Assembly (NCBI GenBank): GCA_022574655.1
Contig: JACZRQ010000003.1
Location: forward strand, 1 to 60,055
Direction of reading: 5' to 3'
DNA length: 60,055 bases
From: Chloroflexota bacterium
GTDB taxonomy: Bacteria; Chloroflexota; Dehalococcoidia; SM23-28-2; RBG-16-64-32
Below the pieces are notes generated by a model that saw only the letters and a program-made list of their open reading frames with translations, was not told where the DNA came from and ran no database searches. This document shows, piece by piece, positions 1 to 60,055 of this stretch (positions within the stretch are counted from its first letter, which is position 1; each line of letters opens with the position of its first letter). The position numbers and the translations under genes are program-made.

Positions 1-841
1 GCGAGACATCGCGAAACGCACCCAAGGAAGGCGACGTAATGATCGTGAGTTTGTCGCGCCCGGCAGCCGCGAGTTCACCGATGATCGCGCCGAGTTCAAT
101 CGCCGGTACGCTGGACGCCTTTGCGTTCTTCATCGCATCGATGATGGTTTTCGATCCCTCGAGAAGCCGGCCGATGTCAACCCCGATCACCGCCGCGGGC
201 ACAAGTCCGAACATACTGAGCGCAGAGTACCGGCCACCGACCTCGGGTGGTGCGAGAAAAGTTTTCCGGAAGCCGCGCTCACGAGCCAGCTCTTCGAGTG
301 ACGAACCGGGATCCGTGATCGCAACAAAATGCTTTGCAGGCTCTTTGACTTTGCTCAGAAGCTGCGCCCAGAAGTAACGGAAGAAAGAAAGTGTCTCCAT
401 CGTCCCACCGGACTTGCTGCTTACGATGAACAAGGTTTTGTCGAGATGGATGCGCCGTTCCAGCGTGAGCACCGCGTCCGGATGAGTGCTGTCGAGAACC
501 ATGAGCTCGGGGTAACCGGCGCTTCCGAACGTGTCCTGAAACACTTCCGGCGCGAGGCTCGACCCACCCATGCCCAGCAGAACGATGCGATCGAATTCGG
601 ATGTGCTCTCGGCAAAAGAACGTAGATCATCGACGTGTTTTCGCATCGTTTCCGGAAGGTCGAGCCATCCTAGACGATCGCTTATTTCGGTTGGATCGGG
701 TTTCCAAACGGTATGGTCGCGGGCCCACATTCGCCGAACGATGTCGTCAGCATCGAGCTGGTCAAGGCGCTCGAAGACCGCGCCTTCCAGTGAGCCCAGC
801 CGCAGGGTCGAACCGCCGAGTGCTACTTTCCCCAAAATCAT
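1..841 (-). CDS. pgi: Glucose-6-phosphate isomerase (Tal-Pgi-type PGI domain); 3' end runs off the window
   Basis: Not in the ORF track (no stop inside the window). Manual translation from ATG 841: MILGKVALGG...RMWARDHTVWKPDPTEISDRLGWLDLP...LLGMGGSSLAPEVF...VSSKSGGTMET...FVAITDPGSSLE...VGGRYSALSMFGLVPAA. These are PGI SIS-domain motifs. Confidence 0.88.
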   Translation of the reverse strand, partial: MILGKVALGGSTLRLGSLEGAVFERLDQLDADDIVRRMWARDHTVWKPDPTEISDRLGWLDLPETMRKHVDDLRSFAESTSEFDRIVLLGMGGSSLAPEVFQDTFGSAGYPELMVLDSTHPDAVLTLERRIHLDKTLFIVSSKSGGTMETLSFFRYFWAQLLSKVKEPAKHFVAITDPGSSLEELARERGFRKTFLAPPEVGGRYSALSMFGLVPAAVIGVDIGRLLEGSKTIIDAMKNAKASSVPAIELGAIIGELAAAGRDKLTIITSPSLGAFRDVS

Positions 842-848
842 TGATTGA

Positions 849-2057
849 TCAGGCGTTCACCACGTGCGCCGCGACGTGAGCAGACTGCTCGAGATACTGT
901 CGGATCATGAGCAGCGCCGTCACACCCTCGCCGATCGCTGACGCCAGCTGTTTCGTCGAACCGGCGCGCACATCCCCGGACGCAAACACACCCGGCATCG
1001 ACGTCTGCATCGTCTGGTCGGTGACAACGAACCCCCACTGATCGAGATCCACCGCGTCGCCGATGAACGATGTATTTGGGTCTTGGCCGATAAATACGAA
1101 TACGGCATCGGGGTGAAATGAAGTTTCTTCGCCCGTCAGGTTGTCCTTCACGACCACTTCCGAGATCTCATTCTTCCCTTTGAACTGCTTCACCTCGGTG
1201 TTGAGGTGGATCTCAAACATGGGCTTAGAGCGAACCTTGTCTTGCAGCAACCGTGACGCTGTCAGACGCGAGCTGCGACAGAAAATTCGGATCTTCTTTG
1301 CGAACTGCGCCAGAAAGAGTCCCTCTTCGAGCGCGGAGTTGCCTCCTCCAATGACCATCAGCTCGTCAGCGCCTTTATAGAACGGTCCGTCGCAGGTGGC
1401 GCAGAAGTGAATCCCAGCGCCGATTAACTCCTCTTCTCCAGGCGCGCCTAACCGCCGGTACGTAGACCCAGTCGCAATCAACAACGCGTGGCTGCAGTAT
1501 TCGTCGCCGCCCTGCGTCTTGACAACCACGTCCTCACCATCCCGACTGATCGAAGCGACTGACACCGCGCTCAGAAGCTCGACATCGTATCGCTCCGCCT
1601 GCTTGACGATACGGTCAGCCAAATCGCCCCCGCCTATGCCGTCCGGAAACCCAGGGTAGTTATCGATCTTCTGAGTGATTCCGGCCTGACCGCCAAGCGC
1701 GCTTTTTTCTATAACCAGAGTATCGAGGCCTTCGCGTGCCGCGTAGATCGACGCAGTGAGGCCGGTTGGACCCCCACCCACGATAATCAGATCGTAGAAG
1801 CCGCGCTCTGCAGTCAGCCGCAGCCCGAGCTTCGTAGCCAGTTCATCGTTCGAGGGTTCGATGAGATGACTCCCGTCGTCGAACGTAATCGTCGGGATTG
1901 TGCGGCCGCCGTTCTGCAACTCCTCGACGAATCGGAGACCCTCTTCGTCTGTGTCGATGTCGATCCAGCGGTACGCAACCCTATGCTCCCCGAGGAACTT
2001 CTTTGCGCGCTTGCAGTCAGGGCACCACGGGGCGCCATACACTTTGATATCAGACAT
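849..2057 (-). CDS. trxB: Thioredoxin-disulfide reductase with N-terminal glutaredoxin-like domain
   Basis: N-terminal WCPDC Grx/NrdH-like domain; GGGPTG FAD motif, CATCDG active site, GGGNSA NADPH motif, TSMPGVFASGDVR. Confidence 0.9.
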   Translation of the reverse strand: MSDIKVYGAPWCPDCKRAKKFLGEHRVAYRWIDIDTDEEGLRFVEELQNGGRTIPTITFDDGSHLIEPSNDELATKLGLRLTAERGFYDLIIVGGGPTGLTASIYAAREGLDTLVIEKSALGGQAGITQKIDNYPGFPDGIGGGDLADRIVKQAERYDVELLSAVSVASISRDGEDVVVKTQGGDEYCSHALLIATGSTYRRLGAPGEEELIGAGIHFCATCDGPFYKGADELMVIGGGNSALEEGLFLAQFAKKIRIFCRSSRLTASRLLQDKVRSKPMFEIHLNTEVKQFKGKNEISEVVVKDNLTGEETSFHPDAVFVFIGQDPNTSFIGDAVDLDQWGFVVTDQTMQTSMPGVFASGDVRAGSTKQLASAIGEGVTALLMIRQYLEQSAHVAAHVVNA

Positions 2058-2171
2058 TGGGCGATAAACCTCGCTTACTCAGACCGGCTCTGATGCCACT
2101 GCATCTACCATAGATACGTTTCGTGCTCTCGGTTCGATCCGAGCTACCAGCTGTAGCCAGCGGGCCGCGTT

Positions 2172-2633
2172 CTATGAGTGCCAGACCGCGGGACCCTTGC
2201 CGGAAGCCATATCCGTGAGTGAAAACAGTTCGATCCGCCAAGGGGTCAGCTTCAGTGCCCCGGTGCCGGGGTCTTCCGCAGATTGAAAGAACATTGCAGG
2301 GTCGTAGCCCATCGGTGGAGGCGTATTCTTGTACAGGTCCCAGACCTTCTTCTTCACGACGAGTTCATCGACCCACTCCGCTTCGCAGTCCACGTACACC
2401 TGCTTATGGTCGGGGTCCCAGTAGCTGAGAGAAACGAACGGATTGCCAGCGATATGCTTGGACTTGAGGCTGTTACGCCCGGTTAGGATCCAGCCCGTCG
2501 ACCCTTCCCAGATCGGGTGCAGTATACGCGACCTCGGTCGTCCCTGGCGATCAACCGTCGCGAACGTGCACCAAACCGTCTTCTCAATTCGGCCGAGGAA
2601 CTCTTGCTCGATATCGGCGAACGTTACGTCCAC
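2172..2633 (-). CDS. Pyridoxamine 5'-phosphate oxidase-like (split-barrel flavin/F420-binding) protein
   Basis: FATVDRQGRPRSRILHPIW and KSKHIAGNPFVSLSYW motifs. GTG start at 2633 follows an AAGGAGG RBS (ORF track start 2660). Confidence 0.8.
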   Translation of the reverse strand: MDVTFADIEQEFLGRIEKTVWCTFATVDRQGRPRSRILHPIWEGSTGWILTGRNSLKSKHIAGNPFVSLSYWDPDHKQVYVDCEAEWVDELVVKKKVWDLYKNTPPPMGYDPAMFFQSAEDPGTGALKLTPWRIELFSLTDMASGKGPAVWHS

Positions 2634-2758
2634 TATCGCTCCCTCCTTACTAGTGGCCATTCTATCCTCGGCAGCCCATCGGTGAGCGTTCTACTTGTCA
2701 ACAGTTGCGTTAAGATATTCGCGTTCACACCCGAGGAAACGCCGATAGGAGGTCAATC

Positions 2759-3571
2759 ATGCCGGACACGCTGTTTGAAAACCGAGATGGAGTTGGCTTA
2801 ATCACCCTGAACCGCCCGGACAGCCTTAACTCCATGGGTGGAGATCTGATGTCGTTATTGGCTGAGTACTTGGCTGCCTGTGTTGACGATCGCTCCGTGC
2901 GGTGTGTGGTACTTACTGGAGCGGGGAGAGCCTTCTGCGCCGGTGGTGATGTGAAGGCGATGGCGGCCGGCCGAGGCGAGTCAGACGGGCAACGGTCAGG
3001 CGCAGCACTCTTCGCCGAGGGCGTCCAGGGGTTGCGCGGAGATCAGATCGCGACCAGCTACATCCTGCACACGATGCCGAAGCCGACGATCGCGATGGTA
3101 AACGGTCATGCCGTCGGCGCCGGCTTGAGCCTCGCTCTGGCCTGCGACATTCGCATAGCGTCTGATCGCGCGAAGCTCGGGACCGTGTTCCGCAACGTTG
3201 GCTTCAGCGGCGACTTTGGCGGTTCCTACTTCCTGCAACGTTTGGTTGGAAACGAGCGGGCACGCCTGCTGTATTTCACCGGCGAGATACTCGCGGCGGA
3301 TGAAGCGCATCGAATCGGTATGGTCAGCAAGGTCGTCCCTCACGACGATCTCGAGTCCGAGACCATGGCGATCGCCTCGCTCATCGCTAAAGGCCCGACG
3401 CTAGCCTACGCTCGTATGAAGGAAAACCTGAATCTGGCAGAGACGTCCGATCTGCGCACGCTTCTGAACCAGGAGGCACTAAACATGCGATTGTCTGGAA
3501 CGACCAACGACAATCGGAATGCCGTGAAGGCGTTCGTCGACAAGAAGACACCGACCTTCGCCGGCGAGTAA
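2759..3571 (+). CDS. Enoyl-CoA hydratase/isomerase (crotonase, PaaG-like)
   Basis: ITLNRPD, GRAFCAGGD, VNGHAVGAGLSLALACDIR, GFSGDFGG; AGGAGG RBS. Confidence 0.9.
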   Translation: MPDTLFENRDGVGLITLNRPDSLNSMGGDLMSLLAEYLAACVDDRSVRCVVLTGAGRAFCAGGDVKAMAAGRGESDGQRSGAALFAEGVQGLRGDQIATSYILHTMPKPTIAMVNGHAVGAGLSLALACDIRIASDRAKLGTVFRNVGFSGDFGGSYFLQRLVGNERARLLYFTGEILAADEAHRIGMVSKVVPHDDLESETMAIASLIAKGPTLAYARMKENLNLAETSDLRTLLNQEALNMRLSGTTNDNRNAVKAFVDKKTPTFAGE

Positions 3572-3597
3572 GCTGGCCGTTCAAGAGGAGGCGCATC

Positions 3598-4452
3598 GTG
3601 CAGAAAGGGACTTTCCGGGGATTCGAAGTAGCTCTTCAGCCGCCCGGCATTGCGGTCATCACGCTCAACCAACCGGAGCGGCTGAACGGCACCACGCAGG
3701 AGATGAAACGAGATCTCGTCGAACTCTTACTGCAAGCCCAGATGGACGACGCTGTGCGCGTCGTCGTGATCACCGGAAGCGGGCGCGCGTTCTGCGCCGG
3801 AGACGATATCACCGGCCGCCCCCGGGACTCCGATGCAGAGGCGCTGGTCCCTTCCATAGGCCGTGGACACACGAGTCCCATCAGCACGTACGACGCACTT
3901 CGAGCGATCTCCCAGCCCCTGAACCAGGCGCTCAGAAACCTCGACAAGCTCTCGATAGCGGCCGTCAACGGGATCGCGATCCAGACCGGCTTATCGCTCG
4001 CTCTGGCATGCGACTTTAGAATCGCGTCGACCGAGGCCCGGCTTGGGAGTGGCACCCTTCGCTTCGGATTCATGCCGGATGAAGGCGGCCAGTATCTGCT
4101 CGTTCAGCATATGGGCGTTGCGAAAACGATGGACTTCCTTATGCGGAACAAGATCGTCTCCGCCGACGAAGCACTCGATCTTGGCCTCGTCCACGAGGTG
4201 GTCGCTCCAGATCAACTTATGGATCGCACCATGCAACTCGCAAGCGAACTGGCCAACGGACCTCAGATAGCGATGCGCCTGCTGAAGCGTTCCGTATACA
4301 ACGCTGCGGAACTCACTTTTGCGCAGTCGCTCGACGAGATCGCGGCGAAGACCGCTGTCTCCGACCATCATCCAGACGCCAGGGAAGGGTTAGCGGCGTT
4401 CCAGGAGAAGCGTGCCGCCCATTTCAACCGAGATCTCCCGTCCGGCCAGTAG
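3598..4452 (+). CDS. Enoyl-CoA hydratase/isomerase (crotonase family)
   Basis: ITLNQPE, GRAFCAGDD, LSLALACDFR, MPDEGG, DAREGLAAFQEKR; GGAGG RBS before GTG. Confidence 0.9.
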   Translation: MQKGTFRGFEVALQPPGIAVITLNQPERLNGTTQEMKRDLVELLLQAQMDDAVRVVVITGSGRAFCAGDDITGRPRDSDAEALVPSIGRGHTSPISTYDALRAISQPLNQALRNLDKLSIAAVNGIAIQTGLSLALACDFRIASTEARLGSGTLRFGFMPDEGGQYLLVQHMGVAKTMDFLMRNKIVSADEALDLGLVHEVVAPDQLMDRTMQLASELANGPQIAMRLLKRSVYNAAELTFAQSLDEIAAKTAVSDHHPDAREGLAAFQEKRAAHFNRDLPSGQ

Positions 4453-4562
4453 TCCCGCCTCAACGGTTGTATTCGGAACAATGGTTTCATGTCGCCTGAG
4501 CCTGATCATAACGGCGCATGTGGCGGCTGGCTCTAAACGTCGATGAAACCGAAGTTTAAGCG

Positions 4563-5792
4563 TCAACGTTGCCCGGCTGGTCGCATCCCGCCAAACTCGA
4601 CTGACAACGATTCAAGCCCTCGCAAGACGAAGTTCTTGTACTTGGGAGACTTGGTGAGAAGCTCCGGGCTCTTGAGGCGCCGCACGAACGTGGCGAGCGC
4701 CACCTGTCCCTCGACTCTCGCCAGCGGCGCTCCGATACAGAAGTGAATGCCGAACCCGAACGAGAGGTGCCGGTCGTCACCACGCGTAATGTCAAAAGTT
4801 TCCGGGTCCGGGAACCGCTCCGGGTCCCTGTTCGCCGCGCCGATCAAGCAGGTCACCCCGTGACCCTTCGGAACGGCGACGCCATCGAACTCCATGTCTT
4901 CCAGAGCTATCCTACCGGTGAGCTGGACCGGTGGATCGTATCGCAGGATCTCTTCGACGGCACTCCCAGCGAGCGATGGATCGTCTCTGAGCTTCTGTAG
5001 CTCATCCGGGTGACGGAGCAACTGAAGCACGCCGTTACCAATAAGGTTGACCGTCGTCTCGTGTCCGGCGATCAGGATTAGCCGGCACGTTGAGAGCAGT
5101 TCCCCTTCGGTGAGCTTGTCTCCCTCCTCCTCAGCTTGAACGAGAGCGCTCAGAAGGTCACCCTTCGGCTTATCGCGGCGTTCTGCGATTAGTTCCTTGA
5201 ACAGGTCGTCGAAAAGTGCAATGGCGCGGCGCTGGCGCTCGACCGCCTCCGGTTGAGCGGCTAGCTCCGGATCGAGCGATTTTGCCAACTCCGCCGACCA
5301 TTCGCGAAATTGGCTGTGGGATTGACTGGGCACGCCCAGCATCTCGCTGATGACGATGACGGGAAGCGGGTGCGCGAAGTCGTCGATCACCTCCATGATC
5401 CCCTGCTCAGATACGGCATTCAGAAGATCGTCGACGATCACCTGGACGCGAGCCCGCAGCTCTTCCACGACTCGGGGCGTGAACGCCCTACTAACGAGGC
5501 TCCTCAGCCGTGTATGATCCGGCGGATCGAGAAAGAGAAACGGTCGGTCGAGATCGAAGAGATCGAGGTTGGGCTCGAAGCCCGAGTCCGTGGCGTTACG
5601 AAGGTCGGAACTCCACTTGCGGTGGTTCCTGAGTACGGACTCACAGTCGCGATGGCGGCTCAATACCACGCCCAGCGGACTCTGGAAGACGGGAGCCTCC
5701 TCCAGCAAGCGTTTGTATGTCGGGTACGGGTTCGCCCTGAATTTGGGATCGAACGGATTGAAAACGACCGAGCCGGTTTCCGTAGCCATCAT
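4563..5792 (-). CDS. Cytochrome P450
   Basis: DPPDHTRLR, I-helix AGHETT, EEILR (ExxR), heme motif FGFGIHFCIG. Confidence 0.95.
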   Translation of the reverse strand: MMATETGSVVFNPFDPKFRANPYPTYKRLLEEAPVFQSPLGVVLSRHRDCESVLRNHRKWSSDLRNATDSGFEPNLDLFDLDRPFLFLDPPDHTRLRSLVSRAFTPRVVEELRARVQVIVDDLLNAVSEQGIMEVIDDFAHPLPVIVISEMLGVPSQSHSQFREWSAELAKSLDPELAAQPEAVERQRRAIALFDDLFKELIAERRDKPKGDLLSALVQAEEEGDKLTEGELLSTCRLILIAGHETTVNLIGNGVLQLLRHPDELQKLRDDPSLAGSAVEEILRYDPPVQLTGRIALEDMEFDGVAVPKGHGVTCLIGAANRDPERFPDPETFDITRGDDRHLSFGFGIHFCIGAPLARVEGQVALATFVRRLKSPELLTKSPKYKNFVLRGLESLSVEFGGMRPAGQR

Positions 5793-5924
5793 CTAAACTC
5801 CTTGCCCGCCACGCCGATCGTGACGGGCTCTATATTACCGGTGCTCCTGGCGGCTGGCGAGCCTTCGGATGACCGCCAACGGCGCATTCGGCATACTTGG
5901 ATCAGGGCTACGCCCTGTGTTCTG

Positions 5925-7259
5925 ATGGACAAGAAATCTTCGACTGATTGGCGGCAACGAGTAAGCGACAAGCTCGTCGCGCCTGAAGATGCGATGGCGC
6001 GGGTCGGTCCCGGTGCAGTCGTTGCCATTGCGCCCTTCCAGGGCACGCCATATGCCCTCTGTGATGCACTTGCGCAGCGACTAGCGGACGTCAACAACAT
6101 CCACATCTACCACCCGGTCTCGCTCTTTCCGTGGTTCGATGCAGCGACCGGTGAATTCACCCTGCACACGTGGTTCGCTCAGTCGGGCGAGCGCGATGCC
6201 GTCAACCGCGGAGTTGTAGAGTACATGCCGTTTGCGCGCTGGGAGAGCGGTACGGTGCCGGAGGCATACGCCGAGGAACCCGATTTCTTCCTCGTGGCCG
6301 TATCACCGCCCGATGAGCGTGGCTATTGCAGCTTCGGGCCCGGCGTGTGGTTCTCGCCAACGATGGTACGAAATGCGGACCTCGTCATCGCTGAGGTCCA
6401 TGAGGACTTCATCCGTACGGGCGGCGACAACTCAGTGCACATATCTCAAATTGATCATTTTTCGGAGGCCACCTCCGACCCGCGTCGTATTGCGCTACCA
6501 CGCCGAAAGGATGAAGAAATACCGATCGTCGAGGTCATCTGCACCCTCGTCGCTTCAGAGCTGATTCGAGATGGCGACACCTTGCAAATAGGCGTGGGGA
6601 CCGTCTCCGCCGCTCTGGCTCCGTATCTCAAAGACAAAGTCGATCTTGGCGTACACACGGAACTCATCACTGGTGGGATCGCCGAACTCGCCTGCGAAGG
6701 GGTCATTTCCGGGCGTCGAAAAACGATGCACCCCGGGAAAGTCGTGGGGTCTGCGCTCGCAGCCATCGGTCGCGCAGAGCGAGAACTGATCGACGGGAAT
6801 CCGCTGTTCGAACTGTATGAGTTTAGTTACGTGGATGACCTGCGAATCATCATGCAGCACGACGACATGGTTGCCATCAACAATGCGATCTTGGTCGATC
6901 TGACGGGGCAGGTTGCCGCTGAGACCATCGGTACTCAGGTTTGGACCGGTACGGGAGGTCAGACCGCGTTCGCTATCGGCTCTTCGTACTCGCGTGGCGG
7001 CCGGTCGATTGTCGTATTGCCGTCCAGTCATATCGTCGCTGGCGATCGCGTGTCTCGCATCGTGCCGACGTTGCCGGACGGAACGATCGTGACGGTGCCG
7101 CGAACGTTTGTCGATAGCGTCGTCACCGAACACGGGATCGCGACGCTGCTGGGCAAGACTGTCCGTGAGCGCATCGGAGAGTTGATCACGATCTCCCACC
7201 CCGACTTCAGGGCGGACCTCAGGCGCGAGAGTCAGCGCCTCTACGGCGTCGCCGTCTGA
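5925..7259 (+). CDS. Acetyl-CoA hydrolase / 4-hydroxybutyrate CoA-transferase family
   Basis: DGDTLQIGVG, LGVHTE (catalytic Glu), VDLTGQV, GTGGQ, VVTEHGIATL. Start reassigned to ATG 5925 because the 5310 extension overlaps the P450 antisense. Confidence 0.88.
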   Translation: MDKKSSTDWRQRVSDKLVAPEDAMARVGPGAVVAIAPFQGTPYALCDALAQRLADVNNIHIYHPVSLFPWFDAATGEFTLHTWFAQSGERDAVNRGVVEYMPFARWESGTVPEAYAEEPDFFLVAVSPPDERGYCSFGPGVWFSPTMVRNADLVIAEVHEDFIRTGGDNSVHISQIDHFSEATSDPRRIALPRRKDEEIPIVEVICTLVASELIRDGDTLQIGVGTVSAALAPYLKDKVDLGVHTELITGGIAELACEGVISGRRKTMHPGKVVGSALAAIGRAERELIDGNPLFELYEFSYVDDLRIIMQHDDMVAINNAILVDLTGQVAAETIGTQVWTGTGGQTAFAIGSSYSRGGRSIVVLPSSHIVAGDRVSRIVPTLPDGTIVTVPRTFVDSVVTEHGIATLLGKTVRERIGELITISHPDFRADLRRESQRLYGVAV

Positions 7260-7261
7260 AC

Positions 7262-10123
7262 CTACTGGATCAGGATCGCCCCGTCGACCTCGATGAAGTC
7301 GTCTATTATGTTGCCGTCGGCGTCTTCAAGGTCGAAGACATCTACGAAGAGACCAGCAAGGCCGGGAGTGAAGTTCGTGAGGAACGTAAGGCTCCCCAGC
7401 AACGTTTGGAAGGGGCTGATAATCGCGATTGATGGAACTCCAACGAAGTTCATGCTGTCCTCGATGAAGGGCGAGAAAGGATCGCATTCGCCGATGCTTG
7501 CCGAGCAGTTCCAAGGAGTCAGCAGCTCACCGTCGTACAAGACGTCGATATCCCAGAAGCCAAGCCCGTTTGGCGCGTCGATGTACAGATCAACCGTAAC
7601 GAAAGTATCTTGTCCCACGCTGAACACGGAATCGATCGAGATAATGTAGTCTCCTGACCCCGAAGGTGAAGTCGGCAGCGGTATGGCGACCTCAACCGTT
7701 GTATCGGTCGAGGTGCAGCTCGTCCCGTTGCAAGCCGTCAACGATATCCATTTCATCCCACCCGTGTTGTAAGTCGTTGAGAAACTGGCGCCTGATCCGC
7801 TCGAAGGAGACCCACCGGGCGCCGTCCATGATCGCGATGTGACGTTTCCGGACACGGTGGGGTTGCAGCTTACCGTGTCGTTCACGTCAACGAAGCCAGG
7901 GCACCCCACTGAGCTGATTGTCGGGGCAGGCAGGGCCGTTGGTGCGGCAGTTGGCGCGCCCGTTGCCGCGACTGTAGGTTTCGGCGTCGCTTGCGAGGTC
8001 GGCTGGTTCGTTGGCGTTTCAGACCGAGGTGTCGGCGTCGCCGTAGCACTGGCAGAAGGCGACCCGGTTGGAGATGCCGAGACGGAGGGATCGACCGAAG
8101 GCGTGGGCGTGGGCGATTCAGCCGTGCTTCCCGATAGAACCGCCTCCATTCGCGCCTCGAGCTTTAGCGCCAGATCTCGCGCCAGACCCTGGTAGTCTCC
8201 GTCTGGATCTCCGTCCACCTCGACTCTGCCAACAAGATCATCCAGGACGAATGCGATCGCTGTGGTGACCACCTCTGTCCCCTGCGTACCCGCCAGTCTG
8301 CTGGCCTGGGGCTTGGCGCTGCCGACAGCTCTCGTGACCTGGATTCCCCTGGCTTCATCCCCTATGCCAGCAACGGGAAACTCAAGGGCCGCGACGTTCA
8401 GCACGCCTGTGCAGGTCAACTCGCCCGTGCGCTCCACCTGCGTCTCAGCGTAAAATGCTAGAGCTTCAGATGCTCCGACCATGGTGTCGTATTGATCCAC
8501 GCGCGTGCGTATCTCGAGGGCAAGCGATGACACCCGGGAAGGACGGTACACCGACTCGTAGCCGGTGAGGCGTCCCTCGCGCTCTAGCTGAATACGCACG
8601 TCTTCGTCGTCGCAAGCCTCTGCAATCAGGTCCCGATTAGTTCGCGGCCCACTCAGCCGTGAGTCCTCATTGAATCTCGAGAAAGCGGGTACCAGGTCCC
8701 GCGGCGTCAGCATCATAGCGGCGAGTTCGCCTTCGGAAAGCGCCGATCCATTGTCGGAGCCACCCGCCAGCAAGAGAATCGCCGCTACCGCGACCGCGCT
8801 GGCGATCCCCGCTCCCAGCAGCGCAAATAGCGGACGTTGGTCGAACGGAACATCTTCAAAGCTGCCGGAAACCGTAGATGGTGGTTGTCCTTCCCCGGCG
8901 GACGCCGAGATTGTGAACGGGATGCTCTGCCGTGAACCGCTCGAACGCCGATTACGCGACCGAACGCTCACAGGGATGTTGAGCGTGTTCCGACCTGGCA
9001 CGGTGACAGATGACGGCACGGAGATTACTGCCAGATTCTGGGACGACTCTCCGTTGAGATTGACCGTGGCTGGATCGTCGCTCGAGTTGATTAAGGACAG
9101 CTCGTAGCGCGAGGAGCCGAATCGGGACGCGAAGAACCCTGTTTTGGGATCGCTAAGACGAAGATGTACCCCGGAGCCGGCCGTCGATGCGGTCGCAGCC
9201 GGTGGCCTCATGACCTCAGTGGCGACGACATCATCTTTCTCGACCTCGGGAGGTGCCGCCGAAATCTGTGTCAATTCGTCTGCCAGAGGGGTCGGTATAG
9301 CTCGGGCCGCCTCCTCTAATCCCGACGCAAGTTCGGTCGCCGATTGATACCGGTCCCCGGTGTTCTTTTCCAGGCTCCGCAGCACAACTTTGCGTACCGC
9401 TTCGGGCAGTTCATCCAGTGGGTCGAGCGGCACCGGTGAGTCGGCATGCTGACGAAGCACCTCAAGTGCCGTCCCCTCGAAGGGAGGACGTCCCGTCAGG
9501 ATGTCGTAGAGCGTCGCCCCAAGCGAATAGATGTCGCTTCGGTGGTCTACCTCGCCGCGGGCGATTTCGGGCGCAGCGTAGACTAGAGTACCCACGAAAA
9601 CGCCCGGCATCGTCACCGCGCTACTTCCGAGCTGGCGGGCTATCCCAAAGTCGGCGAGCTTGACAGACCCGTCATCGCCCAGCAGGATGTTGTCTGGCTT
9701 GATGTCACGGTGGACGACGGAGCGCGCTTCAGCTTCTTCGAGGGCCCGCGCTATCCTCGTTGCGATTCTCAACGCCTCTTGGACATCTACTCGGCCCTCG
9801 TCGTCGATTTTTCGCCGTAAGGTGCGACCCTCAACGAATTCCATGACGAGGAAGTACTTGTCGTCGACGATTCCGTAATCGAGCAGATGTACCGTGTAAG
9901 GTGAGCGCAGCAGCGCTGCCACGTGAGCCTCTCGCTCAAAGCGCTCGCGGAAACTCTCATCCTCCGCGAGATGCGCGTGCAGGAGCTTGACAGCCACAAC
10001 CGTACCGTCGCGGCGGTCGATTCCTTTGTACACGGCACCCATCCCACCCCGGCCCAGCAGCGCCTCAAGCCGATAATGTGAGACGGTTTCCGGTTGAGAC
10101 TCTGGCGAAGGGGGCGGCGACAT
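7262..10123 (-). CDS. Transmembrane Hanks-type Ser/Thr kinase: kinase - beta-sandwich - TM - PknH-like sensor - Pro/Thr linker - PKD-like - cohesin-like C-terminus
   Basis: LGRGGMGAVY, VAVK, HRDIKPDN, DFG, YAAPE. TM LFALLGAGIASAVAVAAILLL; PT-rich linker. Likely start ATG 10123 (ORF extends to 10249). Ectodomain assignments are by eye. Confidence 0.9.
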   Translation of the reverse strand: MSPPPSPESQPETVSHYRLEALLGRGGMGAVYKGIDRRDGTVVAVKLLHAHLAEDESFRERFEREAHVAALLRSPYTVHLLDYGIVDDKYFLVMEFVEGRTLRRKIDDEGRVDVQEALRIATRIARALEEAEARSVVHRDIKPDNILLGDDGSVKLADFGIARQLGSSAVTMPGVFVGTLVYAAPEIARGEVDHRSDIYSLGATLYDILTGRPPFEGTALEVLRQHADSPVPLDPLDELPEAVRKVVLRSLEKNTGDRYQSATELASGLEEAARAIPTPLADELTQISAAPPEVEKDDVVATEVMRPPAATASTAGSGVHLRLSDPKTGFFASRFGSSRYELSLINSSDDPATVNLNGESSQNLAVISVPSSVTVPGRNTLNIPVSVRSRNRRSSGSRQSIPFTISASAGEGQPPSTVSGSFEDVPFDQRPLFALLGAGIASAVAVAAILLLAGGSDNGSALSEGELAAMMLTPRDLVPAFSRFNEDSRLSGPRTNRDLIAEACDDEDVRIQLEREGRLTGYESVYRPSRVSSLALEIRTRVDQYDTMVGASEALAFYAETQVERTGELTCTGVLNVAALEFPVAGIGDEARGIQVTRAVGSAKPQASRLAGTQGTEVVTTAIAFVLDDLVGRVEVDGDPDGDYQGLARDLALKLEARMEAVLSGSTAESPTPTPSVDPSVSASPTGSPSASATATPTPRSETPTNQPTSQATPKPTVAATGAPTAAPTALPAPTISSVGCPGFVDVNDTVSCNPTVSGNVTSRSWTAPGGSPSSGSGASFSTTYNTGGMKWISLTACNGTSCTSTDTTVEVAIPLPTSPSGSGDYIISIDSVFSVGQDTFVTVDLYIDAPNGLGFWDIDVLYDGELLTPWNCSASIGECDPFSPFIEDSMNFVGVPSIAIISPFQTLLGSLTFLTNFTPGLAGLFVDVFDLEDADGNIIDDFIEVDGAILIQ

Positions 10124-10265
10124 CGTGAATGAGAAACGATCGGCCCTTAGCCTGGCTGTGTCGAACGCCGACCGCTTGGGCTCATTGTTGCCAACGGCTG
10201 GTGGGAAGTCAACACGGCTCAGATTGGTAGAATCGCTTCGAGTCGACATGACGGAGTTGTAATTT

Positions 10266-10907
10266 ATGCAGAGCCACGAGCCCCCAGAGGCTTACCTGAT
10301 TCCGATCGAGGATGGACGAGAAGGCCCGAAGCGCCGCCTGAAGGTTTCGACAATCATCGGACGCGCTCCCGAGTGCGACGTTGCCCTCGGCAGCGCTCGC
10401 GTTTCGAGGCGGCACGCTGAGGTCTTCTGGGACGGCGAGAGGTTTCTCGTTAAAGATCTCGACAGCCTCAACGGGACCAGTCTCGGAGGATCGCATATCA
10501 GGAACGAGGTGCCGCTTACCTCGGGAGATACGATTGAGCTTGCTGATTGTCGACTTCGGTTCGAGCTGGCCGTAGGTAGCCAGACCGAGGTGTTCTTCGT
10601 GGAGGCGTCGGGCCTATCTGTCAACGTCGCTACCCACCAGGTGAGGGTGAACGGGCTGCCAGTAAAGCTAACACCCAAGGAGTTTCTGTTGGTAGCGTTG
10701 CTGCATGCACGCTCGCCTGACGTCGTCTCTTACGAAGAGATCGCAATCTCGGTTTGGCCTGAGTTGGAAGGTCAGGTTCACGAAGACAACGTCACCCAGC
10801 TAGTGGTAAGGCTCCGTCGAGAACTCAACGTTTACTCCACCGGTCTGATCGTGAACGTCAGAGGTTTTGGCTACCGGCTCGATGATACTTCGGGCGAATC
10901 AGCCTAG
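10266..10907 (+). CDS. FHA domain + OmpR/PhoB-type winged-helix transcription regulator
   Basis: FHA motifs IGRAPECD, VSRRHA, DLDSLNGT; C-terminal LTPKEFLLVALL...VWP...VVRLRREL...VRGFGYRL. Confidence 0.88.
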   Translation: MQSHEPPEAYLIPIEDGREGPKRRLKVSTIIGRAPECDVALGSARVSRRHAEVFWDGERFLVKDLDSLNGTSLGGSHIRNEVPLTSGDTIELADCRLRFELAVGSQTEVFFVEASGLSVNVATHQVRVNGLPVKLTPKEFLLVALLHARSPDVVSYEEIAISVWPELEGQVHEDNVTQLVVRLRRELNVYSTGLIVNVRGFGYRLDDTSGESA

Positions 10908-11008
10908 CCTACCATCATTCAATTGTCAGCCAGCTGTAAGTGTTTCTGGCTAGTCCTGTGGTTACGATGAGAGGGAGAAGGCGTCTATTCGGTTGAGGAA
11001 AGGAGCGG

Positions 11009-11815
11009 ATGACGGCGAAGTCGCTACTCAAACGCCTCGGCATCGGCCGTGGCTCGGCCCACACTCGAACCAGGGCTCGGTCCGGGCGCCACGCTGCCCT
11101 GACTGATCTCGGGAAGAAGAGATCGTCCAACCAGGACCAGGCGCTGGCCACGGTGCTTCCCGACGGTGTCCTGCTCCTGGCAGTTGCCGATGGTGTTGGC
11201 GGCGCGGCTGGCGGAGAGATCGCGGCCGCGGTCGCCGTTGAGGAGCTTGCTCACGGGTTTTCACACGGAGCTGGTGATGGCGACGTCAAAGCCAGCCTCC
11301 TAAGCGCGTTCGCACAAGCGAACAACCGGGTCTTGGCTACGGGTCGCGAGATCGCCGATCTGGAGGGACTTGCCACTACGTTGGTCGCGGCGCTTGTCAC
11401 CGGGTCGTCGGCGTGGGTCGCCAGCGTCGGGGATAGCCGTGCCTATCTATACGAGGACGCCCGCGGTCTGCTCCCGCTTACGAAAGATCACACGTGGACC
11501 GCGGACAGGGTACGCGAGGGCAAGATGACGCTGGAGGAAGCGGCCCCGAGCCCGTTCAGCCATGTGATTACGCGGGGAATCGGAGTCGCCGATTCAGTCG
11601 AACCAGACCTGCATGGACCGATCGAACTTCCTCCCGGCTCGGTCCTGCTCCTATGCTCAGATGGCTTGCACGGGCCGGTGAATGATCAAGAGATCGCGGT
11701 CACCATTGCCGCCGGTCCCAGCGAAGATCGAGCAAAGCGCCTGATCGCACTCGCCAACAGTAAGGGGGGACCGGACAACATCGCCGTCGCCATCTTTGAG
11801 GCGGCTGGCGATTGA
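11009..11815 (+). CDS. PP2C/PPM Ser/Thr protein phosphatase (Stp1/PrpC type)
   Basis: RSSNQD, VADGVGG, VGDSRAY, LTKDHT, LLCSDGL, GGPDNI; AAGGAG RBS. Confidence 0.93.
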   Translation: MTAKSLLKRLGIGRGSAHTRTRARSGRHAALTDLGKKRSSNQDQALATVLPDGVLLLAVADGVGGAAGGEIAAAVAVEELAHGFSHGAGDGDVKASLLSAFAQANNRVLATGREIADLEGLATTLVAALVTGSSAWVASVGDSRAYLYEDARGLLPLTKDHTWTADRVREGKMTLEEAAPSPFSHVITRGIGVADSVEPDLHGPIELPPGSVLLLCSDGLHGPVNDQEIAVTIAAGPSEDRAKRLIALANSKGGPDNIAVAIFEAAGD

Positions 11816-11935
11816 CGCGCCTCCCCAACATCGATTCATAGTGTAGACTGGAGCCGCCCCGCGTAGCCTGCGAGCTTTGACGCACTTACCGCTATACTAG
11901 AGCGAGCCGATTCAAGTCATCGGAGCGATCTTTTT

Positions 11936-13504
11936 ATGGCCCGCAACAGTTGGACCGGACAGACGCTAGCCGGACGCTATCAGATCGACGATCTCGCTGG
12001 GCATGGCGGGATGTCGTCTGTCTACAAGGCGAACGACGCCAACCTCAAGCGCATCGTGGCCATCAAGTTCATTCATCAGCACCTCACCGGAGACGTCGAC
12101 TTCCTGAGGCGATTCGAGGCCGAAGCCGAGGCTGTTGCCCAGCTCAGGCACTCGAACATTATCCAGGTGTTCGATTTCAGTCAGGAAGACGGCCAGTACT
12201 ACATGGTGATGGAGTTTGTGCCCGGTGAATCGCTTCAGGATCGTCTCAAGCGGCTCAACGACAGCGGTAGAAGCCTCACTACGGATGAGATCGTGAACAT
12301 CGCGGGTGGTGTCTGCGATGCGGTCGATTACGCGCACAAGCGCGGGATGATACACCGCGACGTTAAACCAGCCAACATTCTGCTCAGTGTCCAAGGCCAG
12401 GCGATCCTTACCGACTTTGGGCTGGCCAAACTTGCTGGAGGCACGCAGCACACTGCCGCCGGCGCCGTTATGGGTACCGCCCTCTACATGTCGCCGGAAC
12501 AGATACGTGGTGAGCAGGTCGATCATCGCACCGACATCTACGCGCTCGGCGTGACTCTATACGAGATGGTCGGTGGGAAGCCGCCTTACTCAGCGGACTC
12601 CGCCATGACGGTGCTTATGATGCACCTGAACGATCCGCTTCCTGACCTGCGTGAGATCGTTCCGGATGCTCCACCCGCGCTCGTAGAGATAGTCGAGAAG
12701 TCGCTTGCCAAGAATCCTGACGATAGATACCCTAGTGCGGCCGAAATGGCAGCAGCGTTGCGATCCTTGGACGACGCGGCTGCTTCGCCGCCGCCCGCTC
12801 CTGCTCCCGACGTCACGATGGTGGCACAACCCGCGGGCGCATCGGGAGCCCCCCCGCCATCGTCCCCTGACGCGACGGTGGTACATCGACCTGGGCAACC
12901 TGCACAGTCGGAGCGAGGGACATCCGCCGCACCGCCGCCTCCGCCTATCCCACCCGTAGCGCAAGACGCTGGCGATCGGTCGGGAGGCCTGCCGCCGTGG
13001 CTCTTCGCCGTTGCTGGAGCTGCGATCGTGGCTGTCGTTGTCGTAGTCCTGCTCGCCGCAGGCGTGTTCAGCGGCGGCGACGACAGCGATAAAGGCATCG
13101 TCGCCGGCGATCTGGATACGCCGACTCCCACGGCCACCGCGCCGGGAGAGACTGAACCCCCGACAGATGTGCCGACGGACACCCCAACGCCAGCCGGTCC
13201 TTTCGCGCAGATCAATGGCATCACGCTGTCCGGCAGCACATATGTCGTCGACTACGAGACCTTCGGCTACACAGAGATACTTCCCGGGATGCATGTCCAC
13301 TTCTTTTTCGACACCGTTACCCAGGAGGAGGCGGGTGTCCCCGGTGACGGGCCGTGGATACTCTACGGAGGACCTCGCCCATTTACCGGCTACGAAGTTG
13401 ACGAAAAGCCCGCGTCCGCCACCGAGATGTGCGCCTTGGCTGCCCGCGAAGAGCACTCCGTATACGCTGACAGCGGCAACTGCTGGCCTCTCCCCGACGC
13501 CTAA
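11936..13504 (+). CDS. Transmembrane Hanks-type Ser/Thr kinase with small extracellular beta domain
   Basis: GHGGMSSVY, VAIK, HRDVKPAN, DFG, YMSPE; Pro-rich juxtamembrane linker, TM helix, PT linker, C-terminal domain with two Cys. Confidence 0.93.
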   Translation: MARNSWTGQTLAGRYQIDDLAGHGGMSSVYKANDANLKRIVAIKFIHQHLTGDVDFLRRFEAEAEAVAQLRHSNIIQVFDFSQEDGQYYMVMEFVPGESLQDRLKRLNDSGRSLTTDEIVNIAGGVCDAVDYAHKRGMIHRDVKPANILLSVQGQAILTDFGLAKLAGGTQHTAAGAVMGTALYMSPEQIRGEQVDHRTDIYALGVTLYEMVGGKPPYSADSAMTVLMMHLNDPLPDLREIVPDAPPALVEIVEKSLAKNPDDRYPSAAEMAAALRSLDDAAASPPPAPAPDVTMVAQPAGASGAPPPSSPDATVVHRPGQPAQSERGTSAAPPPPPIPPVAQDAGDRSGGLPPWLFAVAGAAIVAVVVVVLLAAGVFSGGDDSDKGIVAGDLDTPTPTATAPGETEPPTDVPTDTPTPAGPFAQINGITLSGSTYVVDYETFGYTEILPGMHVHFFFDTVTQEEAGVPGDGPWILYGGPRPFTGYEVDEKPASATEMCALAAREEHSVYADSGNCWPLPDA

Positions 13505-13617
13505 GCAGAGGGCCTGGCGGTACCTCGTCATAGCGCGCTCGCCATGCTTGCAGTAGCATGATGGCCTGAACTTATGGCACAGGTTCTCTGCCCGCAATCG
13601 AAGTATCTCCTTGGTGG

Positions 13618-16386
13618 ATGTCGATGCCCGCGATAGTCGAAATCCGCTACGGTAGACAGACCCGGGAATTTTCCCTTGCAGAGGATCGTGCAACTACTAT
13701 CGGCAGAGCCGTCGAGAACGATATCGTTTTCGACGATTCGCTTGTATCTCGCCGCCACGCGCGGATCGATTTGAAGGCCGGCGCATACTTCATCACCGAT
13801 CTCGGTAGCGCGAACGGAACCCGTGTCGCCAATCGGGAAATTGCCCCGCGCGAACCGCAAGCGCTCGCCGATGGAGATCAGATCGAGATAGGCGGATTTC
13901 ACCTAACGTATCGCTCATCCGGCCGCGGTCCGGGCGCGACGCAAGTGGCTCAGGCCGCGCCTGTGGGCGAGGCCTTCACGTTCGTCGTACAGCTCCAGCC
14001 CAGGCTCGTTGTAACGACTTCCGAATCGACGCGAGAATTTCCGCTCAGGGGCGATAGGCTCGTCTTGGGTCGAAGCCCTGAGAACGAAATCGTCATTGAT
14101 GCCTCAGGCATCTCCCGTCAACATGCGGAACTGACTCAGTCATCCGGGAGATGGACCATCACGGATCTGAGCAGTACCAACGGCCTGACCTTTCACGGAG
14201 AGCGTATCGCCACAAGAGTGTTAAGCGACGGTGACGTGATCTGGGTTGCAGACTCGGTTTCCCTCACCTTCCGCGTGGCGCCAGACCTCGGCCAGGAGGA
14301 GCCTGCGTCGCAGAGCCTCGACCTCACGGGGCGGCGCGAGATCACCATCGGGCGCAATCCACACGCTGACGTTACCGTGTCCCACCCCACGGTCTCTAGG
14401 ATGCATGCCCGCCTTGCCATCCGTGATGGACGATACGTCGTAGAGGACCTTGCATCGAGCAATGGCACGTTTGTCAACGGCGAACCGGTGATGCCGGGTG
14501 CGCCCCGCCGTCTCGATCCCGGCGACTCGATCCGCATAGGCCCGGTGAAGTTCAACTTCTCCGAAGAGGCGCTCCAGCAAGTTGATGAGTCCAAGGATCT
14601 GCGTCTCGATGCCCTTCACCTGAATCAACCCGTCGCCAAGGGCGTCAACCTGCTGCAGGATATCTCGCTGTCCATTAACCCGCGCGAATTCGTCGCGGTC
14701 GTCGGTGTAAGCGGCGCCGGGAAGTCGACGCTTCTCGATTCGTTGAACGGATTTCGGCCGGCTCGACGCGGGGCCGTCCTCATCAACGGCACCGACCTCT
14801 ATAAAAACTTCGATGCATATCGGGCTGACCTGGGGTACGTCCCTCAGGATGACATAATCCACAAGGAGCTTCCCGTGGAAGCGGCACTAGACTACTCCGC
14901 CCGGCTTCGCCTCCCATCGGATACGACTAGGGATGAGCGGCGAGAGCGTGTCAGGGAGGTCATGGCCACCCTCGGTCTCACAGAGCGCAGTCATATGCCG
15001 ATCGCGCGCTTGAGCGGTGGACAGCGTAAGCGGGTTTCGATCGGCGTTGAACTGCTCACGAAGCCCGGCCTCTTCTATCTCGACGAGGCCACCTCCGGTC
15101 TCGATCCCGGCACCGAGAGCCAGATGATGCGGCTGCTGCGGAAACTGGCTGATGACGGTCACACAATCCTTCTCGTCACGCACGCCACAAAGAACGTCAT
15201 GCTTTGCGATCAAGTGATCTTCCTCGCCGCTGGTGGAAACCTGGCGTTCTTCGGGCCGCCGGACGAGGCGCTGAAACACTTCGAGATCAATGACTTCGAT
15301 GAGATTTACGAGAAGCTTGAGGATGAACTGAGTCCGGAGGAATGGGCGGAACGCTATCGCCAGTCCGACGCCTACCGGCGCTTCGTCGCCGAGCGTCTGA
15401 ACAACCACTACGGCGAACGGGGATCGGTCGCTTCGGCGCCGCCAGTCGCGCCTCGTGCCGCAGCCGGGCCAGCGAAGCGCCCCGAGAGCGCGCCTCGGAA
15501 AGTCTCAGCGCTGCGGCAGTTTTGGATCCTTTCGGCACGATACCTGGAGATCATCCGGCGTGACAGAACGAACCTCGCTCTGATGTTCCTGATCGCGCCT
15601 ATTCTCGGCACCATAGACCTGCTTGCATGGGAGCGTAACGTTCTCGATCCCCTTGAAGGCGACGTCACGTCGACGATGACGATGCTGTTCATGGCGGCTT
15701 TGATCCCGTTTCTGGTCGGAGCGATGACTTCAGTACGGGAAATCGTCAAGGAATCGCCGGTGTATCACCGAGAGCGCACCGTGACCCTAAAGATCGCGCC
15801 ATACCTGTTATCCAAGATTTGGGTCGGGTTTCTGTTCGCCCTCTACCATGCTGCGGCATTCTTCGCCCTGAAGATGCTCGCCGTCGACTTCTCACAATCC
15901 AGCACTGCAGACCTGGCCCAGCTGTACGGCACGCTCGCTTTCGCCACGATGTCCGGGGTCATGTGGGGACTGCTGATATCGACTGTTGTTCCGCGGGAAG
16001 AGCAGGCCATGGTGCTCGTCATCGGAATCGTCGTCGTACAGATGGTCTTCTCCGGAGGGCTGCTTGCCTTGAGCGATCTGGGCGTAGCGGGAGACGTGCT
16101 CGGCTCGATCACAAGCACTAAATGGGTCTTCCAGGCGCTCGTAGCGTCGGCCCAGGTGATGCAAGGCGAGTGCTTTGAGGCGACTTTGGAGACCTGCCAG
16201 CTACCGGGATTGCTCGCCTTTCAAGATGATCCGGGCACGCAGCGCGCTCTGGTCGACCCCATACTTGAGAAGTTCGGCGGGGTTTTCGGCGAAAGCGTTC
16301 GCAAAACCTGGATCGCCCTGGGTTCGATCATCGGCGGTGTCTTCGTCATCCTGCTTTTCCTTCAGAAGCGCAAAGACGTCGTCTAG
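13618..16386 (+). CDS. Triple-FHA ABC transporter (FHA-FHA-FHA-ATPase-ABC2 permease; Rv1747-like)
   Basis: Three GR...S..H...NG FHA motifs; Walker A GVSGAGKS, LSGGQRKR, LDEATSGLD, VTH; several C-terminal TM helices. Confidence 0.92.
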   Translation: MSMPAIVEIRYGRQTREFSLAEDRATTIGRAVENDIVFDDSLVSRRHARIDLKAGAYFITDLGSANGTRVANREIAPREPQALADGDQIEIGGFHLTYRSSGRGPGATQVAQAAPVGEAFTFVVQLQPRLVVTTSESTREFPLRGDRLVLGRSPENEIVIDASGISRQHAELTQSSGRWTITDLSSTNGLTFHGERIATRVLSDGDVIWVADSVSLTFRVAPDLGQEEPASQSLDLTGRREITIGRNPHADVTVSHPTVSRMHARLAIRDGRYVVEDLASSNGTFVNGEPVMPGAPRRLDPGDSIRIGPVKFNFSEEALQQVDESKDLRLDALHLNQPVAKGVNLLQDISLSINPREFVAVVGVSGAGKSTLLDSLNGFRPARRGAVLINGTDLYKNFDAYRADLGYVPQDDIIHKELPVEAALDYSARLRLPSDTTRDERRERVREVMATLGLTERSHMPIARLSGGQRKRVSIGVELLTKPGLFYLDEATSGLDPGTESQMMRLLRKLADDGHTILLVTHATKNVMLCDQVIFLAAGGNLAFFGPPDEALKHFEINDFDEIYEKLEDELSPEEWAERYRQSDAYRRFVAERLNNHYGERGSVASAPPVAPRAAAGPAKRPESAPRKVSALRQFWILSARYLEIIRRDRTNLALMFLIAPILGTIDLLAWERNVLDPLEGDVTSTMTMLFMAALIPFLVGAMTSVREIVKESPVYHRERTVTLKIAPYLLSKIWVGFLFALYHAAAFFALKMLAVDFSQSSTADLAQLYGTLAFATMSGVMWGLLISTVVPREEQAMVLVIGIVVVQMVFSGGLLALSDLGVAGDVLGSITSTKWVFQALVASAQVMQGECFEATLETCQLPGLLAFQDDPGTQRALVDPILEKFGGVFGESVRKTWIALGSIIGGVFVILLFLQKRKDVV

Positions 16387-16568
16387 CGCTTCGTTTCTCT
16401 GCCGGCATCATCGCGCGGCCGCTGGCCTACAGCTGCTATGCGCGCGAAGGCATTGCGGTTGTTGAAGTCTGTTAGCCAGACGGCCTCGAAACCCGACTCC
16501 TCTACGAGCTCGGCGAACTCGATCAGATCTTGATCAGGTCGGGGATAGAACGACGGATCGGCGCCTAT
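16383..16568 (-). pseudogene. Truncated N-terminal remnant of a second LLM-class flavin-dependent oxidoreductase
   Basis: Manual translation: IGADPSFYPRPDQDLIEFAELVEESGFEAVWLTDFNNRNAFARIAAVGQR then junk and TAG. Resembles the LLM/Mer N-terminus (AEExGF..VW); no clear start codon. Confidence 0.6.
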
Positions 16569-17659
16569 CAGCCCCAGGCCTCCGCCTTCTTGAAGTGCGG
16601 CAGCACCTCATCGCCGAATCGTTGCAGCGACTCCATGATCGCCTCGTGCTTCGTCGGCCCGTGCTGCACCAGGAAGATCAATTGATCGATGCCTTGCGCT
16701 TGGTAGTGGCTGATCACCTGGCGGCACTTCTCAGGACCTCCCACGCATAGGATCGCGTCGTCGGCCATCTGTGCCACGTTGACCTCCGTGCTTGCCTGGC
16801 CCTTCTTGAACTGCTCGGCGTACCACTGATACGACTCGTTATTGCTCTGAGCCCACAGCGCATAGAGGGTGTTCGTAGCCCGCACGTACCACTCGGCGCC
16901 GGGACCAGCCAGCGACATCGCATCAGCGTCGTCTCTACCGCAGAACATCAGCGTGAACCCTGCGAAGTTGTTGTTCACGAACTCGCCGACCGGATTGCTC
17001 TTCTCGATACCTTCTCGGTATTTCTGCACCTTCTCATCCAGCGCCTCAGGGTCCGTGTAGCTGAAGTGCAGGAACCCCAGCCCCCGCTCGGCGGCCAGGA
17101 ACGCGGAGGACGGTTGCGTTCCCGCCATCCACATCGGCGGGTGTGGCTTCTGGAGCGGCTTCGGCAAGATGTTGCGCACCGGGATCTTCATACGCTCGCT
17201 GTCCCAGGAGAACTCGTTCTGCGTCCACATCTTCGGGATCATCCGAATCGCTTCGTCCCACTCGTCGCGGTTTGTGTCGGGGTCTACGCCGAACGGCTCC
17301 ATCTCGAAGAACGTGGCGGAGCGGCCCGTCCCGAACTCGAGCCTCCCGTTGCTGATGATGTCGAGCGTAGCCGCTCGTTCGGCCACGCGAATCGGATGAT
17401 TGTACCCAAAGGGCAGCAGCACAACCCCGTGTCCGATTCGAATCGTAGAGGTGTGCTGGCTGACGGCTGCGAGGAAGACCTCCGGAGCGGAAGAGATCGA
17501 GAACTCGCCTAGGAAATGATGCTCGACCTCCCACACGTAGTCGAAACCGACCTTCTCCGCCAGCTTGATCTGCTCGAGGGACTCCGTGAACACTTGGCGC
17601 TGGCTATCATCGTCCCAGGGCTGTACCTTCTCGATTTCGTAGAGGAGTCCAAACTTCAT
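16568..17659 (-). CDS. LLM-class flavin-dependent oxidoreductase (luciferase-like monooxygenase)
   Basis: MKFGLLYE, AEKVGFDYVWEVEHHF, RIGHGVVLLP, AERAATLDIISNGRLEFGTGR, PKPLQKPHPP. Confidence 0.92.
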   Translation of the reverse strand: MKFGLLYEIEKVQPWDDDSQRQVFTESLEQIKLAEKVGFDYVWEVEHHFLGEFSISSAPEVFLAAVSQHTSTIRIGHGVVLLPFGYNHPIRVAERAATLDIISNGRLEFGTGRSATFFEMEPFGVDPDTNRDEWDEAIRMIPKMWTQNEFSWDSERMKIPVRNILPKPLQKPHPPMWMAGTQPSSAFLAAERGLGFLHFSYTDPEALDEKVQKYREGIEKSNPVGEFVNNNFAGFTLMFCGRDDADAMSLAGPGAEWYVRATNTLYALWAQSNNESYQWYAEQFKKGQASTEVNVAQMADDAILCVGGPEKCRQVISHYQAQGIDQLIFLVQHGPTKHEAIMESLQRFGDEVLPHFKKAEAWG

Positions 17660-17680
17660 GGTCGTTTCCTTCTCGCTGGC

Positions 17681-18121
17681 CTAGTTGGCTCCTTTGTCGA
17701 CTATCCGATAGACGACCGTGCCCTGAGCGCACAACTTGCCACTCTCAGTGGTTACCCTCACGTCGCTGTAGATGAGCTCCTTTCCACGTTTCATGATTCG
17801 GCCCTCAGCGTAGCAAGCCTCGCCGATCACCCCTGAAAGGTAGTTGACGTGGAGCCCGACTGTTGAGCCGAAGTAACGAGGATCGCCGAGCTCTGCCGTT
17901 GTCCAAGCGGCGAGTGACCCCGTCGTGTCTATCAGAGACGCGATAGCGCCTCCGTGCAAGGCGTCTGCGGCAGTTGAGTTCTCCTTCTTGTAGGGCAGCT
18001 TCAGCTTCACAAACCCCTCGCCGCCGTTCACGTACTCCATCCCCAGGTGGCGCATAAACGGGATGAGGCTGATCCCCCTAGCGATGCGTTTCAAGCTCTG
18101 GCTGGCGATATCTGCGCTCAT
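17681..18121 (-). CDS. PaaI-family hotdog-fold thioesterase
   Basis: LHGGAIASLIDT motif; ATG 18121 after GGAGGA RBS. Confidence 0.88.
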   Translation of the reverse strand: MSADIASQSLKRIARGISLIPFMRHLGMEYVNGGEGFVKLKLPYKKENSTAADALHGGAIASLIDTTGSLAAWTTAELGDPRYFGSTVGLHVNYLSGVIGEACYAEGRIMKRGKELIYSDVRVTTESGKLCAQGTVVYRIVDKGAN

Positions 18122-18306
18122 TGCTCCTCCGGTTTTAGGCGCTCGCTGGGGATTATACGCACACGCGATCACTTCTGGGCCACGCCCCTGATTGCGTCCC
18201 TTCGGTCGGCGCGACTACAATACGGGTCGCTACCACGGTGCCGCCCCTTGTGGGCTTCCGAGCCCACTCCGGCAAGATAGGCCTCCGCAAGCAGGACGGA
18301 ATAATA

Positions 18307-19944
18307 GTGGAACTCTGGCGAACGAGCATCGACACGAACTCTGACGGCTTCCGTGCGAATCGTGAGGCCATGAACGCCCTCCTCGAGGAAATCGAGGCGC
18401 AGCTCGAAGTGGCTCTTGCCGGCGGCGGAGAACGCAGCGTCGAACGGCTTCGTAAGCGTGGCAAGATGATGATCCGCGAGCGCATTGAACTGATGCTCGA
18501 CCGTGACTCTCCGTTTCTCGAACTGAGTCCGCTCGCGGGCTGGGGCACTGACTACGCCGTTGGCGGCGGTTTCGTGACGGGCATCGGCGTCGTGTCAGGC
18601 GTCGAGTGCATCATCGCAGGCAACGACCCGACAGTCCTCGGCGGCGCAATAACGCCCATCGTTGGCAAGAAGATCGACCGAGCTCTCGAGATATCACGGC
18701 TCAATCGACTGCCGTACATCCAATTCGTAGAGTCCGCTGGCGCCGACCTGCGAGGTGGGAGCGGTAGTAGCGGCTCATTCGAGGACGCGATGCGACGGCA
18801 ATTGAGCCACTTCGCCGAGAGCGGCCGACTCTTCCATGACATAACCGAATTGTCGGCAATGAGGATACCAACGGTCTCGGTCGTCTTCGGCAGCTCGACC
18901 GCCGGTGGCGCTTACCAGCCCGGCATGTCCGACTACAACATCTTTATACGAGAGCGATCAAAGGTGTTCTTGGGTGGTCCGCCGCTGGTGAAGATGGCGA
19001 CCGGCGAGGACTCGCGCGACGAAGAGCTGGGTGGAGCGGAGATGCATGCGACGAAATCCGGTCTCGCCGATTACCTGGCGGAAGACGAAATCGAGGCGCT
19101 CCGCATGGCTCGCAGTGTCATGAGACACCTCAACTGGCGCAAGCTGGGCCCGGGCCCGACGATGCCCGCGGATGAGCCACTGTACAGCCGCGATGATCTC
19201 CTCGGTCTCTTGCCGGTCGATCTGCGCACCCCGATGGATATACGCGAGATCATCGGACGCATCGTCGATGGCTCCCGCTTCGAGGAGTTCAAGCCGCTGT
19301 ACGGCCGCACGCTCGTCACGGGCTGGGCATCGATACATGGCTTCCCGGTCGGCATCATCGGCAACAACGGAGTGATCTTTTCAGAGGAGTCCGAGAAGGC
19401 GGCGCAGTTCATTCAGCTTTGCAACCAGATCGATGTTCCGATTATTTTCCTGCAAAACATCACCGGCTACATGGTTGGCAAGGTCTATGAGCAGGGCGGC
19501 ATCATTAAGGACGGCTCGAAGATGCTCAACGCCGTCTCTAACTCGAAAGTCCCGCATATCACGATCATCATCGGCGCCAGCTACGGCGCTGGAAACTACG
19601 GAATGAGCGGCCGGGCTTACGACACTCGATTCATCTTCACCTGGCCGACGGCCAAGATCTCTGTCATGGGACCGAAGCAGTTCGCCGGCGTCATGTCCAT
19701 CGTCCGGCGCGGGTCGGCGGCTGCCAAGGGCCTGGAGTTCGATGAGGAAGAGGACGCTCGTGTCACGGTCGCGGTGGAGGACCGAATCGAAAAGACGTCG
19801 CTCGCTCTCTACGCGACCGGACGCGTCGTTGATGACGGGATCATCGATCCCCGCGACACGCGGACCGTGCTTGGCATTACTCTTTCCGCCTGTCACAACG
19901 GTGAAATCAAGGGCGCCGAGGGCTACGGCGTTTACAGAATGTAA
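18307..19944 (+). CDS. Acyl-CoA carboxylase carboxyltransferase (beta) subunit, AtuC/MCC-beta-like
   Basis: RERIELMLD, VESAGADL, STAGGAY, GGPPLVKMATGE, GASYGAGNYGM, DGIIDPRDTR. Probable GTG start at 18307. Confidence 0.92.
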   Translation: MELWRTSIDTNSDGFRANREAMNALLEEIEAQLEVALAGGGERSVERLRKRGKMMIRERIELMLDRDSPFLELSPLAGWGTDYAVGGGFVTGIGVVSGVECIIAGNDPTVLGGAITPIVGKKIDRALEISRLNRLPYIQFVESAGADLRGGSGSSGSFEDAMRRQLSHFAESGRLFHDITELSAMRIPTVSVVFGSSTAGGAYQPGMSDYNIFIRERSKVFLGGPPLVKMATGEDSRDEELGGAEMHATKSGLADYLAEDEIEALRMARSVMRHLNWRKLGPGPTMPADEPLYSRDDLLGLLPVDLRTPMDIREIIGRIVDGSRFEEFKPLYGRTLVTGWASIHGFPVGIIGNNGVIFSEESEKAAQFIQLCNQIDVPIIFLQNITGYMVGKVYEQGGIIKDGSKMLNAVSNSKVPHITIIIGASYGAGNYGMSGRAYDTRFIFTWPTAKISVMGPKQFAGVMSIVRRGSAAAKGLEFDEEEDARVTVAVEDRIEKTSLALYATGRVVDDGIIDPRDTRTVLGITLSACHNGEIKGAEGYGVYRM

Positions 19945-19946
19945 CG

Positions 19947-21932
19947 ATGTCACGAATCACCAAGCTCTTGATCGCCGGACGCGGTGAGATAGCACGACGC
20001 ATCATGCGCACCGCTCGCGAGATGGGGATTGCGACCGTCGCCGTTTACGCTGATCCCGATGCGCGGTCGCCCCATGTTGGCGACGCAGACGAAGCGGTAG
20101 CCCTGCGGGGCACGACCAGCGCGGAGACCTATCTGGACATCGCAAAAATCATCGACGCAGCCCGACGTACCGGCGCCAACGGCGTGCACCCCGGCTACGG
20201 CTTCCTCTCCGAGAACGCCGAATTCGCCCAGGCCGTAATCGACGCCGGTCTCGTCTGGGTGGGCCCTCGGCCGGAGGCCATCGCCACGATGGGAGACAAG
20301 CTCGCTGCGAAAAAGCTGATGACCGAAGCACGGGTGCCAACGCTGCCAGCAGTCGAGATAACCGACGATATCGGCGATGGTCTCAAGACACAGGCGAGTG
20401 AAGTCGGCTACCCGCTGCTTGTGAAAGCTGCCGCCGGCGGTGGCGGCAAGGGCATGCGCGTAGTCGCCGGCAAGAAAGAGCTTGCGGACGCAGTGTCGGG
20501 GGCCCGGAGAGAGGCCGCATCAGCATTCGGGAATGACACCGTTTTCCTTGAGCGCTTGCTTGAGTCCTCCCGTCACATCGAAGTTCAGGTCTTCGGCGAC
20601 AAGCACGGAAATGTGCTTCACTGCTTCGAACGCGAGTGCTCGATCCAGCGCCGCTACCAGAAGATCATCGAAGAGGCGCCGTCTCCAGCCGTCGATGCAG
20701 AGCTGCGTCTCAAGCTCGGCGAGGCGGCAGTCGCCGCCACCAAGGCTATCGGCTACGACAATGCCGGCACCGTCGAGTTCATGCTGGACGGTGAAGGCAA
20801 CTTCTACTTCCTCGAAATGAACACCCGCTTACAGGTCGAGCACCCCGTGACGGAAGAGATCACGGGGCTGGATTTGGTTCGTGAGCAGATCAGGGTGGCG
20901 GAGGGCGATCCGCTGTCCTTCCGCCAGGACGATCTCCACATTGAGGGTCATGCGATCGAGGCGCGTCTTTACGCTGAAGACCCGGCGGCCGATTTCCTCC
21001 CGGCGACCGGAACACTGATCACCTGGGAACCCGATCCCGGACTGCCCGCGCGATTCGACTCCGGAGTCGAGGCTGGCTTCGAAGTCTCGCCATACTTCGA
21101 CCCCATGCTCGCCAAGGTCATAGTGCATGCGCCCACCCGCACGGAAGCTGCGGCGCGGTTGGCGAATGTGCTCGAACGCTTGCGGATGCACGGCGTCACG
21201 TCCAACCGCGATTTTCTGGTGAACGTCCTTCGGCACGACGCCTTCCTCTCCGGTGACACCACCACTGATTTCATCGAGCGGCATAACCCAGCTCGTGAGC
21301 GTGAAGTGTCGGACGAAGAAGTTCGAGCTGCGGCTCTTGCTGCTGCGCTCACCGTTCAACAGGCGAGGCGAGCGGAAGCGCTAGTGCTGACCACGATGCC
21401 GTCCGGGTGGCGGAACAACCCATCAGCAATGCAGCAAGTGCGCTATCAGTGTCGCGGCAAAGAAGTCGTCACCGAATACGTCAGACACGCGGATGGTGGC
21501 TTTGGATACAACGTCAACGGGCATACTGGCGAGCTACGAATCATCGCCTCTGAAAATGGGCGAATACAACTCGAGATCGATGGAGTCCAGCGTACTTTGG
21601 CGGTTGTCAGTGCGGATCTCAACTACTGGGTGCATGGCGTCGATGGCGAAGTTCAACTGATCGAACTCCCCCGATTTCCAGAGCGTGAACGCGAGGAGAT
21701 CGCTGGCGGCTATCTGGCGCCGATGCCGGGCAGAATCGTTGCGGTGCACGTCGAACCCGGTCAGAAGGTCAGCGTCGGCGAGTCGCTTATCATCGTCGAA
21801 GCGATGAAGATGGAGCACGTCATCACTTGCGCGGAGGATGGGGTCATCATGGAAGTGCGCGTGGTAGTCGATGAGCAGGTCGAGGCCGGGCAGCTGCTCC
21901 TGGTTGTCGACACTGGAAAGGAAGATTCATGA
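19947..21932 (+). CDS. Acyl-CoA carboxylase biotin carboxylase/biotin-carrier (alpha) subunit, AtuF-like
   Basis: RGEIA, HPGYGFLSEN, GGGGKGMR, ERECSIQRR, EMNTRLQVEH, biotinylation site EAMKM. Confidence 0.93.
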   Translation: MSRITKLLIAGRGEIARRIMRTAREMGIATVAVYADPDARSPHVGDADEAVALRGTTSAETYLDIAKIIDAARRTGANGVHPGYGFLSENAEFAQAVIDAGLVWVGPRPEAIATMGDKLAAKKLMTEARVPTLPAVEITDDIGDGLKTQASEVGYPLLVKAAAGGGGKGMRVVAGKKELADAVSGARREAASAFGNDTVFLERLLESSRHIEVQVFGDKHGNVLHCFERECSIQRRYQKIIEEAPSPAVDAELRLKLGEAAVAATKAIGYDNAGTVEFMLDGEGNFYFLEMNTRLQVEHPVTEEITGLDLVREQIRVAEGDPLSFRQDDLHIEGHAIEARLYAEDPAADFLPATGTLITWEPDPGLPARFDSGVEAGFEVSPYFDPMLAKVIVHAPTRTEAAARLANVLERLRMHGVTSNRDFLVNVLRHDAFLSGDTTTDFIERHNPAREREVSDEEVRAAALAAALTVQQARRAEALVLTTMPSGWRNNPSAMQQVRYQCRGKEVVTEYVRHADGGFGYNVNGHTGELRIIASENGRIQLEIDGVQRTLAVVSADLNYWVHGVDGEVQLIELPRFPEREREEIAGGYLAPMPGRIVAVHVEPGQKVSVGESLIIVEAMKMEHVITCAEDGVIMEVRVVVDEQVEAGQLLLVVDTGKEDS

Positions 21933-22738
21933 GTTCGTCGCTTGATCAGATCGTCGACGACTTGGAAGCGGAGCACGCCGCCCTGGCGGGTGTGCTGGAT
22001 GGCCTCTCTGCCCCGGACTGGGACGTAGCGACCCACAATCCTGGTTGGTCCGTCAGAGATCAAGTGTCGCATCTGGCCTACTTCGACGAGGCTGCTTCGC
22101 GCGCGATCTCAGACCAAGAAGCGTTCCAGGCGGAAGTTCGCGCTGCCATGAAGAGCGGCTCCGACTTGGAAGCGAGCTACGTGGAGCGCGGGCGCGGGAT
22201 GGAGCCCCGCGCGGTGCTTGCCTGGTGGCGTTCGGCCAGCAGCGCGCTCATCGCCGGCGCACGTACTGCAGACCCGAAGGCGCGCCTGCCGTGGTTCGGG
22301 CCTGACATGAGTCCGGCTTCGTTCATCACCGCCCGGCTCATGGAGACGTGGTCGCATGGACTTGATGTCGTGGACGTAGTGGATGGCGACCGGCCTGATA
22401 CCGACAGACTCCGGCACGTTGCATTCCTCGGTGTGCGTACCCGCGCCTACAGTTACAGCGTGCGTCGGATGAAACAGCCGGACACCCCGATACGGGTTGA
22501 GCTGACCTCTCCCTCAGGCGAGACCTGGATTCTCGGCGATCCCGACGCGGAAGAGTCGATTCGCGGAACAGCGACTGACTTCTGCCGCGTTGCTGCTCAA
22601 CGTCGCCACGTCGCTGACACGGACCTCGAAGTCATAGGCGACGCGGCCAAAGAATGGATGGGCATCGCTCAGACGTTCGCCGGTCCGCCCGGCGGTGGCC
22701 GACAGCCCGGCGAGTTTCCCAAGGAGAAGCGGGAGTGA
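21929..22738 (+). CDS. TIGR03084-like metal-binding protein (MDMPI/DinB superfamily)
   Basis: PGWSVRDQVSHLAYFD, PWFGPDMS, TARLMETWSHG, AQTFAGPPG; overlaps upstream stop (ATGA). Confidence 0.82.
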   Translation: MSSSLDQIVDDLEAEHAALAGVLDGLSAPDWDVATHNPGWSVRDQVSHLAYFDEAASRAISDQEAFQAEVRAAMKSGSDLEASYVERGRGMEPRAVLAWWRSASSALIAGARTADPKARLPWFGPDMSPASFITARLMETWSHGLDVVDVVDGDRPDTDRLRHVAFLGVRTRAYSYSVRRMKQPDTPIRVELTSPSGETWILGDPDAEESIRGTATDFCRVAAQRRHVADTDLEVIGDAAKEWMGIAQTFAGPPGGGRQPGEFPKEKRE

Positions 22739-23520
22739 GTGAGGAACTCGTCCACCTCGAAGTCGCTGACGGTATCGCGACGATCACCCTGGACTCGCCG
22801 GCTAACCGCAACGCCCTCTCCCGCGCTCTCATGGGCGGCCTCGAGCAACACCTGGAGACTGCTCTCAACGACGAACGGGCACGGCTGATCGTTCTCACCA
22901 ACACCGGCCCCGTCTTCTGTGCTGGCGCGGATCTCAAGGAGATGCGCGGCGCTGGCGGGACCAGCCGGGGCGCTGGGCCCGGCGGCTTGGTCACGATCCT
23001 CAAGCGGATATGGCACTCGCCCACGCCGGTTATCGCTCGCGTCGGTGGCCCGACGCGAGCCGGTGGCATCGGCCTGATCGCCGCCTGCGACATGGCCGTT
23101 GCCACAGACGATGCGACGTTCGCTTTCAGCGAGGTTAGGCTCGGCCTCATCCCGGCGATTATCTCCGTCGTTGTTCTGCCCAAGCTGGGCATAACGAAAG
23201 GAATGGAGTTCTTTCTTACGGGCGACACGTTCGACGCACCCGAGGCGGTACGCCTCGGGCTCCTGAACGACGCGGTGCCAGTAGGTCGGCTCGATGCAGC
23301 GACCAGCCGCTACACAGATAGCATCCTGAAGGGCGCGCCCGGCGCGCTCGCCGGCTGTAAACGATTGGTGCGTGAAGTTCCTGGCATGGATATGGATGAT
23401 GCTTTCGTGCAGACGTCTGAATGGACGGCGGGCTACTTCGCGTCTGAGGAAGCGCGAGAGGGCATGGCGGCGTTCGCGCAAAAACGTCCGCCGCGCTGGG
23501 CTGAGGGTAGTGATGACTGA
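22735..23520 (+). CDS. Enoyl-CoA hydratase (AtuE/LiuC-like)
   Basis: ITLDSPANRNAL, FCAGADL, GGIGLIAACD, FSEVRLGLIPA; GTG start overlaps upstream TGA. Confidence 0.9.
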   Translation: MSEELVHLEVADGIATITLDSPANRNALSRALMGGLEQHLETALNDERARLIVLTNTGPVFCAGADLKEMRGAGGTSRGAGPGGLVTILKRIWHSPTPVIARVGGPTRAGGIGLIAACDMAVATDDATFAFSEVRLGLIPAIISVVVLPKLGITKGMEFFLTGDTFDAPEAVRLGLLNDAVPVGRLDAATSRYTDSILKGAPGALAGCKRLVREVPGMDMDDAFVQTSEWTAGYFASEEAREGMAAFAQKRPPRWAEGSDD

Positions 23521-25309
23521 TCCAGCGAAATCTGTCCTCCGCATCGCCAACTGCTCGGGCTTCTACGGAGATCGCCTTTCTGCTGCTCGCGAAATGGTTG
23601 AAGGAGGCCCGATCGACTTCCTGACCGGCGACTACCTGGCGGAACTGACGCTCCTCATTCTTTGGAAGATGAAGCAGAAGGACAGCGAGGGCGGATACGC
23701 GCGCACGTTCCTAAAACAGATGGAAGAAGTGCTGGGGACCTGTCTGGACAAGGGAATCAAGATCGTCACCAACGCTGGTGGTCTAAATCCTGCGTCGCTC
23801 GCGATAAGGATGCGCGCTCTCGCCGATGGTCTCGGTCTGCAGGCGAACATCGCCCACATCGAGGGCGATGACGTTCTCTCCAAGCTCCCCAAGCTGCAAG
23901 CCGGCGGCGAGACGCTGGCCCATCTGGACAGCGGACGGCCGCTCGCCGATGCCGGGGTCGAGCCCATCGCCGCCAACGCCTATCTCGGTGCTTGGGGGAT
24001 CGTGGAGGCGCTGAACACGGGCGCCGATGTGGTCGTCTGCCCGCGCGTTACCGATGCCTCGGTGGTAGTCGGGCCAGCCGCCTGGCACTTCGGTTGGGGA
24101 AAGACGGACTGGGACCGCCTCGCATCTTCCGTTGTGGCCGGTCACATTCTCGAGTGCGGCGCTCAGGCCACCGGCGGCAACTACTCCTTCTTCCAGGAGG
24201 TCCCCGGCCTCCAGCATCCCGGCTTTCCGATTGCGGAGATGCACGAAGATGGATCGTTCATCGTCACCAAACACGAGAACACTGGTGGTCTGGTTTCAGT
24301 TGGCACGGTCACGGCGCAGCTCCTGTACGAGATCGGCAGCGAGCGATACATGAACCCGGACGTCGTAGCTCGCTTCGACACGATCGGGTTGAAGCAGCAA
24401 GGCCCCGATAGGGTGCTCGTAACCGGCGTACGCGGCGAGCCGGCTCCGGACACGACCAAGGTGTGCATCAACTATCTCGGCGGCTTCCGCAACACGATGA
24501 GTTTTGTCCTAACCGGCCTCGACGTCGAAGAGAAGGCGAAGCTCGCCGAGGAGACGCTGTTCGCGGAACTCGGAGGCAAGGACCAATTCGACGAAGTGAC
24601 CGTCAAACTCACTCGCAGCGATCGAGAGGATCCGGGCTCGAACGAAGAGGCCGGCGCTTTACTGAGGATAACGGTAAAAGACAGGGATCCGAAGAAGGTG
24701 GGACGCGCGTTCTCCGGCAAGGCTGTTGAGATGGCGCTTGCCAACTACCCTGGCTTCCACATGGCGGGCGGACTGACCTCCGAAAACGTCTTCGGTGTCT
24801 ACTGGCCAGCGCTCGTTTCGATCGACGCAATCGAAGAGGTGGTCGTCGCGCACGATGGCTCTCGCACTGACGTTACGCCCGCCAAGTCCGACGAAACCGT
24901 TTCGGTCGAACCGCCGTCGCCGCCTTCCGTGCAAGCACCAAGCGGACCGACCAAGCGTGTGCCACTGGGCGCGGTCTTTGGCGCGCGCTCCGGAGACAAA
25001 GGTGGGAACGCCAACGTCGGCATCTGGGCGCGCAGCGATGCTGCCTACGCCTGGCTGGCGGACTATCTGACGATCGCGCGCTTTAAGCAGCTCGTTGGCG
25101 AGGCGCGTGACCTCGACGTACGCCGCTACGAACTTCCAAACCTGCGGGCCCTCAACTTCGTGCTCGTTGGACTACTTGGTGAAGGGGTAGCCTCGTCAAC
25201 TCGGCCAGACCCGCAGGCCAAAAGCCTCGGCGAATACGTCCGGGCGAAACTTGTCGATCTACCAGAAACCCTTCTAGACGACGCCAAGTCCGGGGGCAGC
25301 CTCCACTAA
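23513..25309 (+). CDS. atuA: Acyclic terpene utilization AtuA-family protein
   Basis: RIANCSGFYGDR, DYLAELT, NAGGLNP, AGHILECG, QLLYEI, ARSGDKGGNANVG, DPQAKSLGE. Confidence 0.9.
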   Translation: MTDPAKSVLRIANCSGFYGDRLSAAREMVEGGPIDFLTGDYLAELTLLILWKMKQKDSEGGYARTFLKQMEEVLGTCLDKGIKIVTNAGGLNPASLAIRMRALADGLGLQANIAHIEGDDVLSKLPKLQAGGETLAHLDSGRPLADAGVEPIAANAYLGAWGIVEALNTGADVVVCPRVTDASVVVGPAAWHFGWGKTDWDRLASSVVAGHILECGAQATGGNYSFFQEVPGLQHPGFPIAEMHEDGSFIVTKHENTGGLVSVGTVTAQLLYEIGSERYMNPDVVARFDTIGLKQQGPDRVLVTGVRGEPAPDTTKVCINYLGGFRNTMSFVLTGLDVEEKAKLAEETLFAELGGKDQFDEVTVKLTRSDREDPGSNEEAGALLRITVKDRDPKKVGRAFSGKAVEMALANYPGFHMAGGLTSENVFGVYWPALVSIDAIEEVVVAHDGSRTDVTPAKSDETVSVEPPSPPSVQAPSGPTKRVPLGAVFGARSGDKGGNANVGIWARSDAAYAWLADYLTIARFKQLVGEARDLDVRRYELPNLRALNFVLVGLLGEGVASSTRPDPQAKSLGEYVRAKLVDLPETLLDDAKSGGSLH

Positions 25310-25390
25310 GCTTTCATTCCTCGCCGTTCGCAGTTTGACTGAGGTCCAAGAGGCTCTGCCAACGTGTCGTCGGTTACAATACGAAATCGA

Positions 25391-25465
25391 GCGGGAGTAG
25401 CTCAGTGGTAGAGCATCTGCCTTCCAAGCAGAGGGTCGCGGGTTCGATCCCCGTCTCCCGCTCCA
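25391..25465 (+). tRNA. tRNA-Gly (TCC)
   Basis: Acceptor GCGGGAG/CTCCCGC, anticodon arm TCTGC-CTTCCAA-GCAGA, GGTTCGA T-loop, encoded CCA. Confidence 0.97.
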
Positions 25466-25780
25466 CTCGACTCTGACCGTGGGCAATCCCGTGCTGGTAC
25501 ACCATGTGCTACACTGTCGCAGGTGGTAGCGTTTGGGCTCCCGCAGGCCTTGGCCTCCTAGCCTCGGTTTGTGGCGACCCGAATCGATTCCAATAGAGCC
25601 ACTGAAGAGGTCACTTCTGACTTACAAAGACAGAAACCTTACCCATCCAGACTACAAGAACCCGGTCAGGTCCGGTAGCTACTCTCAGAAGCTCTCCACT
25701 GAACCGGCATATGATCCGCACAGCCGCTTCGGACGACCGTCGTTCGCAGCCGCTTGCGCAGGGATGTACGGATAGAGCCA

Positions 25781-26767
25781 ATGGCGTACACAATGAACAC
25801 CCCTTGGACGCTCGCCGGGCGCAATCTTGCGATTCAGAAGGCGATTGCGGAGATATACGAACAATACTTCGCCGGCGGCCCGCGCTGGATCGCCAAGCAC
25901 CTGCCTCAGCGAAAGCAGATGGGTGACTACGCCTCCAAACTCAGCGACGAGTCCAAAGAGATCCTCCTCGGTGACTACGGCATAGAATCCTTTATCGAAG
26001 ATTATGCGTTGATGGCGATTCAGGCTTCCGGCGACAGCCGCGCCATCAGCCAGACCTACACCCAATGGGTATTCGACGAAACTCGCCACAGCAAAGCCCT
26101 CTGGTATTGTTTCATCGACTCCGCTCTCTACAGCCACCGTGAGATGGACGAATATACGTACCAGTGCAGTCAGCACGTTTGGACGTTCGAGCTCCAGACC
26201 GGCCACGAGGCTACGCCTGAGCGTGGCGCTGCATACGCCATCGCCCAGGAGCGCCAGACCAAGAAAAACTATCGCGACATGCAGCGCCGTGTTTGGCAGG
26301 AGTACGGCTGTCCTAGAGACGCGACCCAGCGGCCGGTCTACCCGGCCATCGCCGGCGTCCTCGGCACGCTGGCCACGGACGAGGGCTACCACGAAGCCGT
26401 CTTTCGCAAGATCACCCGCGTCTATCTCAAGTTCTGGCCCGACAAGGCACTGCAGGCGATGTGGGACGTCTATGAGAAGTACCGCATGCCGATGGTGAAG
26501 CTGCCCAACGCGGAAGCCTTCCTCGACGCCGTCCTCTCGACTGGCATCGACTCACCCCGTGCCGTCGTCAAGGACATCCTCAAGCCCACGTATGAGTCAC
26601 TCGGCCTCGAAAGTCGCGCCGCCGTCAAGCGCGCCGCCCGCGAGAGCTGGGATCTCCCCGAAGGCGCCGTCATCCAGGTCGGCGACACCCTCGATCCGGA
26701 CATCACGGAAGACGCCATCCCATACCGCATGAACGCGGACGGGACGTTTACGCCTGTCTCCGCCTAA
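25781..26767 (+). CDS. Ferritin-like di-iron protein, acyl-ACP desaturase (DesA-like) family
   Basis: Di-iron ligand pattern FIED...WVFDETRH...AQERQT...ATDEGYH (E, ExxH, E, ExxH), followed by YRMP. Confidence 0.75.
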   Translation: MAYTMNTPWTLAGRNLAIQKAIAEIYEQYFAGGPRWIAKHLPQRKQMGDYASKLSDESKEILLGDYGIESFIEDYALMAIQASGDSRAISQTYTQWVFDETRHSKALWYCFIDSALYSHREMDEYTYQCSQHVWTFELQTGHEATPERGAAYAIAQERQTKKNYRDMQRRVWQEYGCPRDATQRPVYPAIAGVLGTLATDEGYHEAVFRKITRVYLKFWPDKALQAMWDVYEKYRMPMVKLPNAEAFLDAVLSTGIDSPRAVVKDILKPTYESLGLESRAAVKRAARESWDLPEGAVIQVGDTLDPDITEDAIPYRMNADGTFTPVSA

Positions 26768-26832
26768 GGGTGGCCGTGACGAGGAGGGGAGCGCCTTCTA
26801 CGTCAGCGATACGAAAATCCGTGAAGCTAGAT

Positions 26833-27210
26833 CTACCCGGCCGGCGCTGTCTGACGGGTCCAGGTAGCCATGTCGAAGTAGTCACGCCATGCCTTGATTT
26901 TGCCGCCCTCGATCTGGAAGACGCCGGCGACCGGTAGCTCAACTCTCTTGCCGGCGACGTCGAAGCGATCGACTCGCTCGGTCAGAACTACATCATCCGC
27001 CGCGGCGATGTTCAACATTTCCCACTCCGCCCACGTGATCGGCGTCAGGATCTGCTGCAAGAGCGTCTTGATCGCGGGCTTACCCTCAATCGGCGGCCCC
27101 GGCATGTTGTGGTAGATCGCGTCCTCAGTGAAGTAATCGACAAGCTCCGCGACATTACGGCGCGACCACGCCTCGCAGAACCTGGTGACGATATCGATGT
27201 TGGCGGACAT
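26833..27210 (-). CDS. Limonene-1,2-epoxide hydrolase / SnoaL-like protein
   Basis: DAIYHNMP, VLTERVDRF, LPVAGVF, KIKAWRDYFD; ATG 27210 after GGGAGG. Confidence 0.88.
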   Translation of the reverse strand: MSANIDIVTRFCEAWSRRNVAELVDYFTEDAIYHNMPGPPIEGKPAIKTLLQQILTPITWAEWEMLNIAAADDVVLTERVDRFDVAGKRVELPVAGVFQIEGGKIKAWRDYFDMATWTRQTAPAG

Positions 27211-27293
27211 GTGAACCCTCCCTGGTGAGTTACACTTGGCGATGTTAATGGAAGCGGTGTTGTGGAGCCCCGCAATAGTTGATTCCAGCCATA

Positions 27294-27743
27294 GTGACAT
27301 CTACTTATCACCTCGCACAGTACAACATCGCACGCCTCGTCGCGCCGCTGGACGATCCGCGGTTGCGGTCGTTCATGGACGCTCTTGACCGTCTGAACTG
27401 CCTCGCCGATGAATCTGAAGGGTTCGTCTGGCGGCATCAGACGGCCGACGGAAATTCTACCTCAGTGCGCGTGCGTGGCGACCCGATGATCGTCATCAAC
27501 TTCAGCGTCTGGGCCGCCATCGACTCGCTCTTTCAGTACGCCTACCACAGCGACCACGTTGAGATCTTCAGGCGTCGCAAAGAGTTCTTCGAACCGTTTG
27601 ACCTGGCATCGTTAGTGCTCTGGTGGATACCAGCCGGTCACATTCCGTCCGTCGAAGAGGCTGAGGAGCGGCTCGATCATTTGCGTGACCACGGACCGAC
27701 TCCACATGCGTTTATGTTCAAGCGCCGGTATCCGGCACCGTAA
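27294..27743 (+). CDS. DUF3291-family protein
   Basis: HLAQYNIARL, ADESEGFVWR, NFSVW, VLWWIPAGHIPS, GPTPHAF. Confidence 0.8.
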   Translation: MTSTYHLAQYNIARLVAPLDDPRLRSFMDALDRLNCLADESEGFVWRHQTADGNSTSVRVRGDPMIVINFSVWAAIDSLFQYAYHSDHVEIFRRRKEFFEPFDLASLVLWWIPAGHIPSVEEAEERLDHLRDHGPTPHAFMFKRRYPAP

Positions 27744-27896
27744 TTGACATTGCCGACGATATCGTTCCTAGGTCTGCTCTCAAACGTTCGAAGCTTGTCA
27801 CAAAGTCCTTGTCTGAGAAGCCGTCATTCGCTAGGCTAGTCTTTACCCCCGCCGCGCATTGCTGTGCGCCTGACCGGAGCGGGGCTTCCTTCTGTG

Positions 27897-29639
27897 ATGA
27901 CTGAACTGCTAGACGTTCGCGCGGGCGCTTTTCTCATTTTGCGTGAGCTGCGCCGGCAACTGCGGTATCTGGGAGCTGCGCTTATACTCGGCGTTATATG
28001 GAGCTGCGCCCGTTTGGCCTTGCCCGTCCTCGCCGGGGTGACGATCGACGAGGCGATACGTAAGGATCGCGTCGATCTCCTTCTGGCGCTATGCGCCGTC
28101 ATCATTGTAATCGCCATCGGACAAGGCCTCGCGGCGGCCGCTCGGCGCTTCTGTGCTATGCGGACCGCCCACCGGGTCGAAGCGGACCTGAGAACGGCCC
28201 TCTACAACCACGTCAATCGCCTATCGTTCGATTACTACGATCGCACGTCGACTGGTCAGCTCATGTCGCGTGGCAGCACCGATCTCCACGAGGTGCAGGC
28301 CTTCGTGATGGTCATACCTATCAACACAGCGTTTCTTCTCATGGCCGTCGGCTCCTTCGTTATCCTGTTGCAGGTGCACCTCCTCCTCGCGCTCCTTGCC
28401 ATGGCTGCCTACCCACTGGTTACCCTCATCACGATTCGCTTCTTCAACAAGCTCTCTCCCGCGACGGCGGAGGTGCAACAAGGTCTCGGTGATCTAACAT
28501 CCGTGGTCGAAGAGAACATCGCGGGAGCCCGCCTGGTTCGTGCTTTCGGTCGCGAGCGTCAGCAGGAGGATCGTCTCCGTGGCGTAGCGGACAAGATCTA
28601 CGACGACAGCATGGAAGTCGCGCGCCTCCGTACGTTGTACACGCCTTTGTTCTACCTTCTTCCCGCCATAGGCCAGCTCGTAATACTCGGCTTCGGCGGC
28701 TGGCTCGTCCTTGAAGGCGACGTCACCACAGGTCAGTTCGTCTCGTTTTTCTACCTGCTCAACATGTTGGTGTGGCCCGTCCAGGGGCTCGGAGAACTCG
28801 TGGCCAGCGGCCAACGCGCTTTCACTTCGGCTGCTCGTGTCTGGAACGTGCTCAAGGAAGAGCCGACGGTAGCCCAGAACCCTGACCCCGTCGAACTGCC
28901 AGACGGCGAGGGGGCGATTAGTTTCCGGGACGTGCGATTTTCCTACAACGGAAGCGGCGCCATCCTGGACAACTTGTCGTTCGACGTGCCGTCAGGTACC
29001 GCTGTGGCACTCGTGGGGTCGACGGGCTGCGGCAAGTCGACAATCGGTCGGCTGCTTCCCCGCTTCTACGACGTGGATCGTGGTGACATCCTGATCGACG
29101 GAGTCAGCGTCAAAGAGATGGACCTCCACGAGCTCAGGCGAAACGTTGGCCTGGTGTTCGAAGACACCTTTCTTTTCTCCGACACGATCCGAAACAACAT
29201 AGCGTATGGGCGACTAAGTGCATCGAACGAAGAGATCGAGGAGGCGGCGCGGCTGGCACAAGCCTCTGAATTTATCGAGAAAATGTCCGAGGGATATGAC
29301 ACCGTCGTTGGCGAGCAGGGGTTCTCGCTCTCGGGTGGTCAGAGGCAGCGCATCGCTATCGCACGCGCGGTGCTGATGCAGCCGCGAGTCCTCATCCTGG
29401 ACGATGCCACCTCAAGCGTTGATGCCGCGATGGAGGAGGAGATCCGAAATGCGCTTGAGCGGGTGATGGTCGGCAGGACAACGATCATCATTTCCCACCG
29501 GCTCTCAACGATCGCCCTGGCGGATCAAGTGATGCTTCTCGAGCACGGAAGAATTGCGGAATCGGGCACTCATCAGGAACTCACACGAACCTCGGCGCGC
29601 TATCGCGAGGTGCTTGGCTTGGAGGCCGTCTCAGCATGA
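27897..29639 (+). CDS. ABC exporter fused TMD+NBD, heterodimer subunit with degenerate Walker B
   Basis: N-terminal TM domain; GSTGCGKS, LSGGQRQR, Walker B ILDDAT (Asp in place of catalytic Glu). Start 27864-27897 uncertain. Confidence 0.9.
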   Translation: MTELLDVRAGAFLILRELRRQLRYLGAALILGVIWSCARLALPVLAGVTIDEAIRKDRVDLLLALCAVIIVIAIGQGLAAAARRFCAMRTAHRVEADLRTALYNHVNRLSFDYYDRTSTGQLMSRGSTDLHEVQAFVMVIPINTAFLLMAVGSFVILLQVHLLLALLAMAAYPLVTLITIRFFNKLSPATAEVQQGLGDLTSVVEENIAGARLVRAFGRERQQEDRLRGVADKIYDDSMEVARLRTLYTPLFYLLPAIGQLVILGFGGWLVLEGDVTTGQFVSFFYLLNMLVWPVQGLGELVASGQRAFTSAARVWNVLKEEPTVAQNPDPVELPDGEGAISFRDVRFSYNGSGAILDNLSFDVPSGTAVALVGSTGCGKSTIGRLLPRFYDVDRGDILIDGVSVKEMDLHELRRNVGLVFEDTFLFSDTIRNNIAYGRLSASNEEIEEAARLAQASEFIEKMSEGYDTVVGEQGFSLSGGQRQRIAIARAVLMQPRVLILDDATSSVDAAMEEEIRNALERVMVGRTTIIISHRLSTIALADQVMLLEHGRIAESGTHQELTRTSARYREVLGLEAVSA

Positions 29640-31402
29640 GCGGTAACGATGTGCACGTCAACAGCGCTTTGGAAGCAGCCAACATGCTTGTGCACCGCTG
29701 GCCCGTTATCGTCGCCGCGACGTTCTCGATCGTGCTGTTTACAGGTGCGATCCTGCTCCGGCCGATCGTCATACAACGCGCCATCGACGATGGTCTCATA
29801 GGCGGCGACCGACAGACCCTGCTGATAGCTACGATCGTTTTCGGCGCGTTGGCGCTTTCTGTCTACGTCTTTCAGGCGGCCAGCACGTACACCACCGCAT
29901 GGTTGGGCCAGCGCTTTATGCGTGACCTCCGAGTCCGCTTATTCTCACACTACCAGCGGCTCTCCATGTCCTTCTTCGACCGGGAGAACTCAGGCCGTCT
30001 TGTCTCCCGTATGACGGCAGACATGAATGCCCTGACGGACGTGTTGAACAACGGTTTTCTCATCGTCATTCAATCCGCTCTTATTTTGTTAGGAACCGTC
30101 ATAATCATGTTCGCGCTGAGCTGGCAACTATCGCTCGTCACTCTCGTGATCTTTCCGCCGCTCCTAATCGGCACAGCAATGTTCAGGATCTACTCGGCGC
30201 GAGCCTATGAAGTCGTTCGTGATCGCATCGCCGACGTTCTTATTCACATGCAGGAGACCTTCGCTGGGATGCGTGTCGTCAAGGCGTACGGCCGCGAGCC
30301 GTACAACATGGAGCGATTCGGTGCGATCAACGAAGACAACTTCGAGGCTAACATCCGCACAGTCCGAATCTCTTCGATGTACATACCCCTTATTGAATGG
30401 CTCGGCGGCTTCGGAATCGGCATCATCCTCTACTTCGGTGGACGCTGGGTCATCGGCGACGCCGTTACCGTTGGCACGGTCGCTGCGTTTATCTTCTACC
30501 TCGACTTCATCTTTCAGCCTATCCAGCGACTCTCGCAGGTGTATGACATGCTGCAGAGCGCGCTTGCGGCGCTGAACAAGATCTTCAGCCTGCTCGCCGT
30601 GGAGCCGGAACTGAGAGATCCTGAGCGCCCCCTCGATCTGGCTGGCCCCAGACGCGGCGCGATCGAGTTCGATCGCGTTACTTTCGGTTACGATCCGGGC
30701 AGGCCGGTCCTGCACGAGGTAAGCTTCCAAATCGAGCCGGGCCAACGCGTCGCTCTGGTAGGAGCAACCGGCGCCGGTAAGTCTACAATTGCAAAACTTG
30801 CGTTGCGCTTCTACGACCCAACATCGGGACGGATTCTTCTCGATTCCCGGGATCTACGCGACCTGCGCTTCGCTGACCTGCGTAGTGTGGTTACGCTTGT
30901 CCCCCAGGAGGGCTTCCTCTTCTCGGGCACGATTCGCGAGAACATTCTCTTCGGCAGACCAGACGCTAGCGAAGAGGATGTGATTCGTTCCTGCCGTGTC
31001 CTCGGCATTCACGAGTTCATTCAGGCGCTTCCGGATGGCTACGACACGGCAGTCAGCTATCGCGGCTCTCGCCTCTCGGCCGGAGAGAAGCAACTTGTCT
31101 CTCTCGCCCGCGCATTTCTTGCCGACCCGCCCGTCCTCATCCTCGACGAAGCGACGTCCAGCCTTGACCCTCACACTGAGGCACTCGTTGAAGACGCAAT
31201 GGCTCGCCTCTATGCCGATCGGACTACTATAGTCGTCGCGCACCGCCTTAGTACGGCGGAGCATGCCGATCGCGTCCTCGTAATCGACGACGGTAGACTC
31301 GTCGAGGATGGGCATCACCGTGAATTGGTTCGTCGTGAGGGCGCGTACGCCGCTCTCTACGGCAAATGGGCGCCCGAACCCGCTTCTTCCGACGTAGCCT
31401 GA
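29636..31402 (+). CDS. ABC exporter fused TMD+NBD, partner subunit
   Basis: GATGAGKS, degenerate signature LSAGE, LDEATS, AHRLST; ATGA overlap with the previous gene. TM287/288-type asymmetric pair. Confidence 0.92.
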   Translation: MSGNDVHVNSALEAANMLVHRWPVIVAATFSIVLFTGAILLRPIVIQRAIDDGLIGGDRQTLLIATIVFGALALSVYVFQAASTYTTAWLGQRFMRDLRVRLFSHYQRLSMSFFDRENSGRLVSRMTADMNALTDVLNNGFLIVIQSALILLGTVIIMFALSWQLSLVTLVIFPPLLIGTAMFRIYSARAYEVVRDRIADVLIHMQETFAGMRVVKAYGREPYNMERFGAINEDNFEANIRTVRISSMYIPLIEWLGGFGIGIILYFGGRWVIGDAVTVGTVAAFIFYLDFIFQPIQRLSQVYDMLQSALAALNKIFSLLAVEPELRDPERPLDLAGPRRGAIEFDRVTFGYDPGRPVLHEVSFQIEPGQRVALVGATGAGKSTIAKLALRFYDPTSGRILLDSRDLRDLRFADLRSVVTLVPQEGFLFSGTIRENILFGRPDASEEDVIRSCRVLGIHEFIQALPDGYDTAVSYRGSRLSAGEKQLVSLARAFLADPPVLILDEATSSLDPHTEALVEDAMARLYADRTTIVVAHRLSTAEHADRVLVIDDGRLVEDGHHRELVRREGAYAALYGKWAPEPASSDVA

Positions 31403-31453
31403 CTCGTCTGTGTCACGCAGACCGTCGGCGATGCCGGTCTCCTTCGGGGTCGG

Positions 31454-32224
31454 CTACGACCAACTCCCGAGCGGATCCAGGAACGTCGCGACGGCCTCGT
31501 TGAACTTCTTCGGCTGATCGATGTTGGCTGCGTGACCGGCGTCCGGGATCACAACCTTTGTAGCGCCCGGAATCTTCGCAGCCATGAAGTCCGTCGCCGC
31601 GATAAACGGCGTATCGCGCTCGCCGATCAGTACTAGCGTTGGCACCCCAATTTCTGCCATAGAATCGATAACACTTGAGTCGAACTGCTTGAGCATCCCA
31701 CGCGCCGAGTGCGCCAAGCCTTGAGCCGACCTGTGCCGGCTCATCCTCACTTCCTGGCCACCCTTCTCCACGGATGCCAGACCGTTCTTCTCGAACGAAA
31801 GTGCGCGTCTCTCCGCTCGGTCGTTCCACGCCTCTCGACCGTCCGGGTTTCGATAGCCGGGACCAGTGTCGAACAACAGGAGGCCGTGAACGCGTTCGGG
31901 ATGTGTGCGATGGAACGCCAACGACATGTACCCGCCGAGCGACAAGCCGCCCACAACAGCCTTCGAGACCTTCACCTCGTCCAGGATCGCTGCCATGTCC
32001 GCGAGCGTCTCTGCCTCGGAGTAGAGCGTCGCGTCCGCCGGGCTGTCACTTTCGCCGTGCCCGAGCATGTCCCAGGTGATCAAACGATAGCGATCAGCGA
32101 ACTCCGCTACCTGTCCGCCCCACATCGCAGATGTCGCTCCATAGCCGTGGGATAGAAGGATAGGGGGGCCTGAACCATTGTCTTCGTAGTAGATTCGGAC
32201 GCTGCTTCGCTCGATGTATGGCAT
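31454..32224 (-). CDS. Alpha/beta-fold hydrolase
   Basis: LSHG, WDMLGHGES, nucleophile GLSLGG, GERD, AGH. Confidence 0.9.
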   Translation of the reverse strand: MPYIERSSVRIYYEDNGSGPPILLSHGYGATSAMWGGQVAEFADRYRLITWDMLGHGESDSPADATLYSEAETLADMAAILDEVKVSKAVVGGLSLGGYMSLAFHRTHPERVHGLLLFDTGPGYRNPDGREAWNDRAERRALSFEKNGLASVEKGGQEVRMSRHRSAQGLAHSARGMLKQFDSSVIDSMAEIGVPTLVLIGERDTPFIAATDFMAAKIPGATKVVIPDAGHAANIDQPKKFNEAVATFLDPLGSWS

Positions 32225-32330
32225 CGTTTGACCTCACATTCTCGTAATGAACATTAGCCCGCCAAACCCGAACGCGATAGTGCGGCGATGGCGCGGCTAT
32301 TGTCCACAGTGGGAGAATAACGTAGTTTTG

Positions 32331-32939
32331 ATGTCCACCAGCGCGATAGTCCTCGCAGGCGGAAAGGGCCGCCGACTCGGTGTTAAGAAGCACTTGCTCG
32401 AGATCGGCGGTCGTTCTCTGTTGGAGATAGTCGTCGCCCGGGTTTCCGTTGTTTCCGGCGACGTGATCGTAGTGGCATCGCCCGCCGATACGATCAGCAT
32501 CCGGTTTCGCGGGATAAAGGTCGTTTCGGACGTCGTGCCGGGGAGAGGCCCGCTTTCCGGCCTTCACGCTGGGCTGCGTGTCGCTAAGTTCGATCGAGCG
32601 CTGCTGGTCGGGTGTGACATGCCCTTCTTGAGCACGGAACTACTGCACCACCTGGTCGAAACGGCCACGGATTCGGACGCAGTCGTCCCCCAGATCGCCA
32701 ATGATCTGGAACCCCTGCTCGCGGTCTACTCGCGAGCGTGCCTACCCATAGTTGAGGTCTTGCTCAACCGAGAGGACGCGAGTATGAGGGATCTCTTGGA
32801 CGACGTTCGGGTCCATCTCGTGCCGGAAGACGAGGTGCGTCAGTTCGATCCGGAAGGTCGGAGCTGGTTCAACGTCAACACACCAAGCGATGCTGATACG
32901 GCGCGTGCCCTTTGGGAGGAACTCGAGGGCGCTGATTAG
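32331..32939 (+). CDS. mobA: Molybdenum cofactor guanylyltransferase
   Basis: IVLAGGKGRRLG..K, GPLSGL, GCDMPF, EPLLAVY, FNVNTP; ATG 32331. Confidence 0.88.
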   Translation: MSTSAIVLAGGKGRRLGVKKHLLEIGGRSLLEIVVARVSVVSGDVIVVASPADTISIRFRGIKVVSDVVPGRGPLSGLHAGLRVAKFDRALLVGCDMPFLSTELLHHLVETATDSDAVVPQIANDLEPLLAVYSRACLPIVEVLLNREDASMRDLLDDVRVHLVPEDEVRQFDPEGRSWFNVNTPSDADTARALWEELEGAD

Positions 32940-32988
32940 TGTTCGTGCGCGATCGCCGCACTCCTCGGTTGTTGGATAATGTAATTAG

Positions 32989-35748
32989 ATGCTGGACAAG
33001 TACAGTGAAAAGCGGGATTTCGAGCGGACTCCGGAGCCGGCCTCCGGCGACGACTCGGTCGGCACGGGACCCCTGACCTTCGTCATCCAGAAGCACGACG
33101 CGACGCGCCTACACTACGATTTTCGCCTCGAGATCGATGGCGTTCTCAAGTCGTGGCCAATTCCTAAGGGGCCTTCGCTGGACCCAAGCGACAAGCGGCT
33201 CGCCGTCATGGTGGAGGATCACCCGATGGACTACGCCACCTTCGAGGGCGTTATCCCTAAAGGTGAGTACGGCGCCGGCGAAGTAATCGTCTGGGACGCT
33301 GGCACCTACTCACCCGATGATCACGGGCGGCTTTCCTTCCACGATCGCGGTGAGGCGAGTCAGCGTATGCGAGAGGCTCTCGAAAATGGCAAGCTTTCGG
33401 TCTTTCTGCGCGGTCAGAAACTGAAAGGCTCGTGGACTCTCGTCAAGACCAGCCGCGGCGAAAATGAATGGCTGCTGATCAAGCACAAAGATCGATTCGT
33501 CGACACGCGGGACGTCACCGAGGAAGAACACTCCGTCCTGTCCCAGCTCAGTCTCGACGACATCCGCGCCGGTCATCTACCACAACGGCGAAGTCGGCTC
33601 GGTGTCAAGCCTCAGGAACTAACGGGTGCGAAGAAGGCGCGGATTCCAAAGTCGGTCAAGCCAATGCTGGCTACGCTCACAGACAAGCCGTTCTCGTCTG
33701 ACGCTTGGCTCTTCGAACCCAAGCTCGATGGCGTTCGAGTCGTTGCCTTCCTCGACGGAAACAGCGTGCGGCTGCAGTCGCGACGGGGATTGGACGCCAC
33801 TAACAACTATCCGCTGGTCGCCGAGGACCTCAAGTCTCAGACGGAACCGCAGCTCGTACTGGATGGAGAGATTGTGGCCCACGATGAAGACGGCGTTCCC
33901 TCCTTCCAGCTCCTACAGCAGCGCATCAACCTCCAACGGGAAGCCGATATTCAACGAGCGGATTCTGAGATACCAGTTCTTTTCTACGTATTCGACCTTC
34001 TCTATGCCGGTGGGTACGACCTGCGTTCCGTCCCGCTGATCCAGCGCAAGTCACTGCTAAGTCAGATCGTGATTCCTAGCGATTGTGTGCAGATCGTTGA
34101 TCACTTCGAAGAGGACGGGAATTCGGCCTACAAGGCCGTCGTCGAACATGGACTGGAGGGGCTGATCGCAAAGAAGGTCGACAGCCTCTACGAGTCCGGA
34201 AAGCGCGCTAGCGGTTGGCTGAAGATCAAAAGTACTCTGGAGGACGAGTTCGTCGTCGGCGGCTACAGCCAGGGGCAAGGCGGCCGCGCCGGTACGTTCG
34301 GAGCGCTACTCGTAGGGCAGTACGATAAGGAAGGCAAACTTACGTATGCTGGCAAGGTCGGCACCGGATTCGACGACCGCACCTTGGAGGCGTTAAAGTC
34401 TCAGCTCGATGACCTGATGGCGGCCGTTAGTCCTTTTGCAGAAGACGCTAAGCCCGGCAGCTCTCCCTTCGGCCGACCGAAGAACACGGCTGTGACTTGG
34501 GTTCAGCCTGAGCTCGTCGCACGAGTGAAGTTCTCCCAGTGGACCGACGACAACCGCCTGCGAGCCCCTAGCTTTCTCGGCCTGCGCGAAGACAAGGATC
34601 CTAAGGAGGTGCAGCGGGCGCGTGTAGTTGCTGCGCCGGTTGCCGCCGTATCCACACCGCCGGCTCGCGCCCGACGGAAAGATGCGGCGGGCGTCTTATC
34701 GCAGTTGGAGCAGGGGCTTGACGAATTCACCTTGAAGGTCGGTCGACACAAAGTTCCGGTGACTAACCTGAGCAAGGAACTTTGGCCAGCCATGACGAAT
34801 CAGCGAGCGCTCACCAAACGCGATCTGCTTGTCTATTTGGCGCGTGTGTCGCCGTATCTACTCCCTCACCTGAAGGATCGGCCACTGACGCTCACACGCT
34901 ACCCGAACGGAATAACCGAAAAACACTTCTACCAGAAGCACTGGGAGGGGAAGCTACCCGCGTTCGTGGACACGGTGGCGCTGTACTCCAGCCACAATGA
35001 GGGCGACGGCGACTATCTGATGTGTAACAACCTGCCCACGTTGCTCTGGCTCGGTCAGCTTGCCGACATCGAGCTGCATACCTGGTATTCTCGCACCGAT
35101 CCCGAGCCAGACGGTCATCACTTGCCGACGGCGTTCAGTCACTCGGACGCGGCGATTCGCAGTTCGTTACTCAACTACCCGGACTTCATCGTATTTGACC
35201 TCGATCCGTACATCTATTCAGGTGAAGAAGCGAAGGGCGAGGAACCTGAACTGAACCGCCGGGCGTTCGCCAAGACTTGTGAAGTGGCGCTGTGGCTCAA
35301 AGAGATTCTCGATTCACTTTCGCTCTCATCGTTCGTCAAAACGACGGGACGCACCGGGCTGCACATCTACGTGCCCATCCTGCGCCAGCTGGATTACGGA
35401 GCAGTGCGATCGGCCTGCGAGACTATCGGTAAGTTTCTGGTCAGGGCACACCCGCGTGACATAACAATGGAGTGGGCCGTGAACAAGCGTACCGGGAAGG
35501 TGTTTTTTGACCACAACCAGAACGTGCGAGGAAAGACGCTGGCGTCTCTCTATTCGCCGCGTCCGAGTGCCAACGGTGGCGTCTCGATGCCGATCCATTG
35601 GGATGAGGTGGGCGAGGTCTACCCGACTGACTTCACAATCCTGACCGCGCCTGCACGGCTCGAACAAACGGGCGACCTCTGGGCAGATATCCTCAAGGAG
35701 AAACACGACCTCGAGAAGCTACTTGGGTCGATAGAGAGCGAGGATTAG
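32989..35748 (+). CDS. ligD: NHEJ DNA ligase D (phosphoesterase - ligase - primase/polymerase)
   Basis: PE: KRDFERTPEP, QKHDATRLHYDFRLE, VEDHP. LIG: EPKLDG, LDGEIV, EGLIAK, WLKIK. POL: RYPNG, FDLDP, KTTGRTGLH, DHNQN. Confidence 0.95.
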   Translation: MLDKYSEKRDFERTPEPASGDDSVGTGPLTFVIQKHDATRLHYDFRLEIDGVLKSWPIPKGPSLDPSDKRLAVMVEDHPMDYATFEGVIPKGEYGAGEVIVWDAGTYSPDDHGRLSFHDRGEASQRMREALENGKLSVFLRGQKLKGSWTLVKTSRGENEWLLIKHKDRFVDTRDVTEEEHSVLSQLSLDDIRAGHLPQRRSRLGVKPQELTGAKKARIPKSVKPMLATLTDKPFSSDAWLFEPKLDGVRVVAFLDGNSVRLQSRRGLDATNNYPLVAEDLKSQTEPQLVLDGEIVAHDEDGVPSFQLLQQRINLQREADIQRADSEIPVLFYVFDLLYAGGYDLRSVPLIQRKSLLSQIVIPSDCVQIVDHFEEDGNSAYKAVVEHGLEGLIAKKVDSLYESGKRASGWLKIKSTLEDEFVVGGYSQGQGGRAGTFGALLVGQYDKEGKLTYAGKVGTGFDDRTLEALKSQLDDLMAAVSPFAEDAKPGSSPFGRPKNTAVTWVQPELVARVKFSQWTDDNRLRAPSFLGLREDKDPKEVQRARVVAAPVAAVSTPPARARRKDAAGVLSQLEQGLDEFTLKVGRHKVPVTNLSKELWPAMTNQRALTKRDLLVYLARVSPYLLPHLKDRPLTLTRYPNGITEKHFYQKHWEGKLPAFVDTVALYSSHNEGDGDYLMCNNLPTLLWLGQLADIELHTWYSRTDPEPDGHHLPTAFSHSDAAIRSSLLNYPDFIVFDLDPYIYSGEEAKGEEPELNRRAFAKTCEVALWLKEILDSLSLSSFVKTTGRTGLHIYVPILRQLDYGAVRSACETIGKFLVRAHPRDITMEWAVNKRTGKVFFDHNQNVRGKTLASLYSPRPSANGGVSMPIHWDEVGEVYPTDFTILTAPARLEQTGDLWADILKEKHDLEKLLGSIESED

Positions 35749-35750
35749 TG

Positions 35751-36896
35751 TTAGTCGAGGCTCCTCAGCCGGCATGTCTCTGGCGGGACATCTGGACGGA
35801 GCGTGTGGAATACCGCAAATTGTAATCTGCCCTCATCGGTCCACTCAGAGTAGCGGACGCTTGCCGTCTGTTCGGGCCGGCACCAGAACACGAGCTTCTC
35901 AACTGCTGGTGGCGCATAGAATGGGCATTTCGGGTCGGTTAGCGACTCGAGGAGTTGGACATGAGCATCCTCTGTGGAGAACGCGCCTGACGCCTCTCCA
36001 ACGTAGTGAAGAGCACCATCCTCGTCGTAAAGTCCTAGGAGCACCGACTCGATTGGCCCCCGGTGCTTCGCCGCCCGTTTACCGCGCCACGGACCGCCGA
36101 ACGTAAATCCCGCCACCACGAACGTTCGTCTGTTGTAGGCCGGGATCTTCAGCCAGGAGCTGGACGCTCGCCCGGGCGAATAGTAACCATCGATCTCCTT
36201 GGCGATGATCCCACCGAGGCCGTGCTGTCGGGCCGCCTCAAAGAGTTCGGTGCCGTCCGTCTCCACGAACTCAGGCACCGTGATACGGTTGCTCGGCCGC
36301 ACGGCTCCAAGTAGCATCTCCTTGCGGCGGCCCAGCGTGTAGGACATCACGGACCTGCCGTCTTGGTAGAGGATATCGAACGCCTGAAACACCAGGTGAG
36401 GAGCAGTCGCGGCGATGTCAATCGCTAGTGGTTCACTCAGGAGTCTCGGCAACAAGGCGTTGAAGCTTGGCTTGTCTTCATCGTTCAGCGCCACGATGAC
36501 TCCGTCCAATGCTGTGCCACCGCGCGACACTCCCTGGTGAAGCCGACCGAGTTCGGGGAAACGATCGGTCACATCTCTGCCGAACGCGTCCTGGATTCGG
36601 ACAGACCTGCCCTCGACGAAGACGATCGCTCGCAGCCCCTCCCAGAGTAGCTCGAAGATATGTGACTCAGAATCGAACGGCTCAGAGGGTCCGGCAGCCA
36701 ACATCGGCGGCATCGTCTTTGGTAGAGTGGGCGGTCGTGAAGAAACCCGCATCGAGCCTTCGTCTGTCCTGGAGTTGCGAGCATTCATCTCGTGGATCGG
36801 TTCTCTTGTCGGATTAGACCGAGTGACATCTGCGGCGAGAGTATCGCTCGCTTCGCCTGAAGTCCAGTTATGCTGTCTAACCGAACTCTGACTCAC
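35751..36896 (-). CDS. ATP-dependent DNA ligase-like protein (adenylation + OB domains) with catalytic residues substituted; predicted pseudo-ligase
   Basis: Colinear with the LigD ligase domain (PMLA, AFDIL, RRKEML, Y.PG, LLGLYD, W.RPE, LRPD), but motif I is FELLWEGLR, III is LDGVIV, IV is GGIIAK and V is WLKIP. Start is GTG 36896 or ATG 36752. Confidence 0.8.
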   Translation of the reverse strand: MSQSSVRQHNWTSGEASDTLAADVTRSNPTREPIHEMNARNSRTDEGSMRVSSRPPTLPKTMPPMLAAGPSEPFDSESHIFELLWEGLRAIVFVEGRSVRIQDAFGRDVTDRFPELGRLHQGVSRGGTALDGVIVALNDEDKPSFNALLPRLLSEPLAIDIAATAPHLVFQAFDILYQDGRSVMSYTLGRRKEMLLGAVRPSNRITVPEFVETDGTELFEAARQHGLGGIIAKEIDGYYSPGRASSSWLKIPAYNRRTFVVAGFTFGGPWRGKRAAKHRGPIESVLLGLYDEDGALHYVGEASGAFSTEDAHVQLLESLTDPKCPFYAPPAVEKLVFWCRPEQTASVRYSEWTDEGRLQFAVFHTLRPDVPPETCRLRSLD

Positions 36897-37291
36897 CTGT
36901 AACCCTCGCCTAACCAGCCATCAATCGGGATAGTTTAGGATACCAATGCGCGCCCTGAGTCTCATTCGCCGCACCCCCGCGGAGCAGGACCAAGGTGCGC
37001 ATACTTCTCTATCCACCACACCTACTCGCGCCATCTAACGGCGCCGGTCCGTATGGATCGTTGCGCCTCGCCCCGAGATAACCTCAACGAGGTCGCGAGC
37101 GATGATATCGACGTGCGATCCGAACCGTCTGGATGACATCCGAGACCGTGACGTCGCCTCGCACTGGCGGGTATAAGATCGTCTTCTTTCGTGAGCGAAG
37201 CTCCTTTTGGAGTGGACTCCTCTGCTGCTAGTCGTAGAATGCATATGGCGTCCGACCCGAATCATCTCGACACTACCAAGGAGATTCCGTC

Positions 37292-38593
37292 TTGAAGGAA
37301 GACCCCGAGTCGAAGGAAAGCCTCACCGTAGTCGACAACCGTACCGGCCTGACATACGAGATACCTATCAAAGATCAGGCCGTCAACGCCTCCGACTTCA
37401 GGAAGATCAAAGAACACGAGAGAGACTTCGGGCTGCTCGTCTACGATCCGTCCTTCGTCAACACCGCATCATGCAGGAGTGCCATTACCTTCATCGACGG
37501 TGATCAAGGTGTCCTCGAATATCGTGGATACCCTATCGAGGAGCTCGCCAAGAAAAGCACTTTCTTGGAGACCGCTTATCTCCTGATCAAGGGAGAACTT
37601 CCCACCTCCGCCGAACTCGATGCGTGGACGAACGAAATCCGTACACACACCTATATGCACGAGAAGATGAAGATGTTCATGGAAGGCTTCCAGTACGATG
37701 CCCACCCGATGGGCATGCTGATCGCGACCGTCGCGGCGATGTCAACAATCTATCGCGACGCCAGGGACGTCACCGATCCAGAGTCGCGGGAAGCCAACAC
37801 CATTCGCCTCATCGCCAAGATGCCGACGGTGGCCGCGTTCACATACCGGCACAACCGTGGACTTCCGTACGTGTACCCGGACAACGATCTTACGTACGTC
37901 GGAAACTTCCTCTCGATGCTCTGGAAGATGGCGGAGCCCCAATACGCGCCCAGCCCAGTCCTCGAGCGAGCAATAGACGTGCTCTTCATTCTCCACGCTG
38001 ACCACGAACAGAACTGCAGCACAAACGCTATGCGCTCGGTGGGAAGTTCGGAGTCTGATCCGTACTCCTCAACCGCTGCGGCGGCCGCCGCCCTCTACGG
38101 TCCGCTGCACGGTGGAGCGAACGAGGCGGTCATCAACATGCTGAATGGCATTGGTGACAAGAAGAACATCCCGGACTTCGTTAGACGTGTTAAGGAAGGT
38201 GAGGGTCTCCTCTGGGGGTTTGGCCACCGCGTTTACAAGAACTACGATCCGCGAGCCGAGATTATCAAGCAGACGGCCGACGAAGTATTCGAGCTCACCG
38301 GGCCGAATCCCCTCCTCGAGATCGCTCTCGAACTCGAGCGCATCGCACTCGAGGATGACTACTTCATCGAGCGAAAGCTCTACCCCAACGTCGACTTCTA
38401 CTCCGGAATCATCTATCAGGCGCTTGGCTTCCCAGTCGATATGTTCCCGGCGCTCTTCGCGATTCCGCGTACGGCAGGTTGGCTGGCACAATGGAGGGAG
38501 ATGTTAGAGGACAAGGAGCGGAAGATCGCGAGGCCGCGACAGTTATTCGTCGGAGAGTCTCGGCGCCCGTACGTGCCAATGGATCAACGCTAA
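37292..38593 (+). CDS. gltA: Citrate synthase
   Basis: YRGYPIEEL, AHPM, LHADHEQNCST, GPLHGGANE, GFGHRVYKNYDPRA, YPNVDFYSG; TTG start after AAGGAG. Confidence 0.96.
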   Translation: MKEDPESKESLTVVDNRTGLTYEIPIKDQAVNASDFRKIKEHERDFGLLVYDPSFVNTASCRSAITFIDGDQGVLEYRGYPIEELAKKSTFLETAYLLIKGELPTSAELDAWTNEIRTHTYMHEKMKMFMEGFQYDAHPMGMLIATVAAMSTIYRDARDVTDPESREANTIRLIAKMPTVAAFTYRHNRGLPYVYPDNDLTYVGNFLSMLWKMAEPQYAPSPVLERAIDVLFILHADHEQNCSTNAMRSVGSSESDPYSSTAAAAAALYGPLHGGANEAVINMLNGIGDKKNIPDFVRRVKEGEGLLWGFGHRVYKNYDPRAEIIKQTADEVFELTGPNPLLEIALELERIALEDDYFIERKLYPNVDFYSGIIYQALGFPVDMFPALFAIPRTAGWLAQWREMLEDKERKIARPRQLFVGESRRPYVPMDQR

Positions 38594-38608
38594 CGACAAG
38601 GAGAACTA

Positions 38609-39484
38609 ATGACTGACCAGATGACTGGTAAGACCTGTATCGTCAGCGGAGCGAGTTCCGGGATCGGACTAGAGACAGCAGTTGGGCTGGCGAAGCTTGG
38701 CGCATTAGTCGTCATGACAAGCCGCAACCAGGCGAAGGGCGAATCGGCCCTCACCTATGTGAAGAATCGATCCGGAAGCGATAACGTTGAGTTGATGCTC
38801 GTGGACTTTGCTTCGCTGGCGTCTATTCGTGGCTTCGTTGAAGAGTTCAAGATGGGTCACGACCGGTTGGACGTCCTCGTTAATAACGCTGGCGGCATAA
38901 ACACAAGCCGCTCCGAGACCTTGGATGGCTTCGAGACCACGTTCGGCGTAAACCATCTCGGCTACTTCCTTCTCACGAACCTGCTGCTGGATATGTTGAA
39001 GACCAGCGCACCCTCACGCGTCGTCAGCGTAAGTTCGAGGGCACACTTACGCCCGAAAGGGATGAACTTCGACGACCTGAACTCGGAGCAGAGCTTCAGC
39101 GCCATGGGGTCATACGGGGAGTCGAAGCTTGCCAATGTACTCTTCACCTACGAGCTTTCGCGTCGTCTTGAGGGCACTGGCGTCACCGCGAACTGTCTGC
39201 ACCCAGGCGTCGTTCGCTCGGGTTTCGCGCAGAACAACGGCGGCCTCGTCGCCTTGGCGGTTAAGGCCTTCTACACGCTTGGGAGGCCATTCACCAAGTC
39301 CAGCGTTCAGGGCGCCCAGACGTCGATCTATCTCGCTTCGTCGCCGGAGCTCGAGGGTGTGACGGGCAAGTACTTCGATAACAGCGCGGAGACGCCGTCC
39401 AGCCGGGCCTCACACGATGAAGAAGAGCAGAGGCGGCTGTGGGAGATTAGCGAGCAAATGACCGGGCTCGTCGTTTCAGCCTAG
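38609..39484 (+). CDS. SDR oxidoreductase (retinol dehydrogenase/WWOX-like)
   Basis: GASSGIG, LVNNAG, VNHLGYF, YGESK (YxxxK), LHPGVV. Confidence 0.92.
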   Translation: MTDQMTGKTCIVSGASSGIGLETAVGLAKLGALVVMTSRNQAKGESALTYVKNRSGSDNVELMLVDFASLASIRGFVEEFKMGHDRLDVLVNNAGGINTSRSETLDGFETTFGVNHLGYFLLTNLLLDMLKTSAPSRVVSVSSRAHLRPKGMNFDDLNSEQSFSAMGSYGESKLANVLFTYELSRRLEGTGVTANCLHPGVVRSGFAQNNGGLVALAVKAFYTLGRPFTKSSVQGAQTSIYLASSPELEGVTGKYFDNSAETPSSRASHDEEEQRRLWEISEQMTGLVVSA

Positions 39485-39642
39485 TACTCTTGCCGCGCCC
39501 AAGGTTCTCGTCCGAGGTCATGAAGGGACGTCGATACACCGTCGTACTCTAACGGAACACGCCAGAAAATGCTCTAGATAAGGCGTCCCGTGTGTCAGTG
39601 CTATGATGTCAGCCGCCGGGAAAGGCACACAAGGAGGAAATC

Positions 39643-40467
39643 GTGGCTAACCGCTTTACCATCGGCGACCTTGAAGTCTTAGTTGTCTCGGACGGCGAGG
39701 CAAAGGCGCCCGGCACCGTCTACTTTCCCGCCAGTACCAACGAGCAGTGGGAGCGGCACAAGCGCTGGCTGGACCACGAAGGCAACGTCGTTTTTCCCTT
39801 CACCTGTTTCCTGATCCGCTCCGGCGATCGCCGGGTGCTGATCGACACTGGCCTTGGGCCGGCGAAGATGTTCGTCTTCACTGGCGGTGCGCTCATGGAT
39901 GAACTGGCGTCTGCAGGCGTCAAGCCTGAAGACATCGACACCGTCTTCCTCACCCACCTTCACGTGGACCACTGCGGCAACGTCGCCCTGCCCTCGAACG
40001 GCAAGATGACAGCCGCCTTCCCAAACGCGACCTATCGCTGGACGACCGCCGAGCACGAGTTCTGGAAGGATAAGTCCGACATACCGAATCAGGAAATTGA
40101 TCTGCCAGGCATGTTCGAAGCCGTCGCGGGGCGCTTCGAGGCCGCCGACGACGGTGCCGTGATCGCACCCGGCATCAACGTGATGTCCCTCCCCGGACAC
40201 ACTCCTGGACACGCTGGCGTCATCCTCTCTTCGGGCGGCCAGCGAGCGTTCGTGCTCGGTGACGCCATCAGTTGCCCGGTACAACTCGAGGAGACCGAGT
40301 GGTCAGGCATGGGCGACATGGACCCGAAACTCGCTCGCCAATCGCAAGAGGTGGTGCTGCGGGAGGCGGAGGGGGACAACTCGCTCGTTGGCGCCGCCCA
40401 CTTCCCCGGCCTCACTTTCGGCCGGGTTCTACGCGGCGATGGCCGGCGCTACTGGGAGGCTTCGTAG
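39643..40467 (+). CDS. MBL-fold metallo-hydrolase (AiiA/methyl-parathion hydrolase-like)
   Basis: LIDTG, THLHVDH, PGHTPGH, GDA, AHFP; AGGAGG RBS. Confidence 0.9.
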   Translation: MANRFTIGDLEVLVVSDGEAKAPGTVYFPASTNEQWERHKRWLDHEGNVVFPFTCFLIRSGDRRVLIDTGLGPAKMFVFTGGALMDELASAGVKPEDIDTVFLTHLHVDHCGNVALPSNGKMTAAFPNATYRWTTAEHEFWKDKSDIPNQEIDLPGMFEAVAGRFEAADDGAVIAPGINVMSLPGHTPGHAGVILSSGGQRAFVLGDAISCPVQLEETEWSGMGDMDPKLARQSQEVVLREAEGDNSLVGAAHFPGLTFGRVLRGDGRRYWEAS

Positions 40468-40539
40468 GCTTCCCAATCGAAACGTAGTTCGGTATTATTC
40501 TGCTCGGAGCGGGTTCGACCCGCTCCATGTCACACTCAG

Positions 40540-40628
40540 GCCGAAGTGGCGGAACTGGTAGACGCGGCAGACTCAAAATCTGCTGGGGTGTAAGCCTCGT
40601 GTCGGTTCGAGTCCGACCTTCGGCACCA
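40540..40628 (+). tRNA. tRNA-Leu (CAA)
   Basis: GCCGAAG/CTTCGGC acceptor, GCAGA-CTCAAAA-TCTGC anticodon arm, long variable arm, CCA. Confidence 0.96.
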
Positions 40629-40821
40629 TCCTTCAACCGACCTAGTACTGTAGCGGCGCGATTCGTAACGATCTGAGGGCCCCTAGCCGTCCTACTTAGA
40701 TGTAACGTGCGCCATCCGTTACAATGCGACAGGATGTCTCGGGAGCGTAAAGTGTGCTGCGGACACGACCCTCGGAGGTCGAATCTCAGCGTTCGACAAC
40801 GGACAACAGAATAAGGCCGAA

Positions 40822-40895
40822 TGCCGAGTAGTGTAACGGTAGCACACGGGACTTTGAATCCTTTAGTCCAGGTTCGAATCCTGGCTCGGCAGCCA
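40822..40895 (+). tRNA. tRNA-Gln (TTG)
   Basis: TGCCGAG/CTCGGCA acceptor, CTTTGAA anticodon loop, CCAGG-TTCGAAT-CCTGG T-arm, CCA. Confidence 0.93.
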
Positions 40896-40912
40896 GCAGA
40901 TGTCTCACACGC

Positions 40913-40987
40913 TCCCCGGTAGCTCAATGGTAGAGCGAGCGGCTGTTAACCGCTAGGTTGCAAGTTCGAGTCTTGCCCGGGGAGCCA
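40913..40987 (+). tRNA. tRNA-Asn (GTT)
   Basis: TCCCCGG/CCGGGGA acceptor, AGCGG-CTGTTAA-CCGCT anticodon arm, GCAAG-TTCGAGT-CTTGC T-arm, CCA. Confidence 0.96.
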
Positions 40988-41045
40988 ATCGCTTTCTGTA
41001 GGTACGAAATCCGCTCGAAGCGCCTCCAGTACAGGGAGGTTATCC

Positions 41046-41298
41046 ATGCAAACAGCGGGCGGTTTGTCGGGCCTTGTCAGGAGCTTTGAACTGGCCCTGA
41101 GGGTCGAGGGATTGCAGCCCTCTACCAATTGCCATTACGTCAGAGATGTGACGGGGTTCGCGAGCTCAGTTGGCGAGTGCCGTCCCCGTCGGATCAAGGT
41201 CGTGGACATCCGGCAGTACGTGCTCTCGTATCAAGTCGGTCATGCCCCAAAGACAGTGCGTGAGACGTAGCTGGCCCTGCGCCGCGTGTTCTCCCTCG
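41046..41298 (+). pseudogene. Tyrosine integrase N-terminal (SAM-like core-binding) remnant
   Basis: SFELALRVEGLQPST..HY...F...IKVVDIRQYV...APKTVRET*LALRRVFS. In-frame TAG at 41268-41270, no catalytic domain, 58 bp downstream of tRNA-Asn. Confidence 0.72.
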
Positions 41299-42285
41299 CT
41301 AGTAGATCAGAATCATACCTCCCGCGGTAAACCCTGTTGCGCCTCCGATGAGAAGCACTCGGTCGCCTCGCCTCACCGTCCCATTCGACACCAACTCCGC
41401 CAAGCCTATGGGAATTGTAGCCGCAGCTTGATTCCCATAATCAGAGTTGATGTGCACCTTTGTCGCGTCAACGCCAAACTTCTTTTGGACGCTGCGGATC
41501 ATTCGTGGGATCACCTGATGAGGAATAATGTGGTCAATCTCTTCCGCTGTACAGTCTGCCTCTTGAAGCAGGACATCCACCACCGCTGGCAGATACCGCG
41601 AAGCCAACCGGAGTGCCAGCGCTCCATCCATGCGGAAGAACTTCATGTCTGGTGTGAAGTGCGGATCGTCTGGGAGATACCTCAAGCCTCCCCCCTTCAG
41701 CGTCGCTACCTCTAGGTTGCGGCCCAGCGCCTCCGTTTTGATGTAGCTGGCCTCAATTTGACTGGGCCCCAACGTAGGCACCACCAGGGCTGCAGCCGCC
41801 CCGTCGCCGAGCACGATGCTCGATGAGGGATCATCGTAGTCGATCGCCCGGGACGTCTGCTCAGAAGTGACAATTAGGATTGACTTCCGCTTGCCCGATC
41901 GGATGTAGAGATCTGCGATCTCTAGGGCGTTGATGAACGACTGACATCCAACATCTACGTACAGGCACTGGACATCGGGGACACCAAGACGGTTTGCGTA
42001 GATCATAGCGTCTGTGGGGATGCCTTGGTCCCTGGAGCAGGCGGCCGCGATAATCAGGTCGACATCTTGCGCCGGGATCCCCGCTTCTCGAAATACCATC
42101 TGCGCTGCCTTGACTCCCATCTCGGTAGGAAACTCACACGAATTCGCTCGGCGGCGAGATCTCAGCCCTGTCTTGGCTTCGATGGACCCCTTGGGAAGAC
42201 CAAAACGGTCCTCAAAGAACTGATTTGGGACAGCTGTGGCCGGGACATAAGCTTTGATGGCTGCGATCTGGGAACTAGGCTGCAT
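41299..42285 (-). CDS. 3-oxoacyl-ACP synthase III (FabH/KAS III-like) condensing enzyme
   Basis: Cys-His-Asn triad VGCQSF / IPHQ / YGNQAAA, plus LGDGAAA; AGGAGAGG RBS. Confidence 0.88.
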   Translation of the reverse strand: MQPSSQIAAIKAYVPATAVPNQFFEDRFGLPKGSIEAKTGLRSRRRANSCEFPTEMGVKAAQMVFREAGIPAQDVDLIIAAACSRDQGIPTDAMIYANRLGVPDVQCLYVDVGCQSFINALEIADLYIRSGKRKSILIVTSEQTSRAIDYDDPSSSIVLGDGAAAALVVPTLGPSQIEASYIKTEALGRNLEVATLKGGGLRYLPDDPHFTPDMKFFRMDGALALRLASRYLPAVVDVLLQEADCTAEEIDHIIPHQVIPRMIRSVQKKFGVDATKVHINSDYGNQAAATIPIGLAELVSNGTVRRGDRVLLIGGATGFTAGGMILIY

Positions 42286-42493
42286 GTGTCCTCTCCTGTT
42301 AATCTTTTGAGTCTGGCATCATCGTTGGCACAGGGCCCTCGGCTTGAGGTGGAGTCGGTACGGCATCCCTCAGGTCGACGAGGACGCGGTTCGGCTTGCT
42401 TTCGCGCGGCCCCGTTGTTGATCGCCTCAATTTTCTCACGGCTGCGGCGACGATCCTCACGGCAGCGCTGAACGACGAACTCCTACATCGCCA

Positions 42494-42590
42494 TTATGTT
42501 ACTGACGACCAGTGGTATCCTTCTCCCAGCGTCCAGCAAGCGATGTTCACCCCGTCCTTCGTCTTCGGGTTCTGGATGCGTAGCTCTATA
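42494..42590 (-). pseudogene. Decayed N-terminal fragment of an alpha/beta-hydrolase-type regulator/cyclase family protein
   Basis: IELRIQNPKTKDGVNIACWTLGEG resembles the recurring 'MEPRIQYAKT.DGV.IAYWT.GEG' N-terminus; frameshift and stops follow immediately. Confidence 0.5.
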
Positions 42591-42851
42591 GCGGTCATTC
42601 TACGCCATCGCCCCCGAGCTAGGCAGCCTTCGTCCCGCCAACTAAATGATGGGCACGTTTCCGTGTCTGGATAGCGTTTCAATGTGAACGGCAATCAGAA
42701 TCGGCGTTCCCTGTACCTCCTTACGTAGTCCACGTTCGCCGCCGGTGAGGAGAACAAGGGATCACGCCTCATCGGCTGTGACCCCCGTCATAACCGGCAC
42801 ACCCTCGCGCTCGGCAAGATGGAGCCATGGACCGTCAGTAGGAGGACTGTC

Positions 42852-43088
42852 ATGGATTACGAGTTCGAGCGCCAAGCACTAATGGCCGACAGAAGGTGTG
42901 AGCTGGCACACCTCCACCGAGTTGCCGAAGCGCGGGGTCGCAAGCCGCGTGATCCAGCGGAACGTGGTGGACAAGAGGGCTCATCAAAGTTGAACACTCG
43001 CGTGGCCTTCTTCCAGTTGACGACTATGTTTGCGGCGCTTGGGTTGGTCGTGTCTCCTGGTGTAAATCCCAGTACGAACCCTAACTAG
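42852..43088 (+). CDS. Small hypothetical protein with hydrophobic C-terminal segment
   Basis: Strong AGGAGG RBS 6 nt before ATG 42852; MDYEFERQALMADRR...FFQLTTMFAALGLVV. Confidence 0.55.
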   Translation: MDYEFERQALMADRRCELAHLHRVAEARGRKPRDPAERGGQEGSSKLNTRVAFFQLTTMFAALGLVVSPGVNPSTNPN

Positions 43089-43221
43089 TCTTCGTCAGAG
43101 CCTGTACCTCTATCACCCCTTTCCGCGGCTGAGGAGAAAATGGACCCCGTGCGTAAATGACCCGATTGACGCGCTTTTCAAGTTGACTATAATGGCAGGT
43201 ACGCATAGGGGGTGTTGGATA

Positions 43222-43932
43222 GTGATATCAGCGCGGCTGCCTGCGGGTGTCGCCGTGGTTTTGTTGGCCGTTGTGATCGCGGCGCTCGGCGCTGGTCGTT
43301 CTCAAGCGGCTACCATTGACGTCGCTATCGGCGATCTGTGGTTCTGTACGCCTGCCTTCGAGTTCGGCGAGTGTGAGAACGACAGTCTCGGAACGACCAT
43401 CTTCGTCGGCGACATCGTAACGTGGACAAAAACCACGTTCATGACCCATACGGTGAGCGAGTGTACCGACGACACGTTCAGTAGTTGCGACGATGGTTTC
43501 CAGTCGGGGCTGATAGGCGGTCCCACTGGATCGTTCTCCAAGCTTTTCGGCCACGACGACACCTTCTACTACAGATGTAATCTCCATCCAACCCAGATGA
43601 GAGGTCGTATCGTTGTGATTGCTCAGCCAACAGACAGGGACGGCGACACTATCATCGATGAGTTGGACCCTGACGATGATAACGACGGCATTCTTGACGA
43701 TGATGATGACTGTCCGTTTCTAGCTGGCGTCCCTGAGCTGAACGGATGCCCTCCCCCCGGCCCACCTGTGGCGGTCGGCGGCACCGCTGGCCTACTGGAC
43801 GCCGATGACACCGCACCCACCGCAAGCGAACCGCGGAGCGACAACATCGGCATCCTCGCGGCCCTCGCAGGCGTCGTCGGAGCCACGCTCATCGCTGGCG
43901 GATGGTACGCCCGTCGGCGCGTCTTTGAATAA
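43222..43932 (+). CDS. Surface-anchored cupredoxin (plastocyanin/azurin-like) with acidic Ca-binding repeat and C-terminal membrane anchor
   Basis: Signal peptide (...GRSQAA); type-1 Cu ligands THTV...YRCNLHPTQM; DRDGDTIIDELDPDDDNDGILDDDDDCP; PVAVGG...TM...GGWYARRR. Confidence 0.82.
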   Translation: MISARLPAGVAVVLLAVVIAALGAGRSQAATIDVAIGDLWFCTPAFEFGECENDSLGTTIFVGDIVTWTKTTFMTHTVSECTDDTFSSCDDGFQSGLIGGPTGSFSKLFGHDDTFYYRCNLHPTQMRGRIVVIAQPTDRDGDTIIDELDPDDDNDGILDDDDDCPFLAGVPELNGCPPPGPPVAVGGTAGLLDADDTAPTASEPRSDNIGILAALAGVVGATLIAGGWYARRRVFE

Positions 43933-43941
43933 CTACGACCC

Positions 43942-44099
43942 CCTTGGCGCCACGCGGGGGGCGTTTTGATAGACCACTCTCGGTAACGTCCCCCGTGTGG
44001 TGTCTAGCCATCTCCTCGGGGACCTGCCGGCTAGCGAAAAGAATGGGCAGAAAGAGCGAACCCCGCGCCGCTAGTCACTGCGGGGCAATGGCGCCAAGG
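43942..44099 (+). other. Highly structured intergenic element (candidate cis-regulatory RNA/ncRNA or MITE-like element)
   Basis: 20-bp stem 43946-43965/43985-44004 (16 Watson-Crick + 4 G-U), hairpins 44004-44034 and 44061-44085, perfect 11-bp inverted repeat CCTTGGCGCCA/TGGCGCCAAGG. Confidence 0.5.
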
Positions 44100-44214
44100 C
44101 GCGTCCACGATCAGTCGATCGGCAACGTTGAGGCATCGGCAGGGGTCTCGCTCGCCGTCGTAACTCATGCTAAGGGCGTTCGGGTGACATCCGTAGTGCT
44201 AGGATAGTTCTGCC

Positions 44215-45762
44215 GTGGAACCCCAATACATTCTCTCCATCGACCTCGGGACCACTGGTATAAAGGCCGCCTTGGTCGGCGACGGGGGCGAGATCGCAGC
44301 TTCGACCTCTCGCCCTGTTCAGACTATCCTCGTCCCGCCGGACGGTGCGGAGCAGGACGCTCAGGAGATCTGGGATGCGACGAAGAGCGCGATGCAGCAG
44401 GTGATACGAGACGCCTCGCGTCCCGCCGACGAGATTATCGGCGTCGCCGTAGCGAGTCAGTTTTCTTCTGTAGTGGCCGTGGATCGCTCTGGCCATCCCG
44501 TGATGAACCTCATCCTCTGGATGGATGGTCGCGGTGCTTCCTGCGCACGCGACATCTACGGCCGTCATCCCAAGGCGATCGCTACCTGGATCGATGTGCA
44601 CGGCGCTATGCCACTACCGTCCGGGAACGACTCACTATCACACATGCTTTGGGTGAAAGAGGAGCGGCCGGACGTCTACGAGCGAACCCACAAGTTTCTC
44701 GAGCCGATGGATTACCTAACGGCCCGGCTCACGGGCGAGTTCACAGCCAACGCCTGCACCGCCTTCATGATGGTTCTTACCGATAATCGCCAGCTTGATA
44801 ATGTGCGATACGACGAGACGCTGATCGAGATGTCCGGGATGGATCGTGACAAGCTGCCGGACCTCGTACCCGTCCTGTCGCCAGTCGGCGCCATACGGCC
44901 CGATGTCGCGGAAGAGGTTGGGCTCCCGCGCGGCGTACGAGTCCTCTCCGGTCTGAACGACACCCAGGCTGTCGCCGTTGGCGCTGGTACGTTTCGGGCG
45001 GGCAACGGCGGAGTCAACATTGGCACCACCAGTCAGGTGCTCGTCCACGTTGCCCACAAAGCCTCTGATCTTGAGCATTCGATCGTTAGCAGCCCCAGCC
45101 CGATCCGCGGGAGTTATGTGGCTATTGCCGAGAACGGGATCGGCGCGAAAGCGCTGGATCACTTCCTGACCAACGTCATCTTCGCCAGTGATGCCCTCGG
45201 TGACCACCGTGCCGATGATATCTTTGGTCGAGTCGACAGCGTTGTGAAGGACTCACCGCCGGGGAGCGGGAGCCTGTTGTTCTTGCCCTGGCTGGCCGGA
45301 GCCCAGGCCCCCTCCTCGAATCCCAATGCCCGCGGCGGATTCCTCAACCTATCTCTCAACACCACGCGCGCCGACATGGTGCGATCAATCCTGGAGGGGG
45401 TCGCCTACAACCTGCGATGGCTGCTGCCCGCGGTCGAGAAGTTCGCCGGGAACGAATTCGAGCAGCTCCATTTCTCCGGCGGCGCAGCGCTCTCGGACGA
45501 ATGGTCTCAGATTCTCGCTGATGTCATGGACCGTCCGCTTCTTCAGCTTGAGGAACCTCGCCACATCATCACGAGGGCAACCGCCTTTCTTGCGTTTGAG
45601 CGCTTGGGGCTAGTGGAGATGTCGGATTTTCCGAAGATCTGTCGCGTCAAACGTTCCTATGAACCGCAACCTGAGAGGCGTCAAACCTATGACGACTTAT
45701 TCGAACAGTTCTTAGTTGCGTTCGATCGAAACAGGCCGATATTCGATTCACTCAACGCATAG
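44215..45762 (+). CDS. FGGY-family carbohydrate kinase (xylulokinase-like)
   Basis: SIDLGTTGIKA, EQD, ILWMDGR, DYL, IGTT, LFLPWLAG, ILEGVAY, GGAA. Confidence 0.92.
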   Translation: MEPQYILSIDLGTTGIKAALVGDGGEIAASTSRPVQTILVPPDGAEQDAQEIWDATKSAMQQVIRDASRPADEIIGVAVASQFSSVVAVDRSGHPVMNLILWMDGRGASCARDIYGRHPKAIATWIDVHGAMPLPSGNDSLSHMLWVKEERPDVYERTHKFLEPMDYLTARLTGEFTANACTAFMMVLTDNRQLDNVRYDETLIEMSGMDRDKLPDLVPVLSPVGAIRPDVAEEVGLPRGVRVLSGLNDTQAVAVGAGTFRAGNGGVNIGTTSQVLVHVAHKASDLEHSIVSSPSPIRGSYVAIAENGIGAKALDHFLTNVIFASDALGDHRADDIFGRVDSVVKDSPPGSGSLLFLPWLAGAQAPSSNPNARGGFLNLSLNTTRADMVRSILEGVAYNLRWLLPAVEKFAGNEFEQLHFSGGAALSDEWSQILADVMDRPLLQLEEPRHIITRATAFLAFERLGLVEMSDFPKICRVKRSYEPQPERRQTYDDLFEQFLVAFDRNRPIFDSLNA

Positions 45763-45782
45763 CGTGAATAAGGAGGTGCAAT

Positions 45783-47180
45783 GTGGCGAGTAGCAGGAAT
45801 TACCCTTACGCGGAGCGTTACGGCGTGAACAGGCGCTTGCCGGACAAGGGCCGCCCCCGTGACGAGATCCTCAGCGAACTCCGCGAGATCGCCAAGGAAG
45901 AGGACTCGTTCTGGCAGACCGGCAAGTGTTCCGGAACCATGTACTGCGGCGATCTCGAGCACTACGCGTTCATGACCGAGGTCTTCGGTCTTTACTCACA
46001 TGTGAACGCACTGCAGCGCGACATGTGCCCGAGTGAAACACGCTTCGAGGGCGAAATCATCGCCATGACGCTTGATATGCTTCACGCGGAGGCAGCGGGC
46101 TCAGACGCGTCGCCTTGCGGCACAGTCACCTCCGGGGGCACGGATAGCATCCTTCACGCTCTTCTGGCGTACAGGGAGAAGTACCGGGAGGAGCGCGGCA
46201 TCACGCAGCCCCAGATCATCCTTCCCGAGACCGCCCACGCGGCCTTCCACAAAGGTGCACACCTGTTTGGCATCGAGGTCGTACAGGCGCCAATCGACCC
46301 GGAGACAACGCTGGTTGAGCTTGACTTCGTCCGAGACCACATAACCGACCGCACAATCGCGTTGATCGGTTCGGCCTGCAATTACGGCTACGGAACCATA
46401 GACCCGATTAGCGAACTCTCGGACCTGGCGTTGAAGCACGACATCGGTCTTCACGTCGATGGCTGCCTCGGAGGCTTCATACTCCCCTGGGGACAGGAGC
46501 TTGGATACGACATCCCAGTGTTCGATTTCCGCCTGCCCGGCGTGACGAGCATGTCAGCCGACACTCACAAGTACGGCTATGGTCCCAAGGGTGCCTCCGT
46601 CCTTGCCTTCCGCGATCACTCGTTGCGCGAGTATCTCTACTTCATGCTGCAAGACTGGTCCGGCGGGAAGTACATCTCCCCGGGCATCGCCGGAAGTCGG
46701 TCCGGTGGACTGCTCGCGGCGACCTGGTCGTCGATGGTGAGCCTCGGCCGCGAAGGCTACCTCAAGTACGCCAAGCGCATTTTCGAGACCTCGTTCGCCA
46801 TGCAGGATGCGGTTCGGCGTCACGGGGAACTTCGGATTATGGGCGAGCCTACGTTTTGTTTCTCGTTCACATCAGACGCCTTCGACATCTACCACGTGAA
46901 CGATTTCATGCGGGACCATGGTTGGCGGTTCAACGGTCAACAGCACCCCAACGCCATCCACATGTGCGTCACGCGTCCGCAGACGCAGCCCGGCCTCGTC
47001 GACACGTTCGCGAACGATCTCGCGGAAGCCGTCGAGTACGCGAAGAATCCGAAGACCGAGCGCCCGGTCACAGGCGCGATCTACGGAGGTCTTCCAAAGG
47101 GAGTACCCGCAATTCAGGAGGCGGTCAGGAAGACCATGGTAGAGATGCTCAACACCTTCCAGGGCGTTCCCGCCGAGTAG
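45783..47180 (+). CDS. Sphingosine-1-phosphate lyase-like PLP-dependent aldolase/decarboxylase
   Basis: GKCSGTMY, TSGGTDSI, TAHAAFHKG, LHVDGCLGG, PLP lysine SADTHKYG, GSRSGG; AGGAGG RBS before GTG. Confidence 0.85.
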   Translation: MASSRNYPYAERYGVNRRLPDKGRPRDEILSELREIAKEEDSFWQTGKCSGTMYCGDLEHYAFMTEVFGLYSHVNALQRDMCPSETRFEGEIIAMTLDMLHAEAAGSDASPCGTVTSGGTDSILHALLAYREKYREERGITQPQIILPETAHAAFHKGAHLFGIEVVQAPIDPETTLVELDFVRDHITDRTIALIGSACNYGYGTIDPISELSDLALKHDIGLHVDGCLGGFILPWGQELGYDIPVFDFRLPGVTSMSADTHKYGYGPKGASVLAFRDHSLREYLYFMLQDWSGGKYISPGIAGSRSGGLLAATWSSMVSLGREGYLKYAKRIFETSFAMQDAVRRHGELRIMGEPTFCFSFTSDAFDIYHVNDFMRDHGWRFNGQQHPNAIHMCVTRPQTQPGLVDTFANDLAEAVEYAKNPKTERPVTGAIYGGLPKGVPAIQEAVRKTMVEMLNTFQGVPAE

Positions 47181-47226
47181 CATCGTCTGAAGGCCGGGAT
47201 CTTCGGATGAGTTGGGCCTGCTGATG
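47181..47226. terminator. Hairpin between convergent genes (possible bidirectional terminator)
   Basis: CATC..AGGCC..ATC-TTCG-GAT..GGCCT..GATG interrupted stem with a cUUCGg tetraloop; no U-tract. Confidence 0.4.
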
Positions 47227-47227
47227 G

Positions 47228-49906
47228 CTAGCTAGTCCGGCTGGCGGGGACTCGCCGCGTCTTCTTGCCGCCGGTTGTCAGCATCTTCGCGATCTGGTCC
47301 GCGGGGACCGCCTTACTGAACAGGAACCCCTGAAACTCGTCACACGGGTGGTCTTGCGCCGGCCCGGGATGCTCCTTGGGCCTTCGCAGAAACTCCAGCT
47401 GTTCTTCGGTCTCCACGCACTCCGCGATTACGGTCAGATCGATGCTGTGGCTGATCGCGACGATCGCGTTCACGAGCATGGCATCCACCGGATCCTCTGT
47501 TAAGCCGTTGATAAATGAGCCGTCGATCTTCACCGCGTCGATCGGAAGCTGTTTCAGATAGGCCAGCGAAGAGTGGCCTGTTCCGAAGTCGTCAATCGCG
47601 ATCTGAACACCTAGATTCCGCAGTGAATGTAGCGTCTCCACCGTGAAACTGATGTCAGTCATCGCCACGCCTTCTGTAAGCTCAAGCTGCAGGCGCTCCG
47701 GTGGCAAGCCCGTCTCCTCGAGGACCGCCATCACCGTCTCGGTCAGCGCTCGGTGCTCGAACTGCCTCGCCGATAGATTCACCGCGATGCGGATCGGAGG
47801 CACGCCAGCTCGTTCCCAGGCCATACCGTCCGTACATGCCTGCTCCAACACCCATTCGCCTAGGGGTAAGATCAGGCCCGAAGCCTCCGCCATCGGAATG
47901 AATTCGCCTGGTAACAGCAGGCCACGCTCGGGATGCATCCATCGCACAAGAGCTTCCACGCCTACGATTCTGCCCGTCGAGATCTCGACTTGAGGTTGGT
48001 AGTGCAGCACGAATTCCGACCCCTCGATCGCTCGTCGAAGGTCGCTTTCCAGCGCCAACCGTCGAGTGATCTGTTCGTTCATCTCCGGCGTATACAGCTC
48101 GAACGAGTTCCGGCCATGCTCCTTGGCTCGGTACATCGCGGTATCGGCGTTCCTGAGCAATGTGTCCGGGTCCCCGCCGTCGATCGGCGCTATGGTAACG
48201 CCGATGCTGGCAGATAGGTGGAATTCGCGGTTCGCCACCTTCCACGTCTTGTTCAACGCGCCGAGGATTCGCTGCGCGGCCTGACCGGCGGCCTCTGCAT
48301 CTGAGATATTCGGCAGAAGCAAGACAAACTCATCGCCGCCAAAGCGGGCCAGAGTGTCGCCCTCGCGAAGGAGTGACTGGAGACGCCGTGCCACCTTGCG
48401 AAGCAGCCGATCACCCCCCGCATGGCCGACCGTATCGTTGACGTCCTTGAAGTGATCGAGGTCCAGGAACATCACCGCTACCAACTCTCCAGAGCGGCGT
48501 GCCGCCGCGACTGCCTGCTTCAGCCTGTCTACGAACAAAGTTCGGTTGGGCAGGCCGGAGAGACCATCGTGATACGCAAGGTGTCTGATGGTCTTTTCTG
48601 CCCGCTTGCGCTCTGTGATGTCGACCAGCACAGCCACGATGCCTTCCACGGTGCCATCAGCGCTTCGCAGCGGTGCCGTCGACACCGCAACGTCGATTAG
48701 CTCTCCGGACTTCGTCTGGCGCTGAGTTTCCACGGCCGTGAACGCACGGCCACTTGAGACCCTCTCCCTCAATTCTTCGAATTCATCCTTTCCGGCAACT
48801 GGCACGATCGGATATGGCTGGCCAACGATCTCTTCTCGTTTCCAGCCGAACATCTCTTCCGCTGTGTCATTCCAGATCGATACGTTCAGATCGAGGTCGC
48901 ATGCCATGATTGCCACCGGCGACGCAGCGATCAACGCTTCAAGCGTGTCGGCCGTCTGTCTCAACTCTTCCTGCGCGCTCTTTCGTTCGGCCATCTCCGT
49001 CCGCAGTTCGGCGTTCACCTGGGACAGCTTCTCCGTGCGCTCTACGACGCGTGACTCAAGCGACTCGTTCAGCGATTGCAGTTCCCCACGTGCGTGTTCC
49101 AGATCTCGGTTTCGAGCGACCAGCGTCTCAGTCATCTGGTTGAGATCGCTCGCGAGTGAGCGGACCTCCTCTGGCCCTGAGACCTCGATCCGCCTCTCGA
49201 GATCGCCCGCTGCGATCGCGCGGGCACCTTTTCGCAGAGACGTGAGCGGACGGACCAGCACCCACACCAGCGCGGCCATCGCCAGGCCCCCGGAAGCAAG
49301 ACCGAGAATTCCAAGCGCGAGCGTAATGACGAGTGTTGTACTTAATGCGCTATCTAGCCGAGATCTCTCCTCAGTCACCGCTCCCCGTTCAAGTAGGGCC
49401 GCCTGTTTCAGCCCCTCTACAATCTCTTCCGCCAGAGGGGTCAGTTGCTGCTGTGCAGCTCCAAGCGCGCGGAGATCTCCCGTGATGAACGCCTTTGCAC
49501 TGCTCGATGCAGTTTCGTCGAACGCCTCTATGTCGGAGATCGCTTTGTCGATCGCCTTCGCGTCATCAAGACGGCCCTGCGCCATGATGATCTCTCTGGC
49601 CTCGATAAGATCATCCTGCGCTAGCTGAATCGACGAGTCGTAACCAAATATGCGCGAAGGGTTTCCGTTGAGTATCAACGCTGCAAGCGATCCCGTAGCG
49701 TCGAGAAAGTCTCCTCGCGCTCTCTCGATGGCGCTGGCCGATCTGGACTGAGCTTCAAGCGAACTTAGCTGCGATTGACTGTCACGAGTGCGCAGCACGC
49801 CGACCGTCGCCGACGCGCCGAGAACAAGCACGAGCAGAGCAACGATAAATACGGCCCACGCTCTCGCGGAGCCGTTGAAAGACGTAATTGAACGAGCCAG
49901 ATTCAC
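47228..49906 (-). CDS. Membrane diguanylate cyclase/phosphodiesterase (TM-sensor-TM-HAMP-PAS-GGDEF-EAL)
   Basis: Two TM segments, HAMP, PAS ending VDITERK, I-site REGD + FGGDEF, EALVRW, DDFGTG, KIDGSF, EFQGFL. Confidence 0.93.
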   Translation of the reverse strand: MNLARSITSFNGSARAWAVFIVALLVLVLGASATVGVLRTRDSQSQLSSLEAQSRSASAIERARGDFLDATGSLAALILNGNPSRIFGYDSSIQLAQDDLIEAREIIMAQGRLDDAKAIDKAISDIEAFDETASSSAKAFITGDLRALGAAQQQLTPLAEEIVEGLKQAALLERGAVTEERSRLDSALSTTLVITLALGILGLASGGLAMAALVWVLVRPLTSLRKGARAIAAGDLERRIEVSGPEEVRSLASDLNQMTETLVARNRDLEHARGELQSLNESLESRVVERTEKLSQVNAELRTEMAERKSAQEELRQTADTLEALIAASPVAIMACDLDLNVSIWNDTAEEMFGWKREEIVGQPYPIVPVAGKDEFEELRERVSSGRAFTAVETQRQTKSGELIDVAVSTAPLRSADGTVEGIVAVLVDITERKRAEKTIRHLAYHDGLSGLPNRTLFVDRLKQAVAAARRSGELVAVMFLDLDHFKDVNDTVGHAGGDRLLRKVARRLQSLLREGDTLARFGGDEFVLLLPNISDAEAAGQAAQRILGALNKTWKVANREFHLSASIGVTIAPIDGGDPDTLLRNADTAMYRAKEHGRNSFELYTPEMNEQITRRLALESDLRRAIEGSEFVLHYQPQVEISTGRIVGVEALVRWMHPERGLLLPGEFIPMAEASGLILPLGEWVLEQACTDGMAWERAGVPPIRIAVNLSARQFEHRALTETVMAVLEETGLPPERLQLELTEGVAMTDISFTVETLHSLRNLGVQIAIDDFGTGHSSLAYLKQLPIDAVKIDGSFINGLTEDPVDAMLVNAIVAISHSIDLTVIAECVETEEQLEFLRRPKEHPGPAQDHPCDEFQGFLFSKAVPADQIAKMLTTGGKKTRRVPASRTS

Positions 49907-50055
49907 TCTTACACCACTTCATAGGGATAGAGATGCGTGAGCGTCCTCTCGTTACAGCTTTTCGCTCGGTTTCAGACGCCGTATATTGGTTGCTCTATGT
50001 CATGAGTTTGATGCAACGATTCTGGCGATTGCTGTCGGTCAGGGTGCGTCAGACC

Positions 50056-50745
50056 TTACAGCAACGTTAGCCAATTGACGAAGGTCGTACTCGCTTCCTC
50101 CCACACGTCCTGTCGCGTCCGGCCGCTGGACTTAGCCACGTTGAAACCGTGGTCCGCGTGATCGAGGATGTGGACCGTCGATGACGACAACGGCGTGGCG
50201 GCTGTTCGAAGCTCCTCTGGCGAGGCGAATGCGCCCCGGCTACCCGAGCAGAACAGAGTTGGCATCGCGATCCGCGGAATGTGCTCGTCGCGTCTCTTGT
50301 CCGGCCTGCCCGGTGGATGAAGCGGGTACGCGAATAGGGCAAGTCCATCGACTTCAAATCCGTCCGCGACTATCTGGGATGCGATACGGCCGCCCATAGA
50401 TCTACCGCCGATAACCACCCGATCAGTCGTTTCCGAACCTACATTCCCCGCGACGGTGACCCACGTCGCCTCGAGCACTTTCGGTTGATCGGGGCCTCGT
50501 TTCCCAGCCTCTTGGAACGGAAACTGGAATCTCCAGCAGACGATTCCTGCGCTCGCTAGCGTACGGCAAGCGAACGTACCAAACGGATCGTGCACGTTGG
50601 ATCCCGCACCCGGCGCGTAGATAAACGTCCAACCTTCGTTGGCTCTGGCTGCACTCTCGGTTCTGATCGCGGATATCGAGTCGCCGCTCGCCAGCTCTAT
50701 CCGGAGGTCGTGCTCTTTCAACCGGGTCCCAGGGTTTCTCGTCAT
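50056..50745 (-). CDS. Alpha/beta hydrolase family protein (KANL3/Tex30-like)
   Basis: APGAG, RFQFP, GGRSMGGR, YPLHPPG, ADHGF. Confidence 0.85.
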   Translation of the reverse strand: MTRNPGTRLKEHDLRIELASGDSISAIRTESAARANEGWTFIYAPGAGSNVHDPFGTFACRTLASAGIVCWRFQFPFQEAGKRGPDQPKVLEATWVTVAGNVGSETTDRVVIGGRSMGGRIASQIVADGFEVDGLALFAYPLHPPGRPDKRRDEHIPRIAMPTLFCSGSRGAFASPEELRTAATPLSSSTVHILDHADHGFNVAKSSGRTRQDVWEEASTTFVNWLTLL

Positions 50746-50897
50746 CTCCTACCTCGGTTCTGAAATCGTAATCGGACTGTAACTACTGCCACAGATGCGG
50801 ACGCTCGCTGGTGCTGGGTTCATCAACATCGATTGGTCTGGTCGTACCTTAGCTACGCTGCCTTTCTCGCTGCCCCTTCGGTCGCAGAGCCCGTTGA

Positions 50898-51650
50898 CTA
50901 AAGCTCGAGACGGGCGTAAATACCCAGGTGGTCCGACGGGAAGAGGTCGGGATCATCCGCCGCGGGCTCGTCGAACGCCAATCCCGCGTCGAGTATGCGG
51001 AACTCCTCCGACACGTAAATGTAGTCCAGCGTCCCGTGCGGCGAATCATCGTAGGTGTTGACCGGCGTCGGCCAGGTCTTCTCGGGCTCTCCGCCGTGTA
51101 CTGCCTCGAAGGCAGACCGGAAGCGGCTCTTCATCATCGCGACCCCCGGTTCATTGATGTACGAGTTGAAGTCGCCCGCGATTACGGTCGGTAGCTTCCG
51201 CTCATCGCGGTCAAGCCACGCCAACAGATATTCGAGTTGCTGGAGGCGTTCCTGAACAGCCTCCGGCGGGTGGTGGAGGTGTGTGTTCACGAACGCGAAT
51301 CTCCCCGAATCCGTCTGGAAGATGATCCGCTGGGCCGTTCGGTCGTAACTCATCAGGTCCAGGATTTCGTGTTCAGCCACTTCGAGCCGAGACAACGTCC
51401 CGAGGCCGTGGACACTCGCGTACTTACCGGGGCTAGCGACATGTTTGATGCGGTAGTGTGGCCGCTCCTGCAGCCGTTTGTTGATCTGGCGGCTGATCCA
51501 CATCCCCTGATCGAGGTCGAGGTCCACTTCCTGAAATGCGATCGTGTCGGGGGCGAGCGCTTCTAGCTGGTCGATGACCAACGGCGCACGCCGTTCCCAT
51601 TCGCCCATCCGGTTGAACAGGTTGAGCGTTGCCAGCTTTATCTCGGTCAT
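50898..51650 (-). CDS. Endonuclease/exonuclease/phosphatase (EEP) family protein
   Basis: LATLNL, FQEVD, NTHL, AGDFN, LDYIY, PSDH; ATG overlaps the addA-like stop. Confidence 0.9.
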   Translation of the reverse strand: MTEIKLATLNLFNRMGEWERRAPLVIDQLEALAPDTIAFQEVDLDLDQGMWISRQINKRLQERPHYRIKHVASPGKYASVHGLGTLSRLEVAEHEILDLMSYDRTAQRIIFQTDSGRFAFVNTHLHHPPEAVQERLQQLEYLLAWLDRDERKLPTVIAGDFNSYINEPGVAMMKSRFRSAFEAVHGGEPEKTWPTPVNTYDDSPHGTLDYIYVSEEFRILDAGLAFDEPAADDPDLFPSDHLGIYARLEL

Positions 51651-54600
51651 AACCCCGCCTCCAGACGTTCCTTCGCCAAACGCGACAACTCCGCCGGTTC
51701 GCCGGGCGAGCGTTCGACATTCGGGCTGACGAATACGTAGTTTACGTTGGAGACCGTCAGTCTCGTCGCTGTCTCAATTCCCAACACATAGAGCCCCGCC
51801 TGTAGTCTGTACTGGTCGAGTCGCGCGTCGATCTCGCTCTCGTTCACCCGGTCCGTCTTCCAGTCCACGATCTCGATCCCGTCAGGACCCTCGATGAGTA
51901 AGTCAACGAACCCTTCGACGGTGGTCCCATCGATGTCCAAGCCGAATGGCACCTCTCTCAGCGCACGGGTGGCCCTCCGCGCTCTCTCAGCCGCCCGAGA
52001 ACGTAAGGCTCGCCGCACCAACGTTCCGACCTCGTCGGCGCGATCGGGGACTGCCTCCGCGACCGCTTCAGCCCTCGCGAACGCCTTGATCGTCTCTTCA
52101 TCCGCATCCCAGGGAACGCTCTGAATCGCGGCGTGGACGGCGCGTCCCAATCGTGTACCGCCGCGTCCTCGCGCCCACGGCTCGGAATCCTCCTCACGCG
52201 AATGTTCGATGAGAGCCGTTGCACTCGTGTACGTTCGTCGGCGCGATCGCTCGACTAGCGCAGCCCTCTCTTCTTTGAAATCGCTCGGTGATGCGGGAGG
52301 GTCTACTTTGAGTTGGTCTAGCGGACTCGCATCGAAGGTGAGGCTCGTTGCGGATGGCGTCAATTTCTGGGCCAGCTCTCGGGCGCCCGCATCAATCAAT
52401 CGCTCAGCGCCGGAGCTTCTCCGCGAACTCTTCCGGTGATACAGCGACACCACCAGATGGTCCCGGGCCCGAGTCGCGCCCACGTAGAGCAGGCGCGCGT
52501 ATTCCGCTTCTTCGTGCTTGCCCTCTTGCTCATTCAGGCGGTCCACTGGACCGAGCTCGAAGCGCGATCCGCGATACTTCGTGCCAATGCAGACAGCGGC
52601 TTCACCTTTCGCTCGATCGACTGCGTACGTGCTCGCCCGGTCGCGTGGATACCATGAGAGACCTGCCAGAAAAACAATCGGGAACTCCAGACCTTTGGCG
52701 CCGTGGATCGTCGTGATCCTGACGGCATCCTCATCATCATCAAGTGCCGCCGCCTCGTTGTCTAGGATCCTCCCCTCTGATCGGTTTTCCAACCAACGGA
52801 TGAAAGCGCGCAGGCTCATCGGTCCCGCCGCTTCGAACCTTCGCGCCTGATCGACTAGGAACCGCACTCGCCGGAAACTGTTCCGGTCGCCCGCATCCAG
52901 AATGCCGATCTCGACGATCCCCCGTTCCGAGGCAAACCTCTCTACGACTGATGCCAAGGAGCCGTCGTGACGCCCTTGATGATAATCGGCGAGTATCCGT
53001 AGCCCCTCTGCGACGGGTCCTTCGCGATCGTCGAGCCCACCTCCCAAGTAGTTGAACCTGCCACCGTCTGCGCGGAATCGCGCGAGGTCGAGGTCAGAGC
53101 ACGTGAAGGCAGGGCTGCGCAGGGCCGCCACAATCGCGACCTCGTCGGCCGGGTCGTCTATCGCCGTAAGGCAGTTCGTCAGATCGCGCACCTCCTGCGT
53201 GCGGTAAACGAGGCTGCCACCCTCGACTCGGTACGGTACGCCCGCCGACAACAACGTACGCTCCAACGCGGGAAGTATGCCTCGAGTCGGAATCAACACG
53301 GCAATATCGGAGAGTCGCGCGCTCCGCACGGACCCGTCTCGATCAACGACCTCCCAGCCCTCCTTCAGTACCGCCAGGCACTGCGCCGTCAACGCCTGTG
53401 CCTCGACCTCGCGTACCTCTCGAGCGTTTCCGGGCGACTCGTCTCCCAGCCAGGCGATTCCCGGCCCCGACAGTTCTTGCGTCCGAAAAGGCTCAATGTT
53501 GGCGTATGCAGGTTGCACTTCCGGGTTAGTTCCCTCACCGATCATCTTTCCGAATACCGGATTCAGCCACTCGAGCAGCGCTGGCCGCGATCGGCGGTTT
53601 AGCGCAAGCTGCGGGAACCTGCTACCCTCGCGCCCGAACTGTTCACGTGCCTGTGAATAGACCGCCATGTCGGCCCGCCTGAAGCGATAGATCGATTGCT
53701 TTGGGTCTCCTACGACGAACAACCTGCCCGGCTCAATCTTGCCCGAATCCGGGTCCGTAGCGAACGACAGCGCGATCTCTACCTGCAGCGGGTCCGTGTC
53801 CTGAAACTCGTCGATCAACATAGCCTCGTAACGGCTGCGGAGGCTGCGAACTGCCTGCGCGTCGTCACGCAGGAGGTCACGGACGCGCACGATCAAGTCG
53901 TCGAATGTGAGCGTGCCACGCCTCCCGCGCTCGCGAGCATCCTCTGCGACGAAGCGGACGATCATCGGGATCACGTCAGCGAGGGCAGAGGCCCTCGCAT
54001 CCCTAAGCGTCTGCTTGAGCTCCTCACAGATCGCGCTACACCCGTGGATGACCGCGTTTCTTACAGCTCCGCCACCCCACGCCGCCGCCGAGCTGACCTT
54101 CCATCTCGTCTCCAGCGTCACGGCCCCAGCCGCGAGCGCTGCCTCACGGTCGTCGAGTTGACGATCGATGCTTTCGACGAGAGCGAGGAGCGCTTCTGCC
54201 TTGAGCCGGAGGCGATCATCCGGCTCCGCACGATCAAGGCCCAGCTCTTCAAGGCTTCGTCTCATGGCGGAAACATCCGGCCACCTTGGCTCAGGCGCTT
54301 CAGGCAGATCACGTTCGAGCCGGGGCGCCAGCTCCTGCCGCGAACTCAACTCCGATGCCAGCGCCTCGATCTCCCAGGTCGCTAACCCCAGCGCCAGCGC
54401 GCGATCGATCGCCTTCGTCGAGTCCAGATCAGCGGCCTCGGCCTCAAGGAAGAATCGCCATCGCTCCTGGAAACGCCTTTCCGCCAGCACTTCGTCCTGT
54501 ACGTCGAACGAAGGATCGATGCGAGCCTCCGCCGCATGTCGGTGAAGGAGAGCCTGGCAGAACGAGTGGATCGTGGAGATCTGCGCACGGTCCAACGAGG

Positions 54601-54892
54601 AAATCGCCGTCTGGATGACACTTTCCTTATCGGGCGTCTCGAGGAGTTGGGACTCGAGTCCGGTCCTGACTCGCTCTCGTAACTCCGCTGCCGCTCGATC
54701 CGTAAACGTTATCGCGACGATCCGTTCGATCGACCGGCCGCTCAACACGAGGGACACAACGCGATCGACGAGAGCGCTCGTCTTGCCCGTTCCCGCCCCA
54801 GCTTGGACGAATAACGTTTCGTCGAGCGCCTCGCGGATCGTTTCACGCGCCTCCCTGTCACGAATGTGGGGCTCTATGCTGTGCGGCGTCAT
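51647..54892 (-). CDS. addA: AddA-like UvrD helicase + PD-(D/E)XK nuclease
   Basis: AGAGTGKT, ITFTDRAA, STIHSFC, IDEFQDT, VGDPKQSIYRFR, TIHGAKGLEF, LYVGATRA; nuclease GFVDLL...VDWKT. Confidence 0.88.
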   Translation of the reverse strand: MTPHSIEPHIRDREARETIREALDETLFVQAGAGTGKTSALVDRVVSLVLSGRSIERIVAITFTDRAAAELRERVRTGLESQLLETPDKESVIQTAISSLDRAQISTIHSFCQALLHRHAAEARIDPSFDVQDEVLAERRFQERWRFFLEAEAADLDSTKAIDRALALGLATWEIEALASELSSRQELAPRLERDLPEAPEPRWPDVSAMRRSLEELGLDRAEPDDRLRLKAEALLALVESIDRQLDDREAALAAGAVTLETRWKVSSAAAWGGGAVRNAVIHGCSAICEELKQTLRDARASALADVIPMIVRFVAEDARERGRRGTLTFDDLIVRVRDLLRDDAQAVRSLRSRYEAMLIDEFQDTDPLQVEIALSFATDPDSGKIEPGRLFVVGDPKQSIYRFRRADMAVYSQAREQFGREGSRFPQLALNRRSRPALLEWLNPVFGKMIGEGTNPEVQPAYANIEPFRTQELSGPGIAWLGDESPGNAREVREVEAQALTAQCLAVLKEGWEVVDRDGSVRSARLSDIAVLIPTRGILPALERTLLSAGVPYRVEGGSLVYRTQEVRDLTNCLTAIDDPADEVAIVAALRSPAFTCSDLDLARFRADGGRFNYLGGGLDDREGPVAEGLRILADYHQGRHDGSLASVVERFASERGIVEIGILDAGDRNSFRRVRFLVDQARRFEAAGPMSLRAFIRWLENRSEGRILDNEAAALDDDEDAVRITTIHGAKGLEFPIVFLAGLSWYPRDRASTYAVDRAKGEAAVCIGTKYRGSRFELGPVDRLNEQEGKHEEAEYARLLYVGATRARDHLVVSLYHRKSSRRSSGAERLIDAGARELAQKLTPSATSLTFDASPLDQLKVDPPASPSDFKEERAALVERSRRRTYTSATALIEHSREEDSEPWARGRGGTRLGRAVHAAIQSVPWDADEETIKAFARAEAVAEAVPDRADEVGTLVRRALRSRAAERARRATRALREVPFGLDIDGTTVEGFVDLLIEGPDGIEIVDWKTDRVNESEIDARLDQYRLQAGLYVLGIETATRLTVSNVNYVFVSPNVERSPGEPAELSRLAKERLEAGL

Positions 54893-57800
54893 TCCTCCGT
54901 TTCTCCAGACGCGACACCGGCTACCTTAGACCACGGTGCGATGCTCGGATCATCGGACTTTGCGGCTAGCTCATGGTCGCGGCGGCGCGAGCAGATGCGA
55001 TCGTACTCGCAGAACATGCAGTTTTCGAAGTTACCTCGGAACTCGTTCTCCTCGCTCGGCACGGCGGGGAACACACCGGACCGGATCCCCTGAAAGATCG
55101 CATCCAGCGTTTGATTGAACCGCGTCTCCTTCGCTGGCGTCGGATCATACGGAATCTCTTTGAAAGCTCCTTTGCGAGTGATGAACCAGTAGATCGCTTG
55201 GGCTCGCTCTGTCCCGGCAACAGCCGTTAGGTACGTCGGAAGCTGCAACTTCGTTCCACCCACGAGCGGGTCCTCGTCTGTAATCTTGTCGAAGCTGAAT
55301 GAGCTGCCGGTCTTGTAGTCGATGATCCATGCCGCTCGCCCGTCCTCCGTCGTATCAATCCTGTCGACGTAACCTCGGAGCTTGATCCCCGCCACGTCAG
55401 TCTCTGGGATTGGCGCCTCGAACGCGGTTGGTACAGCGCCCGTCCTTCGACGGAAGGCCGTATCCGCCTGAAGGAACATCGCCAGATCGGCTCGGATTGT
55501 CCGTGCCTCGTGCTCCGCATAGATGTCCAGCCCGGTCAGGCCACGCTCCTCCGCTTCTAGAAGAACGTCATCTAGTACTCGCATAAGCGTTTGGAGGTCG
55601 TCCTTGGTCCATGCCTCGTTCACGGTAGGGCGGTCCTTCCCCTTCTGTATGCGGAAGAAGCGGTCTAGGACCTTGTGAATCAGGCTGCCTCGGGTCGCCG
55701 GGTCCATCATCTCACGCTCTTCGGGCTCTTCTACGACGTTCAAGCGCAAGAGGGATCGGCAGAAGTATTTGTAGCCACACACCGCGTAGTTCTCCAGCGA
55801 CGTCGGAGAGACCGTTCGTTGCAAGTCCAACCAAGAATCATCCCGTAGCGCCGAAACGTTGCCGTCCCATTCGGTGAATGCCGGACTGCGACGATGTCTG
55901 AGCATCTCAACCGACCGCATCCTTGGGTGGCCGGCGCTGACATCCCTATCACTCTGTCTCAGCCGGACCGCGTCGCGCAGCAAACCCTCGGCTAGGTCGA
56001 CCTGAGCACCTCTGAGAGCGCCGGTCATCGGTGACTGAACCGATCGCACCTGTCCCGAGCTGGCTTCGTTCCGCCGCAACATCGAGGCGGTCACTCGCTC
56101 ATCGCCGGTTTCGTTCTGGACTGCGGCGACCATGAGATACGAAGGGTAGTACTCGCGCGTACCGCCCGGCTCGAAGCGAGGGCAAGACCAGGTGAGCGAG
56201 CCGTTGCCGGCGCTGGCTATCGCCCGGCGCGCCATCATATCGGAGCGCTCGATTCGGGTGTTGACGTCCTCGATCTGAGGGAACCGGTCTTTGAGACTGC
56301 GCCACACGCTGTCATCAAGGAGACTGTCGACACCCGGCCCCGCGGGCAGCGCTCCCTCAAATGCTCCGCAGAGCGCCACGTGCTTGAACTGTAGCCCTGC
56401 CGCCATTCTGTGATCGGCGAGCAGGATTCCGGAGCCGAGTGATGCCGGACGTCGGTGAGCGACTCGTAGGTTCGCGTCCAGAGCCTCGGCGAACGTCGCC
56501 AGCGTAAACTTTCCGCCGATCGCACCAACCGTCCCCAGCTGCTCGATCTCGTCGTGCACTTCGTCGAAGGCTTCCGCAGATGGGTCGACATAGCCATCGA
56601 CTGCCGCCTTGAACGCGACGATGAAACTGGCTGCCGATTGTGGTTCGCTCAGCGGTTCCAGTTGCCGCGCTAGCTGCTCGACCACCGCTTGCAGAGCCTC
56701 CGCTTGATCCCCATCCAGCCTGGCGGCGATGGCTCTCTGCTCGTAACCCTCGCTCTCGTGTCTATCAGCAGACGCCGCACGATCACGCACCAGCGCACGC
56801 AGCCGCGCCGTCCACTGACCTGATCCTTTCGAGATGCCGGCCTCGCGGGAAATTCTGTCCCAGTCGGGTGTTCGCGGCGGAGTCCCCCCACCCGCTGTTG
56901 GGACAGTTGTCTTCAGTTTTGCGACGCTCAGGAAGTCCATGACCGCCGTTCGCGCAAACTCCTGACCGGGCAGCCTCGCCAACATCAGCGCTGCGCGACC
57001 GGTGCGGCTTTCGATCAAGGGTAGGCCTGGCAGAGGTACAGTCGGTATATCGGCGGACTCAAACACCTCGCGAAGAAGTCCGGGATAGCTGTCGGCCGCC
57101 CCGTGAAATACCGCCGCCTCATCGATGCCGCAACCAGCGTCGAGTGCATTCACTACATCCCGCACGATCTCGCGAACTTCGCTCGCCGGGTCCGGCGCGA
57201 GAACGAAGCGCACTTCGGGTTTGCCTGCCGGTTCTTCGAACTCCGCACACGAAGGCGCTACATCACGCAGCACTTCGAGAAGCGCGATACCAGCCGCGGT
57301 CAGCGGCCCCGGCGGTGCGACGTAGAGGGCGCCAAGGTCGTGTAGCGCTCCCGATGATCCAGTTCGAATCGCCGCAGTCGCCGCGTCCATGAGATCCTCG
57401 TCGTCGTAGAACGCTGACGTCTGTTCCCGGAACAAGCTGTACAGGCGGAGGATCTCTCGGAACATGCCGCTGGTGTTGACAATCTCCCTACCGGTGGTGA
57501 TGCCGCCTCTGCGCAGGCGTCGGAATATCTGGCGGAGTGCTCTGGCGTATCCGGGCAGGTCACCAATATCCTTGAGCCTCTCGCGCGATTCACGCCCAAC
57601 CTGTTCCGCAACGTAGTCTCCGATTGGCCGCGCCAGCGGGCTGCGGTCGTCAGCCGCCAGCAGGCCTGCACCCAGCAACTCCGCAATTCTAGGTAACGTC
57701 TCGAACCGCACACCGGCGAACGATTCAATTTCGGCGAGCCTCCGCCTCATCTGCAGACCTGCAGCATGGGACGGAACAAGAACGGTTACGGGCGCGAGCG

Positions 57801-57918
57801 GATCCCCCTTTCGGGCGGATGCGATCTCTCCGAGAGTGGAAGTAGCGTCAGGCATACCTGTGGGCGAGGGGGCTCCCCCTGTCGGCTCAAGGATATGGCC
57901 ACTAGAATACGTCGTCAA
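54889..57918 (-). CDS. addB: AddB-like inactive helicase + Fe-S PD-(D/E)XK nuclease
   Basis: VLVPS, SPTSLENYAVCGYKYF, GSLIHKVL, GYVDRID, IDYKTG, LQLPTY, CMFCEYDRIC (4-Cys Fe-S staple); ATGA overlap with addA. Confidence 0.82.
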   Translation of the reverse strand: MTTYSSGHILEPTGGAPSPTGMPDATSTLGEIASARKGDPLAPVTVLVPSHAAGLQMRRRLAEIESFAGVRFETLPRIAELLGAGLLAADDRSPLARPIGDYVAEQVGRESRERLKDIGDLPGYARALRQIFRRLRRGGITTGREIVNTSGMFREILRLYSLFREQTSAFYDDEDLMDAATAAIRTGSSGALHDLGALYVAPPGPLTAAGIALLEVLRDVAPSCAEFEEPAGKPEVRFVLAPDPASEVREIVRDVVNALDAGCGIDEAAVFHGAADSYPGLLREVFESADIPTVPLPGLPLIESRTGRAALMLARLPGQEFARTAVMDFLSVAKLKTTVPTAGGGTPPRTPDWDRISREAGISKGSGQWTARLRALVRDRAASADRHESEGYEQRAIAARLDGDQAEALQAVVEQLARQLEPLSEPQSAASFIVAFKAAVDGYVDPSAEAFDEVHDEIEQLGTVGAIGGKFTLATFAEALDANLRVAHRRPASLGSGILLADHRMAAGLQFKHVALCGAFEGALPAGPGVDSLLDDSVWRSLKDRFPQIEDVNTRIERSDMMARRAIASAGNGSLTWSCPRFEPGGTREYYPSYLMVAAVQNETGDERVTASMLRRNEASSGQVRSVQSPMTGALRGAQVDLAEGLLRDAVRLRQSDRDVSAGHPRMRSVEMLRHRRSPAFTEWDGNVSALRDDSWLDLQRTVSPTSLENYAVCGYKYFCRSLLRLNVVEEPEEREMMDPATRGSLIHKVLDRFFRIQKGKDRPTVNEAWTKDDLQTLMRVLDDVLLEAEERGLTGLDIYAEHEARTIRADLAMFLQADTAFRRRTGAVPTAFEAPIPETDVAGIKLRGYVDRIDTTEDGRAAWIIDYKTGSSFSFDKITDEDPLVGGTKLQLPTYLTAVAGTERAQAIYWFITRKGAFKEIPYDPTPAKETRFNQTLDAIFQGIRSGVFPAVPSEENEFRGNFENCMFCEYDRICSRRRDHELAAKSDDPSIAPWSKVAGVASGETEE

Positions 57919-58046
57919 TCATGCGATAGCGGTAACTGAATCCCTATGCGCTAGGTCGTTCACGGTGAGAAAGTGGCGAGAGCCCCGTGCGACACTTGCC
58001 AATGTCAGAGAAGGCGACCTTTCTTTCCGTAAAGGAGTGGTGGTAA

Positions 58047-58439
58047 ATGTCTAACGAAGTGATAGTCCTCGTGTCCGACCTTGACGATGCAGGTCACGGC
58101 GAACTCAAGACGTTCGGCAATCAGGACGAAGCCGCTAGGCTCATCGAGTCCCTGCTCGAGTCAGGGTTTGATACAAAGAGAATACGCGCCTTCCACGCAA
58201 CCAGGATAGAGATGAAAGTCTCCCATCGGCCTGTAGTGGCTCTGGTTGGTGGAGAACTGAGCTCCGCAGTAGAGTCGGAGCCGGAACCAACGGTCGAAGA
58301 AGTGATTGAGGCCTCTGACCCGGAGCGGGAACTCGTCGCCGTAGGAGCGACCGCGAAGGCCGAGATCAGGCGGGAGGTCGCCCCAGAGCCTTTCGTTAGG
58401 GATGGCGTACGATTCTCATCCCTATTCAGACCGGCGTAA
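58047..58439 (+). CDS. Hypothetical protein
   Basis: AAAGGAG RBS, 130-aa ORF divergent from addB, followed by a strong hairpin. Confidence 0.7.
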   Translation: MSNEVIVLVSDLDDAGHGELKTFGNQDEAARLIESLLESGFDTKRIRAFHATRIEMKVSHRPVVALVGGELSSAVESEPEPTVEEVIEASDPERELVAVGATAKAEIRREVAPEPFVRDGVRFSSLFRPA

Positions 58440-58491
58440 AAGGGGGGGTCGCGGGAATCTAGCCACCGGTCGCCACTCTGATATGCCTCGA

Positions 58492-58521
58492 AAGGAGCGA
58501 GGGCCATCGCCCTCGCTCCTT
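58492..58521 (+). terminator. Probable intrinsic terminator hairpin
   Basis: Perfect 13-bp stem AAGGAGCGAGGGC-CATC-GCCCTCGCTCCTT, about 50 nt after the stop of 58047-58439. Confidence 0.65.
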
Positions 58522-58669
58522 CTCATTGTCCGTGCTCAGTCAGCTTGCCAGACGCACGCCACGGATGTAATCTGTACCGCGAATCAGGGGCGGCTGACCA
58601 ATATCCTTGGCTTCCAGAGCGATCTGTGCAGTCCTCCTCGGAATGCTATAGTGTTAGGTAATCGCGCCA

Positions 58670-60055
58670 ATGGATGAACAAGCCAGACCTGAAGCTCCGT
58701 CTGTGGGCTCCCTGACCCAGGAGCGCCTTTCCGACATGACGATCGACGGGATGATCAGGGATCGCTACGGCGGTAGCGACGAGCGCGACATCTTTTCCAA
58801 AGTTGATGACTTCACTTTGGTCGAGGAAGCGCGCTCGGCCCGAATGTACCCGTTCTACCAAGCGCTCGACAGCAACGATGGCCCAGAGGCCCAGATATAC
58901 GGGTCTCGCGTTCTCATGTTTGGTTCCAACAACTACCTCGGGCTGACGCGTCACCCGGAGGTGATTCAAGCTGCGCGGGACGCCTTGTCCAAGTTCGGAA
59001 GCTCGATGACTGGTTCGCGCTTGCTTAACGGCAGCACGCATCTTCACGAAGAACTGGAAGAACGCATCGCTAAGTTCGTCCGCAAGGAAGCAGCCCTGGT
59101 GTTCACCACCGGCTACCTGGCGAATCTAGGTACTATCTCATCGCTGGTCAACAAGCGCGCGGTCGCCGTCGTCGCCAAGGCTGACCACGCAAGCATCTAT
59201 GACGGATGCCGGTTGGCGGACGGTGACATGATCCGTTTTCAGCACAAAGATCCGAGTCGGCTCGAACGCGTGCTGAAGAAAGTAACGCAGGACCGCGCTG
59301 CGCTCGTCATCGTGGACGGCGTCTTCAGCATGGGCGGAGATATTGTGCCTCTCCCGGAGATCGCCGAAGTCTGCAAACGCTATCAAGCTCGTCTCTTCGT
59401 CGACGACGCCCACGCCATCGGCGTCATTGGAGAGGGCGGCCGTGGCACTGGTAGCCACTTTGGTATTGAGGACGACGTAGACCTTGTCATGGGCACCTTC
59501 TCGAAATCGCTCGCCTCCATCGGTGGATTCATCGCTGGTTCCCGTAGGGTACTGGAGTGGGTCAAGCACTTCGCGCGCTCAATCATGTTCAGCGCCAGTC
59601 TGCCGCCGGCCTCCACAGCCGCTGCGCTAGCGTCCCTCAACGTTCTCGAGCGCGAACCGGAACGGGTCGAGCGTCTCGGGCAGCTCGCAGTTCAGTGGCG
59701 CGATGGCCTGAGTAGCCTCGGCTTCGACGTCGGGCAATCACAGACGCCGATCGTGCCGATCAATGTGGGCGACGAATACGCGACAGTGATGTTTTCGAGG
59801 GATCTACTGGAAGAAGGCGTGTACGTGAATCCGGTCACCTATCCGGCCGTGCCCATTCGGGAGGCTCTCTTGCGGACAAGCTGCATGGCCACCCACACTC
59901 AGGAGCAGATCGAGCAAGCGTCCCGGCGTAGCCACCAGAATATCCACTCCCCGGCTCAAGTCGCGAATCTGCTGGCGGGGCCTGACGCCTCCATAAACCA
60001 GCGTTTGGGTGAGTTTCAAATGACGGCCGTAAACGCGAAAACTTTCGCCGATCTG
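58670..60055 (+). CDS. Alpha-oxoamine synthase, serine palmitoyltransferase-like; homology ends near 59920, frame stays open to the window end
   Basis: Not in the ORF track (no stop). Manual translation from ATG 58670: DIFSKV...MYPFY...[47 protein letters not shown] lysine [28 protein letters not shown]. Confidence 0.85.
59903..60055 (-). other. Internal fragment of a DEAD-box RNA helicase (RhlE-like) joined antisense to the SPT-like gene
   Basis: [51 protein letters not shown] (GG doublet and motif Ib TPGR). Confidence 0.8.

Follow-up and report, generated by a model that had tools for sequence, protein, structure and literature searches.

A lysine-less protein with the LigD-type ligase fold, encoded convergent to ligD in a Chloroflexota bacterium, and its possible part in Ku-LigD end joining

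The locus and the fold of the encoded protein

The window, i.e., the whole stretch of 60,055 nucleotides analyzed here, encodes on its plus strand a LigD of 919 amino acids (32989..35748) for which Pfam finds a phosphoesterase domain, a ligase domain with an intact EPKLDG motif and a primase-polymerase domain. Convergent to ligD, a ligase-like gene is located on the minus strand, the longest open reading frame of which comprises 381 codons starting from GTG (35751..36896). The stop codon TAG of ligD (35746-35748) and the stop codon TAA of the ligase-like gene (35751-35753) are separated by a spacer of 2 bases (35749..35750), as described in an earlier sequence-only reading of this DNA, and the intact frame of at least 333 codons claimed there is present. 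Two alternative start codons are ATG 36788, resulting in the database form of 345 amino acids, and ATG 36752, resulting in a protein of 333 amino acids; as sequence similarity to relatives sets in near residue 46, ATG 36752 is the likeliest start. A promoter and terminator scan of 35400-37400 yielded counts at the level of shuffled sequence, with no terminator between the convergent genes, and PADLOC assigned no defence family to the ligase-like protein or to the gene preceding ligD. A search of sequencing runs listed no RNA run carrying the sequence; two runs were labelled 'metatranscriptomic WGA' by guess, and run X9 does not cover the frame.

The ligase-like protein contains a nucleotidyltransferase (adenylation) domain, PF01068 (36144..36677, minus strand; residues 74-251; 70.3 bits at a cut-off of 26.2), followed by an OB-fold domain, PF04679 (35790..36062, minus strand; residues 279-369; 57.8 bits at a cut-off of 27.5), i.e., the domain order of LigD-type ligases, and both matches are far above chance. 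It was claimed before that the protein aligns end-to-end with the ligase and OB region of the adjacent LigD, and this is borne out by BLASTP, in which residues 58-376 of the frame match LigD residues 219-542, the entire ligase and OB part, with 34% identity over 331 residues (E 5e-53). The AF2 model has a mean pLDDT of 91.8 and a pTM of 0.89, and its top Foldseek matches are structures of the Mycobacterium tuberculosis LigD ligase domain (6nhx, 6nhz and 1vs0; E 4e-28, TM 0.66-0.72). The same domain (Rv0938) shares the two-domain fold and about 31% sequence identity with the protein (phmmer E 5e-41 to 2e-40). For the NCBIfam model TIGR02779 (NHEJ_ligase_lig) the protein scores 176.2 bits, which is below the cut-off of 227.75 bits, while the adjacent LigD reaches 298.1 bits; all NCBIfam LigD models stay far under their cut-offs. 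It does not belong to the multidomain LigD proteins (TIGR02776/PRK05972), Pfam finding only the two ligase domains, and in contrast to M. tuberculosis LigD it is encoded as a standalone protein without phosphoesterase or polymerase domain. Homology and model thus describe it as a predicted standalone LigD-type ligase fold composed of nucleotidyltransferase and OB domain.

Catalytic residues and purifying selection

In ATP-dependent DNA ligases, the lysine of the KxDG motif I accepts AMP. In the ligase-like protein EPKLDG of LigD is replaced by ELLWEG (36636..36653, minus strand; codons 82-87, gag cta ctc tgg gag ggg), with Leu84 (CTC) at the AMP-accepting site. The further motifs, all on the minus strand, are altered as well: motif Ia changes from SRRG to DAFG (36579..36590; codons 103-106), motif III from LDGEIV to LDGVIV (36492..36509; codons 130-135) with the Asp kept and the Glu replaced by Val133, motif IV from EGLIAKK to GGIIAKE (36195..36215; codons 228-234) with Gly228 in place of the Glu and Lys233 kept, and motif V from WLKIK to WLKIP (36141..36155; codons 248-252) with K250 kept and the second Lys replaced by Pro252. 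The sequence-only reading had listed these changes together with the codons of motif I, and alignment and DNA confirm all of them. An additional change is found in motif VI, LRPDV (35787..35801; codons 366-370), where Arg and Asp are kept and the Lys is replaced by Val370. Compared to M. tuberculosis LigD, the scaffold of the motifs is retained (motif I Glu, Gly and Arg, motif III Asp, motif IIIa Phe-Asp, motif IV Lys, motif VI Arg-x-Asp), whereas the nucleophile Lys, the Glu residues of motifs III and IV, the second Lys of motif V and the Lys of motif VI are replaced. As no lysyl-AMP intermediate would be formed, the protein should be unable to start ligation, and judged from these residues it very probably has no ligase activity.

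The absence of the lysine is widespread among relatives. Of 267 aligned homologous domains 111 are without the motif I Lys, and in the tree a clade of 145 tips, only one of them a protein of at least 450 amino acids, includes all 114 lysine-less tips. The lysine-less proteins are almost all short, an exception being the distant homologue P0114 with 525 amino acids, which is fused to a histidine-kinase-like segment. The protein studied here falls into a clade of 87 tips entirely devoid of the lysine (FastTree support 96; homologues 43-85% identical), in which the nucleophile site is occupied by L (70%), I (20%), C (4%), A (4%) or Y (1%) and never by K; the lysine-less motif I is thus conserved in homologues. 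Around 40 columns are conserved solely in the lysine-less clade. Its motif Ia consensus is D-R-[YFW]-G, the Arg being lost in the subclade of the protein itself (DAFG) and present in 74% of the remaining clade.

It could be argued that such a protein is still an enzyme, which binds an adenine nucleotide and seals or handles pre-adenylated DNA from abortive ligation (step 3), or which uses another nucleophile. The residues of the adenosine pocket and of the fold are kept in 97-100% of the 87-tip clade (in motif I the Glu, the Gly and, five residues further, the Arg; in motif III the Asp; in motif IIIa the Phe-Asp; in motif IV the Lys; in motif VI the Arg and the Asp), and two clade-specific His residues, H79 and H225, are conserved. 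Furthermore, the M. tuberculosis LigD chains 6nhx and 6nhz have a Met at the lysine site and are titled as ATP complexes, which implies that a lysine-less LigD domain can still hold ATP, and a Lys-to-Ala mutant of the Chlorella virus ligase reportedly seals pre-adenylated nicks. However, the residues required for metal and phosphate chemistry are not conserved in the clade, with the motif III Glu present in 41%, the motif IV Glu in 51%, the first motif V Lys in 13% and the motif VI Lys in 0% (98%, 93%, 97% and 56% in 95 canonical sequences, of which 99% have the nucleophile Lys). Of these four residues the protein retains only K250, and the second motif V Lys is gone, too. The nucleophile site has become hydrophobic and no clade-specific conserved Lys has appeared, so that a remaining enzymatic activity is regarded as highly improbable.

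The loss of several catalytic residues at once and the TIGR02779 score below its cut-off could also point to a paralogue decaying by neutral pseudogenisation, or to a sequencing or assembly artefact. This explanation is already contradicted by the results. The frame is unbroken in the gene and in all relatives examined. Compared with the metagenome homologue L035 (83% identical; 336 codons; dS 0.63-0.72), dN/dS is 0.149 (NG86) or 0.121 (YN00), and it ranges from 0.13 to 0.32 in 21 pairs within the clade; the adjacent LigD is similar, with 0.115-0.26 in the 9 of these 21 pairs where it was measurable. Runs from several studies contain contigs with near-identical DNA, and in the contigs from three further DNA runs all 10 of the 10 listed differences within the frame are synonymous, including the population variant CTC>CTG of codon 84. 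Together with the confident AF2 model and a lysine-less state common to the 87-tip clade down to 43% identity, this leaves next to nothing in favour of decay. The protein therefore shows the features of a candidate pseudoenzyme, i.e., an enzyme fold with catalytic residues lost, purifying selection and a predicted inactive state conserved across species. The earlier proposal of a selected non-catalytic protein with retained fold, as opposed to random decay, is upheld by the lysine-less clade, by the low dN/dS and by the synteny with ligD described below.

Descent from ku-linked ligases and gene neighbourhood

In a tree of 86 rows built to analyze the descent, the protein is placed in a clade of 14 rows (SH-aLRT 99). 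Its basal member is G123, a lysine-bearing ligase from a ku operon, followed by lysine-bearing EVKWDG genes already convergent to ligD and then by 11 lysine-less rows. Full-length LigD proteins, the neighbouring one among them, have ligase domains that group in a separate clade. A recent duplication of the ligase domain of the neighbouring LigD was therefore rejected as origin, and according to the phylogeny the gene originates from standalone ligases located immediately downstream of ku. Standalone NHEJ ligases of this class whose genes follow ku (e.g., those of G040, G061, G085, G387 and G123) have equal length and the same domain set and belong to the same tree lineage; they are the nearest lysine-bearing relatives of the protein and its likely ancestors. 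In contrast to the protein, they keep the K, D, E, E and K-x-K residues, and they often appear as the sole match to an ATP-dependent ligase per genome, while the protein coexists with a full LigD. The lysine was lost repeatedly in the class, with at least 6-8 changes of state. Other degenerate standalone paralogues (ELMWGG, ELKWGG, EAKWGC, EIKWEG...HG) likewise have damaged motifs, many of them being encoded directly behind ku, but they form separate clades with independent changes, and only the clade of the protein studied here is convergent to ligD.

Synteny with ligD is conserved in this clade. In the class sample, the gene is convergent to ligD in 7 of 8 genomes, and the eighth locus stops at a contig end. 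In species-representative genomes, a set overlapping with the class sample, ligD or its Pol part is convergent within about 400 bp at 15 of 18 loci, and ku follows beyond ligD on the strand of ligD at 12 of these 15. The full order citrate synthase/gene/ligD is preserved at L035. As convergent genes are not co-transcribed, this synteny is weaker evidence than an operon would be. The gene thus belongs to a conserved ku and ligD linkage, of which only ligD adjoins in the window itself, where none of the 37 open reading frames scanned with Pfam encodes a Ku domain. The earlier statement that no ku is visible holds for the window but not for the genome: the same assembly (77% complete, 156 contigs) carries a ku gene on another contig (C90:20400-20936), the product of which shares 66-67% identity with the Ku proteins from relatives in the family, and a gene for a MobA-like NTP transferase adjoins ligD where relatives have ku. 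The suggestion made before that the protein might be a Ku surrogate was rejected, as Ku is present both in its own genome and, beside ligD, in relatives.

The position next to ligD might be nothing but inherited gene order, with the protein having a function unrelated to end joining, e.g., as nucleic-acid- or nucleotide-binding module. In the class sample, 9 of 31 genomes with some lysine-less ligase-like gene (G320, G035, G066, G249, G236, G262, G010, G125 and G336) have neither a Ku nor a second ligase match, which shows that lysine-less proteins can persist without Ku-LigD. The histidine-kinase-like fusion of P0114 would fit such a function, and so would an acidic shift: the clade has a median pI of 5.97 and a net charge of -4 (-7 for the protein), compared to a pI of 8.3-8.7 and a charge of +2 in lysine-bearing relatives. 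This acidity does not favour strong DNA binding, although the four lost Lys residues appear to explain most of the shift. The neighbours of ten lysine-less or degenerate orphan genes (36 flanking open reading frames analyzed with Pfam) are unrelated metabolic and housekeeping genes with no common partner. However, the nine orphans belong to other subclades, whereas the clade of the protein keeps its ligD/ku neighbourhood at 45-52% protein identity. Moreover, the genes of a separate lysine-less clade (ELMWGG) are part of ku operons in 12 of 13 genomes from the class sample and at 11 of 11 species-representative loci. A function apart from end joining is consequently considered quite improbable, though less so than a remaining catalytic activity.

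A candidate non-catalytic component of bacterial end joining

The reading that best accounts for these observations is that the protein is a selected, non-catalytic ligase-fold subunit of Ku-LigD end joining, and on the grounds of conservation and synteny it probably acts in this repair pathway. A standalone ku-linked ligase gene would have come to stand convergent to the ku-ligD operon in the ancestor of the clade; the nucleophile Lys and the Lys residues holding the ATP phosphates would then have been lost, while residues that line the pocket for adenosine and form the core of the fold were retained. Within the end-joining machinery, the protein may serve as a subunit without enzymatic activity that occupies the broken end or nick, or the docking site for the ligase on Ku, and holds or gates the repair complex, the chemistry being done by the intact LigD. 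We infer binding to DNA, Ku or LigD and an effect on repair; a predicted complex of the protein with a Ku dimer obtained a score of 0.01 and a mark of 0.32 and weighs neither way.

A related explanation assumes a negative regulator, i.e., a dead ligase that competes with LigD for the docking site on Ku or for 5'-phosphate ends and thereby restrains error-prone joining. The retained fold, the lost chemistry, the selection and the synteny support inhibition and assistance equally. According to a study on the Ku-LigD interaction, the ligase domain of LigD is contacted by the C-terminus of Ku at D522, K579 and L580 (PMC13717202). K579 and L580 map to an RRK-x-L stretch that is conserved in the clade (R190, R191, L195), so that the Ku-docking surface may persist, although this assignment was made manually on a single pairwise alignment and conservation does not extend to D522. 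No evidence separates inhibition from assistance, and the long retention of the gene beside ligD suits both. Inhibition is judged unlikely, and within the preferred reading of a non-catalytic subunit, a structural or holding role rather than an inhibitory one is proposed tentatively. It is conceivable, if doubtful, that NHEJ in these Chloroflexota possesses a dedicated dead ligase subunit, into which a ku-linked ligase repeatedly evolved each time the chemistry passed to a full LigD. A bolder variant would be that the retained adenosine pocket senses ATP/AMP or 5'-adenylated DNA originating from abortive ligation and hands the ends to LigD.

Several studies describe repair functions of catalytically inactive ligase IV (PMC9638927; PMC3549972; PMC11754673; PMC3694833; PMC10858965), and the protein is proposed to work in a similar way, end joining being supported by a ligase that cannot ligate while sealing is left to another one. 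These inactive forms were generated in the laboratory from a single essential ligase that has BRCT/XRCC4 partners, whereas the predicted dead form described here is a natural, separately encoded and selected bacterial paralogue. Literature searches on pseudo-ligases, LigD without catalytic Lys, DNA ligase pseudoenzymes and KxDG ligase-like proteins, as well as on LigD and NHEJ in Chloroflexi and Dehalococcoidia, returned no description of a natural lysine-less NHEJ ligase paralogue, and the passages on such terms in a LigD review (PMC8656161) and in a paper on NHEJ evolution (PMC7719229) do not mention one.

In the source annotations, these proteins are named 'bifunctional NHEJ protein LigD', 'ATP-dependent DNA ligase' or 'non-homologous end-joining DNA ligase'. 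As lysine-less proteins are annotated as ligases, surveys that count ligase genes would overstate the capacity for ligation, and the lysine-less and the lysine-bearing class could be told apart by inspecting motif I for its Lys. Textbook bacterial NHEJ consists of two proteins, Ku and LigD; if the preferred reading is true, a third conserved, chemically dead but ligase-shaped component would alter this picture for a large set of environmental bacteria. For ligase IV, it is debated what structural role the ligase plays in end joining, and the protein would provide a natural and separable model for this role. To our knowledge, a non-catalytic role of an NHEJ ligase is so far known only from engineered ligase IV mutants. 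If the reading is true, this role, be it in end-holding, synapsis or gating, would be an ancient function that can be separated into a protein of its own.

Gene arrangement and retained fold

The ligase-like gene at 35751-36896 on the reverse strand, a reading frame of 381 codons from GTG, is convergent to ligD (32989-35748, forward strand), which encodes a protein of 919 aa composed, by domain matches, of phosphoesterase, ligase and primase-polymerase parts. The stop codons, TAG of ligD and TAA of the ligase-like frame, are separated by 2 bases, which agrees with the tail-to-tail arrangement with stops 2 bp apart noted in the sequence-only reading. There is no space for a terminator here (35746-35753), none was found between the convergent stops by a terminator scan, and the transcript of each gene would extend antisense into the other. 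The start codon is uncertain: the database version starts at ATG 36788 (345 aa), the closest relative resembles the frame only from residue 46 onward, and the conserved N-terminal 'LPxxxxPMLA' follows ATG 36752, a start that yields 333 aa.

An end-to-end match to the ligase and OB part of the neighbouring LigD had been claimed and was recovered with 34% identity over 331 residues (E 5e-53). PF01068 and PF04679 both score above cut-off, and the NCBIfam NHEJ ligase-domain model gives 176 bits for the ligase-like protein versus 298 for LigD at a cut-off of 227.75. The motif names and catalytic roles are established for covalent nucleotidyltransferases. With motif positions taken from alignments, every change reported for motifs I (ELLWEG), Ia, III, IV and V is present, and the Lys of motif VI is additionally replaced by Val. 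The proposed retention of the fold is reflected in a confident AlphaFold2 model (119-sequence alignment, mean pLDDT 91.8, pTM 0.89), for which the ligase domain of M. tuberculosis LigD (6nhx, 6nhz, 1vs0) gives the top structural matches (6nhx: E 3.8e-28, TM 0.66/0.72), followed by archaeal and human ATP-dependent ligases; a sequence search of structures likewise placed these three entries on top. In the alignment the 6nhx and 6nhz chains carry Met at the Lys position, and the titles of both entries describe complexes with ATP; we take them to be engineered Lys-to-Met mutants.

The window also encodes, at 50901-57918 on the reverse strand, an AddA/AddB-like helicase-nuclease pair (UvrD helicase and PD-(D/E)XK, 1081 and 1009 aa), followed by a gene of the endonuclease/exonuclease/phosphatase family. 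Together these genes make up a module for recombinational break repair, at a distance of 15 kb from the NHEJ genes. A signalling cluster at 7265-16383 contains two Ser/Thr protein kinases, a PP2C phosphatase, a regulator with FHA and winged-helix parts, and a protein of 922 aa in which three FHA domains are joined to an ABC transporter (ATPase and ABC-2 membrane part).

Residue loss and selection

A word-indexed search returned 132 relatives of the window protein, the best 120 of which are nearly all 310-400 aa long and, where named, from Dehalococcoidia or Chloroflexota; cluster representatives, scanned in full with HMMER, supplied 150 additional relatives. Among 267 aligned domains the nucleophile column holds Lys in 150, another residue in 111 (mostly Leu/Ile, the window protein being included twice, at two lengths) and a gap in 6. 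FastTree (264 rows) places the window protein in an 87-tip clade (support 96) that lacks this Lys and is nested in a 107-tip clade (support 99), of whose remaining 20 tips 13 carry Lys. The Lys-less motif I, the conservation of which among homologues had been left to be checked, is shared by the whole 87-tip clade: the nucleophile Lys occurs in 0% versus 99% of 95 canonical sequences, the motif VI Lys in 0% versus 56%, the first Lys of motif V in 13% versus 97%, the motif III Glu in 41% versus 98% and the motif IV Glu in 51% versus 93%. Kept at 97-100% are the motif I Glu, Gly and following Arg, the motif III Asp, the motif IIIa Phe-Asp, the motif IV Lys and the motif VI Arg and Asp. These columns show a dismantled triphosphate/metal site, with the adenosine pocket and the core retained. 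About 40 columns, several of them Arg, are conserved in the 87-tip clade alone. Its median pI is 5.97 at a net charge of -4 (window protein: 5.8 and -7), Lys-bearing standalone relatives have 8.3 and +2 and LigD ligase domains 8.7 and +2; most of this acidic shift is due to the loss of four active-site Lys residues.

Selection was assessed by comparison with the metagenome contig L035, which shares the gene order and encodes an 83% identical ligase-like protein. For the ligase-like gene dN/dS was 0.149 (NG86) and 0.121 (YN00) over 336 codons (dS 0.63-0.72), for the LigD C-terminus 0.04 by both methods and for citrate synthase 0.06 and 0.04. In 21 further within-clade pairs it was 0.13-0.32, while the adjacent full LigD gave 0.115-0.26 in the 9 of 21 pairs with both genes available; the dead ligase is therefore about as constrained as the live LigD. 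All these values lie below 1, a point that the sequence-only reading had put forward for testing. In contigs of three other DNA runs, all 10 differences from the window listed for the frame as best supported are synonymous, among them CTC>CTG at the Leu replacing the nucleophile Lys, as are 25 of the 29 listed for LigD (101 more differences lie beyond those listed). The gene is not in decay, in line with what the sequence-only reading had suggested: dN/dS is low, variants are synonymous and the Lys-less state is clade-wide.

Linkage to ligD and ku, and origin

With the window protein and Pfam Ku as queries in a class sample of 401 genomes, a ligase-like match at E <= 1e-10 was obtained in 152 and Ku in 127; standalone genes were classified at 30 + 40 fetched loci. 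The gene of the window's clade is convergent to ligD in seven of eight genomes (G000, G157, G286, G220, G299, G383, G359), and G105 stops at a contig end. When the family alignment was searched against species-representative genomes, a set which overlaps the class sample so that the counts are not independent, it gave 52 loci, 50 titled as Dehalococcoidia/Chloroflexota MAGs and two from Bryobacteraceae that have the canonical Lys. The Lys is missing at 29 of the 52, namely 18 of the window's clade and 11 ku-operon genes, the latter with ku immediately upstream at 11/11. In the window's clade, a convergent ligD, or just the Pol part where a contig ends, lies within ~400 bp at 15/18 loci, and at 12 of these 15 ku lies past ligD on its strand. 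The synteny with ligD, which had been left to be checked, is thus conserved. In the window, ku is absent from the place it has in relatives, and a MobA-like NTP transferase gene (32247-32936, forward strand) immediately precedes ligD; a Ku gene, whose product shares 66-67% identity with the Ku proteins of family relatives, is found on contig C90 of the same assembly (77% complete, 156 contigs).

In a quick-search IQ-TREE tree of 86 rows without the nucleophile column, ligase domains of full-length LigD, including the neighbouring one, form one group and standalone proteins a separate one (SH-aLRT 87, then 98). The window protein belongs to a 14-row clade (support 99) with a Lys-bearing gene immediately behind ku (G123) as basal row, followed by Lys-bearing EVKWDG genes from metagenome loci (L036, L039) already convergent to ligD and by 11 rows without Lys, each of them convergent to ligD wherever the contig extends far enough. 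The gene is therefore not a fresh copy of the neighbouring LigD domain, which falls in the other group. On this tree order it appears to be a ku-linked standalone ligase that was relocated beside ligD and lost its chemistry afterwards. The presence or absence of Lys changes at least 8 times on both trees, and starred branches force 5 changes on FastTree and 6 on IQ-TREE; the trees have no inferred root, hence do not fix the direction, but the canonical ligases surrounding the Lys-less groups on all sides carry Lys.

ELMWGG (13 rows, support 100) marks a second clade that independently lacks the Lys; its gene follows ku immediately and on ku's strand in 12/13 genomes (11/12 without the unpublished G244). 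ELMWGG/ELLWGG genes were seen at L015-L033, L058 and L063 of class genomes and at L117, L126, L127, L130, L132-L135, L139 and L143; here Gly has taken the place of the motif I Asp as well, and a full LigD is encoded elsewhere in the genome. The sister clade, ELKWGG, keeps Lys with Asp replaced by Gly. Further standalone paralogues keep Lys as EAKWGC/EAKWGG (L075, L077-L080, L083, L086) or as EIKWEG with the motif IV Glu replaced by His (L064, L065, L067, L068, L070); other catalytic residues are gone (motif I Asp-Gly, IV Glu, V Lys), and their activity is likewise doubtful. The window's own genome holds a second standalone fragment on contig C75 (L004, ~1300-1796), cut by the contig end, with motif I EVKWGG (Lys kept, Asp to Gly), the clade signature EPFDSPDHLFE and masked N inside, so that the assembly may have three LigD-type ligase genes in all. 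P0114 (525 aa, Lys-less EFAWEG), a distant (32% identical), very GC-rich ligase-like protein from a 2928-base contig and outside the Chloroflexota clade, carries a C-terminal PF06580 (histidine-kinase-like) segment by source annotation; here a dead ligase may have been fused to a signalling domain.

A possible role in end joining

The window protein has a ligase fold from which the residues that adenylylate lysine and contact phosphate and metal are missing. Purifying selection acts on it, and within its clade the gene is linked to ligD and ku in the genome. We infer that it is unable to ligate and serves non-catalytically in Ku-LigD end joining. It could hold an end or nick, or sit in the ligase-docking site of Ku, whereby the complex would be stabilised or LigD gated. 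The C-terminus of Ku is reported to contact the ligase domain of LigD (PMC13717202). Two of the three residues named there map, by hand in a pairwise alignment, to an RRK-x-L stretch conserved in the clade, a weak hint of Ku docking. The window protein is unlikely to retain an enzymatic role on pre-adenylated DNA, since it has lost the Glu residues and the motif V/VI Lys, which the clade does not conserve either.

Some Lys-less gene is present in 31 class genomes, 22 of which have Ku and further ligase matches (known for G082 and G230 as counts, not itemised). In the other nine (G320, G035, G066, G249, G236, G262, G010, G125, G336; loci L060, L089, L073, L066, L069, L074, L082, L076, L081) the Ku and window-protein searches found neither Ku nor a second ligase match, at a completeness of 93-98% for G320, G035, G066, G262, G125 and G336, 92% for G010, 82% for G236 and 70% for G249. 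These orphan genes are intact, belong to subclades other than the window's and share no common neighbour, being flanked by unrelated metabolic genes. Lys-less ligase-like proteins can thus be maintained where the NHEJ core is absent, and the nine genomes together with the acidic clade speak against a simple Ku-LigD partner.

No natural Lys-less NHEJ ligase paralogue was found described in the literature searched, which included two reviews and mostly did not cover subscription journals. The nearest functional analogy to the proposed non-catalytic service is catalytically inactive ligase IV, which is reported still to support repair, with another ligase sealing (PMC9638927, PMC3549972, PMC11754673, PMC3694833, PMC10858965). 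We regard the window's clade as a branch of pseudoenzymes within the family of LigD-type ligases.
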